64,000 nucleotides of DNA, taken from Candidatus Bathyarchaeota archaeon. GTDB lineage: Archaea; Thermoproteota; Bathyarchaeia; TCS64. A program made the translations under genes and the position numbers. Each line of letters begins with the position of its first letter. Position 1 is the stretch's first letter. Below the pieces are notes generated by a model. It was not told where the DNA came from. It searched no databases and was given only the letters and a program-made list of their open reading frames with translations. Location: the NCBI GenBank assembly GCA_020346605.1, contig CP070784.1, forward strand, positions 1,440,702 to 1,504,701. The letters are read 5' to 3'. This document shows positions 1-64,000 of the stretch, piece after piece.

Positions 1-384
1 TTCACGACTAGATGCGAATCGGCAGAGCTGATCGCATTCGACGTCCACGAGGGATGCTTCAAGGTCTCAGCGGTAGCAGAAGGTGTCCTCTACTCCTACT
101 CGGAGAAGATACCGGACATGGAGATCCTCTACAGGAGGACAGGAGAGAAGGTAAGCATAGACAGCATCGACATAAGCCAGGCGGAGCTTGTCCCCACGGC
201 GCTGAAGGGCATCCTTGAGTGCGGCCTTAAGCTCGACAAGAAGGAGCTTGAGCATGAACTGCCCGACGGTGAGTCCGTCCACAAGGTCATCTACAACGTA
301 GACCCTGGGGTGGCTAAAAGCTGGCTCGCCTACCAATTGGCGGTTGACGACGAATCAGTTCTGCAAGGCGAACTACAGATATAG
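1..384 (+). CDS. hypothetical protein, 3' part (start lies upstream of the window)
   Basis: Frame +1 is open from base 1 to TAG at 382-384. The listed ORF 118..384 is only an internal Met of it. Codon usage is GC-rich like the neighbours. No motif recognised. Confidence 0.45.
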   Translation, partial: FTTRCESAELIAFDVHEGCFKVSAVAEGVLYSYSEKIPDMEILYRRTGEKVSIDSIDISQAELVPTALKGILECGLKLDKKELEHELPDGESVHKVIYNVDPGVAKSWLAYQLAVDDESVLQGELQI

Positions 385-642
385 GAATCACTTGATTCGG
401 AACATTATAATACTAAATATATTTTAACACTTTCATCTGGTCTCTTAATGTTCTCTACACATGATCGACAAAAAGTTGTATAACTTATGTGAATAATTTG
501 TTCGTCTCATTGCTTTAGGTAATGTCGCAAGCAAGTGAGATAAATATATATATTTAATACAAATTTAAGATACTTTAGAGGTAACTTGGCTCAGTTACAT
601 ATTTGAGTCGTAATAATCTCTGATGAAAAGAAGGGGGGAAGT

Positions 643-1536
643 ATGAGTATCTCACATGTATTGAATTCGTCGCTCATTTTGTTGAAATCCAGAGTTAGTA
701 GAATCTTTGGATGGTGTTGGGTGACCATAGTTACATGCCTAATTGTCAGCAGGGGGACACCACCTTTAGTTCCATTCCTATTGTCATTGGCATCAACAAT
801 CTTCATGTCGGCCTCAGTCTACCTCTATAACGATATTATAGACTCAGAGTATGACGTATACAACTCTTTAAAAAAGGACAGACCACTTGCCATAGGACAA
901 GTGTCAATAGAACATGCAAAAATCGTTGTGTATACCCTCGGTCTCCTGGGAATGGTTACAAGCTACTTGATGAACCTCTACAGCTTCGCGTTCAACTTTA
1001 TTTACTTCCTATTGTTCACTCTCTATTCCTACCCAAGAGTAAACTTGAAGAAAATAATGGTAGTGAAGGAGGGCATCATATCCTTGGGGGTCATTTTCCT
1101 GACCCTGAGCAGCAGCTACGCAATAATCAACAGCTTCTCCATGAACGCGTTCGTGGCCGGCGTCATAGCTTCCATCTACCTGTTCGCCGCTCAGCCAGCG
1201 ATCGGCGACACCACCGACCTGGAGGCCGACAAGATGCAGGGCGTCAAGACGCTGGCCTCTGTGATGAGTTGGAGGAGAAAGATGCAGCTGCTGGTTACGG
1301 GTGTGCTGCTTGTGATGACGTTAACGCCGCTGACATATTTCTACATGGATTTCAACATGCTGCTTCCGATACTGATGACCCTGGCAAGTCTCTTCGTTCT
1401 CAGAAACATGATACCCATCATGAACAGATTTGAGGCGGCCACATTCGATAGGACGTATAAAATAGCCTTCGCGTTCTACATGCTGATCCAGCTGTTCTTC
1501 GTCATTGGCTCACTTCAGTTTAATTTTTTCCTTTAG
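643..1536 (+). CDS. UbiA-family prenyltransferase (polytopic membrane protein)
   Basis: Two Asp-rich UbiA motifs, YNDIIDSEYD and DTTDLEADKMQG. Multiple hydrophobic helices. AAGGGGGGAA Shine-Dalgarno just upstream of the ATG. The 5' half is clearly lower in GC than the window average. Confidence 0.85.
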   Translation: MSISHVLNSSLILLKSRVSRIFGWCWVTIVTCLIVSRGTPPLVPFLLSLASTIFMSASVYLYNDIIDSEYDVYNSLKKDRPLAIGQVSIEHAKIVVYTLGLLGMVTSYLMNLYSFAFNFIYFLLFTLYSYPRVNLKKIMVVKEGIISLGVIFLTLSSSYAIINSFSMNAFVAGVIASIYLFAAQPAIGDTTDLEADKMQGVKTLASVMSWRRKMQLLVTGVLLVMTLTPLTYFYMDFNMLLPILMTLASLFVLRNMIPIMNRFEAATFDRTYKIAFAFYMLIQLFFVIGSLQFNFFL

Positions 1537-2412
1537 ATCCACACCGATCTCCCAGACCGAATCAAAGATCGTCGTTAATTTCTTCGCTACACTTTCATTC
1601 TCTATGTAGAATCCAAATTGGTAATTATCCGTCATGGGGTCCTTAATCTCGAGCACGCTCATTTTATTGTCGACCACAAAGAAAGTATACGGTATCGACG
1701 CCATTCTCACCTTGAAATCCGGCGACTTGAGAAAGTCGGTGAAAAAGCTGATCTGTTTAGGGTTCGTTAATAACGAGAAGATGATTTTGATCGCTTGAGA
1801 CAACTGCTCCGCCTGAGCGGCTATGGCCCTTATGTGCACGCCCCTGTTCAGCGCCTTCAATCCCTTGTCTATGACCCTCTGGTCTATGTACTGCGTCGCC
1901 ATCAGTATCTCTTCCTGAGCGCTGTCGATCATCTTCCCCGTCTCTGATACCAGCTCGTTAAATGTGAAGAAAATGCGGGTCTCCTTTGATTGAGAAGCCA
2001 CATCAAAGGAAAATACCTGCATCAGCTCGTTCCTTTCCTTATCAGATATATTTGCCCTGTTCAGCTGGTTCATGAGAGCGAGCTTGTCTTTGTTCAGTAG
2101 GAGATCTTCCATGGAGAGACCTAGGTCGCACAGTATCTTTCCCAGCGCCGTGTGCTTGTACTCCCCCTCGACCTTCTCAATGAGGTTGGTGTCCAGCAGA
2201 TCCTTGAGGCGGGAGTAGAACCTCTTCTGGGTGAGACCCAGGGAGGTTATGGCCTCCTTTGAGCTGCTTATCCCATCCTTTGCGTAGATGAAAATGGCGA
2301 GGGCGTCTTCGTTTCCGAGGGCGTTCAATATCTTAACTAGGTCGGTGAAAGCCTTCATCGAGACATCTAATGGGAAATCTGCTAACTGCTCCGCATCCTG
2401 GATAGATGTCAT
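1510..2412 (-). CDS. winged-helix transcriptional regulator (ArsR/TrmB-like N-terminus) with a long C-terminal domain
   Basis: The N-terminal stretch ALAIFIYAKDGISSSKEAITSLGLTQKRFYSRLKDLLDTNLIEKVEGEYKHTALG reads as a wHTH. ATG at 2412. The 3' end overlaps the UbiA gene convergently by 27 nt. Confidence 0.6.
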   Translation of the reverse strand: MTSIQDAEQLADFPLDVSMKAFTDLVKILNALGNEDALAIFIYAKDGISSSKEAITSLGLTQKRFYSRLKDLLDTNLIEKVEGEYKHTALGKILCDLGLSMEDLLLNKDKLALMNQLNRANISDKERNELMQVFSFDVASQSKETRIFFTFNELVSETGKMIDSAQEEILMATQYIDQRVIDKGLKALNRGVHIRAIAAQAEQLSQAIKIIFSLLTNPKQISFFTDFLKSPDFKVRMASIPYTFFVVDNKMSVLEIKDPMTDNYQFGFYIENESVAKKLTTIFDSVWEIGVDLKEKIKLK

Positions 2413-2668
2413 TCACGTATCCTCGGAATAGACAGAAAAACATGGATGTCAGATAGAATTTAAGTGAAATGAAGGTATCGCACTGATGATTGATATAGAG
2501 GAATATTTCAGATATGGCTCTCCTTCGTTAACATATCGACACAGAGAGACTGGTTTCGACCACATTAAAATGACTCAATTATTAAATGCTCGTGTGTGCC
2601 GAAGCGCTACAAACACAGTCTTATTCTGGTTAAATTAACACTAATCCCCTAATCTCTGGTGATCTAGA

Positions 2669-3031
2669 ATGGCGAGAGCCAACATACTGGTGGTGGACGA
2701 CGACGAGGCGCAGCTGAAGTTGTTTACTTCGATCTTGGAGAAGAAAGGATTCTACGTCGAGTCCGCGATCACTGGGGAGGAGGCTCAGGAGCTTACCAGC
2801 GGTACCGACTTCGATCTCGCAATCATCGACATCAAACTCCCAGACATGACCGGGGATGAGGTCGTTCGAGAGTTTAGGTCGAAGGGCAAAGAGATGGATG
2901 TCATCCTGATCACAGGCTATCCCTCGCTGCAGGAGTGCATCAACGTGCTCGATCTCGGCATCCAGGAGATACTACTTAAGCCTATAGACGCCGGGGAGCT
3001 GCTCAGGGTGGTGGAAGATTCTCTCTCCTAG
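2669..3031 (+). CDS. stand-alone CheY-like response regulator receiver
   Basis: ILVVDDDE acidic pocket, DLAIIDIKLPDMTG phospho-acceptor Asp region, ILITGY, LLKP. 120 aa with no output domain. Confidence 0.9.
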   Translation: MARANILVVDDDEAQLKLFTSILEKKGFYVESAITGEEAQELTSGTDFDLAIIDIKLPDMTGDEVVREFRSKGKEMDVILITGYPSLQECINVLDLGIQEILLKPIDAGELLRVVEDSLS

Positions 3032-3164
3032 GGTGGCGGTCTGAGCACACGGGTAGTCTTTCAAGTCCCCAATAACGATTCTCGTCGAGCCAACAGGTCC
3101 TCATAAAGGGGAATCTTTTAATTGCAGGGCTAAATCTCTTGTAGGTTGATCGGTGGGGTAGAAC

Positions 3165-3329
3165 ATGTCGCTGAGGGATCCCTTCAAGCTGGAGCTGGCC
3201 CGCAGACACCTGGTCAACAAGACCGTCTGCAGGAGCTGCGGCGTGACCAACCCGCCGAAGGCCACCAAGTGCCGCAAGTGTAGGAGCAAGAATCTGAGGC
3301 CCAAGAAGACTAAGGGCAGAGCCCGATAG
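3165..3329 (+). CDS. rpl40e: 50S ribosomal protein L40e
   Basis: 54-codon ORF below the track cut-off: MSLRDPFKLELARRHLVNKTVCRSCGVTNPPKATKCRKCRSKNLRPKKTKGRAR. It has the CxxC...CxxC zinc ribbon and basic tail of archaeal L40e. The listed ORFs 3003..3377 and 3101..3346 are antisense shadows of it. Confidence 0.85.
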   Translation: MSLRDPFKLELARRHLVNKTVCRSCGVTNPPKATKCRKCRSKNLRPKKTKGRAR

Positions 3330-3392
3330 TCTCGCTGTTCTGTCAAGGACTCCGTTGTCTACTTTTAGAGCGCACACGTTGGCGGTCCATCC

Positions 3393-6293
3393 TCAACGCA
3401 ATACGCTGCCCTTTCTCCAAGTGCTGTACTCTATCGCTATCTGGCGTATCATGCTCCCGGTCTTATGAGCCCACTCCATCTCGCCGGTGGACACGAGCCT
3501 GACGTCGAAGACGTCGTCCACCGACTTCTCTATCAGTAGGTCGTTCTTCGTGTAGAAATGGCCGACCATGGTCGTCGTCGCCCTGTAGATGAACGTGATG
3601 CTCCTCACGACGTTCCCCCCGACGCTCTCATCGACCTTTATCATGGCAGTCATGTAGCTGGGGTGATCTAGGTAGAACCTTAGAACGCTCAGCGCGTAAT
3701 CCATGAAGTCGTCCAGTTCCTCCTCGTGGAGCTTTATTGGTATCTGGATCGTGTAAGGGTCGAAGGTGCTCTTCTCCCGTCGCTCCACCCTCCACCTCCT
3801 GATCAGGGACGGTGTGATCACCACCGACCTCTTCAGTGCGAACACGGCCCCGACTACGACGGCCGTCATCGATATCCCCACGGCCCCAAGGCTCCAAGCC
3901 GCCGAGACCTTCTGACCGACCTCGACAGTTAATTGCAGGAGCGCCATCGTCTTGTACAGCCCCAGGCCTAAGAGGTACCCCATACCGCCCCCGATGACCC
4001 CTATGATGGCTGCCTCTGCGACGAAGATCGCAGATATCTGGGCGGGGTTGAGCCCTATGGCGGAAAGAATGTTGATCTCTCTTCCCCTCTCGAACATGGC
4101 GTTCAGCATCATGGCGCCGACGTTCAGCACGACGATGATGCCCGGGATCAGGACGGGGAGCCCCTTCCCCTGGATGTACGTTCCGAGGCTGGCGACGTAC
4201 AGCCCCTCCGCCGAGGAGGACCACGCCTTGTAGCCCCTCTCCAGGGCAAGCCTCTCCGCGAATTCCCGGGCGTCGGACCTTTCGTCGACGAGGATATCTA
4301 TCCTGGAGACGCCGGTGAGGGGCAGCCCGAGCGCGGTCTCCAAGTCGCAGATGATCGTCTCAGATGGCAGGCAGGCCTCCTGTACAAGTACAGGCGCATC
4401 CCCCTCGAGGTTGACGAATGCCAGCTTGCTCGGCAGGAACTCCGAGCCGTCGATGTCCCTCAACTCCCTGACCTTCTCGTCATCGAAGAAGCCTGCGACC
4501 CTCAGAGTGTGGCTGTAGAACGTTAACTCTTCCCCCAGTCTTATTCCCGGAGTGTCCCTGAGGCTCAAGCTCACCAACATCTCATCGGCGGAAAGTTGGA
4601 TTCCCACGCCCCTTGTGGCGATCTCGTCGATGCTTGTGAATAGCGTCTCCGCTTCGGGGTCTATTCCCAGTATGCCGCGTATGCTCAACTCCTCGTTCTG
4701 GAGAAGGGGCGTTAGGACGGGTATGTTCTCTGCTTTCTGCGCCATTATGACGCTCTCCGGCTGGTTCCTGAGCCATTCCGTCGTGATCTCGTTGGCGATC
4801 ACGAACGTTGGGGCGTCCATCTTCCAGGCCCTGTCCCTTATCATCACGCCGTTGACCGGGGCGATCTGGTTCGCCATCCGTCTGGTCATCAGACCGTAGC
4901 CCTGCGAGAACGACGTCAGCACGACGAAGGCCATCACGAAGAGGACGACGGAGGCCAGGGTCAGTGCGAACCGCAGCCTCCTCCTCTTCAGGCTCCTCCG
5001 TGCGATGGAGAAGATGGGGACGATCATGTTCAGGAAGGAGACCCTCTCCCCGGCCCTCCCGGCCCTCAGCACTCTCGGTACAAACGTTGCCATGGTGATG
5101 GACGTGGCCACGGAGAGGATCGAGGCGGCCACGAAGTATTCAGTGGGGACGTACCTCACGCCTGGATAGGTGAGGTGGAGCAGTGACAGGAACACGGCGG
5201 AGGCCGCAATGCTCCCCCCGGCCTGCCGGACGCTGCCGTCGGAGAGGAAGAAGGAGAGGAAGGTCGAGGAGACGCCGACGAAGAAGACCAGTATGTAGAC
5301 GGAGAGGACGGCGTCCTCGTACATGATGTCCGAGCCCTTGGCCAGGTTGACGAGGGAAAGGAAGGCCGTCTTGAGGGCCCTGAAGCCGTCTATGTATAGC
5401 CCCTCTTGGAGCGAGACCTTGGCGTCATCGATGAGGCCGATCGCCGACGTGAGCGTCTCCTTCTCTACGGTGAGGTAGAAGCCATCGGCCTCCATGTCGT
5501 AGACTCTCCCCTCGACGCGCTCTAGGAGGGCCTCCACGTCACCCAGGTTGTAGGTCAGCGTGTGCTTCCTGACGTCGATCCGCAGCTCCTCGCCCTGGGC
5601 TAGCCCAGCGAGCCCCGGTTCGTCGGCGTCGAAGGAGAGCTGCTTGAACTCTCCTCCCGTCAGCACTGTGGCGTTCACGTTGACGGTGAACGGCGTCTCC
5701 AGTGGAACGATCAAGTGTCTCGGCTCGAGGTCGAGCAACTCGCTCTGGGCGCCGTCTGATGTGCCGTACTCGAGGCGGAGGCCGTTCATAGTCATCACAT
5801 CCCCTGTGGCGGGGTCTATCACCTCGTAGCCGACCCTAACGGGGAGGTCCTCGGTGACCACGAACTGGAGGTCGCCCTCGATAACGACGGAGGCCCCGGG
5901 CTTCAGCCCTATCGTGCCCATATCCCCGCCGTCCTGGGGGAGCTGGACCTCGGCGTGGAAGGGGACGTAATCGGCTCCCAGGGTCGAGGGGTCGTCGGCG
6001 AGGATGTAGATGTGATAGGGTCCGGGGGCTAGTGAGAAGTTGAAGCGTCCTGCCTCGTCGGTGTTGTGCCTCGACGGGTGCATTGGGGTACTCCAGACGT
6101 TGATCGTGGCGCCGGCGATGGGCGTCCCTGTCACTGTTGAGACGACCGTTCCCTCCACCGCCGTCTCGTCCAAGGCCCTCGGAAGGAGGATCGGCGCCAG
6201 GGCTGCGAGGACTATGGTGGCGACTAGAAGGACCTTGGCGAAGCGCCGCCTCGATCGCCGGTAGCTTGGCCTGTTTTCACTTTCAGCGTTCAC
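3393..6293 (-). CDS. large FtsX/MacB-type permease-like membrane protein with an N-terminal carboxypeptidase-regulatory-like domain
   Basis: N-terminal signal anchor followed by VEGTVVSTVTGTPIAGATINVW...DEAGRFNF (CarboxypepD_reg-like). An FtsX-type C-terminal helix bundle follows (ILSAIGLNPAQISAIFVAEAAIIGVIGGGMGYLLGL), then a cytosolic tail of about 150 aa. No ABC ATPase gene is adjacent. Confidence 0.7.
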   Translation of the reverse strand: MNAESENRPSYRRSRRRFAKVLLVATIVLAALAPILLPRALDETAVEGTVVSTVTGTPIAGATINVWSTPMHPSRHNTDEAGRFNFSLAPGPYHIYILADDPSTLGADYVPFHAEVQLPQDGGDMGTIGLKPGASVVIEGDLQFVVTEDLPVRVGYEVIDPATGDVMTMNGLRLEYGTSDGAQSELLDLEPRHLIVPLETPFTVNVNATVLTGGEFKQLSFDADEPGLAGLAQGEELRIDVRKHTLTYNLGDVEALLERVEGRVYDMEADGFYLTVEKETLTSAIGLIDDAKVSLQEGLYIDGFRALKTAFLSLVNLAKGSDIMYEDAVLSVYILVFFVGVSSTFLSFFLSDGSVRQAGGSIAASAVFLSLLHLTYPGVRYVPTEYFVAASILSVATSITMATFVPRVLRAGRAGERVSFLNMIVPIFSIARRSLKRRRLRFALTLASVVLFVMAFVVLTSFSQGYGLMTRRMANQIAPVNGVMIRDRAWKMDAPTFVIANEITTEWLRNQPESVIMAQKAENIPVLTPLLQNEELSIRGILGIDPEAETLFTSIDEIATRGVGIQLSADEMLVSLSLRDTPGIRLGEELTFYSHTLRVAGFFDDEKVRELRDIDGSEFLPSKLAFVNLEGDAPVLVQEACLPSETIICDLETALGLPLTGVSRIDILVDERSDAREFAERLALERGYKAWSSSAEGLYVASLGTYIQGKGLPVLIPGIIVVLNVGAMMLNAMFERGREINILSAIGLNPAQISAIFVAEAAIIGVIGGGMGYLLGLGLYKTMALLQLTVEVGQKVSAAWSLGAVGISMTAVVVGAVFALKRSVVITPSLIRRWRVERREKSTFDPYTIQIPIKLHEEELDDFMDYALSVLRFYLDHPSYMTAMIKVDESVGGNVVRSITFIYRATTTMVGHFYTKNDLLIEKSVDDVFDVRLVSTGEMEWAHKTGSMIRQIAIEYSTWRKGSVLR

Positions 6294-6482
6294 TTGGCCC
6301 TACGCCTTTCCTCTTGAGCTTTGGGATTTTACTCACATATCCACCGGCAACCCACGATAAAAATGATGATGCTCTCGGGACTGTTTTCCGTTTTATACGC
6401 GAATGCTTCGCCTGTTTGACGCTGCGAGTTCATAGGGGGCGGAAAGGATTTTATTGGGACCCTGCCTGTTATGGTCGTAGTG

Positions 6483-6560
6483 GGGCCGGTCGTTCAGCTT
6501 GGTTAGGACACTGCGTTCACACCGCAGAGGTCGCCGGTTCAAGTCCGGCCCGGCCCACCA
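6483..6560 (+). tRNA. tRNA-Val: tRNA-Val (anticodon CAC) with encoded 3' CCA
   Basis: The cloverleaf folds by hand. Acceptor GGGCCGG/CCGGCCC, D stem GTTC/GGAC, anticodon stem CTGCG/CGCAG with loop TTCACAC, T arm GCCGG-TTCAAGT-CCGGC, discriminator A, then CCA at 6558-6560. Confidence 0.9.
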
Positions 6561-6773
6561 TTGTGAGCGTAGCTTGCGATAAGTGTTTCAGGCCTTCATC
6601 GTCGGTGTGACGTGGGTTGGGACCTGTGGTAGGATTTCACTGTTCTGTTGATTGCTGGCTGATTCCTTTTTGATGTTCCGGATTGGGTTCGAGTCTATCC
6701 ATTGGATGGGAGTTGGATCCTTGTTTCATGCGCGCATTGGGAGATGGGTTACGGCTGGTACACCGAAAACGGT

Positions 6774-7469
6774 TTATGTCCCTGGAGTTGCCTCTCTTGA
6801 CCAGCTGTTGTACTTCTCCACTATCATTATCTTGACTTCATCCGGGTAGTCGACGATGAGCTTCATCCGAGTCTCCTCGGATACGTCGCCGTCGACCGTG
6901 AGCTCCTCGCCCGCTTGTCTGATGGCCTGGAAGAAGCCTTCGAGGTATCCTCTGCCACTCTCGTCGTAGATTATTCCGGAGGAGGGTAGGAAGACTTTGA
7001 CTGCGCCGGGGAAGAGCCCTTCGACCTGATTGAAGTTGCTGAGGTCGGGGAACCCGCATACCGAGATCACGATCCTACGCTGGGGCTTTTTCTTCTCGTG
7101 CCTCCCCGGGTGATGGGTCTCCCCCTCCTGGATGTACATCTCGGGCATATTCAGGGGCAGCGTCCTCTCCCGGAGCCGCTGCAGGTGGTGGACAATGTTG
7201 TAATGGTAGATTGGAGTCCCGAAGACTACGGCGTCTGCCTCCACCATCTTCGGCAGTATCCAGTCCATGTCATCCCTGTGTACGCACTGGCCGGGCGTCT
7301 TCCACCAGCAGCTGAAGCAGCCCACGCAGCCCTTCACGTCGAGGTCCACGACGTAGTGCTTCTCCACCTCGGCCCCCGCCGAGGCTGCAGATTCAAGGAA
7401 AGTATTCATCAGTACGTCCGTGACGCTCTGACCCTTACGGGGGCTGGCGTTGAAGGCCAGTATCTTCAT
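6774..7469 (-). CDS. iron-sulfur flavoprotein / NADPH-dependent FMN reductase family
   Basis: Start re-picked at MKILAFNASPRKG (ATG at 7469), a flavodoxin-like FMN-reductase N-terminus. Compact Cys motif CVGCFSCWWKTPGQC (C-x2-C-x2-C-x7-C) as in Isf proteins. Confidence 0.8.
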   Translation of the reverse strand: MKILAFNASPRKGQSVTDVLMNTFLESAASAGAEVEKHYVVDLDVKGCVGCFSCWWKTPGQCVHRDDMDWILPKMVEADAVVFGTPIYHYNIVHHLQRLRERTLPLNMPEMYIQEGETHHPGRHEKKKPQRRIVISVCGFPDLSNFNQVEGLFPGAVKVFLPSSGIIYDESGRGYLEGFFQAIRQAGEELTVDGDVSEETRMKLIVDYPDEVKIMIVEKYNSWSREATPGT

Positions 7470-7647
7470 GATGGTCAAGAAATTTGGCAGCCGTTTAATA
7501 ACGTTTGCATTCCGCTGCGCAATGGTCGTGAGGAGGCTTCCTCGGAATCTACTAGATCTTTTTAGCATCACCCTACGGGCCCAGAGGATAAATGATATCT
7601 CCGATAAGCGCCAAGTGCACTCGGACGTAACAGTGGGAGGAAAGAGG

Positions 7648-9384
7648 ATGGAGGAGATAACGGTCGAGGGTGCCGCCGACGGGTACGTAGAGCTTTTCAA
7701 CAGGTACGGCGTGGACTACGTCTTCAGCTCCCCGGGGACCGAGTTTGTCCCGCTCTGGGAGTACCTGGCAAAGTACAACTCCCAGGGGAAGAAGCCCTTC
7801 TACGTCAATACAAGGCACGAGGCAGTCTCGCTGACGATGGCGAAGGGGTACGCGATGGCAACCGGAAGGCCGCAGGTCGTCCTCACCCACGTCCTCGTTG
7901 GCCTCCTCCACGGGGCGATGGAGCTCAGGGCTTTATACACGGACAACGTCCCCGTCGTACTGTTCGTGGGGCAGGCCTGGACCCACGACCGGGAGGTCCA
8001 CGGTGGCACTCCTGGCTCCCACTACATGTCTTTCACCCAGGTCGGCGGGCAGCCGAGGGTCGTGCAGCCCTACGTGAAGTGGAGCAGCAGCCCCGCGTCC
8101 AACGCGAACATCCTCGACGTCCTGTCAAGGGCCTTCGACGTCGCCTCGTCCGATTTAAGGGGGCCCGTCGTAGTCGCCATCTCCAGGGAGCTCCTCTTCG
8201 AGAAGGTAGCGAGGATGAGGATGCCGGAGAGGAAGCCCCGACCCACCCAGGTACAGGCGGACCCCGTCGCCCTGAAAAGGCTGGCCGGGCTGCTCGCGGA
8301 GGCCGAATCTCCTCTGGTCTACACGAGGTACCTGGGTAGGAACCCTTCCGCAGTCTCGTCGCTGGTCGAGTTTGCCGAGATGCTCGCGCTCCCCGTTTTC
8401 GAGACGCCGGGATACGTGAACTTCCCCACCGATCACCCTCTGCACATGGGCTACAACATAGGGCCCCACAGTGCTAAATCCGACCTGATCCTCGTCATCG
8501 ACAGCAGCAGCTGGCCCCCGTGGTACCCGCCCACGAGCATCAGGGACAGCAGCGATGCGAAGATAGCCTTCATGGACATTGACCCGCTGCAACACAAGTA
8601 CCCGTCTTACACGTACCCCGCCGACATGCTCGTGACGGCCGATTCGAGCCTTGCCTTGCCGGCGTTGATCGACGCACTCGTGCCGCTACTGGAGGAATCC
8701 TCCGGAAGTCTGCGGAAGCGGCGCGACAGATGGGTGGAGGAGCACGTGAGGCTGCGCGACGAGTGGAGGAGGGAGGCCCTTGGTACAAGGGACGACGCTC
8801 CCATCGACCCCAGATGGCTCTGCCGCTGCATAGATGAGGTGCTGGACGAGGAGACCATCACCGTCAACGAGACCATAACCCACGGCAGGATAATCCACAG
8901 GCACGTCGAGGTAAACAGGGTCCGCCCAGGGACCCACTTCGAGGCGACGGGGCCGGTGGCGCACTCAGGCCTGGGGCAGGGGCTCGGGGTCGCCCTTGGT
9001 GTGAAGCTGGCCGAGCCCGGGAAGACCGTCATAGCCCTGGAGGGGGACGGGAGCTTCAACTACAACCCTATCCATGCGAACTTCGCCCTCTCCCAAGAGT
9101 ACGAGCTCCCCTTCCTGACCGTGATCTTCGACAACCTGTCCTACGCCGCTATGAAGCAGCACAGTAGGTTCTACCCGGACGGCTGGTCGGTGAAGGATGA
9201 GAGGTACTACGGTGTGTACATGAAGCCCAAGACCGACTACGTGAAGATCGCCGAGGCGTTCGGCGGGTACGGCGAGGTGGTCGAGGACCCTTCGGAGGTC
9301 AAGTCCTCGCTGCAAAGGGCTCTCGGGCAGGTGGAGGAAGGCAGGCTGGCGCTTATCGACGTGATGGTCAAGCCTCCTCTATAG
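7648..9384 (+). CDS. thiamine-pyrophosphate-dependent enzyme (acetolactate synthase / benzoylformate decarboxylase superfamily)
   Basis: Start re-picked at MEEITVEGAADGYVELFNRYGVDYVFSSPGTE (ATG at 7648, GGGAGG upstream). TPP-binding motif GDGSFNYN near the C-terminus. Three-domain length of 578 aa. Confidence 0.85.
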   Translation: MEEITVEGAADGYVELFNRYGVDYVFSSPGTEFVPLWEYLAKYNSQGKKPFYVNTRHEAVSLTMAKGYAMATGRPQVVLTHVLVGLLHGAMELRALYTDNVPVVLFVGQAWTHDREVHGGTPGSHYMSFTQVGGQPRVVQPYVKWSSSPASNANILDVLSRAFDVASSDLRGPVVVAISRELLFEKVARMRMPERKPRPTQVQADPVALKRLAGLLAEAESPLVYTRYLGRNPSAVSSLVEFAEMLALPVFETPGYVNFPTDHPLHMGYNIGPHSAKSDLILVIDSSSWPPWYPPTSIRDSSDAKIAFMDIDPLQHKYPSYTYPADMLVTADSSLALPALIDALVPLLEESSGSLRKRRDRWVEEHVRLRDEWRREALGTRDDAPIDPRWLCRCIDEVLDEETITVNETITHGRIIHRHVEVNRVRPGTHFEATGPVAHSGLGQGLGVALGVKLAEPGKTVIALEGDGSFNYNPIHANFALSQEYELPFLTVIFDNLSYAAMKQHSRFYPDGWSVKDERYYGVYMKPKTDYVKIAEAFGGYGEVVEDPSEVKSSLQRALGQVEEGRLALIDVMVKPPL

Positions 9385-9460
9385 AGGGTAAGAAGAAAAG
9401 AGGGAACGGCCAGGGCTGGCTCAAAGACATTTTATATTTTCACTGCCTCTGGGCACTGTG

Positions 9461-10531
9461 ATGGACATGCCCGTTCTACAATACAGGTTCGGCCAGACGA
9501 ATATCGCCAAGGTGAGCGGATCGGATGAGCTGAGGGAGGTCTTGGACGACCCCTGGCTCGAATCGGAGACCATTGTCATCAAGCCGAACTGGGTGGACAT
9601 AGATCGCGGTAGCTTCGTGGACGCTAGGACCCTGAGGACGCTGCTGGAGGCCCTCGACTCCAGGTTGGTGGTGACGGAGTCGCTCCACGTGGCCCGCTCC
9701 ATGAACCTCCTCAAGGATGGGATGAGCTTCATCGTCGGCGGCGAAGAGGTGAATTGGCGCTGGCTGCTCAAGGGCGCCGGTTGGAGGTGGCTCATCGAGA
9801 ATCCCGGCTGGGACTGGTTCAGGGGCGGCGGGCACTGGGCGCAGATCGTGAAGGAGGACAAGGCCTTCCTCGACGAGCATGGCTTCACGGACCTCTTCAA
9901 GGAGTTCAACGTCGAGTACATCAACACCACCGATGAGGTCTGGAACGGTAGGAACGCGGATCCGGCCGAGGTGAAGAGGGCCGTCGAGTCCCGCTTCGGA
10001 CCGGTCCGAGAAGAACGGCTCTACGGGATGGTCCCCCAGAGGCTCTACGATCTGCGAGGGTCCACCATGATAAGCCTGGCGAGGCTGAAGCAGTACGCCA
10101 CCTTCACCCTGAAGAACATTTTCGGGATGATAATCGACCCCATGAGGCCTTGGTGGCACGGGCTGAAGAACTCCAGGGTCTCTGCGAGCATCGTCGACAT
10201 CAATAAGGTCTACCGCTCCATCTTCAACGTCTACGGGATCTGCGCATCGCTGTACGAGACCGCCGTCGCGAACCCCGAGGGAGAGTTCCAAGGGGCGTAC
10301 ATGGGGAGGTACGACATCGTCGATGGACTCGGGTTGGTGGCCTTCGGCAGGGACCCGGTGTCACTCGACAGGTTGCTCCTCAACCTCACGGAGCAGATAT
10401 CAACGCAGGCACCTGAGGTGAACTGTGCCCCCATCGAGCTGGCCGAGGAGGAGGGGCTGGGGGCCTGCGACGATGAAGCCCTCTTGGAGTCGAAGCTCAA
10501 GGTGGGTGTTTGGTTCTCGCCCCAGCTGTGA
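9461..10531 (+). CDS. DUF362-like protein
   Basis: TIVIKPNWV near the N-terminus and LKQYATFTLKNIFGMI resemble the KPN and KN-xG signatures of DUF362. The start could be GTG at 9458 or ATG at 9461. Confidence 0.55.
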   Translation: MDMPVLQYRFGQTNIAKVSGSDELREVLDDPWLESETIVIKPNWVDIDRGSFVDARTLRTLLEALDSRLVVTESLHVARSMNLLKDGMSFIVGGEEVNWRWLLKGAGWRWLIENPGWDWFRGGGHWAQIVKEDKAFLDEHGFTDLFKEFNVEYINTTDEVWNGRNADPAEVKRAVESRFGPVREERLYGMVPQRLYDLRGSTMISLARLKQYATFTLKNIFGMIIDPMRPWWHGLKNSRVSASIVDINKVYRSIFNVYGICASLYETAVANPEGEFQGAYMGRYDIVDGLGLVAFGRDPVSLDRLLLNLTEQISTQAPEVNCAPIELAEEEGLGACDDEALLESKLKVGVWFSPQL

Positions 10532-10600
10532 AGGGTTCGGCCCGTGTCTTCGTCATGAGAAACGTTATAATCGCCACAGAACCAGGTACCAGTCGAAGCC

Positions 10601-11878
10601 ATGTTCAGAGACATCCTTGTCATCGGCGCCGGAGTCCTGGGGCTGAGCTCCGCCCTCCACCTCAAGAGGACCAACCCCGATAAGGACGTCTTCGTCGTGG
10701 ACAGGCTCGGAGGACCCGGTCAGGGCAGCACCGCCAAGTGCGCCGGGATCTACTTGAACCACTCCACCACCGAGCTGAACCACATCCTCATGGACTCTAC
10801 CGTCGACTGGCTCCACCACCTCCACGACGACCTGGGCCACGACCTGAAGCTCGCCCAGCACGGATACCTGTACCTTCTAGACGAGGAGGAGGACAGGAAG
10901 CTGAGGGGCCCGGTCTCTAAGATGCAGGATATGGGCATCGACGTGAGGACCTACGACCGGGAGGAGCTGGAGCACATGATCCCGGACCTCATCACTGCCC
11001 CCGATGACGAGGATTCCCAGCTCATGGGGCTCAAGCCCATCGTCTCCGGCGTCTTCAGCGGTAAGTGCGGTGGCGTGGACGCCGACGCCCTCTCTCGCAG
11101 CCTCGAGGCCGAGTTCCTCAAGCTGGGGGGCGAGGTGAGTTACAACACCACCGCTGATAGGCTCATCGTCAAACCCGAGATGGAGCTTGGGATCCCAGGA
11201 GAGCCCTTCGTCTGGCAGGACATACACATCACAGGCGCAGAGACGAGCAGGGGGACCGTCGAGGCGGGCACCACCATCGTCGCCGCCGGCGTCTGGTCGG
11301 AGAGGCTCCTCGACCCCATAGGCTTCGACACCCTGATGAGGCCCAAGTCCCGCGCCATCTTCGTCTTCAAAGACCCGATGCTCGACGGGCTCCGCGACGC
11401 AGAGGGGTTCAGCTCCCTCAACGTGCTGCCCTTCACCCACATCGCTGGGGTGAAGACCTACCTGAAGGTGGAGCAGACCGAGGGAAGCATCTGGCTGGGC
11501 TGCGCCGACGATTTCGGCAGGCGCTATGGCCTCGAGGACGACCCCCAGCCCGAGAGGGGGCTCTACTCGAACAACATCTACCACGCCTTGGTGAAGCACC
11601 TCCCATGCTTCGAGAACCTCCGCCCAGTGAACATGTGGGCAGGGCAACGGTCGGTGCACAGGGTCGACAAGACCCCCGTCGTCGCCCCAGCCCCCGGGAT
11701 GATCTACGTCGGCTCAACCACAGGGAACGGCGTCACCAAGAGCGACGCGCTAGGCAGGACGGTCGCCGCCCTCTACGCCGGCGAGGATGAGGTCGAGGCC
11801 TACGGAGGGCGCCGCTTCAGGGCCTCCGATCTGGGCATCGAGCATCGAAGAGTTGAGATCGAGGAGTTCAAGGTATAA
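10601..11878 (+). CDS. FAD-dependent oxidoreductase (DAO / glycine-sarcosine oxidase-like family)
   Basis: N-terminal dinucleotide fold DILVIGAGVLGLSSALHL. Length 425 aa. C-terminal GSTTGNGVT region typical of the DAO family. Confidence 0.8.
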   Translation: MFRDILVIGAGVLGLSSALHLKRTNPDKDVFVVDRLGGPGQGSTAKCAGIYLNHSTTELNHILMDSTVDWLHHLHDDLGHDLKLAQHGYLYLLDEEEDRKLRGPVSKMQDMGIDVRTYDREELEHMIPDLITAPDDEDSQLMGLKPIVSGVFSGKCGGVDADALSRSLEAEFLKLGGEVSYNTTADRLIVKPEMELGIPGEPFVWQDIHITGAETSRGTVEAGTTIVAAGVWSERLLDPIGFDTLMRPKSRAIFVFKDPMLDGLRDAEGFSSLNVLPFTHIAGVKTYLKVEQTEGSIWLGCADDFGRRYGLEDDPQPERGLYSNNIYHALVKHLPCFENLRPVNMWAGQRSVHRVDKTPVVAPAPGMIYVGSTTGNGVTKSDALGRTVAALYAGEDEVEAYGGRRFRASDLGIEHRRVEIEEFKV

Positions 11879-11883
11879 GAGCA

Positions 11884-13035
11884 ATGCTATCAGGGAGCAG
11901 ATGCCGGCTGTGCGGTGACTCCGAGAGGATCGTGGCTGGAGCCCTCGGCGTCTGCCTGGACTGCATCAGGGGCAGGCCAAAGGAGGCGCTGCCCTTGGTC
12001 GCCGAGGTACATGCGAGGAGCAGGAGAGAGCACGGCCTCCCCGACCGTTCCCCCAGGACCGAGGGTGGGGCGCGGTGCGAACTCTGCTCCAACCGCTGCT
12101 CCATCGGCGTGGGCGAGTCGGGGTACTGCGGTCTCAGGGCCAACGACGGCGTCCTCAGGTCCATCTCCACGAGGGAAAGGGGGCTATACTACGCTTACAA
12201 GGACCCCCACGTCACCAACTGCTGCTCAGCCTGGTTCTGCCCCGCGGGCACGGGGGCCGGCTTCCCCGATTACGCTCACAGGGACGGCCCGGAGCACGGC
12301 TACAGCAACCTGGCTGTCTTCATGTACGGGTGCAACTTCGACTGCCTCTTTTGCCAAAACCCTTCCCACAAGGAGTTCACAGCGACCCCTCTCCCGGTAA
12401 CCGAGATCGCAGACAGGGTCGCCTCGGATCCCAACATCTCCTGCATCTGCTACTTCGGAGGGTCGCCCGAGCCCCAGCTCCCCTTCATACTGGAGGCCTC
12501 TCAGAGGGCGCTGGACGCCAGGGAGGAGAGACCGCTCCGCATCTGCTTCGAGTGGAACGGCTGCGGCCACCCTGGGCTGGTGCGCAGGGCCGCGGAGCTC
12601 TCCCTGAAGACGGGAGGTAACATCAAGTTCGACCTAAAGTGCTCCACGCCGGGGCTCAGCCTCGCCCTCAGCGGCGTCGACAACGGGAGGGCCTTCGAGA
12701 ACTTCGAGACCGTGGCCAGGGAGTTCCACACGGAGAGGCCGGGGCTCCCCGTGGTCACCGCAACAACCCTCCTAGTGCCGGGCTACGTCGACCCAGCGGA
12801 GGTCGAATCCATTGCGAGGTTCATCGCGGAGATAAATCCCTCCATCCCCTACGGCCTGCTGGCCTTCCACCCGGCGTACCGCATGGGCGACCTCTCATAC
12901 ACACCCCTGGAGCAGGCGGCGGAGTGCTACAGGGCGGCGAGGAGGCACCTGAAGCGGGTAAACGTGGGTAACCTCCACATCCTGGGGCTCCGAAGCATGG
13001 AGCAGTTCCTCCTAAGGACGGGGATGAATGGGTGA
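11884..13035 (+). CDS. radical SAM protein, PflA/AmmeMemoRadiSam-like activase family (COG1180 type)
   Basis: CNFDCLFCQNPSH is a CxxxCxxC cluster motif. N-terminal Cys-rich ribbon CRLCGD...CLDCIR and CELCSNRCSIGVGESGYCGLR. Starts 5 nt after the FAD oxidase stop. Confidence 0.8.
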   Translation: MLSGSRCRLCGDSERIVAGALGVCLDCIRGRPKEALPLVAEVHARSRREHGLPDRSPRTEGGARCELCSNRCSIGVGESGYCGLRANDGVLRSISTRERGLYYAYKDPHVTNCCSAWFCPAGTGAGFPDYAHRDGPEHGYSNLAVFMYGCNFDCLFCQNPSHKEFTATPLPVTEIADRVASDPNISCICYFGGSPEPQLPFILEASQRALDAREERPLRICFEWNGCGHPGLVRRAAELSLKTGGNIKFDLKCSTPGLSLALSGVDNGRAFENFETVAREFHTERPGLPVVTATTLLVPGYVDPAEVESIARFIAEINPSIPYGLLAFHPAYRMGDLSYTPLEQAAECYRAARRHLKRVNVGNLHILGLRSMEQFLLRTGMNG

Positions 13036-13077
13036 GAAGCACCAAGATGAATTCAATTTGGAATAGCCCTAAGGGTT

Positions 13078-13485
13078 CTACACTCGGCTCGGCCTTCCGA
13101 CGACGCCGGCCATCAGTATGAATGCACAGGCGTAAACGGCGAACATCGCCCTCATGAAACCCGTCGCATCGATGAACAGGAACAGAAACACGCAGACGCC
13201 CATGGCTGCCCCCGTTGCGAACCTCAGGCCGTTGTTGCTCTGCCTCCATCCGTGGGTCTGTGTGACCCAGTCGACGGACGCTGGTAAGAGTAATAACAGG
13301 CAGGCGAGCACCTGCTGTGCCACATCTAGGGAGCTGTAGAAACCAAGGCCGCCGAATGAGTTTAGAGCGATAACGGATAGGGCGCCGGAGACGTAACCCG
13401 AGCACCTGGCGCAGAGCCTCAGCTCCCCGCCGTGGAACCTGACGGTGAACCAGTGCCCGTGGGCGAGAAGCCGCCAAAGCTCCAA
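13078..13485 (-). CDS. DUF2085-like small membrane protein
   Basis: LCARCSGYVSG motif followed by hydrophobic helices. Only a TTG start is available at 13485. Confidence 0.55.
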   Translation of the reverse strand: MELWRLLAHGHWFTVRFHGGELRLCARCSGYVSGALSVIALNSFGGLGFYSSLDVAQQVLACLLLLLPASVDWVTQTHGWRQSNNGLRFATGAAMGVCVFLFLFIDATGFMRAMFAVYACAFILMAGVVGRPSRV

Positions 13486-13494
13486 TGTAATCCC

Positions 13495-14067
13495 CTATTC
13501 CGTGATCAGCTTCTCACCGCAGTACGGGCAGAGGTTGAACTCGGGCAGCACGGACTTGCCGCACGCCGTGCACTTGGCGCCCACGGGGACCGCTGGGATC
13601 TTCAGGGGTTGCTTCGCCTTGAACCTGGTCACCCTAGCCTTGATGTTGGAGTTGTACGTCGCCTTCACAACGGTGCCACCGCCCTCCACCTCGGTGAGCT
13701 CGATGTAGATCGGTCCCGTGCGGTCGAGCATCCTGTACAGCCTCGGTGGCTCCTTCTCCCTCTCGACGAACCTGGCCTCCGCCCTCCTCCGTGTGAGGCC
13801 CCCGAGGAAGCCGGAGAGCCCGCCTGAGGCCTTGGGAGCAGTTGCCTCCTCCTCTTCCCTCCGCCACTTTTCGACCTCCCCGACGACAGCATCGTACGCC
13901 TCCTCGATCCCCTGTGGCGTGTACCAATAGTCCGTAGCGGTCTCGCCCTCGGGGACCCTCTCTCCCCTGGTCTGGGAGAGGTAGATGTAGCACGCTATTA
14001 TAGGGAGGAGCATGATGAGGATGTCCCAGAAATCCCCCTCCTGACCCACGAGCGCAGACGGTAACAT
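13495..14067 (-). CDS. hypothetical membrane-anchored protein with a C-terminal zinc ribbon
   Basis: One N-terminal hydrophobic helix (WDILIMLLPIIACYIYL). C-terminal CTACGKSVLPEFNLCPYCG. Start uncertain, either ATG at 14067 or further upstream to 14118. Confidence 0.5.
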   Translation of the reverse strand: MLPSALVGQEGDFWDILIMLLPIIACYIYLSQTRGERVPEGETATDYWYTPQGIEEAYDAVVGEVEKWRREEEEATAPKASGGLSGFLGGLTRRRAEARFVEREKEPPRLYRMLDRTGPIYIELTEVEGGGTVVKATYNSNIKARVTRFKAKQPLKIPAVPVGAKCTACGKSVLPEFNLCPYCGEKLITE

Positions 14068-14237
14068 AGTCTTTAACCCTGCCCTAAATCGCGTTCTAAC
14101 CATATAAAACGATGACATCCAAGCTCCAGCTGAAGACTATCCACATGAAAGTCCTCTGCCTGCCCTGTGCGCGCAGACAAGATATTATACCTCGATTTAG
14201 TAGAATAGATCAGTCTGCGAAGCTGAACGTGCGTGAC

Positions 14238-14606
14238 ATGTTCTCGAACTACGAGGCGACCCCCGAGGACGAGGACGAGATCATCAGGAGGGTGGCTGAG
14301 GAGGTCCACAAGCGTGGCATGGAGATCCCAGCCATCATCATGCTGGAGACCCTCAACCCCCTGAGCTTCATGGGAGCGACCATGGGCCGCCTCTTCCTCT
14401 CACCCGTGCTGCCGGCCCTGGGAGAAGACCTGGGAATGAAGGGAGAGATCGTCCTCCAAGTCTTCGAGAAGCACTCCAACATCGAGAAACTCATCTCCCT
14501 AATTGAGGCCATGACAAAGGAGGAGAAGACAAATAAGGCGCCCTCCAGAGAGGAGGGAAAAGAAGATAAATCGAAGAAAGGCTGGAGGCGCTTCCTCCCC
14601 TTCTAG
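14238..14606 (+). CDS. A0: small conserved protein with a Lys-rich tail (paralog of 30649..31011)
   Basis: Start re-picked at MFSNYEATPEDEDE (ATG at 14238). It aligns by eye with the 120-aa protein at 30649..31011: EDEDEIIRRVAEEVHKRGM...MLETLNPLS against EEEDELIEKLAQNIVKRKM...TLETISPIS. No family recognised. Confidence 0.65.
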   Translation: MFSNYEATPEDEDEIIRRVAEEVHKRGMEIPAIIMLETLNPLSFMGATMGRLFLSPVLPALGEDLGMKGEIVLQVFEKHSNIEKLISLIEAMTKEEKTNKAPSREEGKEDKSKKGWRRFLPF

Positions 14607-14721
14607 ACCCTTTAGGGAGTCCAAGGGGCCGTAACCGGTATTTTTCAGAAAGCCTTAAGGGCGACCTTATAAAAATGACTACGGAATTACGTTGGCCTCA
14701 CTCAGGAAACCACTAGACGAG

Positions 14722-16548
14722 ATGCAGTACATCCTAGCGACCGACGTCGGCAGCACGACAACCAAAGCCAGATTCTTCCACAAGAATGCCGGCGAGTGGA
14801 GGTTCCTCGTGTCCGGGGAGGCTCCCACCACCGTCGAGGCCCCCTACGAGGACGTGACAATGGGCGTCCAGAACGCCGTCAGGGAGGTCGAGGAGCTCAC
14901 AGGCCACAAGATACTGGCCCCTGACGGGAGCGGCATCGTAGTCCCCTACGATGGCGAGAGGGGTGTGGACCTCTACTGCACCACCAGCAGCGCGGGGGGC
15001 GGCCTCCAGATGATGGTAGCGGGCCTCATCAAGATGATGACCGCCGAGAGCGCCAACAGGGCGGCCCTTGGCGCAGGGGCCATCGTTATGGACGTCATCG
15101 CCCAGGACGACGGACGGCGGATCTTCCAGAAGATACAGAGGATACGCAACCTCAGACCCGACATGATTCTCCTCGCCGGCGGTACGGACGGAGGGGCGAC
15201 CGCCAGAGTCATCGAGATCGTAGAACTCATCAAGGCTGCCGAGCCCAAGCCCAGGCTCGGGGTGGCCTATAAGCTGCCCATCGTCTACGCCGGCAACAAG
15301 GACATCAGGCCGAAGATCAACGAGCTGATGGGCGGCGACTTCGCTCTGGACATGGTGGACAACATCCGCCCCGTCCTCGAGATAGAGAACACGGAGCCCG
15401 CGCGCCGCGCCGTCCACGAACTCTTCATGGAGCACGTGATGAGCCACGCCCCGGGGTACACCAAGCTCATGAAGTGGACGGATGTGGACATCATGCCCAC
15501 CCCTGCGGGCGAGGGGATGGCGATGCAGCTCATCGCCAGCAGATTCAAGGAGAACGTCTTGGGCGTCGGGCTGGGCGGGGCCACAACCAACGTGTACTCG
15601 ATCGTGGATGAGCGCTTCGTCAGGAGCGTCAGCGCCAACCTGGGGATGAGCTACAGCGTCACCAACGTCATGAAGGAGGCAGGCATCGAGAACATCCTGC
15701 GATGGCTGCCCTTCGAGCTCGACGAGGAGGACGTCTCCAGCAGGCTGATGAACAAGATGATCCGCCCCACAACCATCCCACAAATGCTGGAGGACCTCAT
15801 CGTCGAGCACTCCGTCGCCCGAGAGGCCCTCCGCCTGGGCCTGGAGCACCACAGGACCATAGCGACCCGGCTCAAGGGGATCCAGATACAGAGGGACATC
15901 GCCTCGATGTTCGAGCAGCAGGTTGAGGAGTCATACGTTAAGATGAGTGAGATCGACATCATCGCCGGAACAGGCGGCCTGCTGAGCCACGCCCCGAGGC
16001 GCATCCAGTCGATGTTGATCCTCACGGACGCTTGGCAGCCCGAGGGAGTGACAAAGATGTTCCAGGACAGCGTCTTCATGATGCCCCACCTCGGCGTCCT
16101 CTCCACGGTCCACAGAGACGCCGCATGGAACATCTTCGACAAGGACTGCCTCGTTAGGCTGGGCACATGCATAGCTCCGGTGGGGACGGTCTCTGGGGAC
16201 GTCCAAGCTCGAGCGCGGGGGGAGCGAGTCATGACGGTGGAGCTCATATTGCCCGACGGAGGGACCGTCGTGGAAGAGCTCGATTACGGCGAGGTGAAGT
16301 GCATAGAGCTCCCGGAGAGGCAGGAGGCTAAGGCTGTCATCACGCCCAGCAGGCGTTTCGACGTGGGTAGAGGGACCGGAAGTACCGTCGAGAAGACGGT
16401 CATGGGAGGGGTTGCCGGGGTGCTCCTCGACGCGAGGGGGCGACCTCTGCATCTGCCGGTAGAGGAAGACAAGAGGAGGAGGCTGCTCCTGGAGTGGTTC
16501 GAGGCACTGGAGCTTTACGACAAGGACAAGTTGGAGGAGTGGATCTGA
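14722..16548 (+). CDS. A1: double ASKHA (actin/Hsp70-fold) ATPase, GlmL/MutL-like
   Basis: Two phosphate-loop sets: ILATDVGSTTTKA with LLAGGTDGG, and GVGLGGATTNVYS with IIAGTGGLLSHAP. This matches the GlmL/MutL, hydantoinase-A branch. The start is ATG at 14722 or TTG at 14692. It has a paralog at 31202..33040. Confidence 0.8.
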   Translation: MQYILATDVGSTTTKARFFHKNAGEWRFLVSGEAPTTVEAPYEDVTMGVQNAVREVEELTGHKILAPDGSGIVVPYDGERGVDLYCTTSSAGGGLQMMVAGLIKMMTAESANRAALGAGAIVMDVIAQDDGRRIFQKIQRIRNLRPDMILLAGGTDGGATARVIEIVELIKAAEPKPRLGVAYKLPIVYAGNKDIRPKINELMGGDFALDMVDNIRPVLEIENTEPARRAVHELFMEHVMSHAPGYTKLMKWTDVDIMPTPAGEGMAMQLIASRFKENVLGVGLGGATTNVYSIVDERFVRSVSANLGMSYSVTNVMKEAGIENILRWLPFELDEEDVSSRLMNKMIRPTTIPQMLEDLIVEHSVAREALRLGLEHHRTIATRLKGIQIQRDIASMFEQQVEESYVKMSEIDIIAGTGGLLSHAPRRIQSMLILTDAWQPEGVTKMFQDSVFMMPHLGVLSTVHRDAAWNIFDKDCLVRLGTCIAPVGTVSGDVQARARGERVMTVELILPDGGTVVEELDYGEVKCIELPERQEAKAVITPSRRFDVGRGTGSTVEKTVMGGVAGVLLDARGRPLHLPVEEDKRRRLLLEWFEALELYDKDKLEEWI

Positions 16549-16549
16549 G

Positions 16550-17701
16550 ATGAGCAACGAAAAGACTGATGACAAGATCTCTGAGGAGGCCCACGCCTAT
16601 ACCCCAGGCCTGAAAGTAAAGAGGTCGATGACCGTCCGGCAGACCCGCCGCCTCCCCATCCCGGGCAAGGTTCTCGTCAAAGTCGGCGACGAGGTGGACC
16701 ATGACACAATAGTAGCTGAGGCCGAGATAAGCAGTGAGCCCGAGATCGTGAAGGCGTCATCGATTATGGGCGTCGAACCCTTGGACCTTGAGCGGTACAT
16801 GTTGAAGAAGGAGGGCGACCCTGTCGAGGAGGGAGAGAACATCGCTTACTTCAGCGCTCTCTTCGGCCTGATAAAGAAGCAGGTCACATCCCCCATCAAG
16901 GGATACATTGAGTCCATCTCGGAGATCACCGGTCAGCTGATCGTGCGCGGGGCGCCAGTCCCCGTCAAGGTGGATGCCTATATCCCGGGTAAGGTTGTCG
17001 AGGTAATCCCGAATGAGGGGGTGGTTATAGAAATCAACGCAGCATTCATCCAGGGCATCTTCGGCATCGGCGGGGAGAGCCATGGAAAGCTAAAGGTCGC
17101 CGTGGAGTCCTCTAACGATGAGCTCAACACGGATGCTATAGGCCACGAGGATAAGGATGCGGTGCTTGTGGGAGGTTCCATGGTCACCATGGACGCCCTC
17201 AGGAAGGCTGTCGACATAGGTGTCTCTTGCATCGTGGTGGGTGGCATCCGCCACAATGACCTGATCAAGTTCACGGGTGAGGAGGTCGGCGTCGCCATCA
17301 CTGGCCACGAGGAGGTCGGCCTGACGTTGATCGTTACAGAGGGCTTCGGGAAGATGACGATGTCTCAGAAAACCTTCGACCTACTGAAGAGCTATGAAGG
17401 CCACCTCGCCTCGGTGAACGGGACGACCCAGATTAGGGCAGGCGTCATGAGGCCAGAGATCGTGATCCCCCACGGCGGCGCCGTTGAGGCGTCCGAGGAG
17501 TTCTCCTCGGGTATGGTACCTGACACGCCTGTTCGAATAATACGACAGCCTTACTTCGGCGCCATCGGCGTCGTCTCGAGCCTTCCCGTAGAGCTCCAGC
17601 AGTTGGAGTCCGAGTCATATGTGAGGATATTAAACGTTAAGTTGGGAGACGGCAAAGTCGTCACCGTACCGAGGGCCAACGTCGAGATAATTGAGGAATG
17701 A
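16550..17701 (+). CDS. A2: barrel-sandwich-hybrid (lipoyl/biotinyl-like fold) domain protein, function unknown
   Basis: Hairpin motifs PIPGKVLVKVGDEVDHDTIVAEAE, EGDPVEEGENIAYF and TSPIKGYIESI. There is no AMKM or DKA cofactor lysine. The ATG lies 1 nt after the A1 stop, with GGAGGAG inside the A1 3' end. Paralog at 33041..34195. Confidence 0.7.
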   Translation: MSNEKTDDKISEEAHAYTPGLKVKRSMTVRQTRRLPIPGKVLVKVGDEVDHDTIVAEAEISSEPEIVKASSIMGVEPLDLERYMLKKEGDPVEEGENIAYFSALFGLIKKQVTSPIKGYIESISEITGQLIVRGAPVPVKVDAYIPGKVVEVIPNEGVVIEINAAFIQGIFGIGGESHGKLKVAVESSNDELNTDAIGHEDKDAVLVGGSMVTMDALRKAVDIGVSCIVVGGIRHNDLIKFTGEEVGVAITGHEEVGLTLIVTEGFGKMTMSQKTFDLLKSYEGHLASVNGTTQIRAGVMRPEIVIPHGGAVEASEEFSSGMVPDTPVRIIRQPYFGAIGVVSSLPVELQQLESESYVRILNVKLGDGKVVTVPRANVEIIEE

Positions 17702-17958
17702 TCCTCCAATTCGACACGTTTTAAATTATGTTCTATTTTTTAGAGCTCCTATTCTCGTCTCTCCGGGCGTACCTCCTCTCGTAGCGGTAATGTTAACTAC
17801 AGGTGAAGGCGAAAAGTAAAACTCTTTCACGATTTTTTTACCCAGTGAAAGGCTTAAACTACGAAAAATAGTTAATTTTAAACCATTTCAGCGAGAATTG
17901 TTAAATATACAATCTAGTAAATTCTATCTGCAAGAAAAACAAGGAGACGTTTGAATAC
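17702..17958 (+). promoter_or_regulatory. AT-rich promoter/leader region for the B1-B4 membrane operon
   Basis: A 257-bp AT-rich gap in a GC-rich operon context. TATA-like TTAAATATA at 17901-17909. AAGGAG at 17941-17946, 12 nt before the ATG at 17959. Confidence 0.5.
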
Positions 17959-18744
17959 ATGGCAATACTAATCGAAGGTAGAATCTTCGGTTTACTGTGT
18001 CTAATAGTAATCATGGCAGCGGTTGCTTACTACATCAAGGCAGCTGAAGGAGGTAGAGTCCCGAGGATAAGAAGGGTTGCCGGCATTGACGCCATCGATG
18101 AGGCAATCGGTAGGGCAGTGGAGATGGGGCGACCCATTATCTGTTCACACGGCATCGCCGACTTGAGGGGCGCAACGTCGGGACCCCAGACACTCGCTGG
18201 GCTCAGCGTGCTGAGCTATGTAACGAAAAGGGCTATCGCCAGTAGTGCAAAAGTCCTAGTCCCTGTGAGGCAGCCAGAGGTCTGGCCAATCGCAGCTGAC
18301 ATCATGGAGACCGAGTACAAGTTGGCCGGCAAGGCCGACGAGTATGACTCCGATGATATCAGGTTCCTCTCTACAGCCCAGTTCGGGTTCTCTTCGAACT
18401 ACATGGGCCTGATGATGAGGGAGAGGCCAGGGGCGAACATCATGATCGGAGCATACTGGGCTGAGTCACTACAACTCGCTGAGACCGGCAGCAGAGTCGG
18501 AGCGTTCCAGATCGCTGGCACGGCGCAAACATCACAGATTCCTTTCTTCCTTGTGTGCGCTGACTACTGCCTCATTGGCGAGGAGATCTACTCCGCCGGT
18601 GCCTACCTGACACAGGACGCGCCTCTCGTAGCGAGCTTGGCGGGTCAGGACGTCGGCAGGATAATCGCGGTGATCCTCAGCGTACTCGGAACACTGCTAT
18701 ACACGGCTGGCATGACGGTCCTTCTGGACCTCTTCGGGATGTGA
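17959..18744 (+). CDS. B1: bitopic membrane protein (N- and C-terminal helices flanking a polar domain of about 200 aa), family unknown
   Basis: Hydrophobic helices IFGLLCLIVIMAAVAYYI and IIAVILSVLGTLLYTAGMTVLL. Conserved RRV..(I/L)DAI(D/E)(E/D)A(I/V)GRA.EMG(R/K)P shared with the paralog at 27690..28484. Confidence 0.7.
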   Translation: MAILIEGRIFGLLCLIVIMAAVAYYIKAAEGGRVPRIRRVAGIDAIDEAIGRAVEMGRPIICSHGIADLRGATSGPQTLAGLSVLSYVTKRAIASSAKVLVPVRQPEVWPIAADIMETEYKLAGKADEYDSDDIRFLSTAQFGFSSNYMGLMMRERPGANIMIGAYWAESLQLAETGSRVGAFQIAGTAQTSQIPFFLVCADYCLIGEEIYSAGAYLTQDAPLVASLAGQDVGRIIAVILSVLGTLLYTAGMTVLLDLFGM

Positions 18745-18750
18745 TGATGA

Positions 18751-19407
18751 ATGTCTGATGTATTAAGAAGGATCGAAATACCGATTTTTATAACGGCGTT
18801 CTGCACAATACTGCAAGTAATCCCCTACTATTTCAACATACCAGTGATTGACTCGGCCTCGGCAACCATGAGAGACTGGATGCTGTTGGTCGTCAACTGC
18901 GCCGTTTTCGTCGGCGTCGTATCCCTTGGCCAGGTCCACGGAAAGAGGATCCAGAGAAGAGGCCAGCACTGGGAGTACAGCGTAGTCCTAATAGCCTTCA
19001 TGGTTGTCATGGCGCTCGTTGGCTTCCCCCTTGAGATGATCGGGCTCGGCTTCGACAACCCCCAGTACCTGTTCCTCTTCAACAACGTACTCAACCCGCT
19101 TGGTGGCACGATGTACAGTATACTGGCGTTCTTCATCACCTCCGCAGCTTACAGGGCCTTCAGAGCGAGGAACTTCGAAGCAGGTGTAGTACTAGTCTCT
19201 GGAACAATCGTGGTGATGTCAAATGCACCCCTATTCACTTCCTCGCTACCTTTCTTGATCGACTGGAAGAACTGGATCTTCGACGTCCCGAATGCGTCCA
19301 CCGGGAGGGGAGTAATGATTGGTGCTGCGCTCGGCGCCGTCGCCCTCGCTGTGAGGACTCTGATGGGGATCGAGCGAGGCTATCTCCGAGGTGGAGGTGA
19401 GGAGTAG
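18751..19407 (+). CDS. B2: polytopic membrane protein (about 5 helices), family unknown
   Basis: About five hydrophobic segments. The conserved (Y/A)RAFRAR motif is shared with the paralog at 27034..27678. Confidence 0.7.
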   Translation: MSDVLRRIEIPIFITAFCTILQVIPYYFNIPVIDSASATMRDWMLLVVNCAVFVGVVSLGQVHGKRIQRRGQHWEYSVVLIAFMVVMALVGFPLEMIGLGFDNPQYLFLFNNVLNPLGGTMYSILAFFITSAAYRAFRARNFEAGVVLVSGTIVVMSNAPLFTSSLPFLIDWKNWIFDVPNASTGRGVMIGAALGAVALAVRTLMGIERGYLRGGGEE

Positions 19408-19409
19408 AG

Positions 19410-20258
19410 ATGTCTATACTGGATAGGATGCAGAACATCGACCGCCGGTATATCTACTTGGCGGGCTGGCTCTTCGTCTTATTCCCGCTCATGAATCCTC
19501 TTGGACTACCTGTACCCATCGGAAGGGAGTCCAGAGTCTGGTACCAGTACATCGAAGACATACCCAACGATAGCGTCATAATGTTCAGCATGGACTACGG
19601 TGTCTCGGGGATGCCCGAGCTTTACCCGATGACAGTCGCTACGATGCACCACTTATGGTCCAACGCACAGGCAAAGAACTGGAAGATAATCGTGATAGCC
19701 TTCTGGAACCAGGGACCACTCGTCTTCGACACGCTTCTGGGTCAGATAGATCCAGCCGAAAGGTACGGCGTGGTCTACGGTGAGGACTGGGTGGAACTTG
19801 GCTGGATTCCAGGTAGTGAGACAGGTATGGCGGCATTCGCAACTGACATATGGGGTCAGACCCCACGGGACTACCTCGAGGACAGACCCATCTCAGAATA
19901 CCCGATAATGGAGAACGTGAGGACGGCTGAGGACGTAGATCTCGTAATCAGCATAGAGACCGGTACGCCTGGCCTGCCCGAGTGGCTGCGCCAGTGGAAC
20001 GACCCCTTCGGCGTGCCCTTCATCGTGGGCTGCATCGGCGTATCGGTGCCCGGCATGGCGCCCTACCTGGCCTCGGGCCAGCTCTCGGCGCTGATGCCAG
20101 GCCTGACGTCGAGTGGTGAGTACGAGATACTGCTCAACAGACCCGGACTAGCCGTAGCAGGCCTCGACGCTGTGTCCATGTCCCACCTGCTGGTCGTATT
20201 TCTGGTGCTTATAGGTAACATCGCATACTTCGCCTCTAGAGGCAAGGAGGGCAGCTGA
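19410..20258 (+). CDS. B3: bitopic membrane protein with a central polar domain, family unknown
   Basis: ATG 2 nt after the B2 stop, with GGTGGAGGTGAGGAG upstream. N-terminal helix YLAGWLFVLFPLMNPLG and C-terminal helix LLVVFLVLIGNIAYFA. Paralog at 26169..27032. Confidence 0.7.
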   Translation: MSILDRMQNIDRRYIYLAGWLFVLFPLMNPLGLPVPIGRESRVWYQYIEDIPNDSVIMFSMDYGVSGMPELYPMTVATMHHLWSNAQAKNWKIIVIAFWNQGPLVFDTLLGQIDPAERYGVVYGEDWVELGWIPGSETGMAAFATDIWGQTPRDYLEDRPISEYPIMENVRTAEDVDLVISIETGTPGLPEWLRQWNDPFGVPFIVGCIGVSVPGMAPYLASGQLSALMPGLTSSGEYEILLNRPGLAVAGLDAVSMSHLLVVFLVLIGNIAYFASRGKEGS

Positions 20259-20259
20259 G

Positions 20260-20970
20260 ATGTGGGAGCTAATTGGAATCTGGGCTGCGGTCTTCTTCAC
20301 TCTGGCGATCTACAGCTTCCTCTATGGCGAGAACCCCTGGTTCCGCCTCGCAGAGCACATCTACGCCGGCGTATCGGTGGGCTACTCCGTGGCCTTCAAC
20401 CTCGACTACCTACGTGACCAATGGGTAAACAAGTGGTCCCTAAATGGGACTCTGATGTTGCTGTACGTCATCGCCATCTTGTTCGGGCTCCTATGGTATG
20501 CCAGGTTCACGCGGGAGTACTTCTTTGCCTACCGCTGGACCCTGGCCATCATCGTAGGGACCGGAATCGGGATGGCGCTGAGGACGGTGATCTTCACGCA
20601 GTTCCTGAACCAGATTATCGCCCAGTCAAACCTCTCACTGTGGGTGGCCGGCGACATCATAGGGACTGTCAGCAACATACTGATCGCAATAATGGTACCC
20701 AGCGTGCTGCTCTACTTCTGGTTTACAGGCGGACAGCGCGAGACGGGCGGAATGTACTACGTCGACAGGATCGCACGCTACACAATGATGGCTGGCTTCG
20801 GAGCCGCCTACGGATACACTGTACTGACCAGGTACTCGCTGTTCATCGGACGTTCCCAGTTCCTGCTGGGGATCACGCCGAACCCACCGGAGGCGAGGAT
20901 GGCGTTTTACGTCATCGCCGGTGTGATACTGATAACGCTCATCGGAAGGGATTTCCTGAAGAGATCCTAA
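20260..20970 (+). CDS. B4: polytopic membrane protein (about 6 helices), family unknown
   Basis: ATG 1 nt after the B3 stop, with AAGGAGGG upstream. The conserved LRT.IFT.FL.QI segment is shared with the paralog at 25446..26156. Confidence 0.7.
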   Translation: MWELIGIWAAVFFTLAIYSFLYGENPWFRLAEHIYAGVSVGYSVAFNLDYLRDQWVNKWSLNGTLMLLYVIAILFGLLWYARFTREYFFAYRWTLAIIVGTGIGMALRTVIFTQFLNQIIAQSNLSLWVAGDIIGTVSNILIAIMVPSVLLYFWFTGGQRETGGMYYVDRIARYTMMAGFGAAYGYTVLTRYSLFIGRSQFLLGITPNPPEARMAFYVIAGVILITLIGRDFLKRS

Positions 20971-20985
20971 TCAAGAACCGCACAA

Positions 20986-21007
20986 CCCCCTCCCTTTTTT
21001 ACATTTT
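20986..21007 (+). terminator. oligo-T terminator after B4 (CCCCCTCCCTTTTTTACATTTT)
   Basis: A C-rich tract then T6, 16-30 nt after the TAA stop. The same CCCTTTTTTACATTTT 16-mer follows the paralogous B4' gene. Confidence 0.5.
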
Positions 21008-21198
21008 AACTGAGTACCCAGTGACGATCATGCAACATTAGCTAGGGGATGGCTCACCACCGTATAGGGCTTAGGACCAGCCGATGAAGTCACGGGGCCG
21101 ACCTGGGTCGGTCTCAGGGGCTCACAGCGTGTGTAGTCTCAGCATACATGTATAGGGATATACACCTTCAACCCCCCTTGAACCATGGTCGTACGGGG

Positions 21199-22275
21199 AT
21201 GGCTAGAGCAATCAAGGTAGCTGTGCTGCCGGGTGACGGCATTGGGCCGGAGGTGACGCGCGAGGCGGTCAAGGTCCTTACTGCCACGGGCCTCGACTTC
21301 GAGTTCATGGAGAGACAGGTGGGCGGAAAGGCGTACATCGAGACCGGCGACCCCCTGCCTGAGGATGCGAAGGAGGCCTGCGATGAGGCCGACGCCGTGC
21401 TCTTCGGCGCAGTGGAGCATCACTACGCACCCTACGGGATACCCAGGAAGGTCCTGATCTACCTCAGGATGGAGAAGGACGCTTACGCCAATGTCCGCCC
21501 CCTAAAACTCTACCCGGGCGTCTTCCCGAAGCACAGCGCCCCCACGTGGAAGGATATCGACGTGGTCATCATCAGGGACAACGCCGAGGGCTTCGCCCTC
21601 AAGCACGAGGGCCACCTCTGGGACGACATGGGCGTCGACAAGCGTGTGATCACGCAGCTCAGGGCGCAGCAGGTCAACATGTACGTCTATAACTACGCCG
21701 CTAAGCACGGCAGGAGAAAGATCACCTGCGTAGACAAGAGCACCTGGCTTTACGCAGATAGGCTCTTTAGGAGCGCCTTCAAGAAGGTCGAGGAGGCTTA
21801 CCCCGACATCGAGAGGGAGCACCTCAACGTCGACATCGCGGCGATGCTCCAGACCCAGGACCCAGGGCGGTTCGACGTCGTCATCACCCCTGACATCTAC
21901 GGCGACATCCTCTCCGGGGTTGTCATCGGCCAGATCGGAGGCCTTGGCATGGCCCCTTCTGCCTGCATCGGCGAGGATTTCGCTTTCTTCGAGCCGGTCC
22001 ACGGAACAGCCTGGGACATAGCCGGCAAGGGCGTCGCAAACCCCATCGCCTCCATCCTCTCGGCTAAGCTGATGCTCGAGTGGCTCGGAGAGGAGAGGGC
22101 CGCCCAAGCCGTCGAATCAGCTGTCAGCGCCGTTCTCGCTGAGGGAAGCGTGAGGACTCCAGACATCGGTGGGAGCTCAAACACCTCCGAGATGGGAGAT
22201 GCAATCGCCAGAAACGTCGAAACTGTAACACCCAGCTCGGTCGCAGAGCTGCAGAAGGTTGAAACGGACCAGTAG
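21199..22275 (+). CDS. isocitrate/3-isopropylmalate dehydrogenase family protein
   Basis: Start re-picked at MARAIKVAVLPGDGIGPEV (ATG at 21199). Family signatures DNAEGF, ITPDIYGDILSG and FEPVHGTAWDIAGKGVANP. Confidence 0.85.
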   Translation: MARAIKVAVLPGDGIGPEVTREAVKVLTATGLDFEFMERQVGGKAYIETGDPLPEDAKEACDEADAVLFGAVEHHYAPYGIPRKVLIYLRMEKDAYANVRPLKLYPGVFPKHSAPTWKDIDVVIIRDNAEGFALKHEGHLWDDMGVDKRVITQLRAQQVNMYVYNYAAKHGRRKITCVDKSTWLYADRLFRSAFKKVEEAYPDIEREHLNVDIAAMLQTQDPGRFDVVITPDIYGDILSGVVIGQIGGLGMAPSACIGEDFAFFEPVHGTAWDIAGKGVANPIASILSAKLMLEWLGEERAAQAVESAVSAVLAEGSVRTPDIGGSSNTSEMGDAIARNVETVTPSSVAELQKVETDQ

Positions 22276-22298
22276 CTGCATCGGACGAAAAGCTGTTC

Positions 22299-23585
22299 TC
22301 AGTCTACGATCTGACCGACCAGGTAGCCGGTACCAGCCTCCGTCACCCTGACCTTTACGATCTCTCCCAGCTCCAGCGGCTCCTTGATCACGACCGGCTT
22401 GTAGGCGTTGTTCCTCCCCACCATCGAGCCGTCCCGGCCCTGCTCGTCGACGACCACCTCCCCCATCCACCCGATCCACCTGCGGTTGATATCCGATGAG
22501 AGGCGCCTCCATCGATCAGACATGCGCCTCGACCTCATCTTTGTCACCCGCCCGTGGTGCTGGCCCTCCATCGCTTCCGCCTCAGTTCCCGGCCTGGGCC
22601 AGAACCGTGAAATGTTGAGCACGTCGGGGACTACCTCCTCCACGAGCCGTATGGAGTCGTCGAACTGCCCATCCGTCTCCCCGGGGAAGCCGCAGATGAT
22701 GTCCGTGGAGAGGCTCAGGGACGGATAAGCGCCTCTGAAGGCCCCAACGAGGGCCCTGAAGGTGTCGACGGTGTACCTCCTGTTCATCGCCGTGAGGACG
22801 CTGTCGTTCCCGGACTGAACGGGGGCGTGGAGGAACTTGTAGACCTTCCCTGACCTGTAGGCCTCAAGGAGGTCGTCGAGGATGGAGCCCGCTTGGTTCG
22901 GCGTCATCATCCCTACTCGAATATAGAACTTCCCGTCCATGGCAGTGAGCTCCTCGAGGAGTCCGGGGAGGCGTGTGCCATTCCAGTGGTATGCGGCCGT
23001 GTCCTCGGCGGTGAGCCAGATCTCCCTGCAGCCCTCCTCCAAGGCCCTCTTGGCGTCCTCTACGATGAGGTCTGCCGGGTAAGAGTGGATGCGCCCCCTA
23101 GCCCTCTTAACTATGCAGTAGCTGCAGTCCCCGAGGCAACCTGTAGATATCGGGGCGATGTGGACGACGGGGTTTGCCCTCACCCTGGGAAGGCAGGTCC
23201 TCTCCGCAGGCCCTCTGCTGTTCTCCACGATCCTCTTGCCCCTAATAGCGGCCTCGACTGCGTCGACGATGCCGAGCAGGTCGTCAGGTCCCACCATGCA
23301 GGCGTCTGGCGCTGCCCCCTCAACGAGCTCCGGCTGGGCCTTTGGCATGCAGCCTGCGACCACCAGAGGCACCTTAGATGCGGATAGCTCACTGATGCGT
23401 TTCACCACTCGTTTCTCGGTGGGCGTTTTAACGGTGCACGTTAGAACGACTAAGGCGTCGGCGATCTCAGGCGAGCCCACGACAGTGTGCCCAGCTTGGT
23501 CAAGGAGCCCCGAGGCTATCTCGGCGTCGGCCTGGTTCGCGCTGCAGCCGAAGACCTCAACGAATACCCGCGCCAGGCCGACCAC
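22299..23585 (-). CDS. MiaB-like tRNA methylthiotransferase, archaeal MtaB/CDKAL1 type
   Basis: UPF0004 N-domain VFVEVFGCSANQADAE. Radical SAM CLGDCSYCIVK. C-terminal TRAM-like domain (VKVRVTEAGTGYLVGQ). GTG start at 23585. Confidence 0.85.
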   Translation of the reverse strand: MVGLARVFVEVFGCSANQADAEIASGLLDQAGHTVVGSPEIADALVVLTCTVKTPTEKRVVKRISELSASKVPLVVAGCMPKAQPELVEGAAPDACMVGPDDLLGIVDAVEAAIRGKRIVENSRGPAERTCLPRVRANPVVHIAPISTGCLGDCSYCIVKRARGRIHSYPADLIVEDAKRALEEGCREIWLTAEDTAAYHWNGTRLPGLLEELTAMDGKFYIRVGMMTPNQAGSILDDLLEAYRSGKVYKFLHAPVQSGNDSVLTAMNRRYTVDTFRALVGAFRGAYPSLSLSTDIICGFPGETDGQFDDSIRLVEEVVPDVLNISRFWPRPGTEAEAMEGQHHGRVTKMRSRRMSDRWRRLSSDINRRWIGWMGEVVVDEQGRDGSMVGRNNAYKPVVIKEPLELGEIVKVRVTEAGTGYLVGQIVD

Positions 23586-24084
23586 ACTCCGCCTGATCGT
23601 GGTCTGAGCCCCTAAATAAACCGTGTGCGGAAGGTGGTGGATAGGGGGTTCACCTCCGATTTTTTGATGCTTCCTTTTTTTGTAATCGTTGTTCGAAAAA
23701 CTCGAAGACCGGCGAATTTATAAGGGGTTTTTTGATACCTCGTTTTGATAATAACGAAGCAGGTTGGTACGGAAATTATGATCATTATGTTAAAACACGG
23801 ATATGAATAATGGCGAAATTAAGCGAGACGGTCTGGGAAAGAGGGGCTATTTTCCGGGGATTCGGACGAAAATTGTGGTTTTATGCATGTATATGTTAAG
23901 ATATAAATATAGTAAATATTGTTTTTTGCCCTTTTTTGTTAAACTGGATTACCTCTCGTAAGACAGACGTTATTAGTAGTATGGCCATAGTTTAGATTAA
24001 TTCAGATATTATCCGATCAGATGGGACAATCTGAGACTTGGAGCGACAACGCTTTCGGTAGTATCTGGTGGAGGCATCACTGTA
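23586..24084. promoter_or_regulatory. long AT-rich divergent intergenic region upstream of ftsZ and of the methylthiotransferase gene
   Basis: About 500 bp of strongly AT-rich sequence with several TATA-like boxes, for example TTTATAA near 23718 and GATATAAATATA at 23900-23911. GGTGGAGG lies 10 nt before the ftsZ ATG. Confidence 0.5.
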
Positions 24085-25203
24085 ATGGTATTAATGGAGA
24101 AGGCGCTGAGCTGGACACGCCACGAGGTGGACAGCAAGGGGCTTAGAAGACCCGGGGAGTGCAAGATCGTCATCATAGGCGTAGGTGGCTGTGGCAACAA
24201 CACCATTGACAGGCTCATGAAGTCTGGGATGAACGGTGCCGAGTGCATCGCCATAAATACCGACGTGCAGCACCTCAACAACATCCACGCTGACAAGAGG
24301 ATCCTCATCGGTGAGAAGATCACACGAGGCTTAGGCGCGGGGAACATGCCCAACATAGGCGAGGATGCGATGAAGGAGAGCTCTAACGTCATCGAGCGCC
24401 TCATCGAGGGCGCAGACATCGTCTTTATCACGGCCGGAATGGGCGGAGGCACCGGAACGGGTGCGGCCCCAGTGGTCGCCGAGCTCGCAAAGGAAAACGG
24501 CGCCATCGTCGTCGGCGTGGTCACCATGCCCTTCAGACACGAGAAGGGGCGCTTCAACTACGCCCGGGAGGGGCTCAACAAGATAAGGAAGACCACCCAC
24601 ACAACCGTCATCATCGACAACAACAAGCTGATGGACCTAGTCCCCCAGCTCCCCATAAACACGGCGTTCACCTTCGCCGACAGTATCCTCGCCAACATGG
24701 TGAAGGGGATCGTGGAGACCATAGCCCTCCCGAGCCTCATCAACCTAGACTTCGCAGATTTCCGCACCATAATGACCAAGGGAGACGTCGCCATCGTCGG
24801 CATGGGGCAGAGCAACAGCCCCGAGCGTGCTGAGGAGGCCGCCCGGAACGCCCTGGAGCACATGCTGCTGGACGTCGACTACGCGGGCGCAGACGGAGCT
24901 CTGATCCACGTCAGCGGTGGCCCAGACATGAGCCTCGGCGAGGCAGTACGTGCCGCCGAGTGCGTCACTGAGATGATGGACGACAAGGCGATGGTGATCT
25001 GGGGCTCCAGGGTCGACCCCGACATGAACGACATGCTCAGGGTCACTCTGGTCCTCACCGGGATCCGCTCCCCCCAGCTGGTGAGCGGCTACGAGGTCCC
25101 ACAGGTCAAGCTCTACCAGCTGGAGCCCTACGCCGGGCCCGAGAGAATCCTGGGACTGGAGCTAGGCCTCTACGACATGGAGAGCCCCTTCAACCTCGAC
25201 TGA
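24085..25203 (+). CDS. ftsZ: cell division protein FtsZ
   Basis: Tubulin/FtsZ signatures IIGVGGCGNNTIDRL, GLGAGNMPNIG and ITAGMGGGTGTGAAPVVA. Confidence 0.95.
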   Translation: MVLMEKALSWTRHEVDSKGLRRPGECKIVIIGVGGCGNNTIDRLMKSGMNGAECIAINTDVQHLNNIHADKRILIGEKITRGLGAGNMPNIGEDAMKESSNVIERLIEGADIVFITAGMGGGTGTGAAPVVAELAKENGAIVVGVVTMPFRHEKGRFNYAREGLNKIRKTTHTTVIIDNNKLMDLVPQLPINTAFTFADSILANMVKGIVETIALPSLINLDFADFRTIMTKGDVAIVGMGQSNSPERAEEAARNALEHMLLDVDYAGADGALIHVSGGPDMSLGEAVRAAECVTEMMDDKAMVIWGSRVDPDMNDMLRVTLVLTGIRSPQLVSGYEVPQVKLYQLEPYAGPERILGLELGLYDMESPFNLD

Positions 25204-25210
25204 ACGCCTA

Positions 25211-25222
25211 CCCCTTTTTTAC
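25211..25222 (+). terminator. oligo-T terminator after ftsZ (CCCCTTTTTTAC)
   Basis: A C-rich tract plus T6 starting 8 nt after the TGA stop. Confidence 0.45.
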
Positions 25223-25425
25223 TCACCCATTGTTCGACGGATTTCTTGTCATGATGAGACGATTTTTCGAGGTTCGTCAAGAGAGAAAGATTGAGTCGAT
25301 CTTCGACGACGCCCTCCACATCTCGGGAGCTTAAAACGTCTCCAACGTGGCAGTGGATGCCTGCTCGTTGGATTATCTCATCAGCGATTGGGGCGAGCCT
25401 CTAGTTCTCACTAATGATGCTCCAC

Positions 25426-25444
25426 AAAATGTAAAAAAGGGGGG
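25426..25444 (-). terminator. oligo-T terminator after B4' (CCCCCCTTTTTTACATTTT on the minus strand)
   Basis: It directly follows the TAA stop at 25446-25448. It shares an identical 16-mer with the copy-1 terminator. Confidence 0.5.
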
Positions 25445-25445
25445 T

Positions 25446-26156
25446 TTAACCTGCTGAAAGTTTCTCTCCTAGGCCTGTCTTGTCGAAGACTATCGCTGCT
25501 ATCAGGCAGATCACTGCCGAGCCGACGGTGTAGGTCACCTTCCAGTCCGGCGTAGTCAGGCTCTCCATGTAACCGACGAAGAGCCCCAGCCTTCCCATGA
25601 ATGTCTGTGAGAAGATGGCCCCGAAGCCGATGTACATGAGGTACTCCCCTATCTTGGATGTCCAGAGGAGTGGTCCCGTGAGCTCCATGGTGTAGAGGAA
25701 GAACGTCAGTATCGTGACCACAGAGACCGCCACGGTGAGCCTGTAGAGGAACTCCAAGGGCACGCCAGTCCACAGCTTGACGATGGTCGCGTCTATCTGC
25801 CTGAGGAACGACGTGAAGATCTGTGTCCTGAGGGACAGGGCTAGGCCCGTCCCCACGGTGAAGGCCAGCGGTAGCCTCGAGATGTAGCTGTACGTGGGGT
25901 GAACCCTGAATAGCATCATTAACCCAAATATGATGGAGAAAATGAGGATCCAGTCCCCCGCCTGCATGCCGAGGATGGCTGTGTTCCAGACGTAGGTTAG
26001 GCCGATGACGATGCTGACGCCGGTAGCTGCACCCAGATATGAGAACTCCGCCCACGACCTCAGCGGGTTGGGCTTCCCATAGAGGGTCGTGTACATACAG
26101 AAGGATATGAAGATGCCGACTATTATAATGCTGAACTCCCAAAATTCAACTGCCAT
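25446..26156 (-). CDS. B4': polytopic membrane protein, paralog of 20260..20970
   Basis: Same length (236 aa) and helix pattern. Shares LRTQIFTSFLRQI with LRTVIFTQFLNQI in B4. Confidence 0.7.
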   Translation of the reverse strand: MAVEFWEFSIIIVGIFISFCMYTTLYGKPNPLRSWAEFSYLGAATGVSIVIGLTYVWNTAILGMQAGDWILIFSIIFGLMMLFRVHPTYSYISRLPLAFTVGTGLALSLRTQIFTSFLRQIDATIVKLWTGVPLEFLYRLTVAVSVVTILTFFLYTMELTGPLLWTSKIGEYLMYIGFGAIFSQTFMGRLGLFVGYMESLTTPDWKVTYTVGSAVICLIAAIVFDKTGLGEKLSAG

Positions 26157-26168
26157 TTCTTCATCCTC

Positions 26169-27032
26169 CTACCTGATTCCTGTCCTGTCCCTGTACGCTG
26201 TTTCTCGTGCCCATCCGTAGTGGCCGATGTTTCCGATCACGATGAAGGCCAACAGCATGTAGTGTCCTAAGGTGAACCCGTCCATCGCCTTTAGCCCCGG
26301 GCCAGGAGATCCGATGAGGAACTCCATTTCGGCTCCTCCTCTGGTGCTAGCCAGCACCGCGGTGTAGAGGCCGGCGTCGAGGTTCGCGAGGGCTCCTGGC
26401 ACCGACACGCCGATTGCGTTGACGATCATAGGCGTGTCGTAGGTCAGCACCATGTGCCTTACTATGTTTGTCGTGGCTAGTCCCGTCGTGTAGTCGCTGA
26501 TCATATCAAAGTCACCGGCGTTCTGCACGTCATCGAGGAAAGTCCCCTCGATCGAGTTCCCCTTCCAGTCGACCCTCACGTTGGCGTGGAAGTCCCCTGA
26601 CAAGGCTGCGACTGCAGCCTCGTTGGGCATTGTGTATCCGATGATGACGTAGTCCTCTCCCTCGGTATAGTCGTACCTGTCGAGCCAAGTACTTAGCTCC
26701 TTGAAGACGACATCGGGGATTGCTACACCCTCGAAGTGTCCGAACGCGATGATGAGCTTCACACCCTTCTCGATGAACATCTTGTGTGTGGCGAGTACTC
26801 CTGGCTTCAGCTCCATGTAGCCGCTGTACTCCATGTTCCAGGCGTCGAAGACGATGTCGCCCTCCTGCAGCGTGTTGATCTGGTTGTAATAGTGCTTCGT
26901 CATGGCGCTGACTCCGATGGGCATCCCGATCGGGTTGATCAGCGGTCCCAGAACGACGATGAAGAGGACGAGGTACACCCATCTCTTGTCGTATGTCGCC
27001 ATCAGCTTGAAGATTCCGCCTTCGTCGGCCAT
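26169..27032 (-). CDS. B3': bitopic membrane protein, paralog of 19410..20258
   Basis: Aligns by eye: DKRWVYLVLFIVVLGPLINPIGMP against DRRYIYLAGWLFVLFPLMNPLGLP, and AIGVSVPG against CIGVSVPG. The ATG at 27032 lies 1 nt after the B2' stop; the GTG at 27044 is an alternative start. Confidence 0.7.
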   Translation of the reverse strand: MADEGGIFKLMATYDKRWVYLVLFIVVLGPLINPIGMPIGVSAMTKHYYNQINTLQEGDIVFDAWNMEYSGYMELKPGVLATHKMFIEKGVKLIIAFGHFEGVAIPDVVFKELSTWLDRYDYTEGEDYVIIGYTMPNEAAVAALSGDFHANVRVDWKGNSIEGTFLDDVQNAGDFDMISDYTTGLATTNIVRHMVLTYDTPMIVNAIGVSVPGALANLDAGLYTAVLASTRGGAEMEFLIGSPGPGLKAMDGFTLGHYMLLAFIVIGNIGHYGWARETAYRDRTGIR

Positions 27033-27033
27033 C

Positions 27034-27678
27034 CTAACCCTCACCCTCCCCGAAGCCCAGGAACGCTACTTCCCTTCCCGTCAGCATGCGCACACCGAGG
27101 ACGATGGCGCCGATGCAGACGCTAATGGAGAACATCCTGGACACGGCCATTCCGAATGTGTCAGTGAGGTAGACCGCCGCCCCCTCGATCCCGGGGAAGA
27201 CGGCTCCCGTCAGCGGTGCCTGGTATAGGAGGACTATGAATCCGGCGATAAGCAGCAGTGCTGCATGGGGGCTCCGGGCTCTGAAGGCCCTGGCCCCTGC
27301 CGAGGCCATGTAGAAGGCGAGGATTCCGTAGATGACCGAGCTAAGCGGTGTCACCACTGCCTTGAGGAGCCAGTCATAGGCCCCTGCGTGCTGGCCAAAG
27401 ACGAAGCCGCTGAGGGTCATGATCACCAGCAGTACGAGGAGGTAGATGTGGTAGACCCAGCCTTTCCTCTTTTCGTTGATGAATCGGCCGCTCCTCCTCA
27501 GCTGTGAGTAGACGGCGATGACGATGGTGAAGGCGTTGGTTACAGCAGCGATGGTCATCAGCTTGCCTGAGAACCAGTCCAAAGGTCCCCACGGGACGAA
27601 GTACGGTACGAAGACGAGCAGGAAGGATACTACCAGTACGGAGATCTGCGCGCTCCGACTTTTAAAGAACGAAGACAT
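27034..27678 (-). CDS. B2': polytopic membrane protein, paralog of 18751..19407
   Basis: Shares SAGARAFRAR with SAAYRAFRAR in B2. Similar helix pattern. ATG at 27678. Confidence 0.7.
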   Translation of the reverse strand: MSSFFKSRSAQISVLVVSFLLVFVPYFVPWGPLDWFSGKLMTIAAVTNAFTIVIAVYSQLRRSGRFINEKRKGWVYHIYLLVLLVIMTLSGFVFGQHAGAYDWLLKAVVTPLSSVIYGILAFYMASAGARAFRARSPHAALLLIAGFIVLLYQAPLTGAVFPGIEGAAVYLTDTFGMAVSRMFSISVCIGAIVLGVRMLTGREVAFLGFGEGEG

Positions 27679-27689
27679 CACATTTCACC

Positions 27690-28484
27690 TCAAGTCGATA
27701 GTAGCCTGTTGATGATGTCGCTGCCCAAGTTGATCGCCACGAGCCCGAGTAGGATCGCGCCGATGGCGATGAACTTGTAGATGTCCTGCACGCGGATGCT
27801 CGCAATCTGAGCGGGGTTCCTTGAGAGGTATGCTCCCGCTGCGGGTTGCTCCTCACCCAGCATGATGTAGTCAGAGGCACAGGCGAGGGCGGCCATGTTG
27901 GATGTGTAGCACCCGGCGGTGATGGTGATGGAGTCGACGGCGTTGGCCATCTCGGCGATGTTCATCGCCTCGGACCAGTGCGAGCCTGTCATGATGGTGG
28001 TGCCCGGCCTCTCCCTGACGAGGATGCCTACGTATCCTGGTGTGTAAGCGTACTGCTCACCGCTCAGGAAGGGCATGTCCTCCTCGGTAAACTGCTCGGG
28101 CTTGCCTGCGACAGTGTAGGCGTTCCTCACAAGGTCGACGGCCGCCTCACGGACGATGTAGGAGTCGCTACTTCCGCCAGTCGGGACGACGAGTCTCGTG
28201 TCCGTCTCTGCACAGATCTTCGCCACGTAGCCGAGTATGCTGAGTCCGGCGATGGTCCAGTAGCTGAACCCACCGCAGCCGAATGAGCAGACGACGGGCT
28301 TCCCCATCTCGGTTGCCCTGCCAACAGCGTCTTCTATGGCGTCGAGGGCTGGTACACGGCGGATGTATGGAGCTTTCCCGGCGCTCATGTAGTTTATGGC
28401 AAGTACGAATATCAGTATCAGTAGTATTAGACCTAAGAGTCTTCCTTCAGCTAAACCTGGTATTGTGAATAATGCATCTGGCAT
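27690..28484 (-). CDS. B1': bitopic membrane protein, paralog of 17959..18744
   Basis: Shares IRRVPALDAIEDAVGRATEMGKPVVCSFG with IRRVAGIDAIDEAIGRAVEMGRPIICSHG, plus RERPG..IM.G and GEE...AGAYL. Confidence 0.7.
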   Translation of the reverse strand: MPDALFTIPGLAEGRLLGLILLILIFVLAINYMSAGKAPYIRRVPALDAIEDAVGRATEMGKPVVCSFGCGGFSYWTIAGLSILGYVAKICAETDTRLVVPTGGSSDSYIVREAAVDLVRNAYTVAGKPEQFTEEDMPFLSGEQYAYTPGYVGILVRERPGTTIMTGSHWSEAMNIAEMANAVDSITITAGCYTSNMAALACASDYIMLGEEQPAAGAYLSRNPAQIASIRVQDIYKFIAIGAILLGLVAINLGSDIINRLLST

Positions 28485-28746
28485 TGTAATTCACTTTTTA
28501 CCCGAGAGCAATATGATGTGTATGATTATAATAGATTAACGGTCAGTACTTACATACAATTTTATAAAAAAATGTAAATTATCATGTGTTTCAAGAGGGA
28601 ATAAACAGATCTTATTAAGTTTGAAACAGATAAATGACGTATATGCGGTTAAAAAAGGGGAATAATTCTAAGGTATTATGTGTTTTTAAAACAGTACCAA
28701 TGAGAATTCGAAGTTTATCCTTTTATCGTTGCGGTCAAGTTAGTTC
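28485..28746. promoter_or_regulatory. AT-rich divergent promoter region (B1'-B4' operon on the minus strand, pcm on the plus strand)
   Basis: A 262-bp AT-rich gap with TATA-like TTTTATAAAAAAA and ATTATAATAGA elements. Confidence 0.45.
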
Positions 28747-29433
28747 TTGAGGCAGTTAACCGTGTCGGTCCCAGACCACGGGCGCTTAAGGGAGGAGATG
28801 GTCAGGCGCTACGTGAGACAGGGCCATCTCGTCTCGACGAAGCTCGCGGAGTCGATGAGGAGGGTCCCGAGGGAGCTCTTCGTGGAGGCCAAGTTCGCCC
28901 ACCTCGCCTACTCCGACAGGCCAATACCCATCCCCCACTCCACTGGCGACTGGACCCCGCAGGCGTCCCAGTACCCCCTCTTCTATGAACCCCTCGACAT
29001 CCGGCAGGGGGATGTCCTCCTGGAGGTGGGCACGGGCTCCGGGTACGGCGCAGCTCTTGCCCGAGAGATGGTGGGACCGGGCGGGAGGGTAGTCACCATG
29101 GAGGTCGACGGGGAGGCATACCGGTTCACCAGGAGGTGCCTCGCCGAGGCTGGTTACACGGACGTCGTCGTTGTCAACGAGGACGGGTACAATGGCTTCC
29201 CCGAATTGGCGCCCTTCGACAAGATCTGCGTCACCGTTGCCTGTGAGAACATCTCTGGCGATCTTCTTCAGCAGCTGGAAAGACCTGGCAGACTCATCGC
29301 TCCCATAGGGTCGTCGACAGGCATCCGAGGTCAGGGCCTGACCCTCTTCAAAAAGGACGAGGACGGTGAGGTGACCAAAGAGACACTGGGCACGGTTATC
29401 TGCAGCCCACTACTTGGACATGAACGCGGCTGA
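28747..29433 (+). CDS. pcm: protein-L-isoaspartate O-methyltransferase
   Basis: MRRVPRELFV, LEVGTGSGYGAA SAM-binding loop, GRLIAPIG. Start uncertain: TTG at 28747, GTG at 28762 or ATG at 28798. Confidence 0.85.
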   Translation: MRQLTVSVPDHGRLREEMVRRYVRQGHLVSTKLAESMRRVPRELFVEAKFAHLAYSDRPIPIPHSTGDWTPQASQYPLFYEPLDIRQGDVLLEVGTGSGYGAALAREMVGPGGRVVTMEVDGEAYRFTRRCLAEAGYTDVVVVNEDGYNGFPELAPFDKICVTVACENISGDLLQQLERPGRLIAPIGSSTGIRGQGLTLFKKDEDGEVTKETLGTVICSPLLGHERG

Positions 29434-29449
29434 GCTCCCGTGTCCAGTC

Positions 29450-30211
29450 TCACCCTGTCCTTCTCTTGAAGATATCGAAGATGCCCCTCTTCTTTCCCGC
29501 CGCTCTCTCGGCAGCCGCAGCTACCTGCTCCATGCCTCGAAGGATGGAGGAGACGTCGACGTCGAGCCCAACGGTGCTGTTCAGAACCTCCACGATCGAG
29601 GTGACCCCCCGCCAGTTCGTCGCGCTTATTCTCCTCGTCGGGGCGAGGAGTCCCGTGAAGGTAACGCCCTTCCTCTGGCAGAGTTCAAGGAACGCTGCGT
29701 TCATGCCGGTTACGGCTCCGCTGGTGAGGGGGAGTACTCCCAGTCTGCCCAGCTCCGCGAGCTTCATCTGGTCGGTGGAGAATCCGACGACGCTGCCCTC
29801 CAATGTCTCGTCGGGCATGGGGAGGCCGTCCGTGGTCACGATCTCCTTGACGTTCCTCTGGACGAGCCAGTCCATCAGCCCCCTGATTACAGTCCTGTGA
29901 TGCTCCATGGGGATCGGCTGGTTGTCGACGACCACAAGTAGGTCGCGGTCCTCGTTCCCGTGGATCCTGAAGGGGGGCCTCATATCGGTCCCCATGACAA
30001 CGAACATAGGGGGGATTAGCTCGGATTCAATGTGGCCCAGCACCCTCATTCTGAGTGCGTCGGATATGAGCATGGCCGTCGTCTCACCAACGAAGCCTGG
30101 ACCGGGGAAGCCCGTGATCACCGTGGGCTCCTCGATCTCTATCGTCTCCTCTTCTATCACCTTCACTGTGTTGCTCAATTTATGCTCTCTCCGTGGCCAT
30201 CTGGCCCCCAA
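29450..30211 (-). CDS. PAC2-family proteasome assembly chaperone
   Basis: PTVITGFPGPGFVGETTA near the N-terminus and overall COG1938-like layout. Only TTG or GTG starts are available, so the start is uncertain. Confidence 0.7.
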   Translation of the reverse strand: MGARWPRREHKLSNTVKVIEEETIEIEEPTVITGFPGPGFVGETTAMLISDALRMRVLGHIESELIPPMFVVMGTDMRPPFRIHGNEDRDLLVVVDNQPIPMEHHRTVIRGLMDWLVQRNVKEIVTTDGLPMPDETLEGSVVGFSTDQMKLAELGRLGVLPLTSGAVTGMNAAFLELCQRKGVTFTGLLAPTRRISATNWRGVTSIVEVLNSTVGLDVDVSSILRGMEQVAAAAERAAGKKRGIFDIFKRRTG

Positions 30212-30277
30212 TTACTGGGTCGGATAACCGTTTAAGTCTTGATAAAATCTGGTCTATAAAACCAGCGTCTACAACGG

Positions 30278-30649
30278 CTAATCGGGCATTTCTGAGTTAT
30301 CCTCGGTGACTTCGCTGGCCCTTTCATCCCCAGATTCGACAGGAACGTCCCTCTGTTCTCCGAACAACTCCTTTGAGACCTGCCTGCTCAGCCTTCTCTT
30401 TGTGGCGTACGACACGTATCCGACGACCACAGCTACCAAGTTTAATGCGACGAGAAGCTGCAGGTATGTGTCGCCAATGTAGCCCATCATGAAGACGAGG
30501 TCGACCAGGATTGTCCCCACCATGATGAAGTCGAAAACGGCGAATATGAGGCGCAGATTCGGGGTCAACCTCTCCTTAAGGGCAGCCCGGAACTCCTCTT
30601 TCCTCTCTTTGATCTCATCTTCAGTCGGGCTCATGGCTTGTGCACACAT
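30278..30649 (-). CDS. small two-helix membrane protein, hypothetical
   Basis: Two hydrophobic helices (LRLIFAVFDFIMVGTILVDLVFMMGYI and LLVALNLVAVVVGYVSY). Its ATG overlaps the TAA of the upstream A0' gene (TAATG). Confidence 0.55.
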   Translation of the reverse strand: MCAQAMSPTEDEIKERKEEFRAALKERLTPNLRLIFAVFDFIMVGTILVDLVFMMGYIGDTYLQLLVALNLVAVVVGYVSYATKRRLSRQVSKELFGEQRDVPVESGDERASEVTEDNSEMPD

Positions 30650-31011
30650 TATTTCTTTTGACGATCTTTTTCGTCCTTCTTTTTCTTCTTAGTTTCTTTC
30701 TGCTTCTTCCTCTTCTCCATCTCAAGCTCGTCTATCCTGTCCAAAAGGCGGTTGAGGTTCTCCCTTCTCCTGAAGAGGGCCGTGACCTTCTCCACCCCGA
30801 AGAACTCGAGGTAGGGTCCAAGGAGGGTCATCCCCAGGTCGGCTCCCAGCTTCGAGATCGGGCTTATCGTCTCAAGGGTGAGCTGGGCCATGAGCCCCAT
30901 CTTGCGCTTGACAATGTTCTGGGCCAGCTTCTCGATCAGCTCGTCCTCCTCCTCCGGCGGCAGGTCGTCCCAGAGGTTCCATGCAGGTTTCGTGGGGTCT
31001 TTTATACTCAT
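30649..31011 (-). CDS. A0': small conserved protein with a poly-Lys tail, paralog of 14238..14606
   Basis: See A0. The C-terminus is EMEKRKKQKETKKKKKDEKDRQKK. It is transcribed divergently from A1'. Confidence 0.65.
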   Translation of the reverse strand: MSIKDPTKPAWNLWDDLPPEEEDELIEKLAQNIVKRKMGLMAQLTLETISPISKLGADLGMTLLGPYLEFFGVEKVTALFRRRENLNRLLDRIDELEMEKRKKQKETKKKKKDEKDRQKK

Positions 31012-31201
31012 CCCTTCACCCGTTTAAACTCGGCTTATGTTGCCTATTAAACCTAATCGAGGGGAAGGTCGACTGTAATTTTTGATTATCGGTCGTGTCT
31101 CAATTCTAGTTAAATAATCCGCATAATTTTGCCTAAAAAGGGAAATCCTTTTGACGATCCGTTTCATTCTTCAAGGGAACGCGGATGGGTGCGGATCTCG
31201 A

Positions 31202-33040
31202 ATGACACAGATAAAGCCTATCGGAGAGATGGAGTACATCCTCGCAACCGACGTAGGGAGCACCACCACGAAGGCCCGGTTCTTCATGAAGAGGGAGAAC
31301 GGCGAGTGGAGGTTCGTGGTCGCAGGTGAGACGCCGACGACCGTGGAGGCGCCTTACGAGGACGTCACCATGGGAGTCAAGAACGCCGTGAGAGAGGTCG
31401 AGGAGCTGACGGGCCATCGTATCCTCGCTGAGGACGGCGAAGGTATAATCACACCCTTCGACGGCGAGAGGGGGGTCGACCTCTACTGTACTACGAGCAG
31501 TGCAGGGGGCGGGCTGCAGATGATGGTCACAGGTGTTATCAAGAGGATGACAGGTGAGAGCGCGGAGAGGTCCGCCCTCGGAGCGGGGGCCATCGTCATG
31601 GAGATCTTCGCCACAAACGACAAGAGGCCCATCCACAGGAAGATCCAGCAGATCAGGAACCTGAGACCCGACATGATCCTCATGGCCGGGGGGACGGACG
31701 GAGGCACCATCAGCCACGTCGTCAACATGGCCGAGCTGATAAAGTCGGCCGACCCGAAGCCCCGGCTGGGGTCAATGTATAGTCTGCCCATCGTCTACGC
31801 AGGGAACCAGAACGCGACGGATCACATCCAGAAGCTCCTCGCCGACGAGTTCGCACTGAGCTGCATCGAGAACATCCGCCCCGTACTGGAGGTGGAGAAC
31901 ACTGAGCCCGCTAGGCGGGCCATCCACGAGCTGTTCATGGAGCACGTGATGAGCCACGCCCCCGGCTACGACAAGCTGATGAAGTGGACCGACGTCGACA
32001 TCATGCCGACCCCGGCCGGCGAGGGGATGGCGATGCAGCTCATCGCAGATCGCTTCAATAGGAACGTCCTAGGGGTTGGCCTGGGAGGGGCGACGACCAA
32101 CATCTACTCAATATTCGACAAGAGGTTCGTCAGGAGCGTCAGCGCCAACTTGGGTATGAGCTACAGCATCTGCAACGTGCTCAAGGAGACGGGCCTGGAG
32201 AACATCATGAGGTGGCTCCCCTTCGACATCGACCCGAGCGACGTCAGGAACAGGCTGAGGAACAAGATGATCCGGCCGACCACGATCCCGCAGACATTAC
32301 AGGAGCTCATAGTGGAGCACGCGGTGGCCAGGGAGGCCCTGCGCCTTGGTCTCGTCCACCACAGGTCCATCGCCACCACGCTGAAGGGCGTGAGGCAGGA
32401 CGTGGCATTCCTCAGGGGGATAACCACCCAGGCGATCGTCGAGTCCTACATCGACATGATGAAGATCGACATAGTCGCAGGCACAGGGGGCCTCCTGTCC
32501 CACGCGCCGAGGAGGGTGCAGTCGCTGATGATCCTGAACGACGCCTTCCAAACCGAGGGGGTGACGATGATGTTCCAGGATAGCGTCTTCATGATGCCCC
32601 ACCTGGGGGTCGTCTCCACGGTGCACAGGGACGCAGCATGGCAGATCTTCGACCTCGACTGCTTAGTGAGGCTCGGCACGATCGTGGCCCCGAGGGGGGA
32701 GACGGACCCCAGCGAGGCCGCCTTGGACGTGACCCTGGAGATGCCCAGGGGCGAGACACTCAAGGAGAGCCTGAAGGGGGGCGAGGTGAAGATGATCACC
32801 CTCCCAGAGCGCCAGGTGGCCCAGGCAATTATCCATCCCGGAAGGAACCTGGATGTCGGCGCAGGACCAGGCCAGGAGCTCAAGACGTCGCTCGAGGGCG
32901 GCGTCGTTGGATTAATGTTGGACACCCGGGGCAGGCCACTGGTGCTCCCGGAAGAGTTCGATGCCAGGAAGTCGGCGCTCTTAAGGTGGATCACCTCATT
33001 GGAGATGTACCCAGAGAAGAGGCTAACGGAGCTGTCCTAG
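31202..33040 (+). CDS. A1': double ASKHA ATPase, GlmL/MutL-like, paralog of 14722..16548
   Basis: Same motifs: ILATDVGSTTTKA, LMAGGTDGG, GVGLGGATTNIYS, IVAGTGGLLSHAP. Most aligned positions are identical to A1 by eye. The start is ATG at 31202 or 31229; the track uses TTG at 31151. Confidence 0.8.
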   Translation: MTQIKPIGEMEYILATDVGSTTTKARFFMKRENGEWRFVVAGETPTTVEAPYEDVTMGVKNAVREVEELTGHRILAEDGEGIITPFDGERGVDLYCTTSSAGGGLQMMVTGVIKRMTGESAERSALGAGAIVMEIFATNDKRPIHRKIQQIRNLRPDMILMAGGTDGGTISHVVNMAELIKSADPKPRLGSMYSLPIVYAGNQNATDHIQKLLADEFALSCIENIRPVLEVENTEPARRAIHELFMEHVMSHAPGYDKLMKWTDVDIMPTPAGEGMAMQLIADRFNRNVLGVGLGGATTNIYSIFDKRFVRSVSANLGMSYSICNVLKETGLENIMRWLPFDIDPSDVRNRLRNKMIRPTTIPQTLQELIVEHAVAREALRLGLVHHRSIATTLKGVRQDVAFLRGITTQAIVESYIDMMKIDIVAGTGGLLSHAPRRVQSLMILNDAFQTEGVTMMFQDSVFMMPHLGVVSTVHRDAAWQIFDLDCLVRLGTIVAPRGETDPSEAALDVTLEMPRGETLKESLKGGEVKMITLPERQVAQAIIHPGRNLDVGAGPGQELKTSLEGGVVGLMLDTRGRPLVLPEEFDARKSALLRWITSLEMYPEKRLTELS

Positions 33041-34195
33041 ATGTCAGAGAACAATGACGTAAAAGTGGCCAAGGAAGCCCACGCCTACACGCCCGGCCTA
33101 AAGATCATGAGGATCCTCAGGATAAGGAAGCTCAGAAGGCTCCCGATACCCGGGAAGGTCCTAGTCAATGTCGGCGACGAGGTCGACTTCACGACCCCCG
33201 TAGCGGAGGCGATGATACCCGGCGAACCCCACGTCGTGAACGCCGTTGCACAGCTGGGTGTAGAGCGGGTAGCCCTCGAGGAGTACCTGAAAGTCAAGGT
33301 CGGCGACAAAGTGAAGGAGGGCCAGGACATAGCGGGTTTTAACGCCCTCTTCGGGCTCTGGAAGAACTGGGTGAAGTCCCCCGTTGACGGTGAAGTCGAA
33401 ACGATCTCCACAGTTAGCGGTCAGATAATCATTAGAGAGGAGCCGGTGCCGGTGACCGTGGACTCCTTCATAAAAGGGAGGGTGACCGAGATCATGGCGG
33501 ACGAAGGCGCCTACATCGAGACTGACGCGGCTTACATCCAGGGCATCTTCGGCGTGGGCGGTGAAGCTCATGGCGAGATAAAGATAATCTCCGAAGATGT
33601 CGCCGAGCCCATAACTGACGCGCACATCACCGAGGATTGCAGGGGTAAGATCCTCGTCGGCGGCTCAATTATCACGAGGGAGGCCCTTCACAAGGCGGTG
33701 ACGACGGGTGTCGCGGGGATAATGACCGGTGGCATCATCGACGTCGACCTTGAGGACCTGCTGGGATACGAGATAGGCGTCGCCATCACCGGTCAAGAGG
33801 AGGTGGGCTTCACGCTGATGATCACTGAGGGCTTCGGCGAGATGGCGATGAACCCCAGGACCATCAGCCTGCTCAAGGAGTTCGAGGGGGAGAGGGCCGC
33901 CATCAACGGGGCCACCCAGATAAGGGCGGGGGTGCTCAGGCCCGAGATAATCATACCCCACAGCATGGAGATACAGGCAGAGGACGATGACGCCCTGGCC
34001 AGCGGCATGAAGCCGGGTACCAAGGTGAGGATAATCAGGGAGCCCTACTTCGGGGCCCTGGGGGCGGTGGTCAGCCTGCCCGTGGAGCTCCAGGAGGTCG
34101 AGTCCGAGTCCTCAGTGAGGGTCATAGAGATCGAGCTGGAGGACGGCAGCAGGGTCGTCGTCCCCAGGGCAAACGTGGAGATTATAGAGACTTAG
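33041..34195 (+). CDS. A2': barrel-sandwich-hybrid protein, paralog of 16550..17701
   Basis: The ATG immediately follows the TAG of A1'. Shares EAHAYTPGLK, RRLPIPGKVLV.VGDEVD, IQGIFG.GGE.HG, GVAITG.EEVG.TL..TEGFG and VPRANVEIIE with A2. Confidence 0.7.
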   Translation: MSENNDVKVAKEAHAYTPGLKIMRILRIRKLRRLPIPGKVLVNVGDEVDFTTPVAEAMIPGEPHVVNAVAQLGVERVALEEYLKVKVGDKVKEGQDIAGFNALFGLWKNWVKSPVDGEVETISTVSGQIIIREEPVPVTVDSFIKGRVTEIMADEGAYIETDAAYIQGIFGVGGEAHGEIKIISEDVAEPITDAHITEDCRGKILVGGSIITREALHKAVTTGVAGIMTGGIIDVDLEDLLGYEIGVAITGQEEVGFTLMITEGFGEMAMNPRTISLLKEFEGERAAINGATQIRAGVLRPEIIIPHSMEIQAEDDDALASGMKPGTKVRIIREPYFGALGAVVSLPVELQEVESESSVRVIEIELEDGSRVVVPRANVEIIET

Positions 34196-34241
34196 ACCCA
34201 TCCCTTTCTCTGTAATTTTTTAAAAAAGGAGTTCCGTTAAT
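34196..34241. terminator. bidirectional T/A-rich terminator between convergent genes
   Basis: CCCTTTCTCTGTAATTTTTTAAAAAAGG lies between the A2' stop and the creatininase stop. Confidence 0.4.
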
Positions 34242-35021
34242 TTACTTGTGGGGCTTGCTCAGGAGGGAGCCCAGGTCCGCCCCCTTCAGCTCCTCAACGA
34301 ACTTGGCGACTGCCTCGATGTAGGGCTCCATCAGCTCCTTCCCCAGCTTCTCCGTGGCTTTGGTGGACTCCACGACGGTCCCGGCGGGGCCGAGGACGCC
34401 CGTCTCCGTGAGGTCGATGGTGTCCCAGGGGAACTGGGCCGGGCCTATGCTGTTGAAGCCCTTGATCTCCAGGGGGCCCAGCCTCTCCTTCTGCTTCGTG
34501 TCGACAGCCCTCTCCATCTTGACCAATTGCCTGTGGAAGTAGAGGTTCACGCTGGTCTCGCCGGTCCCGGCGTGCCCGCTTCCCATCGCCATCATCGCCG
34601 GCGGGAAGGCCATCATGACCGCGGCGAAGACGCCGTGCTCTCTCCTGAGTTCGCCCGCTACTTCAACAAGCGCGGCCGTGTTGCCGCCGTGCCCGTTCAC
34701 GATGAGTATCTTCTTTATCCCGTGGCTAGCCACCGCCAGTGCCGTTGCCTTCACGTAGTCCCTGAAGATCCTGGGCGGGACCCAGAGGGTGCCCGGGAAC
34801 TGCCTGTGGTGCTCAGAGACCCCCACAGGGATGACGGGGAGGACGGCGACGTTGGCCCTCTCGCCCACGTTCTTGCTCAGGGCCTCAGCGACGAGGTGGT
34901 CCGTCCCGAGAGGGTTGTGGGGTCCGTGCTGCTCCGTGCTGCCGACGGGGAGGATCGCCACGTCGGTCTCCTCGAAGAGCTCCTTGGCGTCGCTCCAGCT
35001 TATCTCGGGTAATCTTACCAT
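34242..35021 (-). CDS. creatininase-family amidohydrolase (paralog 1 of 3)
   Basis: VAILPVGSTEQHGPHNPLGTDHLVAEAL is the creatininase-family metal-binding signature. Confidence 0.85.
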   Translation of the reverse strand: MVRLPEISWSDAKELFEETDVAILPVGSTEQHGPHNPLGTDHLVAEALSKNVGERANVAVLPVIPVGVSEHHRQFPGTLWVPPRIFRDYVKATALAVASHGIKKILIVNGHGGNTAALVEVAGELRREHGVFAAVMMAFPPAMMAMGSGHAGTGETSVNLYFHRQLVKMERAVDTKQKERLGPLEIKGFNSIGPAQFPWDTIDLTETGVLGPAGTVVESTKATEKLGKELMEPYIEAVAKFVEELKGADLGSLLSKPHK

Positions 35022-35062
35022 ATCAACATCTGCGGAGTATCTCGAAACGCAGTCTTTAATGT

Positions 35063-35716
35063 TTACGTGAGTCTCTCTCGTAGTTTGAGACGCTCGAGAA
35101 GGGTTATCCCCCGACCCTCCGCGCTCGTCTCTCCCCTCCTCAGCGCCCGCAGGACACCCTCTCGATCCCTTGAGTCGGATTCGAGGACTGTGTAGGCTCG
35201 CCCCATGGTCCTAGGGATGTGGGCGTCGCTCCCTCCCGTCTCGGGTAGACCGAGCTTCTGAGCGAGGGCCGTGTTCTTGCTGAGCATCCATCCATACGGG
35301 AACTGGGCTGCGTTAGCGACCTCGACGCAGTCGAACTTCGATTGCTCTATCTCACGGCTGTTCACCCAGGCCTTGAAGACAGAGTATGGGTGGGCGATAA
35401 CTGCGATGCCTCCCTGACCGTGGATCAGATCCACTGTCTCGAGAATGGGTAGTTGGGCTGGGATCTGTTCCTCGATGTCGAACGCCAGGATGTGGGCTCC
35501 GTCAGCTGAGGCCTCCATCCCTGGAATGATGATAATGTTGCTGTTCTCGGAGAACTCGCTAGGTATCTTGGTCAGTTCGTCGTGATCGGTCACCGCGAAG
35601 CCGTCCAGCCCCTCCTCCCTGCACCTGCGGACGGCGTCTCCCAGCTCAATCGAGCTGTCGATGCTTTTAATGGTGTGGATGTGGAGGTCCAGACGGAGCC
35701 GCATCGCCAGTCCCAC
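35063..35716 (-). CDS. PHP-domain phosphoesterase
   Basis: LDLHIHTIKS N-terminal His motif, VTDHD, IAHP, GGSDAHIP. It abuts the metG stop. Confidence 0.8.
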   Translation of the reverse strand: MGLAMRLRLDLHIHTIKSIDSSIELGDAVRRCREEGLDGFAVTDHDELTKIPSEFSENSNIIIIPGMEASADGAHILAFDIEEQIPAQLPILETVDLIHGQGGIAVIAHPYSVFKAWVNSREIEQSKFDCVEVANAAQFPYGWMLSKNTALAQKLGLPETGGSDAHIPRTMGRAYTVLESDSRDREGVLRALRRGETSAEGRGITLLERLKLRERLT

Positions 35717-37351
35717 TCAGCCCGAGGCCTTCGCGATCCTCTCGGCGACCATATCGGAGAGCTCAGAGATCAGCTCGTCGGGGATCTGCTCGAAGAGAGG
35801 GGACGGCTTCTCCAGCGGCGTCCCCGCCTTCAGGGGCTCCAGGGCCTCTGCTAAGGGCGTCTCCTTCCTGGCATCACCGAGCTGCTTCCAGATGGCCTCG
35901 GCCTTCCCCGGCATCACGGGCTCCATGAGGACGGCTAGCGCCTTGGTCAGCCACAGGCAGTTGTGGATGGTGTTCTTTGCGGCCTCCGGGTCTGTCTTCC
36001 CCAGATTCCAGGGCTCCTTTGCTTGGAGGTACCTGTTCCCGTAGGCGGAGAGGGCTAGAACCGCATCTGCCACCTTCTTGAACTCGAAATTGTCGAGCCC
36101 CTGCCTCATCGACTCGATGGTCTTCTCGACCTCGGCTCTAACTTCGGGCTCCACCTCCCCCTCGGGTATCTCCTTGTAGTTCCTCTGGGCGAAGAGGAGT
36201 GCCCTGTAGAGGAAGTTTCCGAGGGAGCCGACGAGCTCCTTGTTCACCTTGTCGCCGTAGGCTTGCCAGGTGAAGTCGAGGTCCCTGGTGAAGCCCGTGT
36301 AGGAGGCTATGTAGTAGCGCAGTGCGTCGGAGTCCAGCCCCTTCTCCAGGTAGTCCTCCTCAACCCAGATGACGTATCCCCTGCTCTTGGAGAAGACCTT
36401 GCTCTCGACCTTGACCATGCCCGAGGCCGCCACCGCATAGGGCACGTCGTACCCGGCCCCTTTGAGCATGCTGGGCCAGAAGAGGCAGTGGTGGTAGACG
36501 ATGTCGCCGCCTATGAAGTGGATGAAGGAGCCAGCGCCCTTCCAGTAGTACTCCCAGTCGCCGCCCGTCCTCTCGGCCCACTCCTCAGTGGATGCGATGT
36601 ATCCGATAGGGGCGTCGAACCAGACGTAGTAGACGAGGCCCGGCTCTCCGGGGACCCTGACCCCCCAGTCCATGTTCCTGGTGATGTTCCAGTCCCTCAG
36701 CCCCTTCTCCACCCACTGGAGGGCGTAGTTCCTTGCGATGTCGGTGCCGTCCATCTGAGGGAGGTACTCCCTCAGGAAGTCCTCGAAGGCAGTGAGCCTC
36801 AGGAAGAGGTGGCGGGTCTCCCTCATCTCGGGCTTCGTCCCGCAGACGCTGCACCTCGGATCCATGAGTTCCCCGGGCTCCAGGTAACGACCGCACCCCT
36901 GATCGCATTCGTCCCCTCTAGCCGAGGCGCCGCAGTGGGGGCAGGTCCCCCTCTGGTACCTATCGGGGAGGAAGCGGTCGCACGTGGGGCAGTAGGGGAG
37001 CTTCAGGGACTTCGCGTAGATGTAGTCGTTCTCCATGAGGGCCTCCGCGATCTGGACTGTGCGGGCGTGGTTGAGGGGATGGTCGGTGCTACCGTAGTTG
37101 GTGAAGTTCACCCCGATCTTGGGGAAGAACTCGACGAAGTGCCCGTGGTACTTGTTTATGATCTCCTTGGAGGTGACTCCGTCCTCCTCGGCCTTCACGG
37201 TTATCGGAGTGCCGTGGGTGTCGGAGCCGCAGATGAAGACGACCTCCTGCCCCATCTTCCTGAGGAACCGGACGAAGATGTCCGCCGGCACATAGGTTCT
37301 CAGATGCGCAATGTGGCAGGGTCCGTTCGCATAAGGGAGGGCGCACGTCAC
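35717..37351 (-). CDS. metG: methionine--tRNA ligase (no C-terminal tRNA-binding extension)
   Basis: TCALPYANGPCHIAH (HIGH region), CPTCDRFLPDRYQRGTCPHCG zinc knuckles, KVFSKSRG (KMSKS). The only start codon is GTG at 37351, two residues before ALPYANG. Confidence 0.9.
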   Translation of the reverse strand: MTCALPYANGPCHIAHLRTYVPADIFVRFLRKMGQEVVFICGSDTHGTPITVKAEEDGVTSKEIINKYHGHFVEFFPKIGVNFTNYGSTDHPLNHARTVQIAEALMENDYIYAKSLKLPYCPTCDRFLPDRYQRGTCPHCGASARGDECDQGCGRYLEPGELMDPRCSVCGTKPEMRETRHLFLRLTAFEDFLREYLPQMDGTDIARNYALQWVEKGLRDWNITRNMDWGVRVPGEPGLVYYVWFDAPIGYIASTEEWAERTGGDWEYYWKGAGSFIHFIGGDIVYHHCLFWPSMLKGAGYDVPYAVAASGMVKVESKVFSKSRGYVIWVEEDYLEKGLDSDALRYYIASYTGFTRDLDFTWQAYGDKVNKELVGSLGNFLYRALLFAQRNYKEIPEGEVEPEVRAEVEKTIESMRQGLDNFEFKKVADAVLALSAYGNRYLQAKEPWNLGKTDPEAAKNTIHNCLWLTKALAVLMEPVMPGKAEAIWKQLGDARKETPLAEALEPLKAGTPLEKPSPLFEQIPDELISELSDMVAERIAKASG

Positions 37352-37443
37352 GAGGACGGGCCGATCCTTCGGGAACTTATGTTCCCTTCCTTCCTTCTCG
37401 TTGAGTTCAGAACACCTCTGTGCTATCGTAGTTCCCTCCGACT

Positions 37444-38478
37444 CTACTTAAGTGTTAAGGGTTGGTCAACCATGTCATCGTACTCACTGATGAAGGTTTT
37501 CCGGAGGTCGTTTTTCTCCTTCTCCGGGAGGAAGGACGAGTCCACGGCGTTGAGGCTGATCTGGAAGAGCTCGGACACGGTGAAGCCCAGCTGTTCGTGG
37601 AGCTGGATGTACTCGTTGTTCATGTCCGTGCCGAACATTGAGGGATCATCGCTGTTCACAGTCACCGAGATGCCGTGGTCGTAGAAGGTCCGGATCGGGT
37701 GGTCACGGACGGAGGGGACGACGTTCGTCCTGACGTTGCTCACAGGGCATGCCTCGACTGTGATCTCCTTGTCCCTGAGGTGGTCCATGAGCTTGGGGTC
37801 CCTTATTGCGGAAGTTCCATGACCGATCCTTTCAACGTCCAGGTACCTTACAGCTCCCCAGACGCTCTCGGGGCCCGAGGCCTCTCCGGCGTGGGCCACG
37901 AGGTGGAGCCCCTTCTCCTTGGCTCTCTTATAGACCGGCTCGTAGGGCTCCGGGGGGAATCCTTCCTCGCTCCCGCCTATGTCGACGGAGACGACGTTGT
38001 CCCCCTTCCCCTCGATCCAGCCGAGTATCTCCATCCCCTCCTCGGGTCCGTAGTTCCTGACAAGGTCGATCCTGAGCTGGCAGCCGATGCCGAAGTCCCG
38101 TCGGGCTCTACGGATCCCGCGGTTGATGGCGTCCAACATCAGGCCGTAGTCAAGCCCCCTCCGTATGTGGTCCGGCGCCGAGAAGCTGGCCTCGACGTGG
38201 CGGACGTTGCAGCGGGCGTCGTCCTCCAGCATCTCGTAGGTGATCCGCTCGAACTGGGACTCGTCGGTGATGAATTTGCTCACAGTGCTGTAGACGGAGA
38301 TGAAGTGGGTGAAGTCGCTGTACTGGAAGAACTCCTTCACGTCCCCCAGGGTCCTGTAGGGGGTGTTTTCGCCGCTCTCCTCAACGAGCCAGAGGAGGGT
38401 CTCTGGCCTGGTGGCGCCGACGATGTGGATGTGCTGCTCGGCCTTTGGGAGGGCCTGGATCAGCTCCGAGGTTTCCAT
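37444..38478 (-). CDS. adenosine deaminase family protein
   Basis: Start re-picked at METSELIQALPKAEQHIHIVGA (ATG at 38478). HxH metal motif plus VTVNSDDPSMFG signature. Confidence 0.85.
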   Translation of the reverse strand: METSELIQALPKAEQHIHIVGATRPETLLWLVEESGENTPYRTLGDVKEFFQYSDFTHFISVYSTVSKFITDESQFERITYEMLEDDARCNVRHVEASFSAPDHIRRGLDYGLMLDAINRGIRRARRDFGIGCQLRIDLVRNYGPEEGMEILGWIEGKGDNVVSVDIGGSEEGFPPEPYEPVYKRAKEKGLHLVAHAGEASGPESVWGAVRYLDVERIGHGTSAIRDPKLMDHLRDKEITVEACPVSNVRTNVVPSVRDHPIRTFYDHGISVTVNSDDPSMFGTDMNNEYIQLHEQLGFTVSELFQISLNAVDSSFLPEKEKNDLRKTFISEYDDMVDQPLTLK

Positions 38479-38584
38479 ACGCGTAGAGCGATAGGAGCCG
38501 ATAAGTACATTGTGGTCGGGGTGGCGAGGCTCTAGGTGCGCTGCCATAAAAAGAGATATTCATCCCATCACTATACATCAGTGC

Positions 38585-39715
38585 ATGAAGCGGCTGCTTG
38601 TTCTTCTCCTGCTGTTCTCGTGCTGCCTCTCTCCCGTCCAGGCGTACGCTCAGGACGACGGGGAGGAGATCAGGATCTCCTTCGAGTTCTCCCCTCAGCC
38701 CGAGCACAATCAGCTCTGGGACGACAAGAGCTACGTCATCAGCGTCGCTGTGAGGAACCAGGACCTGACCGTGAAGGAGGGGGAGGCCTACGACCCCGAC
38801 GAGCCCCTGTACCTGTTCTCCGGGGAGCTGATCATCGAGGTCGTGGAGACGCTGAGGAAGGAGGGGAGCTACCTCCAGGAGGGCGGGTCCGCGAGCTACA
38901 GCCACACCATAGAGCGCATCCAACAGATCTTCAACGAGCCCCTTCCCTCCAAGGGCAGGTCCCTCAAGAAGTACTTCTCCTTCGAGAGCACGTACAGCTA
39001 CGACGGGGCCACCGTCAGCCTCGACGAGTGGATGACCTACAGCATCGACGTCTACGTGAACATCGAGGAGTATAGGGAGGTCCCCGGCGACAGGAGGTAT
39101 TACGTAGGCGATCTTCTGGGAGAGGCCCACGTCACGTACCACGTGATGGGGAGCGAGAAGGAGGGGTACGTCCGCGGCGCCCTGGAGGCTCTGGGGGAGC
39201 AGGTTGAGGACGTGGAGGGCTCTCTCGAGAAGGTGGAAGCGGTGACCCGCGAGGAGGTGGACCTGGACATCAACGCGTACCAGGAGCTTCTCGCTACCAT
39301 GACCGCGCAGGTGGACACCGGAGACTACGTCTCAGCGATGGTTATATACTCGCTCTACGATCCGTCCTGGAGAGACTCCCTCATCGACGCCCTGTTGGAC
39401 GAGATCGACGATCTCGGGGATCAACGGACTCTTCTGAAGCAGCAGATGGAGGGCCTCGAGGAGCAGATCAAGGGCCTCGCCGACGAGATCGCCGCCCTCG
39501 AGTCGGACTACGAGAGCGCCACAACGGCGTACGAGACCGAGAAGGAGCAGCTGCAGTCAGAGGTCAACGCCACGAGGGGCGGCAGCCAGATGTACCTGTT
39601 CTCGACGTTGGCGTTGGCTGTTGCTCTCGTCTACCTCCTCTATCGGATGTTCCTGGGCGGCTCCAGGAGCACGTCAGAGGAAGTGGGGGATCCGCTGGCG
39701 TTCCCTACTCTGTAG
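38585..39715 (+). CDS. secreted, C-terminally anchored coiled-coil protein, hypothetical
   Basis: Start re-picked at the signal peptide MKRLLVLLLLFSCCLSPVQAYA (ATG at 38585). Heptad-rich LLKQQMEGLEEQIKGLADEIAALESDYE. C-terminal helix LFSTLALAVALVYLLYRMF. Confidence 0.6.
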   Translation: MKRLLVLLLLFSCCLSPVQAYAQDDGEEIRISFEFSPQPEHNQLWDDKSYVISVAVRNQDLTVKEGEAYDPDEPLYLFSGELIIEVVETLRKEGSYLQEGGSASYSHTIERIQQIFNEPLPSKGRSLKKYFSFESTYSYDGATVSLDEWMTYSIDVYVNIEEYREVPGDRRYYVGDLLGEAHVTYHVMGSEKEGYVRGALEALGEQVEDVEGSLEKVEAVTREEVDLDINAYQELLATMTAQVDTGDYVSAMVIYSLYDPSWRDSLIDALLDEIDDLGDQRTLLKQQMEGLEEQIKGLADEIAALESDYESATTAYETEKEQLQSEVNATRGGSQMYLFSTLALAVALVYLLYRMFLGGSRSTSEEVGDPLAFPTL

Positions 39716-40928
39716 CCCGGTCCCCGCCGTAGGTCTCCTTCATGAGGAAGAAGAAGTTCAATGTCATCAGGATGTTGGCTACAAAGATCCCTACATTCGA
39801 GGCCAGATAGCTTCCCGTGACGTCCACCAGCGCTCCGTAGATGGAGGTCACCACCGAGAAACCAAGCGACCCAGCCCCGTTCACGAGGCCCAGGCCGATC
39901 CCAGCGATCTCGGGCGGGAGGGTCTCGGGGATCATGGAGAAGAACAGGACCCAGAGGGACATGGAGAACCCCATCGCCGCCATCAGCGCCGCGAAGACCG
40001 TCATCGGCGTGCCCGCTGGCGACAGGAGCACGGCGACGAGGAACACGTTGGTCACCGCCGAGAATGCGACCAGGGGGAGCTTCCTCTTCCTCAGCCTGTC
40101 TGAGATGACGCCCATCGCGATGCAGCCGGGGATCCCCATTATGGTGCCTGCGCTGGAGACCAACCCAACGTCGATGTAGGAGAGACCTTTGGCGTCCGTT
40201 AGGAACTGGGGGAGCCAAGTGAAGAACGCCCAGTTGGCGCAGAGGAGGATGTATCCCGCTATGAAGGGGTAGAGCCTCCTGTTCCTAAGGGCGGTGCCCA
40301 GCGAGCCGAGTACCGCGGAGCCCTCGGCCCTCGTGGAGCCCTCGCCATTAGGGCGGTCCTTGATGATGAAGACGTTGACGAAGAAATTGGCGATCATCAA
40401 CACGATGCAGTAGACGTAGAGGGCGCGCCAGCCCCCGAAGTAGACGGAGGCTAAGGGAAACCCCATGTAAGCGGCGAAGCTGCCGAGGCCGCTGGCTGCG
40501 CTGAGCACGCCGATGGCGCTGGCCCGCCTCTCCGCGGGGAACCAGCTTGATACCACCTTCACGGCGTTGATGTAGAACACGCTGGAGCCCAGTCCGATGA
40601 GGAGCTGGGCGACCATCAGGAGCTCGAACCTGTGAGAGACGTAGAAGAGGAGTGCCCCGACTACGGTGAAGACCGTGAACCCCATGATCGTCCTCCTGGG
40701 GCCCAGGGCGTCGGAGAGGATGCCACTGGGCAGCTGCATCAGGGCGTAGAGGAAGAAGTAGGAGGAGAGGAGGAGCCCCGCAAATCCGTAGGAGAGGTCC
40801 AGCTCCTCGATGAGAATCGGTGAGAGCGCCGACGGCGCAGCCCTGAGGAAGTTCTCTGTCAGGTACGTCAGCGACACTGCGGCCAGTATCAGCAGCCCAT
40901 GGCGCGCTCTACTGTCCACCGCCACCAC
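39705..40928 (-). CDS. MFS transporter
   Basis: About 12 hydrophobic helices. MFS loop motif GILSDALGPRRT between helices 2 and 3. GTG start. Confidence 0.8.
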   Translation of the reverse strand: MVAVDSRARHGLLILAAVSLTYLTENFLRAAPSALSPILIEELDLSYGFAGLLLSSYFFLYALMQLPSGILSDALGPRRTIMGFTVFTVVGALLFYVSHRFELLMVAQLLIGLGSSVFYINAVKVVSSWFPAERRASAIGVLSAASGLGSFAAYMGFPLASVYFGGWRALYVYCIVLMIANFFVNVFIIKDRPNGEGSTRAEGSAVLGSLGTALRNRRLYPFIAGYILLCANWAFFTWLPQFLTDAKGLSYIDVGLVSSAGTIMGIPGCIAMGVISDRLRKRKLPLVAFSAVTNVFLVAVLLSPAGTPMTVFAALMAAMGFSMSLWVLFFSMIPETLPPEIAGIGLGLVNGAGSLGFSVVTSIYGALVDVTGSYLASNVGIFVANILMTLNFFFLMKETYGGDRATE

Positions 40929-41032
40929 CTAGAACTCGTTGTAATCGCTATCTCGCAACTTAAGGATTTTCGCAGAGTTCAACGGGAAAAAGTTAAACCG
41001 TGAACTTCGAGAGTAAGGTGCGAGAATCCGAA

Positions 41033-41830
41033 ATGACCGAGGAGCGCACAGCGGAGATCGCCGTCATCGGCGGGACCGGCGTCTACGACCCCGAGATCAT
41101 CGAGGACGGCAGGGAGGTCAAGGTCCACACCCCCTACGGGGCCCCCTCCGACCTCGTCACGCTGGGCACCTACGGGGAGCGCAGCGTCGCCTTCATCCCA
41201 CGCCACGGCCGGAGCCACCAGATCCCTCCCCACAGGATCAACAGCCGTGCGAACATCTGGGCGCTGAAGGAGCTGGGCGTCGGGTGCATCGTGGCCTCCT
41301 CCGCTGTGGGGAGCCTCAGGGAGGACTACGAGCCCGGGGACTTCGTCATCACAGACCAGTTCATCGACCGCACCCGGAAAAGGGCCGACACCTTCTACGA
41401 GGGAGGGCAACTCTGCCACATCTCCTCCGCAGACCCCGTCTGCCCCCAACTCCACGGCTTCTTCGTGGACCATGCCTGGAGCCTGGGGCTGAGGGTCCAT
41501 CCGAAGGGGACCTACGTCTGCGTCGAGGGGCCCCGGTTCTCCACCAGGGCCGAGTCTAGGCTCTTCAGGCAGTGGGGCGCCGACGTCATAGGCATGACCC
41601 TCTACCCAGAGTGCGTCCTCGCACGGGAGGCGGAGATCTGCTACGTCTCCGTGGCGATGGTCACCGACTACGACGTCTGGGCCGACAGGCCGGTTTCGAC
41701 CCACGAGATCCTTGAAACCCTCGGTGAGAACTCGGCGAACTTCAAACGGCTCGTGATGGAGTCTATCCCTGAGATCCCGAGGGAGAGGACCTGCGGCTGC
41801 GGTGAGGCCCTGAGGTACGCCATGCTCTGA
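41033..41830 (+). CDS. mtnP: S-methyl-5'-thioadenosine phosphorylase
   Basis: Start re-picked at MTEERTAEIAVIGGTGVYD (ATG at 41033). FIPRHGRSHQIPPHRINSRANIWALKELGV, EGPRFSTRAES, GADVIGMT. Confidence 0.9.
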   Translation: MTEERTAEIAVIGGTGVYDPEIIEDGREVKVHTPYGAPSDLVTLGTYGERSVAFIPRHGRSHQIPPHRINSRANIWALKELGVGCIVASSAVGSLREDYEPGDFVITDQFIDRTRKRADTFYEGGQLCHISSADPVCPQLHGFFVDHAWSLGLRVHPKGTYVCVEGPRFSTRAESRLFRQWGADVIGMTLYPECVLAREAEICYVSVAMVTDYDVWADRPVSTHEILETLGENSANFKRLVMESIPEIPRERTCGCGEALRYAML

Positions 41831-41913
41831 GGCTTTACGATTAAGCTTGTGTGTGACCGGGAGTCGAACGGTAGACTTATGTTCTGTATGTCATCCGTTT
41901 TTGGGGGAGCCTG

Positions 41914-42723
41914 ATGCAGAACAGCTACGACTTAAGGGCTCTGGCGCCCACGGTCTGCAAGATACTGGGGGTCAGGCCGCCTAGGACGGCTCACGTTGAG
42001 CCACTGCTCGAGGTCTTCGAGACGATGGGTGTGCAGGACAGGCTCGCTGTAGTGGTCATCGACGCCTTCGGCGCCTCGACATGGGCCCAGGTCCGCATAG
42101 AGACCCCCACGTTCAACGCGTTCGCGAACAGGCATCTCCTCCACCTGAGCGCGGTGATGCCCACCGTTACGCCCGTGAACTTCGCGACGATGCTGACCGG
42201 GGCCGCCCCGGACGTCCACCTCATCAGGAGCAGGGAGGACGAGCTCACGCTGGAGACGATCTTCGACGTCCTCAGGACCCGGGGGAAGTCCTCGGCGACG
42301 GCCGCCCGCGCACTAAGCACCTTGGGCATCCTCCTCTCGCCCTTCGCCGACCATTCAGGAATCGCGGAGTCCAACGGAGACCACGAGGTCAGCTCAATCG
42401 CAGTGGAGGCCATGAAGGGACGCCCCGATCTTCTCTGGGTGCAGCTCCTCGACGTCGACGACGCGGGGCACAAGCACGGCCCTGTGAGCTCTCAGGGGAT
42501 AGAGGCGGCGAAGAGGGCCGACCTACACCTCAGGGAGATGGCTGTGGAGGCCTTCTGGCAGGGATACGCCATCATGGTGCTGGCGGACCACGGGCAGCAC
42601 ACAGTCAACGGGTTCGACGGTAGCGTCACGGGGACCCACGGCACGATCGTTGACGAGGACGTCTACGTCCCACTGGTCTGGTGCAGGCCGGAAGAGCTCG
42701 GTGAGGCGCTGGGGCTGGCGTAG
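41914..42723 (+). CDS. alkaline-phosphatase superfamily protein (nucleotide pyrophosphatase/phosphodiesterase type)
   Basis: VVIDAFG metal Asp, nucleophile motif MPTVTPVNFATMLTG, DVDDAGHKHGP. Confidence 0.75.
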   Translation: MQNSYDLRALAPTVCKILGVRPPRTAHVEPLLEVFETMGVQDRLAVVVIDAFGASTWAQVRIETPTFNAFANRHLLHLSAVMPTVTPVNFATMLTGAAPDVHLIRSREDELTLETIFDVLRTRGKSSATAARALSTLGILLSPFADHSGIAESNGDHEVSSIAVEAMKGRPDLLWVQLLDVDDAGHKHGPVSSQGIEAAKRADLHLREMAVEAFWQGYAIMVLADHGQHTVNGFDGSVTGTHGTIVDEDVYVPLVWCRPEELGEALGLA

Positions 42724-42780
42724 GTACAGAAAATCTTATCGTTCGATTCCTATATACCTGATGCGGGTGTTGAGAGTTAG

Positions 42781-43356
42781 ATGTCCTGTGCGATCATCCT
42801 CCACGGGCCCATCGGATGCGGGAAGACGATGACGTGCCACGGACTCATGGAAAAGGCCAGGAATGAAAACATACCGCTGGGGGGAGTCATATCTCAGCGT
42901 TACTTCGTCGACGGCCTCCTCAAGGGCTACGACTGCATGGACATAGCGACCGGCGAGGCGTTCCCGCTGGCGAGGCTCGTGGAAGACGTCGAGGGCGACG
43001 ACTGGTTCCAGTACAGCAGGCTCAAGTACGCCTTCTCTCACTCCGGCTTCGAGCAGGCCAACAGCGTCCTATCCTCCTCCGCCGAGTTGCTGAGCCAGGG
43101 AGGCCTTGTCTTCGTGGACGAGTTCGGCAGGCTGGAGAGGAAGAGGCAGGGGCTTTTTCCCGGCATCTTCAGCGTAGTGGAGGCCCTGAAGGACGGGGGG
43201 ATCGCCGTCTTCGCTTGCAGGTCGAACTTCGTGGAGAGTGTCACCCAGCTCCTCAAGGGCAGGGCGAGGAGGGTCTACAGGCGAGAGCCCGGGAACCTTG
43301 AGAGCCTCTGGACCGTGGTGTCGAAGCGGCTGCTGGCTCCCGGCGCTCCAGAGTAG
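42781..43356 (+). CDS. P-loop NTPase (THEP1/DUF2478-like)
   Basis: Walker A LHGPIGCGKT at the N-terminus, Walker B-like LVFVDEFG. Length 191 aa. Confidence 0.65.
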   Translation: MSCAIILHGPIGCGKTMTCHGLMEKARNENIPLGGVISQRYFVDGLLKGYDCMDIATGEAFPLARLVEDVEGDDWFQYSRLKYAFSHSGFEQANSVLSSSAELLSQGGLVFVDEFGRLERKRQGLFPGIFSVVEALKDGGIAVFACRSNFVESVTQLLKGRARRVYRREPGNLESLWTVVSKRLLAPGAPE

Positions 43357-43451
43357 TTGCTCTCGCTCTATTGTGTTTTTGTGAACGGCATCAAGACGAG
43401 AATTGATATAGCTGGCTCGTTCAGAATAAGAAACGGACGGAGTTCCCTCAA

Positions 43452-44255
43452 TTGAGCGACACCGAGATCATCGCGCGGCTGGACGAGCTGCTGGCCAAGG
43501 GCAGATCCGCCGTTCTGTGCACCCTGATCCACAAGGAGGGGTCGGGGCCCCGGGGAGAGGGTGCGAAGATGCTCGTGGACGCCGAGGGAAGGCCCTTCGG
43601 CACTATCGGCGGAGGGGGGATGGAACGGAGGTTGGTCGCAGAGGCACTGGAGGCCCTCAGGGAGGGGCGCCCACGGACTCTGACCTTCGCCATGGGCATC
43701 GAGCCGGATGAGGGGGCCGTTGCCGTGGACTCACTGTGCGGCGGAGAGGTGAAGATCTTTTTGGACGTGATAAACCCGGATCCGAGGTTGATAGTGGTCG
43801 GCTCAGGGCACATAGGAAAACCTGTGTCAGACCTAGCCCACGGTGTGGGCTTCGAGGTACACGTCGTCGATGACGCCGTCACCACAACTCGCGAGAGGTT
43901 CGCTCACGCAAGGCGGATCTACCCCGGCCCCTTCGAGGAGGAGCTGGGGAGGATCGACGTGAGGCCCTCGGACTTCGTCGCCGTCGTGCACGGCGACACG
44001 CAGCACGAGTTCGCAGCTCTGAGAAAGTTCCTCGACGCCGAGACAACGTACGTCGGTCTACTGGGGAGCGGCAACAAGGCCATGGAGCACAGGAAGCGGC
44101 TGCTGGAGGAGGGCTACCCGGCGGAGAAGGTGGAGGCGATCCATGCCCCCATCGGCCTCAAGATCGGCGCGGTGACCCCCGAGGAGATTGCCGTCAGCGT
44201 AGTGGCGGAGCTCATCGAGGTCCGGCGGAGAGGTGGCTCTCGAAAAGCCTCCTGA
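43452..44255 (+). CDS. xdhC: XdhC/CoxF-family molybdenum-hydroxylase maturation protein
   Basis: N-domain AVLCTLIHKEGSGPRGEGAKMLV...GTIGGG and Rossmann-like domain LIVVGSGHIGKPV. TTG start. Confidence 0.8.
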   Translation: MSDTEIIARLDELLAKGRSAVLCTLIHKEGSGPRGEGAKMLVDAEGRPFGTIGGGGMERRLVAEALEALREGRPRTLTFAMGIEPDEGAVAVDSLCGGEVKIFLDVINPDPRLIVVGSGHIGKPVSDLAHGVGFEVHVVDDAVTTTRERFAHARRIYPGPFEEELGRIDVRPSDFVAVVHGDTQHEFAALRKFLDAETTYVGLLGSGNKAMEHRKRLLEEGYPAEKVEAIHAPIGLKIGAVTPEEIAVSVVAELIEVRRRGGSRKAS

Positions 44256-44820
44256 TCCTCTCGAACTCCTTGGGCGTGTCCATGTCGAGGTTGCACCAGA
44301 TGTCGCCCTCCACTGAGACGTGGGCGACCTCGTGCCTACGGACCACGTCCCTCACTGTCTTGTCCGGGCCAAGCCCCAGAATCTCGGCGAAGAGAGCCCT
44401 CCTGAAGAGGACAGGATGCCCACTCTTCCCGTCGTGGACCGGGCTGACGATGAGCGCATCAGCATCGTTCTCCATCCTGTCCGCCATGAGCGCCAGGAAC
44501 TTGGTTTGCAGCCCCAGCTGGTCTCCGAGGATCAGGAACGCCCCGTCAGCGTTGACTCGGTCAAGGCCTGTCTTGAAGGAGCTAGTCATCCCATCCTCGT
44601 AGTTTGGGTTCATGACTGTCTCCGCCCTGTGGGAGTCCACGATGTGCGCCAGCTCCTCCGGCCTATGGCCAAGTACGACAAACACCTCGTCGACTGTGGA
44701 GCCGTCTAGGGCGTCAAGCAGTCTGTCCAGTACCGTTCTGCCGGCCACCTCTAGAAGCAGCTTGTTCTTGCCCATCCGACTCGACTTGCCGGCGGCGAGG
44801 ACCACGGCTGCAAGCCTCAA
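44212..44820 (-). CDS. mocA: molybdenum cofactor cytidylyltransferase (MocA-like nucleotidyltransferase)
   Basis: AAVVLAAGKSSRMGKNKLLLEV N-terminal NTP-transferase signature. The 3' end overlaps xdhC convergently by 44 nt. Confidence 0.8.
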   Translation of the reverse strand: MRLAAVVLAAGKSSRMGKNKLLLEVAGRTVLDRLLDALDGSTVDEVFVVLGHRPEELAHIVDSHRAETVMNPNYEDGMTSSFKTGLDRVNADGAFLILGDQLGLQTKFLALMADRMENDADALIVSPVHDGKSGHPVLFRRALFAEILGLGPDKTVRDVVRRHEVAHVSVEGDIWCNLDMDTPKEFERIRRLFESHLSAGPR

Positions 44821-44835
44821 GGCTTGGTCACTGTC

Positions 44836-45300
44836 TCAACCGCTCATCTTCCGGGCGGCGCTCTGCACCGCCCTCACTATGTTGACGTAACCCGTGCACC
44901 TGCAGTAGTTTCCCTTCAGGTACTCCCTGATCTCGGCCTCGGAGGGGTCCGGGTTCTCGCCGAGCAGCGCCTTGGTGGTCATGATGAAGCCCGGAGTGCA
45001 GAAACCGCACTGGATGGCCCCTTCCTCTATGAATGCCTCCTGCACCGGGTCGAGCGTGTCCCCGTCGGCGACCCCCTCGATAGTGTCGACCCTATGCCCG
45101 TCCGCATCGACGGCCAGCACCATGCAGGCCAGGACCGCCTCGCCGTCGAGGTGCACCGTGCAGGCCCCGCACTCGCCGATGCCGCAGCCGTACTTGGTGC
45201 CCGTCAGGTAGAGCTCGTCCCTGACGAGGTTGAGGAGCAGTTTGTTGGGCTCGACGTCGAACTGCCTCTTGCGCCCGTTTATAGTTATCTCAATCTCCAT
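44836..45300 (-). CDS. molybdenum hydroxylase small subunit, [2Fe-2S]-binding (CoxS/XdhC-iron-sulfur type)
   Basis: Start re-picked at MEIEITINGRKRQ (ATG at 45300). GCGIGECGACTV and CGFCTPG cluster motifs. Confidence 0.9.
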   Translation of the reverse strand: MEIEITINGRKRQFDVEPNKLLLNLVRDELYLTGTKYGCGIGECGACTVHLDGEAVLACMVLAVDADGHRVDTIEGVADGDTLDPVQEAFIEEGAIQCGFCTPGFIMTTKALLGENPDPSEAEIREYLKGNYCRCTGYVNIVRAVQSAARKMSG

Positions 45301-46202
45301 CACGTGGACCCCCTGGCCTGCTCCACGGCCCTGCTGATTGCGTCCATTGCGAGGGCCTGGGAGGACCTTCTCCTGTACTCTGGTGGGGCCCTCCTCCACC
45401 GCTCCCTGGGCTCGACGCATGCCGCGATGAACTCCACGGCCTCCTCCAGCACCTCGGCCGTCGGCTCCTTTCCCTTCAGGACGTCCTCCGCAAGCACCAC
45501 CTTGACGGGCGCAGGGGAACAGGCCCCTAGGGCGATGCTGCAGTGGTCAATCTTCCCTCCCTTCAGGGTCACCACCGCTGCAACGTTGACCGTGGCGATG
45601 TCGAAGGTTGTCCAGCCAACCTTCTCAAAGGCCGAGCCGGCGCCTTCGGGAGGAAACGGCACGGTGAACCCTGTTAGTAGCTCGTCTCTCTGCAGGTCGA
45701 TTTCGCTGGCGCCCTGGAAGAACTCGGCGACGGTGCATGTTCTAGCTCCATCCCTCCTGTAAACGTGAACCATGGCGTCCAGGGCCATGAGGGCTGTTGC
45801 CATGTCGGCGCTGGGGCTGGCGTTGCAGATGTTCCCACCGATGGTCCCCAGGTTCCTTATCTGGACGGAACCGATCCTGCCGGCCGCCTCGCTCAGCACA
45901 GGAGACCTCTCCCTTATCAAGGATGAGAGCTCGACAGCCCTCAGCTTCGTCAGGGCGCCGATCTTGATGCCCTCCCGTGTCTCCTTGATGCAGGAGAGCT
46001 CCGGTATCTTCTTGATGTTGACGATGTTCCTCGGCTCGGTCTTCCTTTGCTTCATCTGGGGGATGAGATCCGTGCCGCCGGCTAGGATCTTTGTCTCTTC
46101 GCTTAGCTTATGGAGCAGCTCGACAGCCTTGTCCAGGCTCTCGGGGGCGTGGTACTCGAAGCCTATCGGAATGATGTGCGTGTTCTCTCTGTTGATGTTC
46201 AA
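45300..46202 (-). CDS. molybdenum hydroxylase medium subunit, FAD-binding (CoxM type)
   Basis: ILAGGTDLIPQMK FAD-binding signature and GTIGGNICNASP. The start is placed at TTG 46202, preceded by GGAGGAGGG and overlapping the large-subunit stop (TTGA). Its stop overlaps the small-subunit ATG (TGATG). Confidence 0.8.
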   Translation of the reverse strand: MNINRENTHIIPIGFEYHAPESLDKAVELLHKLSEETKILAGGTDLIPQMKQRKTEPRNIVNIKKIPELSCIKETREGIKIGALTKLRAVELSSLIRERSPVLSEAAGRIGSVQIRNLGTIGGNICNASPSADMATALMALDAMVHVYRRDGARTCTVAEFFQGASEIDLQRDELLTGFTVPFPPEGAGSAFEKVGWTTFDIATVNVAAVVTLKGGKIDHCSIALGACSPAPVKVVLAEDVLKGKEPTAEVLEEAVEFIAACVEPRERWRRAPPEYRRRSSQALAMDAISRAVEQARGST

Positions 46203-48547
46203 CTCCGTCCCTCCTCCCTCAGCGCCTCGAGTATCTTGATGGGCGTGATGGGCAGCTCGAAGAACCGGATCCCCAGTGCGTTCTGTATGGCGTTGGCCAC
46301 GGTCCCGGCGACCGGGTTGAGGGCGCCCTCGCCGATGCCTTTGGCCCCGAAGGGGCCGGTGGGCTCGTAGGTGTCCGCGAAGAAGACGGTGAAGTCGTCG
46401 AGGTCCAGCGCGTCCCGTGTCGTGGGGACCTTGTAGTTGGCGATGGAGCCGCCGTTCATCAGGTCGCCGCTCTCGGGATCGTAGGCTGTGTTCTCCAGCG
46501 TCACCATGCTCCAACCCATCGCAAATCCGCCGTGGATCTGCCCCGCCGCGAGCATGGGGTTGATCACGGTGCCGATGTCGGCGCCAGCCACCACCCGAAG
46601 GGGTCTAACCTTCCCAGTCCAGGTGTCCACCTCCACCTCGATGAAGTACCCGGTGAAGTGGGGCGGGCAGCTGGGCTGCCTGTAGCTCTCGACGGAGGCG
46701 ATCATCCCCCAGTTCTTGTGCCGGGCCGTCGTCGCGATCTCCTCGTAGGTGACGGACCTGTCCTCGATCCCCTCCGCAGTGACTACGCCCTGCCTCCTCT
46801 CCTCGTCGCAGTAGATCCCGAGGGCGTGGGGGTAGGCGTCCAGTATCCTGGCGGCGTACTCCCTGATCTGCTGCTTCACCTTCCCCGCCACCTTGAGCGC
46901 CGCCCCTCCGCCGCTGTAGACTCCCCTGGAGGCGTGGGTGCAGACGTCGTAGACCGTTGTGCCTGTGTCGGCGCTGATGATGTTGACGTTCTCCAGCGGG
47001 ACGCAGAGCTCCTCGGCGATGATCTTGGCGTGGGCCTCCTGGGTGCCGCAGCCGTGGTCCATCAGCGCAGAGACGTAGTCTAAGGTGCCGTCCTCGTTCA
47101 TCTTGAGGAAGGCCCCCCCGAAATCGACGATGCTGCTGGGCACCGGGGCTCCGGCGCTGCTGGTGTGGTAACCCCTTCCCATTCCCAGTCCTCTCCTGTA
47201 ACGCCCCTTCTGCTCCCCGGGTTTGGGGCGGTTGTACCAGTCGACCATCCCGGCGCCCTTCGTTAGGATCTCCTCGACGCCGCAGCTCCTGATGATGGAC
47301 TTTACGGTGGGGCCCTGCCCCCAGAACAGGTCTCCCTCGCCGATGTAGTTCTTGAGCCTGAAGTCTAGGGGGTCGATGCCGATCTTCTCGGCGAGTTCGT
47401 CCATCAGCGTCTCCACGGCCCATGTGATCTGGGGGTTCCCGTAGCCCCTGAAAGCGCAGATGGGCACCTTGTTGGTGTACACGGCCCTCCCCACGTAGCT
47501 CTTCGCGGGGAGCTTGTAGAGGCTCACCCACCAGCCGACGACGCACCCCAGCAGTGGGTAGGCTTGGATCTGGTGGGCGCCGATGTCTAGGATGGCGTCC
47601 AGGTGGCCAGCGGTGAGTTTGCCGTCCTTAGTGGCTCCCAGCTTGAGCTTGAAGATCATCTGGTAGGAGCAGTGGTCGTGGTGGTCCTCTTCTCTGGTGT
47701 AAGCGAGCCGGACCGGTCTACCGCTCTTCAGCGCCAGGGCCACGGCGATCGGGATAGGCGGGTTGACGTGGATGCTGGAGCCGAAGCTTCCGCCAAGAGC
47801 TACCTTGACCACTCGTATCTTGCCTACGGGGATGTCGAAGATGTCGTGGATCAGTAGTCTGGAGTTGTGGATGGTCTGGGTGGTGCTCCAGATGGTAACG
47901 CCCCCGTCGGGCTCGGGCCTCACCACGCCCCCTTTGGTCTCCAGCTGGTTGTGGTACCTCCTGTTTGTCCTGTAGGTGCGCTCCACGACGAAGTCGGCCT
48001 CCCGGAAGCCCTGCTCCACGTCGCCCTCCGTTATGTCAAGGGTGCAGCCGACGTTGTTCTCGACCTTAAGGACCTCGTCCTCCAGCTCCAGATCGTCGTG
48101 TATGGGCTCCTGACCGGGCCTCAGCGAGTCCAGGGCGTCGAGGGCGTGGTCCAAGACCTCGTACTCGACCTCGATCGCTTCCAGGGCCCTCTGAGCCTCC
48201 TCCTCGGTCTCGGCGGCGACAGCCGCTACGGGCTCCCCCACGTACTTCGGCTTCCCGGTGAGGACGAGCCAGTCCTTGTAAGTGGCCTCAGGTAGGCTCA
48301 CCAGCCTGGGGCAGTACCTAACCTTCGGCGTCTCCTCGAAGGTGACGACGGTGGCCCCCATCGCCTCGGCCGCGGAGACGTCTATGGATTTGACCCTGGC
48401 GTGGGCGTGTGGGCTCTTCAGTATCCGGGCGTGGAGCATCGTCGGCAGGGAGACGTCCTGCGCGAAGACCTCTCTGCCAGTGGCCTTGGCGACGCCGTCC
48501 TTCCTGTTGGTGTCCCTCCCGATGATCCGGTAGGCTCCCTGAGTCAT
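46199..48547 (-). CDS. molybdopterin-binding large subunit of a xanthine dehydrogenase / aldehyde oxidoreductase family enzyme
   Basis: N-terminal RKDGVAKATGREVFAQD, AFRGYGNPQ motif, C-terminal GAKGIGEGALNP. It lacks the CODH VAYRCSFR signature. Confidence 0.9.
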   Translation of the reverse strand: MTQGAYRIIGRDTNRKDGVAKATGREVFAQDVSLPTMLHARILKSPHAHARVKSIDVSAAEAMGATVVTFEETPKVRYCPRLVSLPEATYKDWLVLTGKPKYVGEPVAAVAAETEEEAQRALEAIEVEYEVLDHALDALDSLRPGQEPIHDDLELEDEVLKVENNVGCTLDITEGDVEQGFREADFVVERTYRTNRRYHNQLETKGGVVRPEPDGGVTIWSTTQTIHNSRLLIHDIFDIPVGKIRVVKVALGGSFGSSIHVNPPIPIAVALALKSGRPVRLAYTREEDHHDHCSYQMIFKLKLGATKDGKLTAGHLDAILDIGAHQIQAYPLLGCVVGWWVSLYKLPAKSYVGRAVYTNKVPICAFRGYGNPQITWAVETLMDELAEKIGIDPLDFRLKNYIGEGDLFWGQGPTVKSIIRSCGVEEILTKGAGMVDWYNRPKPGEQKGRYRRGLGMGRGYHTSSAGAPVPSSIVDFGGAFLKMNEDGTLDYVSALMDHGCGTQEAHAKIIAEELCVPLENVNIISADTGTTVYDVCTHASRGVYSGGGAALKVAGKVKQQIREYAARILDAYPHALGIYCDEERRQGVVTAEGIEDRSVTYEEIATTARHKNWGMIASVESYRQPSCPPHFTGYFIEVEVDTWTGKVRPLRVVAGADIGTVINPMLAAGQIHGGFAMGWSMVTLENTAYDPESGDLMNGGSIANYKVPTTRDALDLDDFTVFFADTYEPTGPFGAKGIGEGALNPVAGTVANAIQNALGIRFFELPITPIKILEALREEGRS

Positions 48548-48660
48548 CGCGAATCAGTGTATGATGCGCTCTTGGATTAATTAAGTTTCATTGAGTCAAG
48601 GACGCCCTGAGCCTCACGTCCTCTACGGGCGCTTTCAATCTCTCAGAGCAGCTACGCCCA

Positions 48661-50061
48661 TCAAACCTGAAGGGCGCCTCTCGGTTTGGAGTGCCTCATG
48701 TTCTCGTCCAGCACCGATGGTACGTCTGAGTACGCCGTCCGTGTAGTTCGTTCCTTTAGCCTCCTGAGCGCCGAGGATATGTGCATCGCCAGGGTCTCAA
48801 GGAGCTTCACATCCTGCTCTGTGAAGGCGTTGAGCTTCTTGCTCTCGACGTTGATCATCGCCCGGACCTCGCCGTCGACCTTTACGGGGACATCGAGTTC
48901 CGACAACGATCTCTCGGCGTTCGCAGCTACGGAGGAGATGAACTCCTCTTCCTCCCTGGTGTCAGGTATGAGCTGGACCTCCCCTGTTCTATAGGCTTTC
49001 ACAGTTATGCCATGACCGTCCAGGGGGATGTGGTTGATCTCGGCGAGGTCGCCTATGTTGTTGAAGCGTATAAACCCCTTCCTCACGAAGCCGAGGCCTC
49101 CCCTGTCGAACCCGAGGGCGCTCTCGATGGCCCGGAGGGTCGTCCAGGTGACGTCCTCTATGGTCCTGGCCTGGGACATCTGCGAGGCATGTCTGTGTAG
49201 CGCCTCCAGCCTCTTCTCGTAGCTGACCCTCTCGGTGATGTTTTCGAAGGCGACCGCGATCCTGTCGCCGGGGATTGGGAACGCGTGGATCCTGAAGTAC
49301 CCCGTCACCCTCTCGTCGTCCCAGAAGACGTTTTCTAGCCTCAGGGCCCTCCCGGACGTGATCAGCTCCAGGTACCTGTCCTTGAGCCCCACCTCGCTGT
49401 CATATTGCCAGATCTCGCTGAACTCCCTGCCCCCCCAATCCTCCATCCTCAGCCCCGTGAGCCTGTGGGACTCCGGGTTGGCGTCGACGAGGACAAGTCT
49501 GTCAGGGGGCTCGTACTGGTAAATGAACAGCCCGGAAGGTATCTTGTCGAAGATGCTGGCGGTGGTGAGCAGCGACTCCCTGAGCTGAACCTCTGTCCGG
49601 TGCTTCTCGACCGCAGATCTGATGCGTTTGACCAGCACCTGGTAGTGGCTGGGATCCAGCTCCTTCCTCAGGTAGTCGTCGATTCCCACCGAGAAGGCTC
49701 TCTCCGCCACCTCCTCGCTCCCGTGGCCCGTGTAGAGTATGTACGGGACGTCAGAGCTTTCCCTGATCCTTCGTGCAAACTCGATGCCATCTATCCCCGG
49801 CATCTTGTAGTCCGAGACTACGCACTCGAAGCCCCCGTCTCCGAGGAGGGTCAGCGCCTCGTCTGCTGTGCCCACCGAAACAACAGTCAAGTTCGGATCG
49901 GCTCTCTCGATGAAGGATTTGGTCAAGTTTCTCTGGGCGTGCTTGTCGTCGACATGGAGCACAGTGATTCTAGCCTCTGGATCCTCGATGTGGGGGCTAG
50001 CCATTCTCTCCCGTAGCACAGCCACGGTTCTTTTTATAGGGTTTACAGATTCTAAATCCAA
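48661..50061 (-). CDS. response-regulator receiver fused to PAS and GAF-like sensor domains
   Basis: VLHVDDK...VVSDYKMPGIDG...ILYTGHG receiver. A central PAS-like segment, then a C-terminal GAF-like segment (GFDRGGLGFV...VPVKVDGEVRAMINVES). No kinase or DNA-binding domain seen. The start may be the internal ATG at 50004. Confidence 0.7.
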   Translation of the reverse strand: MDLESVNPIKRTVAVLRERMASPHIEDPEARITVLHVDDKHAQRNLTKSFIERADPNLTVVSVGTADEALTLLGDGGFECVVSDYKMPGIDGIEFARRIRESSDVPYILYTGHGSEEVAERAFSVGIDDYLRKELDPSHYQVLVKRIRSAVEKHRTEVQLRESLLTTASIFDKIPSGLFIYQYEPPDRLVLVDANPESHRLTGLRMEDWGGREFSEIWQYDSEVGLKDRYLELITSGRALRLENVFWDDERVTGYFRIHAFPIPGDRIAVAFENITERVSYEKRLEALHRHASQMSQARTIEDVTWTTLRAIESALGFDRGGLGFVRKGFIRFNNIGDLAEINHIPLDGHGITVKAYRTGEVQLIPDTREEEEFISSVAANAERSLSELDVPVKVDGEVRAMINVESKKLNAFTEQDVKLLETLAMHISSALRRLKERTTRTAYSDVPSVLDENMRHSKPRGALQV

Positions 50062-50149
50062 CTTCTACGCCGATTCTGTGGGAGTCTTGTCGTTTCCGTG
50101 TTTTAGAAAGGTTTTAAGGGGTCACGGCGGAGTATTCAGGGACCTGTGG

Positions 50150-50539
50150 ATGGCTTCTAGGGACGACGAGCTGGAGCGGCTCAAGCGGCGGAGGATGCTT
50201 GAGCTCCAGAAGAGGATGCTCAGGGAGAGCCAGAAGCCTGAGGAGCCACCAGAGCCAGAGGGGCCGACGCCCGACACAGTCTTCAACGCTTGGTTCGAGG
50301 GGAGGGCGTGGGAGGTACTCAGGGCGGCCCGCACCCAGTTCCCCAAGGTGATGCCCCAGGTCGAGGGCGCCCTCCTCGAGGCTCTGAAGGCCGGGAGGGT
50401 CAAGCAGAAGATAGACGGGGAGAGCCTCTTCCAGTTCCTGAGGCAGATCGGCGTCCCCGTGAGGCTGCAGACCTCCATCAGGTACAAGGACCACGGTGAG
50501 CTCAAGACCATCGGGCAGCTGATGAAGGAGCGAGAGTAG
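50150..50539 (+). CDS. PDCD5/TFAR19-like double-stranded-DNA-binding protein
   Basis: Start re-picked at MASRDDELERLKRRRMLELQKRM (ATG at 50150). Small basic helical protein of 129 aa, typical of the archaeal PDCD5 homolog. Confidence 0.7.
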   Translation: MASRDDELERLKRRRMLELQKRMLRESQKPEEPPEPEGPTPDTVFNAWFEGRAWEVLRAARTQFPKVMPQVEGALLEALKAGRVKQKIDGESLFQFLRQIGVPVRLQTSIRYKDHGELKTIGQLMKERE

Positions 50540-50639
50540 TTACTCTCACCCCATGAGAGAGACGTTTCCAACCGTAAAAATCCTTTAAATCCTACGATGA
50601 GAATGATTTACATGAATTTTTCAGTTAAGAAAATGGAGT

Positions 50640-52487
50640 TTAGGACCTCAGCGCCTCAAGGTCCACGTTCACATAGCCGATCTTCAGATCGTCAAGGGTC
50701 TCAGGGAGCGGTATCCCTGTCTCAGGATCCCATCCCAGCAATGTGTAGTAGTTCCTCAGCATCTCCTCCCAATGGGGTAGGATGCTGATCCCCGCGTTGG
50801 GTCCGTCCACCGGTATCGAGCCGTACCTGGCCGAAGGCCTGTCATGTTCCTTCCCCATGCCGACTCTAAGGTTGTAGGCCCTCATCAGGTTGACAGCCCT
50901 GAGGCCGACCCGTTTCCCCTCCTCGGAGGTGAAGTCCCAGCCGGTGGCTGCGGCGACGGCCTCGGAGATGAGGGTGTGGTTCATCCTGGTGTTGAACCTG
51001 CAGGTGCCGACGGAGTCCTCCAGCTGCATCAATCCTTTGGAGTTGGCGACCTCTGTGGAGACCTGGATGGGATTGGCGGGGCCCTGGGCGTCGGGGCCCA
51101 TGACGCTCATGTGGGTCTCTATGGTGCTGGTGTTGCTGACGCAGGTGTCGAACATCTCTGCCCAGCGGGTCCTGTGGTCGTGGCCCCTGGGCGTGTTCCC
51201 CTTCATCGTGTAGATCGCCGCCTTGGCGGCGTCTCCCCCGATCTTCTCTGAGGCCCTCTTCACCCCCTCGGCGAGGATGTCGCCGAATCCCTTGCGCTCG
51301 GCGATCATGCGGAGGAGCTCGATGACGCCGCCGACCTCACCCCACTTGATCTCGAAGCCCCCAGACTGCTCCTTGGTGATCCAGCCTTTCTCGAAGCACT
51401 CCATCACCCAGGCGGTGAGCCAGCCGGCCTCGTTGTTCTCCAAGCCCAGCCTGTCGGTGAGGCCCGAGAGCATCATGGTGGCCTCGACGTCATCGACGTC
51501 GACGACGGGGCCCCAGGCAGCCATCTGCTCGTACTCTGGCTCCTCTACCAGCCCGGCGTAGGGGCCGTCCTCGATTTTGAACATGGCGCAGTGGAGCAGC
51601 CGGCAGCCCCAGCAGGGCTCCCTCTCTACCTGGTATGTGTCTCGGAGGTACTTCTCGGAGAACTTGTCCAGATCATCGTCCGATATCTCCCAGAGGTTCG
51701 TCGAGTAGTTCCTGATGGGGAGCGCGGGGTTCCCCGCCTTCTGCATGCTCTCCACCATTCCGACGGTGCCCCTGAAGTACTCCACGTCCTCGTGCATCCT
51801 CTGGGCCACCTCCTTCAGCCTCTCCGGGTCCGCCACCTCGACGCCGCCCCTGCTCCTAAAGGTCATGATGGCCTTGAGCCTCTTCGATCCCAGGACGGCG
51901 CCGACGCCGTTGTGGGACGCCGAGTGCCCGTGGTCGACGAAGATGCCCGACCAGCGCACCAACTTCTCCCCTGCGGGGCCTATTGAGAGGACGCTGGCGC
52001 CCCTTCCCTGGACTCCGTGGGCCTCCCTCAGGATGTCCCCCGTCTCGTAGGTGTCCAGACCCAGGAGCTTCTCCGCGTCGACGAGCTCAGCTGATCCGTC
52101 CCTGATAACGAGGTATTTCCAGCCCTCGGACGCTCCCTGGAGGACGATGCCATCGTACCCGGAGAACCTCATGTAGGCCCCGAAGAGGCCGTTCGCCTGG
52201 ACTGACGTGGAGCCCTCCGTGAGGGCGCCCTTCGTGACGATGGAGATCGTGCCGGAGCCCCCCACGATGGTCCCGCCGAGGGGGCCGCTCGCTATGGTCA
52301 TCCTGTTCACCGGGTCCGACCACTCGGCGTCGGGGGGGACCTCGTCGTACAGGATCTTGGCCCCTGCGCCTGTGCCACCGAGGTAGGCCCTGTAGCACTG
52401 ATCGTCGATGTCCCAGTCCCAAGTCTTTCCCTCTGTCAGGTCGACCCGCAGGAACTTGCCGTTGAACGCTTTGAACTTCTGAGACAT
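50640..52487 (-). CDS. aor: aldehyde:ferredoxin oxidoreductase family (tungstopterin) enzyme
   Basis: Start re-picked at MSQKFKAFNGKFLRVDLTEG (ATG at 52487). AOR N-domain YLGGTGAGAKILY. Length 615 aa. Confidence 0.85.
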   Translation of the reverse strand: MSQKFKAFNGKFLRVDLTEGKTWDWDIDDQCYRAYLGGTGAGAKILYDEVPPDAEWSDPVNRMTIASGPLGGTIVGGSGTISIVTKGALTEGSTSVQANGLFGAYMRFSGYDGIVLQGASEGWKYLVIRDGSAELVDAEKLLGLDTYETGDILREAHGVQGRGASVLSIGPAGEKLVRWSGIFVDHGHSASHNGVGAVLGSKRLKAIMTFRSRGGVEVADPERLKEVAQRMHEDVEYFRGTVGMVESMQKAGNPALPIRNYSTNLWEISDDDLDKFSEKYLRDTYQVEREPCWGCRLLHCAMFKIEDGPYAGLVEEPEYEQMAAWGPVVDVDDVEATMMLSGLTDRLGLENNEAGWLTAWVMECFEKGWITKEQSGGFEIKWGEVGGVIELLRMIAERKGFGDILAEGVKRASEKIGGDAAKAAIYTMKGNTPRGHDHRTRWAEMFDTCVSNTSTIETHMSVMGPDAQGPANPIQVSTEVANSKGLMQLEDSVGTCRFNTRMNHTLISEAVAAATGWDFTSEEGKRVGLRAVNLMRAYNLRVGMGKEHDRPSARYGSIPVDGPNAGISILPHWEEMLRNYYTLLGWDPETGIPLPETLDDLKIGYVNVDLEALRS

Positions 52488-52613
52488 TAAACCAACAGGA
52501 AGATGGTGACGCACACCCGTAATATATTTTTACAGTCCCAGACCCCTGGAAAGACCCTGCACAGGCTCCGCGCCCTCGAAAGCTAGATATTGTCTACGCG
52601 GGGATATCCCACC

Positions 52614-53432
52614 ATGAGCTTCGAATTATCAAACATGACGTGGATCGAGGCCAGGGAGAGGTTCGGCGCCTCGAAACTGGCTATCGTCCCCATAGGCTCC
52701 ACGGAGCAGCATGGACACCACTTGGGGGTGGGGGCGGACTGGATACAGGCTTGGGAGATCGCCCGGAGGGTGGGGGAGAGGACCGGTGTCACGGTGCTGC
52801 CTGTGATGCCCTACGGAGTCTCGGGTCACCACAAGGAGTTCCCCGGGACGATCACCCTCACCCCGGAGACCCTCCAGGAGGTGATCTTCGAGATACTGGA
52901 GAGCTTGGACAGGTACGGCGTCGAACGGGTGGTCTTCATGAACGGCCACGGCGGGAACACGGGGGCGCTCACGGGTGCCATCAAGGAGGCGAGGGAGGAC
53001 TTCGGGATGCTCTGTGCCATCTGCCACTGGTGGGATATACTATTGAAGAAGGACCTGTGGGGGCACCCCGCCGAGGAGCACGCCGGCTACGCCGAGACCT
53101 CCTTCATGCTCGCGTCGAGACCGGAGGCGGTGAGGATGGAGCGCGCGGTTCTCAGCCCCACCAAGCAGGTGGATCCGGAGATCCAGCTCGTCAGGGCGGG
53201 GCTCGCACGGTTCAGGGACGGCGTCGTGAGGATCCCCCTGAGCACGGCCGACGTCTCCGAAACGGGCTCCATGACCGAGGCCCATCCGGACGACGTGCCC
53301 GGGACCAGCGACTACTCGATGATAACCCTCGAGTTCTCCGAGGCGCTCATGGAGGAGGTGGTCGAATGGATGTGCGCCTTTGTCGCGGAGTTCGAAGGCT
53401 TCGAGGTTACGCCTCTGATGAGCAAGGGGTAG
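52614..53432 (+). CDS. creatininase-family amidohydrolase (paralog 2 of 3)
   Basis: LAIVPIGSTEQHGHHLGVGADWIQA. ATG at 52614. Confidence 0.85.
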   Translation: MSFELSNMTWIEARERFGASKLAIVPIGSTEQHGHHLGVGADWIQAWEIARRVGERTGVTVLPVMPYGVSGHHKEFPGTITLTPETLQEVIFEILESLDRYGVERVVFMNGHGGNTGALTGAIKEAREDFGMLCAICHWWDILLKKDLWGHPAEEHAGYAETSFMLASRPEAVRMERAVLSPTKQVDPEIQLVRAGLARFRDGVVRIPLSTADVSETGSMTEAHPDDVPGTSDYSMITLEFSEALMEEVVEWMCAFVAEFEGFEVTPLMSKG

Positions 53433-53529
53433 CCTGAGCTTCCCGGCAGGAAAACGGTCAGCCCCTCTTCTGTTTTCAGTAGTCAAGAATCCGATCACGT
53501 GGTTAACTGAGGAAAAAGGGTGGGATGGG

Positions 53530-54786
53530 CTAGACGGTGCCCTCCTTCCAGGACTTCATGTACTTCTCCTGTCTGTCGGTGAGGGTGTCGATCTCGATGC
53601 CCATTCCGTCCAGCTTCAACTTTGCGACGGTCTCGTCGATGTTCCTGGGGACGTCGTAGACCTTGGGCTCCATCTTCTCGCCCTTCCAGACCCACTCGGC
53701 GACGAGGCTCTGGTCGGCGAAGCTGAGGTCCATCACCTCGCTGGGGTGGCCCTCCGCCGCCGCAAGGTTGACGAGCCTCCCCTCCGCCAGCAGGTAGAGC
53801 CTCCTGCCGTCCTTGGTCGTGTACTCGTCGAGGCTGTTCCTGAGCCTGCGCTTGCCTGTTGACATCTCCTCCAGGGCGGGGATGTTGATCTCCACGTTGA
53901 AGTGGCCCGAGTTCGCCATGATGGCGCCGTCCTTCATCAGCTTCATGTGCTTACCGTCGACGACGTTGATGTCCCCTGTGCTGGTGACGAAGATGTCGCC
54001 GACCTTCGCGGCCTTGGCCATGGGCATCACCCTGAAGCCGTCCATCACTGCCTCCAGAGCCCTAAGAGGGTTTACCTCCGTGACGACCACGTTGGCCCCC
54101 ATGCCCCTGGCACGGGTCGCGATGCCCCTGGCACACCATCCGTAGCCGCCGACGACAAAGGTCTTGCCGGCGAGCAGCACCGCGGTGGAGCGGAGTATGC
54201 CATCGATGGTGCTCTGGCCAGTGCCGTACCTGTTGTCGAACATGTGCTTGGTGTCCGTGTCGTTCACCGCTATGATGGGGTACTTGAGCGCGCCGTCTGC
54301 CTCCATCGCCCTGAGCCTGATGACGCCTGTGGTGGTCTCCTCCGAGCCCCCTTTCACGTCCGCAAGCTTCTCCGTCCTGCTGCTGTGTATGGTGTTCACC
54401 AGGTCCGCTCCGTCGTCCATGGTGATCTGGGGCCCGTAGTCCAGGACCCTGTTGACGCACCAGTAGTACTCGTCCGTTGTCTGCCCCCTCCATGCGAAGA
54501 CCTTGGTCCCCGTCGTGGCCAGGGCGGCGACCACCTCGTCCTGCGTGGAGAGGGGGTTGGAGCCGCAGAGGAGCACCTCACCCCCACCGGCCTCCAGGGT
54601 CCGTACTAGGACGGCGGTCTCCTTGGTGGCGTGTAGGCAGGCGCCGAGCTTGACGCCTTCCAGAGGCCTCTCCTTCTGGAACCTCTCCTTGATCAGGGCG
54701 AGGACGGGCATGTGGGCGCGCGCCCAATCGATGAGCAGCTCGCCCTTCTCAGCCAGCCCTGTGTCCTTCACCTTGTAATCTGCCAA
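53530..54786 (-). CDS. ahcY: adenosylhomocysteinase
   Basis: [32 protein letters not shown]-binding [16 protein letters not shown] start at 54786, 4 nt downstream of GGTGA. Confidence 0.95.
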
Positions 54787-54835
54787 AATTTCACCGTAAC
54801 GAATATGAGCAGAGGGTATAAGGAAGTTGTCCTGG

Positions 54836-55135
54836 CTAAAGTATTACGATCTGGGCGTGCGGGACGTCACCCAGGTAGATGACCGCGGACTCCTGCACCA
54901 TGCCGTTCTTGATGGCGGCCTCGACGATGCGCTTGCCCACGATGTTGCAGATGGTGGCCTTGCTCATCGCCTCTAGGGCCTCCTCGACGCCGGCGGGAGT
55001 GCCCTTGTAGAAGCGCTCGCTGACGCAGAATGGGGCGCGTCCTCCCTCCAGGGTCTTTCCAAGTAGCTCCGCGTCGCAGACGGCGACGACCGTATCCCTG
55101 CCGTGGCGGGTGCTCCTGAGGTAGACCTCTACCAT
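54836..55135 (-). CDS. DUF424-family protein
   Basis: [16 protein letters not shown]...FYKG...[15 protein letters not shown]...VPHAQI matches the archaeal DUF424 pattern. Confidence 0.75.
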
Positions 55136-55142
55136 CACGGTC

Positions 55143-55553
55143 TCACTTGGATCCTATCGAGGACCTGGCGCCGCAGGCCTCGCACTGTAGGAACCAGAGC
55201 CTCCGCTCCCTGACGATCTTGGTGTCGGGGCGCTTGCAGACGGGGCAGATGACGTACTTGTTGGTGTAGATCTCCAGGAGGTTGCGCACCGTGTCGACTG
55301 TGAACCTTCCCTGGAACACCGCCCTGGTGCCGTCGAAGTTCGCGAGTGTAGCCATCTCCCCCGAGAGGAACTTGAGCAGGTGTTCCGGGTCCCTCATCAG
55401 CTCGTCGGAGATCTCCTTGAAGTTCATGATGACGCTGCGCCTGCCGACCTGCCTCACGTCGGGCCTGGGCACAGTCCACCGCTCGTAGGACTCCACCTGG
55501 TCCGGCAGCTCGGCGTAGGCCCTGTCCAGCAGGCTCTTGTAGTCCTTCTCCAT
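55143..55553 (-). CDS. eif2b: translation initiation factor aIF2 subunit beta
   Basis: YKSLLDRAY, NFKEISDELMRDPEHLLKFL, and the C-terminal zinc ribbon CPVCKRPDT...CEACG. Confidence 0.9.
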   Translation of the reverse strand: MEKDYKSLLDRAYAELPDQVESYERWTVPRPDVRQVGRRSVIMNFKEISDELMRDPEHLLKFLSGEMATLANFDGTRAVFQGRFTVDTVRNLLEIYTNKYVICPVCKRPDTKIVRERRLWFLQCEACGARSSIGSK

Positions 55554-55647
55554 CACTGAATCCTCCTTGTTACACCAATATAGCCCCTCCGCAAGGGGGG
55601 CACCTCCACCTACGGATCACGCCACTGAAAAAGGTTTCCCAGCGCCC

Positions 55648-56472
55648 TCAGAAGCCGCGGAGGACCCCGACACGGGCGATGGCGAAGCCGACGAGTAGCA
55701 GCACGATCCCCGCGCCGACAAGGACGTAGCTGATGGTGTGGAGTATGGTTATCCTTACGCCGAGCTGGATGCCGATGTCGACTTCGCTGGAGCCGTCGGC
55801 GTTCATGGCCACCACCCAGTAGCTCCCCGTCTGGGGCTCCCACTCCAGGATCTGGGTCCCCGAGCCCGTCGCCGAGGCCTCCCAGAAGCCCTGGGCGGTC
55901 GGTGGAGCCGAGGGGGCGCCGCCTGGGTCGGGGTAGTAGGTGATCCTGGGGCGCTCCCCGCTGAAGGGGTCGTAGCTCCATTTGTAGTTTGAGACGATGT
56001 CGTACCCCACCTCCTCCAGGTAGTGCGCGGCGTCCGGGGCCCTGGCGATGCCGACGAACACCTGCTTCCCGGGGACGTTACTCTCGGCCACCAGCTTCAC
56101 TGTGACGATGTCTTGGGGCCTGGGGCGCGTCCAGACGGTGCTAGGGATGTCCATGTCAATGTGGACGTCGAACTCTCGGAACACAACGGCGTAGGAGTCG
56201 CTGTTCAAGCGCATCACGCGGCTGACCAAGAACCCCTCGTCATCGCTGAAGGAACCCTCGACCCAAATGATCGCCCCTCCTCCGGCTATCAGCCCCAGGG
56301 ACGCGATGATGAGTATTCCTCCTATGAAGACGACGACTAGGCGGCCTATGGTCCAGCCCAAGTCCGTGGGCCTCCGGTATGGGGCTCCTGTCTCCAATAT
56401 CTGAGCGCCGCAGTGGGGGCAGTACACGGCGTCCTCCCCGACCTCCTTCCCGCATTCTTGGCAGTAAGGCAT
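55648..56472 (-). CDS. zinc-ribbon membrane protein, hypothetical
   Basis: N-terminal MPYCQECGKEVGEDAVYCPHCG, then one helix, a polar domain of about 170 aa, and a C-terminal helix. Confidence 0.55.
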   Translation of the reverse strand: MPYCQECGKEVGEDAVYCPHCGAQILETGAPYRRPTDLGWTIGRLVVVFIGGILIIASLGLIAGGGAIIWVEGSFSDDEGFLVSRVMRLNSDSYAVVFREFDVHIDMDIPSTVWTRPRPQDIVTVKLVAESNVPGKQVFVGIARAPDAAHYLEEVGYDIVSNYKWSYDPFSGERPRITYYPDPGGAPSAPPTAQGFWEASATGSGTQILEWEPQTGSYWVVAMNADGSSEVDIGIQLGVRITILHTISYVLVGAGIVLLLVGFAIARVGVLRGF

Positions 56473-56569
56473 CCTCTTGACTCCTCAAGACTTAGAGTTC
56501 GATCACATTCTTAAGTCAAACTGAATTGTTCCATCGTCCGGCATCAGAACCCCGGTGACCTGATGAGCG

Positions 56570-57373
56570 CTAAGTGGTGTGTGAGAGCTTTGCTGGGCCG
56601 TAAACGAGGACCACTGCAAGGGAGTAGAGGACATTGATCGGCAGGACAATCATCATCCTTGCTTCCAGGGTGATCATGCCTGTCAGAAGGAAGAGTCCAT
56701 TCGAGAAGTTGGAGACTATGTGAAGCAACGTCGAGATGACGAGGCTCCCACCGGTGTTGTTGTACGCCCAGGTGTAGATGATCGACTCAGTCACTATGTG
56801 GACGGCGAACTACCAGTAGGGAACGCCTCCAGACTCGAAGGACGGAAGATATACGGGTATGTGCCACAGGCTCCACGTCAGTCCGAGGATCAGGCTTGAT
56901 GTCAGAGCGCCGAATCGCGTCTGGAGCCTTGGGAGGGCGAATCCGCGCCACCCTAGCTCCTCGCCGCTCGCCCCCGTCAACAGGCTCTCAACGAGCAGGA
57001 ATGCGATCAGCCTCCAATCGTATTCCATCATGGGCCCCGGAGGAGTGCTCCCCATTATCACGTAGACCCCGACAGCGAGGAGCCCAACGAAGAGGGGCGA
57101 GAAGGCGACGATGTACCAGAACGCCCCAACTCTCCACTTCGTCCAGCCGCTCAGCAGATTCCTCACACCGTTCACCTCCTTGACAATGAGGGCGGTCACT
57201 GTGATAGCTGCGATGTTCGGGGCCTAGGTCGCCAGCCAATGTAGGTACGAGAGAGTCTCGATTTGGCTTGCGGCTAGAATGGCTACATGAAGCACTGACG
57301 CCAAAATGAAATACCAGAGCACATGGATGACCTCTGAACCTGGGACTTCTTGAGACAGGTTACCTATTACCAT
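56570..57373 (-). pseudogene. CPBP-family (CAAX/Abi) intramembrane glutamic protease gene interrupted by two in-frame TAG codons
   Basis: A single 268-codon frame runs from ATG 57373 to TAG 56570-56572. It contains all three CPBP motifs: EELGWRGF, WSLWHIP and LLHIVSNF. It has in-frame TAGs at 57224-57226 and 56810-56812. The track splits it into 56810..57199 and 56570..56794. Confidence 0.7.
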
Positions 57374-57486
57374 CTCCAACCGCACCTGTAGATTTTTTTA
57401 GACTAGTTAATTACTTGTTCCAAAGACCGATGTTCCCTTCCCATGATCGATGCAGCGTGTCTACATCTTTCTCATCGGTTCCCGCT

Positions 57487-58242
57487 CTACGCATCCTTTT
57501 CACGTCTGAGCTCGAGGAGTCTTTTCTTCAACATAGATTCCATTCGTTCTAGGTGGATGTCGATGATCTCTTGGCCGTGCGTCGCGGACGCGTGCTCTCT
57601 GGGGTCTTCGCCTATGATGCCCAACAGCCATTCGTCGCTGTCTGTCGGCAGTTGCCCCATGTGGACCAGATCGGGATGCAGCGCCATCATGATCGATGTC
57701 TCGTTCGCTGCTGCGTGATCATACTGGAACTCCGTAGACGGTTGCCTCTCCTCCTCCCCGCGCCAGACCGTCATTATGATTAGGTCGAGCTTCTCCCCCA
57801 GCGACTCGCCGTTCCTGACGAAGTGGTTCGTGGAGGGGCCGTGTCCGTGGGCGACCACGATCCTGAACCCAGCGCGGCGGAGCTGCTTGAGCACCGCTTC
57901 GACCGTCTCAGAGAATAACCAGTCCGGCACCCAGTAGGCGCTTCCTTTCAGCTGTCTTGGTGAATCTGGCGCTGTCTTGGACAGGTCCATTCCGTAGTAT
58001 TCGACCCCGTCGACTTCTCTCATGCTGTCCGGCCCGAGGAAGAGGGGCGGCAGGACTATTCCTCCCACGCGTTCAGCGAGCTTTTTGAAGAGGCCCTGGC
58101 TCTGGAGGAAGTCGCTCCCCAACGGTAGGTGCGGCCCGTGCCACTCCAGGGTCCCCAATGAGAGGTACGCTATCGGCGCCGCCTTGATTCGCGATTCGAA
58201 GCCTGCCGGCGTCAGTCGCTCGTAGAGAGTTTCTTCGACCAT
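57487..58242 (-). CDS. creatininase-family amidohydrolase (paralog 3 of 3)
   Basis: Start re-picked at MVEETLYERL (ATG at 58242, 5 nt after the upstream stop). IAYLSLGTLEWHGPHLPLGSDFLQ. Confidence 0.8.
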   Translation of the reverse strand: MVEETLYERLTPAGFESRIKAAPIAYLSLGTLEWHGPHLPLGSDFLQSQGLFKKLAERVGGIVLPPLFLGPDSMREVDGVEYYGMDLSKTAPDSPRQLKGSAYWVPDWLFSETVEAVLKQLRRAGFRIVVAHGHGPSTNHFVRNGESLGEKLDLIIMTVWRGEEERQPSTEFQYDHAAANETSIMMALHPDLVHMGQLPTDSDEWLLGIIGEDPREHASATHGQEIIDIHLERMESMLKKRLLELRREKDA

Positions 58243-58247
58243 TTTCG

Positions 58248-58814
58248 TCAGCCCGCACGCCATATGATACCCGCAACGATCCCCGCCAGTATGGGGATGG
58301 GGACCCCTATCAGGACCCTCAGCCAGATGAGCCTCTGCCCTTCCACGACAGCTAGGTATCCGAGGTCTGTGGGTATCCTCGTCAGTGATATGCACTGCCA
58401 AGCGAAGATCATGGCTATCAGGGAGGGCACTGCCGCGCCTGAGGAGAAGAGGGCGGCGACTATGGGGAATATCACGTAGGGGCCACCTGGCATTGCGGCG
58501 CCGAACAGGCTGCCCAGGATGATGCCTGTGAAGCCGGACTCTTGGCCGAGGAGGCTGGACACGAGCTGGCGCGGTAGGAAAGTCCCGACGAAGCTTCCGA
58601 GGAAGACTCCCGAGAGCAGTAGCAGGGATATCCTGACGAGGGATCTTCCGCCTGTCTCCACGCTCCTAAGCGCCCTCTCGCGGGTCGTGGGATTGACCGC
58701 CGAGACTACGTAGACCATCAGTGTGAAGACGATCATGCCCTTCTCAACGAGGCTGAGGCTCCCCCACACCGTCTTCACTAAACCGTCGATGCTCATTGGA
58801 CCACCATTGAACAT
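58248..58814 (-). CDS. small permease-like membrane protein (UPF0718/ArsP-like?)
   Basis: Five or six hydrophobic helices and Gly-rich GAAMPGGPYVIFPI. The family assignment is tentative. Confidence 0.5.
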   Translation of the reverse strand: MFNGGPMSIDGLVKTVWGSLSLVEKGMIVFTLMVYVVSAVNPTTRERALRSVETGGRSLVRISLLLLSGVFLGSFVGTFLPRQLVSSLLGQESGFTGIILGSLFGAAMPGGPYVIFPIVAALFSSGAAVPSLIAMIFAWQCISLTRIPTDLGYLAVVEGQRLIWLRVLIGVPIPILAGIVAGIIWRAG

Positions 58815-58991
58815 AGTGTTGTTTTACTTTTATCTTAGTAATGTCGAGCGCTGCGTTCTTCCATCGGGGAATGACCAGGATCGGTGGTAACCCGCCCCTC
58901 TGTGAATGATGTATTCACTCCTTGGGTCCCTACTCGGATGTGGGTTTTCGCGAGCAGGCCTTCAGTGAAGCGCCGATGGTGGGTGCGCTCT

Positions 58992-59345
58992 TCACTCTCT
59001 TCGGAGATAGTCGTCCTGCCCCGTCAGCCAGTCTTCCCTGATGGGGCTGAAGATGTCCATGTCCAGGGTGTCCTCGAGGGCCACGGCGCTGTGCTCCACG
59101 TTGGAGGGTATGACCAGGACCTGCCCCTCCCCGACCCTGTACTTCCCGTTGGGCAGTGTGAGCTCCAGCAGGCCCTCGGGCACGTAAGTTATCTGCTCGC
59201 TCTCGTGCTTGTGCGATGGGACGACGCTCCCTTTCTTCAGGAAGACCTGGGCGACCATCACTTTTTCTCCGGTTATTATCTTCCTCGACAGCTTGGGGTT
59301 CAACCGTTCCTCGGGGATCTCTTTCCAGCTTTGCAGGCTCATCAT
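58992..59345 (-). CDS. cupin-domain protein
   Basis: Cupin motifs GSVVPSHKHESEQITYVPEG and VLVIPSNVEHSAVA. ATG at 59345. Confidence 0.8.
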   Translation of the reverse strand: MMSLQSWKEIPEERLNPKLSRKIITGEKVMVAQVFLKKGSVVPSHKHESEQITYVPEGLLELTLPNGKYRVGEGQVLVIPSNVEHSAVALEDTLDMDIFSPIREDWLTGQDDYLRRE

Positions 59346-59700
59346 CGGTTCACAGTAGGCATCTGATGCGACCAATCTAAAAAGGTCTTACATCAGCATA
59401 CACGGCTAGCGTACGCGCTGGAGTACGCAACTTTATTCTTAAATTTGATATTATTAGCAGAGAACTAGATACAATTGGCCTCAAATAGCAGAGAAGTTCG
59501 AGCCTCTCTATAGCCAGATTAAGCTAATTGTAATACAACAATACCCGGAACTCAAGACCTGATCCTCGTCCCCAACTCTTTTCTAGAGTATTTTATCATC
59601 GCCTGAACGGGTCTACGATGCTCGAGGACGAAGGAGACCTCTGGCGGTGCTCGATAGAACAAGCCAAATACTGAGAGGTGCAAGGCCATTACGAAGTTTT

Positions 59701-61008
59701 ATGTCAGTTTCGCCCTCCTACGAAGAGCTCAAGGGGTACGTCGACTCCATCCGCGTCGTCGACACCCACGAGCACCTCTCCCAGGAGCCGGAGAGGCTGA
59801 AGCAGAAGGTCGACCTCTTGGCCACCTTCTTCTCTCACTACGCCTCATCAGACCTCCGCTCCGCCGGGATGCCCGAGGAGCAGCTCATCGAGATTAGGGA
59901 CCCCTCCACCCCACTGGAGGAGAGGTGGGGGGTCTTCGAACCTTGGTGGGAGAAGATCAGAAACACAGGGTACGCAAGGGCCCTGGAGATCGCCGTGAGA
60001 GACCTCTACGGAGTCGACGGCATCGGCCCGGACACCTACGGACGGCTCTCCGAGGAGATGAGACAGAGGAACGTCGAGGGGCTGTACCGCTGGGTGCTCA
60101 AGGACGGATCCGGCATAGACGTCTCCATAAACGACACAATCGTCTACGACGTCGACAGGGAGTTCTTCGCCCCCGTCAGGCGCTTCGGCGAGTTCCTCAC
60201 CGTAAGGGACAGGACCGGCCTGGAGGCCCTGGGGAGGCAGGTGGGAGGCCCCATCCACAGCTTCCGCAGTATGGTCTCTGCACTCAGGTCGGAGTTCGAG
60301 AGGACCTCCGGCAAGATCGTGGGCGTCAAGATCGGCCTCGCCTACACCCGCCCCATCCACTTCGAGAAGGCCAGCTTCTCCGAGGCGGAGGAGGCGTTCA
60401 ATGGGCTCTATAGGGCGGAGAGGTTCAAGGTCCACGACACCTCCGAGGTCTGGAAGATAGTCCCGGAGCCAGTGGGCGTCGATCTCCGTCCAATGCAGGA
60501 TTACCTCGTCCACGTGATGATGGAGGAGGTCGAGAGGAGGGAGCTCCCCGTCCAGATCCACACTGGGCTTCAGGAGGGGAACGAGAACATCCTCTCCAAC
60601 TCTAACCCGGAGCTCCTCGTCAACCTCTTCATGGAGTACAAGGACGCACGCTTCGACATCTTCCACGGCAGTTGGCCCTACAGCGGCGAGCTCGGCGCAC
60701 TGGCGAAGAACTTCCCCAACGTCTACATCGACATGTGCTGGATGCACATCATTTCCCCCAGTGGCTCGCGGAGGATCCTCTCCGAGTGGCTTGACGAGGT
60801 GCCGGCGAACAAGATCATGGGCTTCGGCGGCGACTACCTCTTCGTGGAGGGGGTCTACGGCCACTCGGTGATCGCGAGGGAGAACATCGCCCGGGTCCTG
60901 GCGGAGAAGGTCGACGACGGCGACTACACCATGGCGCAGGCCAAGAAGTACGCCTCCTGGCTCCTGCGGGAGAACGCCCTCAGGCTGTTCTTCCCCGACG
61001 GCCTGTAG
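59701..61008 (+). CDS. metal-dependent amidohydrolase (Amidohydrolase-2-like TIM barrel)
   Basis: Start re-picked at MSVSPSYEELKGYVDSIRVVDTHEHL (ATG at 59701). The HxH motif at the end of strand 1. Length 435 aa. Confidence 0.7.
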   Translation: MSVSPSYEELKGYVDSIRVVDTHEHLSQEPERLKQKVDLLATFFSHYASSDLRSAGMPEEQLIEIRDPSTPLEERWGVFEPWWEKIRNTGYARALEIAVRDLYGVDGIGPDTYGRLSEEMRQRNVEGLYRWVLKDGSGIDVSINDTIVYDVDREFFAPVRRFGEFLTVRDRTGLEALGRQVGGPIHSFRSMVSALRSEFERTSGKIVGVKIGLAYTRPIHFEKASFSEAEEAFNGLYRAERFKVHDTSEVWKIVPEPVGVDLRPMQDYLVHVMMEEVERRELPVQIHTGLQEGNENILSNSNPELLVNLFMEYKDARFDIFHGSWPYSGELGALAKNFPNVYIDMCWMHIISPSGSRRILSEWLDEVPANKIMGFGGDYLFVEGVYGHSVIARENIARVLAEKVDDGDYTMAQAKKYASWLLRENALRLFFPDGL

Positions 61009-61023
61009 ATGCTCGCCGGGACC

Positions 61024-62436
61024 TCAGTCCCCGACCATGCGCATCGCCTTATAAGGGTTGAGCAGGTACGGTGGGAGGTAGCCCGGCATGTTGGAGAAGG
61101 GCAGCACTTCGGGCCTGAGCCGTATCCCCAGCACATCCATCATGAACTCTCTGCGAGCCTTTATGCGTCGCCAGGCTTCGGGGTAGCGCTCCGCAAGCTC
61201 TGCTCTGAGCCCCTCGTCGGCGAGGGCTATCCCATCCTCGGCGTTTATGGTAAAGTAGTGGGTCCCCGTGGCAGGGATGATGTCCATCTGGATGGCCATC
61301 CCGGATCTGAGCCGGATCGTTGAGCTCTCGTAGATGGGGGAGTGGACCCACTCGTCCAAGCTTATGATGTGGCCCGGGTTGAGGCTCACCCCGAAGAAGG
61401 GGTCACCGATACGGTCGTGCACGGCACTGTATATCTCGCCGCCCGTGACGCCGATGCCCACGTGCTCGTACCAGGCTGCGACCGCCTCGAAGTAGGGGGC
61501 TACAAGCCTCTCGACATAGTCCCGGATCCCCTCGGGAAGGTCATCTTCGCCCTCGACGACGAAGCCAGCCCTGCAGTTCAGCGCACCCCAGACCCCATAA
61601 GCAGTGGTGAAGGGGTCCCCTCTCTCGATCCTCCGCGAGGACGGGCTCCCCAGCCCCATGAACGCCCTGGGGCCGCTGGAGAGCATCAGGTGGCAGGAGA
61701 GGGGGAGGCCGCTCAGCCTCATCAGCCTCACCGCGTCGAACTCCGTCATCCCCGGGCGGAGGCCGAAGACGGCGTCCCTCACCGCCTGGGAGGTGTGCGA
61801 GGCGGCGAACTCGAAGCAGGCGAGCTGATCGACACCGTTCTGTGTCCTGAGCCCCCTCTCGGGGTCCATGAGCAGGTCGTTGGCGTTCCTCACCAGCTCC
61901 CTGGAGCCGCAGACTGCTCGCAGAGCGTCGGCAATGTAGGAGGGGACCTCGAGCATCGTCTCGGGCGCATCGGCCTCCTCCCTCGTGTAGTACTTCCAAC
62001 CGGCGACGCCGACGCTCATCCCCTCCTCTAGGCCAGCGGACCGCAGGACCCCGACGAGCCTCCGGCTCCCGATCCTGTCCTGCCCCATCAGGCTGAAGCT
62101 CGGGAAGAGGACGGTCTTCAGCTCACCAGCGATGGGGCTGATACCCAGATATCCCCAGCCCTCGTGGCCGACCATCAGCGCAGGCTTATTTCCGCCGCCG
62201 AGGTCGATGACTAGGAGCGCCTCCTCGAAGCGGGGGTCGTACCCCGTGAGGAAGGCGAGGTTCGCGCTGTGCTCCCTGTCGGCGTAGACAACCAGACCTT
62301 TGTATCCCTCTTCCTCCGCCTTGTCCCTGAGGCCGGCCATCCTCCCGCGAAAGGTCTCGGCGGGCACGGAGGGTTTGGTCGTGGGGACACCGAACTCGGG
62401 AAGCTCCAATTCACACAGCTCAGCATGGCGGTCCAA
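61024..62436 (-). CDS. M24-family hydrolase (creatinase / Xaa-Pro peptidase-like)
   Basis: A creatinase/prolidase-type N-domain (LVVYADREHSANLAFLTGYDPRFEEALLVI) followed by a pita-bread-like C-domain. Metal ligands not verified. Confidence 0.6.
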   Translation of the reverse strand: MDRHAELCELELPEFGVPTTKPSVPAETFRGRMAGLRDKAEEEGYKGLVVYADREHSANLAFLTGYDPRFEEALLVIDLGGGNKPALMVGHEGWGYLGISPIAGELKTVLFPSFSLMGQDRIGSRRLVGVLRSAGLEEGMSVGVAGWKYYTREEADAPETMLEVPSYIADALRAVCGSRELVRNANDLLMDPERGLRTQNGVDQLACFEFAASHTSQAVRDAVFGLRPGMTEFDAVRLMRLSGLPLSCHLMLSSGPRAFMGLGSPSSRRIERGDPFTTAYGVWGALNCRAGFVVEGEDDLPEGIRDYVERLVAPYFEAVAAWYEHVGIGVTGGEIYSAVHDRIGDPFFGVSLNPGHIISLDEWVHSPIYESSTIRLRSGMAIQMDIIPATGTHYFTINAEDGIALADEGLRAELAERYPEAWRRIKARREFMMDVLGIRLRPEVLPFSNMPGYLPPYLLNPYKAMRMVGD

Positions 62437-62527
62437 GCAGGCACCCAGATATGATCAAGTTCATGATATTATTCTTCCCTCCCCTTGCGCGGTGGACAAA
62501 GTCTTTTAACAGGTCCGGGTTTCAGGT

Positions 62528-63463
62528 ATGACCATGCCTTCCTTCGGCATCAGCCGCGAGAGCGGGGCCCTGAAGAGGGTGCTGGTCCACCACCCTGGGA
62601 GGGAGCTGGAGCTCGCTAATCAGGACCCCGAGGAGCACCACTTCGAGATGCCCGTAGACGTGGACAAATTCGCCTCGGACCACAGGGAGCTCATGGACGC
62701 CCTCGAGGGCGCAGGCGTTGAGGTCCTCAACGTTGGGACGCTCCTCGCCGACGACCAGCGCCTCTCAGAGGAGGTCCTCCGGTGCCCTAACTTGGTCTTC
62801 ACCAGGGACAGCAGCGCCGTCACCGACTGCGGAGCCATTCTGATGAGGATGGGGCTGCTCTCAAGGCGGCGTGAGACCCCCCTCATCGAGGCCGCGCACG
62901 AGGCCATTGGAGTACCTGTCAGCCTGAGGCTGGCGGAGCCCGAGACTTTCGAGGGGGGAGGCTTCGCCCTTCTCGAGGGGCGGGTCGCGGTCGCCGGGCT
63001 CTGCAACAGGACAACCCAGGGAGCTCTCGACGCCGTCAGGGAGTTCCTCTTCGGCGAGGGGCTAGTGGACACTTTCGTCGTCCTCAGGCTGGCACCCGAT
63101 GACATCCACATCGACGGCGACTTCGCGGAGCTCCCCGGCAGGACCGCCCTGGTCCACAGGGGGGCCCTGGGCCACGCCCCCGCCGTCTTCCACACGCCCT
63201 CCGAGACCTGGGAGATGGGCTTCGTCGACTGGCTGGAGGAGGAGGGCTGGGACACCCTCGAGATCACGGACCAGGAGAGGAACGACGCGGCCGCGAACTT
63301 CCTCACGGTGGACAGCGACTTGGCGATCCACTACACAGGGAACCCCAGGGTGATGCGCGAGGCTAGAGAGAGGGGGATCGACGTCATCCAGATCCCGGGC
63401 GAGGAGATGAAGAAGGGGATGGGCGGAGTCCACTGCATGACCTGCCCGATACTCAGGACGTAG
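62528..63463 (+). CDS. amidinotransferase-superfamily enzyme (arginine deiminase / DDAH-like)
   Basis: LVFTRDS, FEGGGF, and the C-terminal catalytic-Cys signature GMGGVHCMTCPI, typical of guanidino-group-modifying enzymes. Confidence 0.8.
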   Translation: MTMPSFGISRESGALKRVLVHHPGRELELANQDPEEHHFEMPVDVDKFASDHRELMDALEGAGVEVLNVGTLLADDQRLSEEVLRCPNLVFTRDSSAVTDCGAILMRMGLLSRRRETPLIEAAHEAIGVPVSLRLAEPETFEGGGFALLEGRVAVAGLCNRTTQGALDAVREFLFGEGLVDTFVVLRLAPDDIHIDGDFAELPGRTALVHRGALGHAPAVFHTPSETWEMGFVDWLEEEGWDTLEITDQERNDAAANFLTVDSDLAIHYTGNPRVMREARERGIDVIQIPGEEMKKGMGGVHCMTCPILRT

Positions 63464-63583
63464 ACCGACGCCCTCCTTCAAACCTGCAAGGGGACGGCTC
63501 AGCGCACTCCAAGTCCCAGATTTGAAGCCCGCCGACAAACCCGCGGGTAAACTGTTTTAACATGATCAGCCCACTACTCCCCC

Positions 63584-64000
63584 ATGTCCGGTGACAAGTT
63601 CGAGTGCGAGCTCATGGACTGGGAGCTCTTCTACTCGCTGTCGGAGAAGGTCGCGCGAAAGATCATCGAGTCGGGGTACAGGCCCGACTTCATCGTGGGC
63701 TTGGCCCGCGGGGGATGGGTGCTGAGTCGCGTGCTCTGTGACTTCCTGGGGGTCAAGGACCTGGTGAGCCTCAAGGTGGAGCACTGGGGCGTGACCGCGA
63801 CCCCCGACGGGAAGGCCCAGCTCAAGTACCCCTTCGACATAGACCTCACGGGGAGGCAGGTCCTCGTGGTGGACGACATCACCGACACCGGGGAGAGCAT
63901 GCGGATCGCCACCGAGTACGTCGAGACCAAGAACCCCGCCGAGGTGAGGACGGCTGCGCTCAGGCACATCACCGGCTCCGGCGTCGTCCCGGACTACTTC
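63584..64000 (+). CDS. purine phosphoribosyltransferase, 5' part (runs off the window end)
   Basis: Not in the track because it has no stop. From ATG at 63584, the frame is open to base 64000. PRPP loop VLVVDDITDTGESM. FIVGLARGGWV. Confidence 0.8.
   Translation, partial: MSGDKFECELMDWELFYSLSEKVARKIIESGYRPDFIVGLARGGWVLSRVLCDFLGVKDLVSLKVEHWGVTATPDGKAQLKYPFDIDLTGRQVLVVDDITDTGESMRIATEYVETKNPAEVRTAALRHITGSGVVPDYF

Follow-up and report, generated by a model that had tools for sequence, protein, structure and literature searches.

The window analyzed here, a 64,000-nucleotide stretch of the Candidatus Bathyarchaeota contig CP070784.1, carries at positions 14238-20970 seven ORFs, all on the + strand, which fall into a module A and a module B on either side of an intergenic gap:

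A0, 14238-14606, + strand: small soluble helical protein of 122 aa
A1, 14722-16548, + strand: ASKHA (actin-fold) ATPase, 608 aa, MutL/GlmL family
A2, 16550-17701, + strand: soluble multidomain protein of 383 aa
A2-B1 intergenic gap, 17702-17958, + strand: AT-rich, 257 bp, 35% GC
B1, 17959-18744, + strand: 261 aa, Pfam PF20539 (DUF6754)
B2, 18751-19407, + strand: 218 aa, polytopic, 5-6 TM helices, motif AAYRAFRAR
B3, 19410-20258, + strand: 282 aa, N- and C-terminal TM helices
B4, 20260-20970, + strand: 236 aa, polytopic, 4-6 TM helices

ORF calling recovered all seven co-directional genes at the coordinates given in the initial annotation, with alternative limits for A0 (longest ORF from 14112; family homology beginning at ~14241) and an alternative TTG start at 14692 for A1. 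The junctions described there, namely TGA-g-ATG at A1/A2 and B3/B4 and TAG-ag-ATG at B2/B3, are all present in the sequence, each with a GGAGG 9-17 nt upstream; the B1/B2 junction, absent from that account, has a 6-nt spacer and lacks a Shine-Dalgarno sequence. The AT-rich gap is likewise as described, with its GC content set against ~58% in the surrounding DNA, and displays an oligo-T tract just past the A2 stop codon, with TATA-like boxes preceding B1; another oligo-T run follows the B4 stop. The low GC, oligo-T run and TATA-like boxes make two transcription units plausible, with a terminator and a promoter probably lying within the gap, in which no Rfam family was found. Leads towards a riboswitch, for which no riboswitch or ligand clue emerged, and towards a defence system were tested and rejected.

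Residues 4-476 of A1 match PF13941 over the whole model (Pfam; 9e-117, 391 bits), bearing out its earlier placement in the GlmL/MutL branch of ASKHA ATPases. The motifs read from it (DVGSTTTKA, AGGTDGG, GLGGATTN and AGTGGLLSH) are all present, and the core residues of these phosphate-loop motifs are invariant across 15 homologs, as is a GG..G..D.RGRP tail; archaeal and bacterial homologs show 50-54% identity. We predict that A1 is catalytically intact. Its nearest named relatives are the GlmL/MutL accessory protein of glutamate mutase and Or-4, a GlmL-related protein of ornithine degradation (PF13941; NF040745, NF040744), with which it shares the PF13941 match and the ASKHA motifs. Unlike these, it possesses an additional conserved C-terminal domain of ~130 aa, beta-rich by eye, and unlike GlmL it is coupled to A2 and not to the S/E subunits of a B12 mutase, none of which is encoded near the cassette. 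It also scores below the curated NCBIfam cut-offs for both GlmL (207 versus 475 bits) and Or-4 (205 versus 600 bits). Judged by sequence, A1 is thus a divergent MutL/GlmL-family ASKHA ATPase and not a GlmL equivalog, and given these scores and the lack of a neighboring B12 mutase, the GlmL analogy says little about its function; to our knowledge, the function of GlmL itself lacks experimental proof. A sequence search of the PDB found no relative of A1, and a literature search found no mention of PF13941 in the papers searched.

A2, translationally coupled to A1 through TGA-g-ATG, comprises an N-terminal beta region with a barrel-sandwich-hybrid (BSH) hairpin, as previously recognized, followed by a small alpha/beta domain and, at the C-terminus, a KOW/SH3-like barrel. 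It matches the Pfam models Biotin_lipoyl and RnfC_N weakly, and Foldseek searches with its AF2 model (pLDDT 80.5) returned domain-level matches only, to the KOW domain of NusG/Spt5 and the BSH domain of BesA. Hand alignment to the E. coli BCCP motif places Phe/Gly at the canonical EAMKM-type lysine position, in agreement with the claim that the biotin or lipoyl lysine is missing, and a biotin-carrier reading was tested and rejected; a conserved Lys 3-4 residues further on is invariant in archaeal homologs and variable in bacterial ones. None of the at least 7981 A2 homologs bears a function-based name, and the labels 'biotin carboxyl carrier protein' or 'NusG' given to a few of them by JGI apparently stem from the BSH and KOW domains. 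A2 is a BSH/alpha-beta/KOW protein without a family.

The initial annotation recognized no family for A0 and B1-B4, which holds for A0 and B2-B4, all without a Pfam family, and fails for B1, a full-length member of DUF6754 (4e-79). A0 lacks a TM helix by hydropathy, is moderately hydrophobic in its central segment and ends in a Lys/Glu-rich tail. DUF6754, with ~2400 clusters at 50% identity, has no functional annotation and no mention in the papers searched, and the annotations returned by our searches record neither its B2-B3-B4 partners nor a link to module A. In B1, a Rossmann-like alpha/beta domain rich in invariant polar residues is flanked by N- and C-terminal TM helices; its AF2 model (pLDDT 82.5) yielded only generic alpha/beta matches in Foldseek (TM-score ~0.3). 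Bacterial long forms with a signal peptide and an FN3 domain ahead of TM1 support an N-out topology with a cytoplasmic Rossmann-like domain, and arrays of the FN3, PKD-like or propeller-like kind extend from the outward-facing B1 ends in many bacteria.

Across module B, the topology was derived from hydropathy and charge, and agrees with that proposed earlier: B3, like B1, is anchored by TM helices at both ends, and the polytopic B2 and B4 have 4-6 TM helices. The polar domain of B3 (~200 aa) is acidic, with 9 Lys/Arg against 25 Asp/Glu, and is predicted to be extracytoplasmic. Neither B3 nor B4 has a match in Pfam or PDB; for B2, in which the AAYRAFRAR motif is conserved, Pfam scanning of 35 members yielded no consistent match and its profile found no match among PDB sequences. 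No structure or profile ties B2 or B4 to a transporter fold. The Pfam and PDB searches called for in the initial annotation thus retrieved no described transporter or respiratory system, and none of the seven genes matches any described system.

Searches with tblastn, together with the ORFs, uncovered a second, rearranged copy at 25.4-34.2 kb of the window, so that two paralogous systems are present, each complete with A and B genes:

B4', 25446-26156, - strand: counterpart of B4; the four module B genes span 25446-28484
B3', 26169-27044, - strand: counterpart of B3
B2', 27034-27681, - strand: counterpart of B2
B1', 27690-28484, - strand: full-length member of PF20539 (1e-59)
A0', 30649-31011, - strand: 120 aa, divergent from A1'
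A1', 31229-33040, + strand: 69% identical to A1
A2', 33041-34195, + strand: 55% identical to A2, spanning 31229-34195 with A1'

The B proteins of this copy are 27-35% identical to those of the first, and a 123-aa ORF encoding two TM helices (30278-30649) begins in overlap with the A0' stop codon. The copy is orthologous to another locus, L154 (B1 86%, B3 81%, A1 89% and A2 81% identical). An FtsZ gene adjoins B4' in convergent orientation, and a creatininase-family gene adjoins A2'.

A survey of gene neighborhoods, also suggested at the outset, showed that 73 of 79 species loci, from archaea and at least eight bacterial phyla, contain all four module B genes in the order B1-B2-B3-B4. Of 34 well-flanked loci selected on B, 10 have A1 and A2 no more than 10 kb away (10/22 bacterial, 0/12 archaeal), and the other 24 lack A within 5-10 kb. 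The A-linked loci include those of Nitrospirota, Phycisphaerae, Sumerlaeota, Acidobacteriota and Deltaproteobacteria, to which Bathyarchaeia add two (L001 and L028). Conversely, B is carried by four of five Bathyarchaeial and seven of 22 well-flanked metagenomic A2-selected contigs; 15 of the latter 22 lack B, and six lack both A1 and B and lie amid housekeeping genes. A2 also occurs directly before B1 without A1 (L160), and A0, found in 20 loci by iterated HMM searches, occurs beside A1-A2 as well as beside B-only cassettes (L019, L058, L062 and L073), where it and c9 adjoin B in the absence of A1 and A2. A seven-gene cassette, if understood as fixed, is thus not what we observe, as B1-B4 usually stand alone and A2 is often without B or even A1. 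Nevertheless, the linkage recurs at ~30% in both directions, against a chance adjacency that we estimate at ~1%; it is real, facultative and far beyond chance across phyla.

This recurrence bears directly on whether the modules are neighbors merely by inherited or accidental synteny. Most B loci and most A2 loci have no other module nearby, and mirror-tree correlations are lower across the two modules (0.57-0.75) than inside either one (0.88-0.90), as would be expected if there were no functional link. However, the adjacency is seen in at least six phyla of two domains, in four gene orders (A-B, B-A, divergent and A-x-x-B), and holds for both paralogous copies in the window. Moreover, one conserved A type (A1 68-89%, A2 55-81% identical) adjoins at least four non-orthologous B types with 30-40% B1 identity, which points to selection on adjacency rather than inherited synteny. 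We therefore disfavor this explanation as very improbable. A cytoskeletal role, wherein A1 would polymerize in the manner of MreB or FtsA and, with A2 and A0, organize or place an envelope-facing B, perhaps in relation to division, has a slim chance of being correct: it would accommodate the actin fold of A1, the FtsZ gene beside B4', the surface-type domains of bacterial B1 and the membrane-tethering small partner (c9/A0), but this FtsZ gene is convergent with B4' and has no match in the 165 related loci searched, and the MutL ('glutamate mutase') family has been placed among the non-polymerizing actin-fold enzymes (PMC5597319).

A more serious contender, if still a somewhat unlikely one, is metabolic coupling, in which B1-B4 would be a stand-alone secondary transporter or membrane enzyme (e.g. 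for peptides or cyclic amides) and A1-A2 an independent soluble ATP-dependent enzyme or chaperone/reactivase that works on whatever B imports or on some other protein, with clustering reflecting one pathway. The frequent solitary occurrence of each module, A2 amid housekeeping genes in many bacteria, and the annotation of GlmL and Or-4 as soluble accessory proteins of enzymes favor it, as do amidohydrolase, creatininase, M20/M28 and TldD/PmbA genes recurring near cassettes (at L081, L082, L084, Bacillota loci and, beside A2', in the window). The amidohydrolase right after B4 in 12 Bathyarchaeial loci may, however, reflect lineage synteny, and outside Bathyarchaeia the flanks are highly heterogeneous, with 112 Pfam families among 118 proteins and amidohydrolases in two. 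Furthermore, the search for a riboswitch or ligand came up empty, A0 with c9, or A2 alone, can pair directly with B, and the combination of one conserved enzyme with at least four very divergent B types is easier to reconcile with a shared module than with substrate-specific pathways.

A very divergent Rnf/Nqr-like ion-translocating complex, with A2 as RnfC/NqrA, B2/B4 as RnfA/E and B1/B3 as RnfG/NqrC, is exceedingly improbable. In both sets, a soluble subunit with a BSH fold at its N-terminus is joined by two bitopic and two small polytopic proteins, with parallel sizes and topologies; A2' reaches 25.8 bits against RnfC_N (gathering threshold 25.6) and matches NQRA_N weakly, and one of 35 B2 homologs matches PF02508 (3e-5). 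Against this, hhalign of B2 and B4 with RsxA and RsxE gave a probability below 1%, A2 aligned with RsxC over a 37-column BSH hairpin only (probability 0.2%), B3 did not match RsxG, Foldseek with A2 returned neither NqrA nor RnfC, and neither motifs nor domains for Fe-S, FMN or NADH were detected, with an ATPase partner in place of the NADH/ferredoxin modules. As far as sequence and fold comparison reach, this identity is refuted.

The gene content, conservation, linkage statistics, topology and fold classes describe a system of two modules, a four-protein membrane complex, B, and a soluble actin-fold ATPase module, A. We tentatively propose that A serves as a common cytoplasmic module, ATP-dependent and accessory or energizing in role, for a variable, envelope-facing membrane complex; the 'ATP-powered membrane machine' of the initial annotation is what synteny would suggest. 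Module B would be an ancient, autonomous, four-subunit integral membrane complex, with the Rossmann-like domain of B1 on the cytoplasmic side, the acidic alpha/beta-type domain of B3 outside, and ~10-12 TM helices contributed by B2 and B4. Given the arrays on the outward B1 ends, it may link cytoplasm and cell surface, with a transporter-like or mechanotransducing role. Module A, for its part, would be membrane-proximal, with A2, as the coupled partner of A1, likely serving as the docking subunit since it alone can sit directly before B1, and with A0, often accompanied by a small two-TM protein, as a bridging subunit. ATP hydrolysis would, through physical contact between A and B, drive a conformational cycle in B, the output of which might be transport or envelope work.

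We know of no actin-fold ATPase powering a membrane complex in such a way. The ASKHA reactivases and chaperones (diol dehydratase reactivase DdrA, EutA and Hsp70/DnaK) are actin-fold ATPases in which ATP changes the conformation of a partner. By analogy, reactivase- or chaperone-style action of A1 on A2 or B is a plausible working model, even though its sequence kinship to them is undetectable beyond the superfamily and it is paired here with a BSH/KOW protein and a membrane complex. In logic, the arrangement also resembles that of ECF/ABC importers, which combine a shared energizing module with variable membrane components: here a conserved soluble ATPase module, of the actin fold, stands beside multiple, rapidly diverging membrane modules that are also found singly or in tandem, and one A may, by analogy, serve several B cassettes. 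An ABC lead proper was rejected, the searches detecting neither an ABC (P-loop) ATPase nor an EcfT or S-component family. The conservation of A alongside the diversification of B into many types and tandem copies would be like that of a shared energizing module for variable membrane modules.

The seven co-directional genes described in the initial annotation were all recovered on the forward strand of the window, which also holds a second copy of the cassette in a different layout (primed names). The names of the closest homologs and loci place the source organism in the Bathyarchaeia. Module A comprises A0, the actin-fold ASKHA ATPase A1, and A2, a protein with barrel-sandwich-hybrid (BSH) and KOW features; module B comprises the membrane proteins B1-B4.

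Features of the two cassette copies
14238-14606, +, A0 of copy 1
14722-16548, +, A1 of copy 1
16550-17701, +, A2 of copy 1
17959-18744, +, B1 of copy 1
18751-19407, +, B2 of copy 1
19410-20258, +, B3 of copy 1
20260-20970, +, B4 of copy 1
25446-28484, -, B4'-B3'-B2'-B1' of copy 2
30649-31011, -, A0' of copy 2
31229-34195, +, A1'-A2' of copy 2

The tight junctions of copy 1 also proved to be as described (TGA-g-ATG at A1/A2 and B3/B4, TAG-ag-ATG at B2/B3), each with GGAGG 9-17 nt upstream; the B1/B2 spacer is 6 nt long and lacks a Shine-Dalgarno sequence. The A2-B1 gap is indeed 257 bp long, with a GC content of 35%. Oligo-T runs follow the A2 stop codon and B4, and TATA-like boxes precede B1; together with the AT-rich gap these elements make two transcription units plausible. 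Between copies 1 and 2, identity amounts to 69% for A1, 55% for A2, 34% for A0 and 27-35% for B1-B4. Judged by sequence, the copies are old paralogs and do not stem from a recent duplication. The start codon of a 123-aa two-transmembrane (TM) hairpin ORF (30278-30649, -) lies over the stop codon of A0'; no relation could be detected between this ORF and c9, a small bacterial two-TM protein that precedes A0 elsewhere. Upstream of A0, four co-directional genes (7450-13035, +) code for a TPP enzyme, a DUF362 protein, a DAO-family FAD oxidoreductase and a glycyl-radical-activase-like radical SAM enzyme. At the start of the window, the GC content of positions 1-3000 is 0.43-0.48 versus about 0.6 elsewhere, and a tRNA gene (6483-6557) adjoins the gene (3393-6293) for an FtsX-like permease of 966 aa that includes a CarboxypepD_reg domain.

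A1 matches the MutL/GlmL family PF13941 over its full length (391 bits versus a threshold of 27, with positions 1-450 of the model aligned; 383.5 bits for A1'). The four phosphate-loop motifs that had been read from its sequence are present, with core residues invariant in 15 archaeal and bacterial homologs, and beyond the Pfam match the C-terminus is extended by about 130 conserved aa. The protein scores below the curated equivalog cut-offs for GlmL (NF040745, 207.5 versus 475) and Or-4 (NF040744, 205.6 versus 600), and likewise below that of the GlmL subfamily model TIGR01319 (144 versus 204). No B12-binding or mutase E-subunit family occurs among the window neighbors of A1, and among its annotated neighbors in L081-L086 (L-numbers denote related loci fetched from other genomes and metagenomes) the sole B12-binding gene, present in L085 and L086, codes for a radical SAM enzyme. 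By both score and association with mutase S/E genes, A1 thus falls outside the GlmL and Or-4 equivalogs. A single-sequence search for A1, and single-sequence and profile searches for A2, recovered no sequence relatives in the PDB.

The AF2 model of A2 (pLDDT 80.5) predicts a beta-rich N-terminal region that includes the BSH hairpin, followed by a small alpha/beta domain and, at the C-terminus, a beta barrel; in Foldseek it showed domain-level likeness only, to the NusG/Spt5 KOW domain and to the BSH of the membrane-fusion protein BesA. Sequence matches of A2 to Biotin_lipoyl, RnfC_N and NQRA_N are sub-threshold or borderline. We rejected a role as a biotinyl or lipoyl carrier on two grounds: the scores of A2 and A2' against the carrier domain PF00364 (20.2 and 20.8) fall under the gathering threshold of 22.1, and a hand alignment to what we take to be the BCCP motif places Phe/Gly at the canonical modifiable lysine. 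Lys109, near this position, is invariant in archaeal homologs only. The A2 family has at least 7981 clusters at 90% identity, none named by function, and its few JGI labels seem domain-derived. For A0, no consistent Pfam family was found.

The view that B1 belongs to no recognizable family has to be given up: it matches Pfam DUF6754 over its full length (PF20539; 4e-79, 265.8 bits versus a threshold of 27; 201.9 bits for B1'). In its model (pLDDT 82.5), a TM helix is followed by an alpha/beta sandwich of Rossmann-like type and by C-terminal helices, with best PDB TM-scores of about 0.3 in Foldseek, to generic Rossmann-like folds. For B2-B4, scanning 35-41 family members singly gave no consistent Pfam match, and B1-B4 profiles had no match among PDB sequences. 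Comparison of the cassette with itself for internal duplication gave probabilities of 6% for B1 versus B3 and 11% for B2 versus B4, which leaves such a duplication unproven. Hydropathy agrees with the initial annotation in anchoring B1 and B3 at both ends and in making B2 and B4 polytopic. Many bacterial B1 proteins are longer than that of the window; some carry a signal peptide and an FN3-like domain before the first TM helix, and some of these long forms are named 'fibronectin type III domain-containing protein' by NCBI. Other representatives display multi-FN3 arrays, propeller-like repeats, or PKD-like C-terminal repeats after the last TM helix, the propeller-like and PKD-like assignments having sub-threshold PDB support only. 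The signal peptides and the FN3 and PKD-like ends of the long forms fix the predicted orientation of B1, with a cytoplasmic DUF6754 domain and both ends of the protein outside the cell, and charge bias predicts that the acidic domain of B3 also lies outside. From these placements, the B complex would span the membrane and connect the conserved domain on the cytoplasmic side with binding modules exposed at the surface. Candidate Rosetta-stone fusions of B1-B2-B3(-B4) were rejected, as the 800-1012-aa DUF6754 proteins concerned show Ala/Glu/Arg-rich helical regions and PKD-like repeats instead. In long forms of B2 (349-364 aa; L087, L088, L093 and L122), TM3 and TM4 are separated by an inserted stretch of about 140 aa that looks helical by eye.

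Sampling with a B1 profile, restricted to one genome per species, yielded at least 490 loci, 79 of which were fetched. They come from the archaeal Bathyarchaeia, Methanomethylicia, Culexarchaeia and Nitrososphaerota, and from bacteria of the Bacillota, WOR-3, Eisenbacteria, Acidobacteriota, Planctomycetota, Nitrospirota, Sumerlaeota, Armatimonadota and Proteobacteria. As B1-B2-B3-B4 are complete and in unchanged order in 73 of the 79 loci, with five of the six exceptions being cut by contig ends, they form one invariant unit. In L002 (10001-12225; CP070640.1, Bathyarchaeota bin91), B1-B3 occur without a detectable B4 despite 8.5 kb of downstream sequence. Tandem B arrays were also seen: two Clostridia loci have three copies each, and several other loci have two. 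The triple arrays of uncultured Clostridia (L030 3360-12839 and L031 6678-16170) consist of complete B1-B4 sets, have no A module within 10 kb, and are flanked by TldD/PmbA peptidase genes and gyrA. A Nitrospira B1 query gave at least 8000 matches, counted as clusters at 90% identity, and an exhaustive search of representatives found about 2400 clusters of DUF6754 proteins at 50% identity, with 1024 reaching E<=1e-30. Both the A2 and B1 families are thus large, and the core families span TACK archaea and at least eight bacterial phyla; among their carriers, Nitrospira and Bathyarchaeia are of ecological importance.

The linkage of the two modules across genomes is real, recurring in two domains of life and in four gene orders, and at the same time facultative, at about 30% in each direction. 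In 16 of the 79 B-selected loci, A1 and A2 are immediate neighbors of B, mostly together with A0; counting only loci flanked by 5 kb or more on each side, the figure is 10/34, all bacterial (10/22). Sampling by A2, independently of B, led to comparable observations: four of five Bathyarchaeial contigs had B no more than 3 kb away, arranged as B-A, A-B or A-x-x-B, and a metagenome scan headed by bacterial A2 gave 80 fetched loci, where A1 was present in 34 of the 49 with at least 2.5 kb upstream. With good flanks, 15 of 22 A2 loci had A1 and seven had B; the six with neither have response-regulator, histidine-kinase, TatC, AccA and TopA genes as neighbors. L160 has A2 directly before B1 without A1, and A0 stands beside B cassettes devoid of A1/A2 in L019, L058, L062 and L073; A0 is itself often preceded by c9. 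We infer from these partial arrangements that A2 and A0 would form the interface to B, with A1 as the ATPase acting through them. Tandem A1-A2 pairs with A0 and c9 occur in L138 (3266-10122) and L142 (3427-10122), with no B within 9 kb. In the Bathyarchaeial contigs L085 (9307-11828) and L086 (9439-11954), genes for a 357-aa protein without a Pfam match and a B12-binding radical SAM enzyme lie between A2 and B1.

Coincidental synteny is a poor account of this linkage, which is far above the roughly 1% that we take as the chance level of A-B adjacency. Bathyarchaeia have at least four B-cassette types with mutual B1 identity of only 30-40% (window copy 1 and L001-L028; window copy 2 and L154; L082, L085 and L086; L081), and the A module beside each is far more conserved (68-89% for A1, 55-81% for A2). 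Window copy 2 is orthologous to L154 throughout, including its divergent layout, and the A module of copy 1 has its nearest counterparts in L082 and L085, whose B cassettes are of another type. This retention of one A type beside non-orthologous B cassettes argues for selection on adjacency. A cytoskeletal reading could draw on an FtsZ gene (Tubulin and FtsZ_C domains; 24085-25203, +) convergent with B4'; FtsZ had no match in any of the 165 related loci searched, and hence its position here is probably a coincidence. In contrast to polymerising actin-like proteins (MreB, FtsA, ParM), the MutL ('glutamate mutase') family is listed among non-polymerising enzymes (PMC5597319). The RnfC_N/NQRA_N matches of the A2 family and a PF02508 match in only one of 35 B2 members gave grounds for trying an Rnf/Nqr-like complex; it was rejected, with hhalign probabilities below 1% against E. 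coli RsxA, RsxE, RsxC and RsxG, and NqrA and RnfC were absent from the Foldseek matches of A2. The coincidental-synteny, cytoskeletal and Rnf/Nqr-like readings are minor or refuted.

The main rival, which we deem unlikely, is that the coupling of A and B is metabolic only. Creatininase, amidohydrolase and peptidase genes recur near the cassettes in Bathyarchaeia and some Bacillota, with creatininase, amidohydrolase or M20 genes in L081, L082, L084 and 12 other Bathyarchaeial loci; the evidence in this recurrence is weak and in part a matter of lineage synteny. Outside Bathyarchaeia, the flanking genes are heterogeneous (112 families among 118 proteins), with no consistent enzymatic neighbor of the cassettes. 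Directly after A2' in the window lie genes for a creatininase-family protein (34242-35021) and a CehA/McbA-type PHP metallohydrolase (35063-35716), both on the reverse strand. An oxaloacetate-decarboxylase/pyruvate-carboxylase-type carboxyltransferase (HMGL-like and PYC_OADA domains) is encoded directly upstream of B1 in L024 (8314-9729) and L026 (8423-9838), which come from one Nitrososphaerota and one Culexarchaeia MAG. A link to AmmeMemoRadiSam was discarded: the radical SAM enzyme of the window scores 42 bits versus a cut-off of 220, and adjacency to Memo genes, which follow B4 in Nitrospira, is lineage-restricted. No riboswitch or other Rfam element was found before the B cassettes of the window and 17 bacterial loci, and the cassette surroundings gave no pointer to a ligand or pathway.

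Searches for known systems left only the superfamily placement of A1 mapping to anything described, as initially proposed. None of the seven proteins belongs to an ABC/ECF or other transporter family in Pfam or NCBIfam, nor did the member-wise scans of B2-B4 reveal one; an anti-phage defense system was likewise rejected, all seven being without a match to the PADLOC-DB 2.0 models at E<=0.01. Family members bear public names such as 'hypothetical', 'DUF6754 domain-containing' or domain-derived labels, DUF6754 and PF13941 go unmentioned in the literature searched, and a search of work on the GlmL/ASKHA family retrieved nothing on the clade of A1. We rate the system, known here from genes, profiles and predicted folds, as lying outside known kinds. 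The best explanation, which we hold at somewhat short of even confidence, is that a cytoplasmic, conserved ATP-dependent module of A1, A2 and A0 docks on the variable four-subunit membrane complex B and, once docked, would energize or regulate it. We offer with greater reserve, as a rather doubtful possibility, the wider proposal that A0-A1-A2 and B1-B4 represent an undescribed class of membrane machine, in which an actin-fold, not a P-loop, ATPase would drive an envelope-facing complex of four subunits with novel folds, conserved A modules would serve multiple interchangeable B cassettes, and the system would occur across thousands of lineages of archaea and bacteria, Nitrospira and Bathyarchaeia among them.

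Neither the A2 nor the B1 family has been given a function in the public annotation or literature that we found. With a fixed set of genes, a structure of two modules and carriers in bacterial lineages that include cultured relatives, the proposal is directly testable. If module A powers or regulates B, this would constitute a new principle of energy coupling, with an actin-fold ATPase driving a membrane complex, and would assign a role to the MutL branch of the ASKHA superfamily. If the link is only metabolic, B1-B4 would still be a new and widespread four-subunit membrane complex with FN3, PKD or propeller domains displayed at the surface, and would bear on the way in which uncultured sediment archaea and nitrifiers deal with their environment.

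Follow-up and report, generated by a model that had tools for sequence, protein, structure and literature searches.

A second, anciently diverged copy of a two-module cluster of putative ATPase and membrane protein genes in a Bathyarchaeota genome

The 64,000-nucleotide stretch of a Candidatus Bathyarchaeota genome analyzed here (the window) encodes two versions of a seven-gene cluster, and the second of these, at positions 25446-34195, is almost certainly a genuine paralogous copy of a functional unit. When the copy 2 proteins were used in tblastn searches of the 64-kb window, each had exactly one paralog, and the paralogs are colinear on the + strand between 14.1 and 21.0 kb. Copy 1 comprises module A (14112-17701: A0, 14112-14606, with homology from approximately 14262; A1, 14692-16548; A2, 16550-17701) followed by module B (17959-20970: B1, 17959-18744; B2, 18751-19407; B3, 19410-20258; B4, 20260-20970), all on the + strand. 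A preliminary description had proposed that every copy 2 component is paralogous to its copy 1 counterpart, and the pairwise alignments bear this out, being significant for all seven at 27 to 69% identity. The tblastn values were 69% (E = 0) for A1, 55% (1e-134) for A2, 30% (4e-14) for A0, 35% (2e-50) for B1, 29% (3e-18) for B2, 27% (8e-31) for B3 and 32% (2e-23) for B4. Smith-Waterman scores compared with 100-300 shuffles gave z values of 391 (A1), 133 (A2), 22 (A0), 80 (B1), 34 (B2), 51 (B3) and 28 (B4), whereas cross-family controls (B2 against B4, B1 against B3) showed no similarity, with z < 1.

The coordinates and strands originally assigned to the seven copy 2 ORFs agree with the ORF list, the sole deviation being alternative upstream GTG/TTG starts for B3', B2' and A1'. 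The - strand carries B4' (25446-26156), B3' (26169-27032), B2' (27034-27678), B1' (27690-28484) and A0' (30649-31011); A1' (31202-33040) and A2' (33041-34195) are on the + strand. As first described, A1' and A2' are joined by TAG-ATG, and B2' and B3' by TAG-G-ATG. Between B1' and A0' are pcm (28747-29433, + strand), encoding protein-L-isoaspartate O-methyltransferase, a PAC2-family gene (29450-30211, - strand) in the same orientation as B1', and a gene for a small protein with two transmembrane (TM) helices (30278-30649, - strand, as its longest ORF). Pfam confirms the identities of the first two (PCMT, E = 5e-42; PAC2, E = 1e-28). The longest ORF of the small protein overlaps the stop codon of A0' (TAATG), to which it is tightly coupled; in the NCBI annotation it is a 118-aa protein starting 15 nt further downstream. 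Convergent to A2' is a gene for a creatininase-family amidohydrolase (34242-35021, - strand; Pfam Creatininase, E = 1.7e-66). Because A0', the small membrane protein gene and the PAC2 gene are co-oriented with B1'-B4', the most fitting description of copy 2 is a pair of divergent operons, A1'-A2' and A0'-small membrane protein-PAC2-B1'-B4'. Candidate promoters would lie in the divergent intergenic regions upstream of B1' and pcm (28485-28746, AT-rich, GC 0.29) and between A0' and A1' (31012-31201, GC 0.43, potentially bidirectional), and an internal module B promoter may lie in the AT-rich 257-bp A2/B1 gap of copy 1 (17702-17958, GC 0.35). The GC content of such gaps in the two copies is 0.29-0.43 versus about 0.58. 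From these AT-rich regions and the independent mobility of the modules we infer, as was suggested before, that each module may have its own promoter.

Copy 2 is an anciently diverged "type 2" paralog rather than the product of a recent local rearrangement. The rearrangement must be ancient because related genomes, at 73-91% A2 identity, have the same layout (comparisons with loci L081-L087). The small two-TM protein adjoins A0 in L081-L083 and L085-L087 and is an eighth conserved component, specific to copy-2-type clusters. Its gene had been noted correctly but treated as a mere separator of the modules, which its conservation beside A0' in relatives contradicts. The PAC2 gene occupies the same position in L083 and L085-L087 and is absent from L081, copy 1 and the bacterial loci. 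By contrast, pcm was not found in the corresponding gap of L081, L083 and L085-L087 and is a passenger, an insertion specific to copy 2 of this genome. Trees of the concatenated A module and of the B module recover the same copy 2 clade (window copy 2, L081, L083 and L001), which speaks for co-evolution and against independent origins of the modules. In a Mantel test the A and B distances correlate with r = 0.58 (p <= 2e-4), the A module being far more conserved (mean distance 0.41 versus 0.71 for B).

The cluster represents a widespread and strongly conserved archaeal and bacterial system of undescribed function, for which our searches gave no experimental structure, no informative Pfam model and no explanatory paper. 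Clustered at 50% identity, the A2 family comprises 435 groups with a threshold of E <= 1e-30, rising to 2382 with E <= 1e-3. The survey yielded >590 species-level genome loci, which belong to Bathyarchaeia, Methanomethylicia, Culexarchaeia and many bacterial phyla, with approximately 50% identity between archaea and bacteria in the surveyed loci. All seven families occur together in dozens of archaeal and bacterial loci, across many bacterial phyla, and this recurrent co-occurrence, together with natural A1-A2 fusions, supports the idea that the seven genes function together. The B gene order 1-2-3-4 is invariant in every quartet examined, and the quartet may be situated before or after module A, inverted, or kilobases distant. 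A single A module comes with one, two or three B quartets in tandem (L021, L040, L079, L127, L156, L163, L164), and 10 of 24 informative B-centered loci have no A1/A2 within 7-10 kb. Conversely, no B quartet lies near A1-A2 in Methanomethylicia and Culexarchaeia, and in Poribacteria, WOR-3 and Stahlbacteria A2 is solitary, with housekeeping genes around it. Such independent relocation, multiplication and unlinking strongly support the proposed division into modules A and B. The two modules nevertheless are likely to work in concert at the membrane.

A1' matches the Pfam MutL family (PF13941) with E = 1.6e-114 and scores 207 bits against the NCBIfam GlmL equivalog (cut-off 475). More than 100 A1 residues are invariant between the archaea and bacteria compared, including the nucleotide-binding ASKHA motifs D17-G19-T21-T22-K24, GGxDGG (163-168) and GGATT (295-299). 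With these motifs present, A1 is predicted to be an actin-fold ASKHA ATPase of the GlmL/hydantoinase branch; a sequence search found no relative in the PDB. Its partner A2' has a barrel-sandwich hybrid domain, beta domains, an alpha/beta domain and a KOW-like barrel. The AF2 model of A2' (pLDDT 80) gave domain-level Foldseek matches only (NusG/Spt5 KOW; RnfC/NqrA at probability < 0.2), and neither sequence nor AF2/Foldseek analysis of A2 revealed a recognizable catalytic fold. The abutting stop and start codons and two independent natural full-length A1-A2 fusion proteins (P0250, P0362) indicate that A1 and A2 are a single unit, and they very probably form a complex. A0' is a small protein, soluble or amphipathic, whose tail is rich in Lys. 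Across loci, A0 accompanies A1-A2 or B4, or else abuts B1 where A1/A2 are missing; it is probably an adaptor between the modules. In various lineages, module A is also tightly linked to one of several small membrane proteins that are unrelated to each other.

The N-terminal domain of A2 recalls ion-translocating redox or decarboxylase pumps, such as Rnf, Nqr and the biotin-dependent Na+ decarboxylases, in which case A2 would be the peripheral subunit, resembling RnfC/NqrA or a biotin carrier, and B1-B4 would form the membrane arm that conducts ions. That domain matches RnfC_N (25.8 bits for A2', cut-off 25.6), NQRA_N and Biotin_lipoyl (weakly for A2'), the membrane subunits number four, and CO2-releasing neighbors include GcvP, a PLP decarboxylase and the IDH/IPMDH encoded after copy 1 B4. 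We nonetheless consider a pump of this kind highly improbable. RnfC and NqrA appear in the A2' Foldseek list at probabilities of 0.11-0.18 and TM-scores of 0.10-0.15, and the barrel-sandwich hairpin tip of A2 is an invariant F-G and not a DKA or MKM modification motif. The family alignments contain one invariant cysteine in A1, none in A2, and no Fe-S or flavin motifs in either; the B proteins match none of the Rnf, Nqr and Oad families; and the presence of an ATPase would be left unexplained.

B1' belongs to Pfam DUF6754 (E = 1.3e-59; 1e-115 to 1e-123 for bacterial B1 homologs) and consists of a TM helix, a cytoplasmic Rossmann-like alpha/beta domain and a long C-terminal TM helix. Its AF2 model (pLDDT 88.7, pTM 0.83) places the Rossmann-like domain between the two TM helices, and the Foldseek matches were all to generic folds of Rossmann-like type (best E = 0.014). 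The N terminus is outside, since bacterial homologs have a signal peptide and an FN3-like domain ahead of TM1. B2', B3' and B4' match no Pfam family. B2' is polytopic (approximately 6 TM), with a RAFRAR motif conserved in the family. B3' has an N-terminal TM helix, an extracytoplasmic domain of approximately 200 aa and a C-terminal TM helix; the B3 family has a conserved RR ahead of the first helix and invariant D127, G132, D155 and E237, and the charge distribution suggests an inside-outside topology. B4' is polytopic (approximately 5 TM), its family supplies the final gene of every quartet, and PDB searches also gave no match. Sequence and profile searches detected no likeness of the B proteins to any known transporter.

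The ligand-binding type of the B1 Rossmann-like domain, the placement of A1 in Pfam MutL/GlmL and the PAC2-family (assembly-chaperone-like) gene within the operon of copy 2 and several relatives raise another scenario, modeled on GlmL and on the ASKHA proteins that reactivate B12 enzymes. A1-A2 would then spend ATP not on transport but on servicing a client, either the B complex or the B1 domain, through assembly, repair or ligand exchange. This is improbable given that A1 falls far below the GlmL equivalog cut-off, that Pfam and NCBIfam scans of the examined cluster and neighbor genes found no B12-binding or mutase family, that the invariant residues of B1 include no DxHxxG-type corrinoid motif, and that PAC2 has the patchy distribution described above.

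Recurrent neighbors point to amino-acid catabolism, and they vary between lineages. In 10 bacterial loci, gcvT-gcvH-gcvPA-gcvPB lie directly upstream on the same strand, the A2 proteins of these loci being mostly just 50-60% identical to each other; no glycine riboswitch linking the cluster to the gcv genes was found. Downstream of A2, Methanomethylicia and Culexarchaeia encode an M55 D-aminopeptidase and a PLP decarboxylase, and six archaeal loci have a LarA_N-like gene at this place. Two creatininase-family paralog types, 33% identical, alternately flank copy-2-type clusters and recur in Bathyarchaeia. These soluble catabolic neighbors, the extreme enzyme-like conservation of A1/A2, the frequent separation of A1-A2 from B and the relationship of A1 to GlmL and to Hydantoinase_A (PF01968, 5.9e-05 in a Bacillota homolog) would fit mere metabolic coupling: A1-A2 as a soluble, ATP-dependent hydantoinase/oxoprolinase-type enzyme acting on a cyclic amide or amino-acid derivative, B1-B4 as an independent secondary transporter or membrane enzyme, and clustering that reflects only their common pathway. 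This is rather unlikely, because A0 and the unrelated small membrane proteins tied to module A suggest membrane tethering, the A and B distances are correlated, one A module with two or three B quartets is odd for a simple enzyme-plus-permease pair, and A2 has no recognizable catalytic fold. Still less credible is a cytoskeletal, division or membrane-remodeling role, in which A1 would polymerize on a B1-B4 membrane platform and its proximity to ftsZ would reflect a part in cell division or cell shape. The actin-like fold, a weak MreB-like_C match of one A1 homolog (0.0035), a conservation recalling cytoskeletal proteins and the ftsZ gene (24085-25203) between the two copies are in its favor. 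However, the ftsZ adjacency is not kept in the close relatives L081-L087 or in any other locus examined, A1 belongs to the GlmL/hydantoinase branch and not with MreB, ParM or crenactin, the recurrent neighbors are catabolic enzymes, and several B quartets per A module are ill-suited to a scaffold.

As a whole, copy 2 is perhaps best regarded as the type 2 copy of a two-module ATPase-membrane solute machine, a plausible reading that we hold with some reserve. A1 and A2 would work as one cytoplasmic unit with A1 as its ATPase, probably tethered to the membrane by A0 and lineage-specific small membrane proteins. Module B would form a four-protein membrane complex of approximately 15 TM helices, with B1 contributing the cytoplasmic Rossmann-like domain, B3 the extracytoplasmic domain, and B2 and B4 the polytopic core. 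ATP turnover by A1-A2 may be coupled to this complex, which could transport or otherwise process a small nitrogen-containing solute with a link to the breakdown of amino acids or glycine; that the cluster handles solutes at the expense of ATP, in connection with amino-acid catabolism, is itself a tentative proposal. The fast-evolving, multipliable module B would set specificity and the slow-evolving module A would be the common engine; if so, the two copies present here would differ in their substrates or in the conditions under which they are used. We know of no ASKHA ATPase that acts as the motor of a primary transporter. The closest characterized relatives of A1, the GlmL accessory protein and the hydantoinases/oxoprolinases, are soluble, which weighs against the solute machine, as do the roughly 40% of informative B quartets without nearby A1/A2, the lineages in which A1-A2 or A2 alone occur away from a B quartet, the dissimilarity of the B proteins to known transporters, the generic B1 fold and the variability of the neighbors.

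Among known systems, GlmL/MutL of glutamate mutase and a GlmL-related ornithine-degradation protein (PF13941; NF040745, NF040744) share the ASKHA core with A1 and A1' and an amino-acid catabolic neighborhood. However, A1 scores below the equivalog cut-offs (207 versus 475 and 201 versus 600), has an additional conserved C-terminal domain of approximately 130 aa, is always paired and sometimes fused with A2, is associated with four membrane proteins and has no adjacent B12 mutase genes. The ATPase subunits of hydantoinase A, 5-oxoprolinase and acetone carboxylase (PF01968, PF05378), which use ATP to act on cyclic amides or small carbonyl compounds, are in the same ASKHA sub-branch, and cyclic-amide hydrolase genes of the creatininase family recur beside the archaeal clusters; yet the Pfam matches are no more than marginal (5.9e-05 in one homolog), there is no Hydantoinase_B-type partner, and the architecture of A2 is unrelated. 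What A2 shares with RnfC/NqrA and biotinyl/lipoyl carriers is a barrel-sandwich hybrid at the N terminus with an alpha/beta domain after it, but it has no Fe-S/flavin motifs, modifiable hairpin-tip lysine or homologous membrane partners and ends instead in a KOW-like barrel. B1 and B1' are bona fide members of DUF6754, a family without an assigned function, to which we add a topology, a fold class and a fixed first place in a four-gene membrane module. The genetic logic may be compared with that of ECF-type and other modular transporters, with one conserved cytoplasmic module serving between one and three divergent membrane modules, whether or not these lie near it in the genome; in place of a P-loop/ABC ATPase and of EcfT or S-component homologs, the A/B system would have an actin-fold engine.

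A second, rearranged copy of the seven-gene set occupies positions 25446-34195 of the window, as the preliminary description had proposed, and its further argument, that retention of all seven genes points to joint function and to modularity, is correct and is reinforced by the comparative data. ORF listing places the genes of this copy (copy 2, primed) where they had been described: B4' (25446-26156), B3' (26169-27032), B2' (27034-27678), B1' (27690-28484) and A0' (30649-31011) on the minus strand, and A1' (31202-33040) and A2' (33041-34195) on the plus strand. A0, A1 and A2 constitute module A and the membrane quartet B1-B4 constitutes module B. The junctions quoted earlier, TAG-ATG at A1'/A2' and TAG-G-ATG at B2'/B3', are accurate, and the halves of the copy are indeed separated by pcm, a PAC2-family gene and an ORF for a 123-aa membrane protein; Pfam identifies the pcm product as PCMT (5e-42) and the PAC2-family product as PAC2 (1e-28). 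A tblastn search of the whole window with the copy-2 proteins returned exactly one paralog for each, all colinear on the plus strand in copy 1: A0 (14112/14262-14606; 30% identity, 4e-14), A1 (14692-16548; 69%, E = 0), A2 (16550-17701; 55%, 1e-134), B1 (17959-18744; 35%, 2e-50), B2 (18751-19407; 29%, 3e-18), B3 (19410-20258; 27%, 8e-31) and B4 (20260-20970; 32%, 2e-23). Because hydrophobic proteins may score too high, the Smith-Waterman score of each pair was compared with those of 100-300 shuffles, giving z values of 22 (A0), 28 (B4), 34 (B2), 51 (B3), 80 (B1), 133 (A2) and 391 (A1), against z < 1 for cross-family membrane-protein controls. No relatedness among the seven families was detectable by hhalign, and internal duplication of the quartet (B1 versus B3, B2 versus B4) was rejected at hhalign probabilities of at most 9.6%.

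Modules A and B occur and evolve together, yet they are separable and multipliable. One genome per species was scanned for A2, yielding at least 590 loci, and HMMs built for the seven families were mapped on the best 80 of these and on 80 metagenome loci found by B1 alignment (homologous loci carry L numbers here). The best 80 of the at least 590 loci, at about 50% identity to A2', come from archaea (Bathyarchaeia, Methanomethylicia and Culexarchaeia) and from bacteria (Bacillota, WOR-3, Zixibacteria, Poribacteria, Cloacimonadota, Synergistia, Fermentibacteria, Latescibacterota, Armatimonadota, Dormibacterota and others). The nearest named relatives of the cluster are Bathyarchaeota/Bathyarchaeia, and public copies are all annotated as hypothetical or DUF6754. 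All seven families co-recur in dozens of loci across both domains, which upholds the claim that the genes function together. The claim of modularity is sustained by the quartet, which travels as a block lying after A2, before A0, inverted, or about 3.5 kb off; in every quartet of the mapped loci B1-B2-B3-B4 run in that order on one strand, with no permutation. Two or three tandem quartets stand behind one A module in L021, L040, L079, L026, L073, L127, L156, L163 and L164, and in some Bacillota a single quartet accompanies two A1-A2 pairs. A tandem A1*-A2*-A0-A1-A2 with one B quartet or none occurs in four Bacillota loci (L019, L028, L035 and L071), the A2* protein having an N-terminus about 70 residues longer (about 452 aa). 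A0 lies mostly upstream of A1; in L002 and L056 it follows B4, and in L155, which lacks A1 and A2, it abuts B1. Neither A1 nor A2 is found within at least 7 kb on either side in 10 of 24 informative B-centred loci, and these stand-alone quartets have no recurrent neighbour family; Methanomethylicia and Culexarchaeia encode A1-A2 without a nearby quartet (none within 10 kb in L009, L015 and L017). That A1-A2 is a soluble ATP-dependent enzyme pair working in one pathway with an independent permease is a doubtful reading, and joint action of the A and B modules at the membrane is the one we consider probable.

A2 is solitary amid unrelated housekeeping genes in Poribacteria, WOR-3 and Stahlbacteria, and with such neighbours the A2-only loci were rejected as a source of alternative partners. 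The genes immediately downstream of solitary A2 include one for a 2-oxoacid-dehydrogenase E1-beta-like protein in WOR-3 and accA in Stahlbacteria (L020:11118-12059, L048:11125-12908); these enzymes partner lipoyl/biotinyl barrel-sandwich domains, like GcvP, and this may be a coincidence.

Many relatives are far closer to copy 2 than copy 1 is. The closest matches to A2' and B1' are 96% and 98% identical, whereas copies 1 and 2 are only 55% and 35% identical in these proteins. L081-L088 and L090 (73-91% A2 identity) have the copy-2 layout, with A1-A2 on one strand and, divergent from it, A0, a two-TM protein, PAC2 (in most, not in L081) and B1-B4, together with a creatininase-family gene convergent to A2. 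In all of them the gap before B1 lacks pcm, and neither copy 1 nor ftsZ is nearby. L001 (63% A2 identity) sides with copy 2 (type 2) for all seven families, and L003, L004, L006, L007, L010, L011, L013 and L016 group with copy 1 (type 1). Midpoint-rooted neighbour-joining trees of concatenated A1+A2 and of concatenated B1-B4 from 21 complete units both recover a clade of copy 2, L081, L083 and L001, and the A and B distance matrices correlate (Mantel r = 0.58, p <= 2e-4), with mean distances of 0.41 for A and 0.71 for B. The shared clade and correlated distances point to an old event, either duplication of the whole unit or acquisition of another, after which the modules have co-evolved. In the B tree the type-2 quartet falls outside archaeal type 1 plus the bacteria, which may reflect accelerated evolution or a separate origin. 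Most sampled Bathyarchaeia genomes occur once among the best 80 of at least 590 loci, which suggests that a single copy is their usual state. An independent duplicate is found in Bathyarchaeota PFL18 (L025), where two tail-to-tail A1-A2 pairs precede two head-to-head B quartets, and both are nearer to copy 1 than to copy 2.

On the minus strand, copy 2 reads A0' (31011-30649), a small TM protein (30649-30278), PAC2 (30211-29450) and B1'-B4' (28484-25446), with pcm (28747-29433, plus strand) on the opposite strand between PAC2 and B1'. The longest ORF of the small TM protein overlaps the A0' stop (TAATG), the NCBI start lying 15 nt downstream. On this order and overlap copy 2 is best read as two divergent transcription units around the 190-bp interval 31012-31201, with A0' and the small TM protein belonging to the membrane module in this copy. 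The pcm gene looks like an insertion into the membrane operon in this genome alone. In L085-L087 the corresponding site has about 580 bp of non-coding DNA separating PAC2 from B1. The small TM protein, which has two TM helices, lies next to A0 in all copy-2-type relatives, has no copy-1 counterpart, and is probably an eighth component. The AT-rich intervals 28485-28746 (GC 0.29) before B1' and 17702-17958 (GC 0.35) before B1 are candidate promoters. Non-homologous small membrane proteins are encoded directly upstream of A0 or A1 in other lineages: a 4-TM protein in type-1 archaea, a 2-TM-plus-domain protein in bacteria, and a domain-plus-2-TM protein in Methanomethylicia and Culexarchaeia. No homology was detected among the three kinds of A0-adjacent small membrane proteins, or between the Methanomethylicia upstream gene and A0. 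Our reading is that membrane tethers for the A module have been recruited repeatedly.

By its profile matches, A1' is a predicted ASKHA (actin-fold) ATPase of the GlmL/hydantoinase branch, yet it is not a GlmL equivalog. It matches Pfam MutL/GlmL (PF13941) at 1.6e-114 and 383.6 bits (cut-off 27) over profile positions 1-447 of 450, and falls under the cut-offs of the NCBIfam GlmL equivalog NF040745 (207 bits versus 475), the ornithine-pathway Or-4 equivalog (201 versus 600) and TIGR01319 (148.9 versus 204). The phosphate-1, phosphate-2 and adenosine motifs that characterize ASKHA proteins are conserved, and D17-x-G19-S-T-T-x-K24, G163-G-x-D-G-G168 and G295-G-A-T-T299 show no variation among 29-56 archaeal and bacterial sequences. 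More than 100 residues are invariant across archaea and bacteria, the C-terminal extension of about 130 residues is conserved, and identity between the domains is about 50%, as it is for A2. GlmL sensu stricto is found beside or between B12-dependent mutase subunits (glmS/glmE, ornithine/lysine aminomutase), whereas no B12-binding or mutase family was found by Pfam or NCBIfam in the cluster and the examined neighbour genes. A role for A1 as a GlmL-like chaperone or reactivase working on the B complex is improbable.

The best families for A1 are MutL and Hydantoinase_A, and MreB-like_C appears for one homolog only, at 0.0035. Identification of A1 as an actin-like cytoskeletal protein (MreB, ParM, crenactin) was rejected, as it belongs to none of these families and relatives lack the adjacent ftsZ. 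That the system serves as a cytoskeleton or in cell division is very unlikely, since the adjacency of ftsZ is not conserved. The 4.5 kb between the copies hold genes for an isocitrate/isopropylmalate dehydrogenase (21148-22275, plus strand), a MiaB-like radical-SAM methylthiotransferase (22299-23585, minus strand) and ftsZ (24085-25203, plus strand), and these three adjoin the cluster in no relative (ftsZ was checked in L081-L087). Just upstream of copy 1 are a radical-SAM protein (11884-13035, plus strand) and a zinc-ribbon protein (13495-14118, minus strand).

A1 and A2 form a single functional unit, on the basis of abutting stop and start codons and of natural full-length A1-A2 fusions in two independent A2-family representatives from distinct 50%-identity clusters, P0250 (995 aa) and P0362 (1003 aa). 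The A2 family comprises 2382 such clusters at E <= 1e-3 and 435 at E <= 1e-30, and about 70 residues, none of them a cysteine, are invariant across both domains. A2 is composed of known small domains in an architecture without PDB counterpart; sequence and profile searches returned no significant PDB relative for A1, A2, B1, B2, B3 or B4. The Pfam matches of A2' are marginal and all to barrel-sandwich hybrid domains (RnfC_N, Biotin_lipoyl, NqrA_N), and its AlphaFold2 model (pLDDT 80) has an N-terminal barrel-sandwich, more beta domains, an alpha/beta domain at 203-290 and a C-terminal KOW-like barrel. Foldseek recovers individual domains only, among them NusG/Spt5 KOW barrels, with RnfC/NqrA at a probability of 0.11-0.18. 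A2 aligns with NusG/Spt5 by the C-terminal barrel and a DII-like barrel-sandwich segment, and the NGN domain is absent. Biotinyl and lipoyl carriers have a lysine at the hairpin tip (MKM/DKA), whereas the modelled tip in A2 appears to hold the invariant F104-G105; the nearly invariant K108 is modelled within the next strand, two residues short of the canonical spacing to the following turn. A PEP-utiliser phosphohistidine motif in the NGATQIRAGVxR loop was rejected on inspection, the consensus not matching and histidine being absent.

Module B is a fixed-order membrane module with domains on both membrane faces. B1' matches DUF6754 (Pfam PF20539; 1.3e-59, 201.9 bits, cut-off 27), as do all its close homologs in precomputed matches. 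Its AlphaFold2 model (pLDDT 88.7, pTM 0.83) places a Rossmann-like alpha/beta domain between a first TM helix and a long C-terminal one, and the nearest Foldseek matches are generic folds (SIS, Moco-carrier/SLOG, RCK, USP; best E = 0.014). Bacterial B1 proteins of about 400 aa (L040:11522-12718, L073:11352-12593, L026:15057-16316, L062:11205-12404) begin with a signal peptide and have an FN3-like extracytoplasmic domain before TM1, both missing from archaeal B1; the B1 N-terminus is therefore placed outside and the Rossmann-like domain in the cytoplasm. Hydropathy and charge distribution predict for B3 a cytoplasmic N-terminus with a conserved RR and two TM helices, the second at the C-terminus, that flank an extracytoplasmic domain of some 200 residues; B2 and B4 are predicted to have about six and five TM helices. 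The B proteins have few invariant residues, mostly charged, among them R42, R56, E59, D205 and E212 in B1, R130 and E203 in B2, D127, D155 and E237 in B3, and E37 and R94 in B4. A0', B2', B3' and B4' are without a Pfam or NCBIfam match, and in Pfam scans at E <= 1 that covered 33-38 diverse members per family no consistent assignment emerged for B2, B3 or B4. By these searches A0, B2, B3 and B4 appear to be orphans, A1 belonging to the GlmL/MutL family and B1 to DUF6754. No Rnf or Nqr subunit (RnfA/D/E/G, NqrB-E) was matched by B1-B4 in Pfam, NCBIfam or PDB, including 33-39 members per family, and the likeness of A2 to RnfC/NqrA, which have Fe-S or flavin/NADH domains, is confined to the N-terminal barrel-sandwich (25.8 versus 25.6 bits). 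A Rnf/Nqr/decarboxylase-like ion pump is highly improbable, as cofactor motifs and homologous membrane subunits are both lacking.

The recurrent neighbours of the cluster are small-molecule enzymes, mostly of amino-acid or amide catabolism, and none is of cell division or envelope synthesis. In ten bacterial loci (L026, L029, L038, L047, L062, L063, L069, L072, L073 and L076) gcvT-gcvH-gcvPA-gcvPB lie directly upstream of A0-A1-A2(-B1-4) on the same strand, which by our own count amounts to about 10 of about 23 bacterial loci in which an A0-A1-A2 block is preceded by sufficient sequence. Among the ten, most A2 proteins share only 50-60% identity with one another, with four closer pairs at 70-86%. 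No glycine riboswitch or other Rfam element was found in seven gcv-linked loci, and the only Rfam element in the window is a tRNA-Val (6483-6560). In Methanomethylicia and Culexarchaeia A2 is followed tightly by genes for an M55 D-aminopeptidase and then a PLP-dependent Orn/DAP/Arg decarboxylase, the block in L009, L015 and L017 reading PhoU_div, PIN/KH ATPase, small 2-TM protein, A1, A2, M55 and PLP decarboxylase. A LarA_N-like gene adjoins A2 in six loci, five of them archaeal, and in those five it follows A2 on the same strand. Bathyarchaeia clusters repeatedly have creatininase-family amidohydrolase genes nearby, and two paralog types (33% identical) alternate beside A2 in L081 and L083-L087, L083 having one on each flank. 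Tandem creatininase-family genes lie 1-5 kb upstream of the type-1 clusters of L003, L004 and L011. The window has only creatininase-family genes from this set (34242-35021, minus strand, and a creatininase-like gene at about 52626-53009, plus strand), with no homologs of gcvTHP, the M55 peptidase, the PLP decarboxylase or the LarA-like protein. Positions 1-4000 have a G+C content of 0.46-0.52, compared with about 0.55-0.64 elsewhere, and could be a foreign or atypical segment.

If the modules act jointly at the membrane, A1-A2 would dock onto the B complex by way of A0 and the small membrane proteins, perhaps also using B1's cytoplasmic domain, and ATP turnover would be coupled to transport or processing of a small nitrogenous solute. 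Module A would be the conserved engine and module B would set specificity, because B evolves fast and occurs in several versions per engine. That the system performs ATP-driven solute handling tied to amino-acid catabolism is a tentative suggestion. Its most specific form is speculative and, we think, unlikely: a new primary-active machine with an ASKHA-A2 engine (not P-loop, P-type or rotary), docking by A0 or small membrane adaptors, and swappable four-protein modules that set substrate specificity, common to archaea and numerous bacterial phyla and feeding amino-acid (e.g., glycine) catabolism.

Pfam has a model for only one of the four membrane proteins, and no protein of the cluster has a solved relative. 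Candidate carriers that can be cultivated are found in Chthonomonas, Fimbriimonadales, Ignavibacteriaceae, Synergistia and Bacillota. The system is otherwise carried by abundant anaerobic lineages, mostly uncultured (Bathyarchaeia, Zixibacteria, WOR-3, Poribacteria, Cloacimonadota, Fermentibacteria), whose carbon and nitrogen metabolism is read largely from annotation, so a conserved machine accompanying glycine-cleavage and peptide/amino-acid genes is a real gap. Natural material for module swaps and the study of specificity is at hand in the two diverged copies of one genome, in the fusions of A1 with A2 and in the multi-quartet loci. If the ATPase does power a membrane process, a new energy-coupling principle would follow; otherwise the conserved enzyme pair and the four-subunit membrane complex would both still be new. 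The full-text literature searched, where most subscription journals are not covered, yielded no account of the cluster, and a mention, for example in arCOG "dark matter" surveys, is possible. We classify the system as new, as it fits no known kind of system, its function being inferred. ABC and ECF transporters have a P-loop ABC ATPase and EcfT/S or ABC permease folds, whereas no ABC_tran or permease family was found across the seven or eight cluster proteins. Although no component is homologous, the genetic logic of the cluster appears to be like that of the ECF-type modular transporters.
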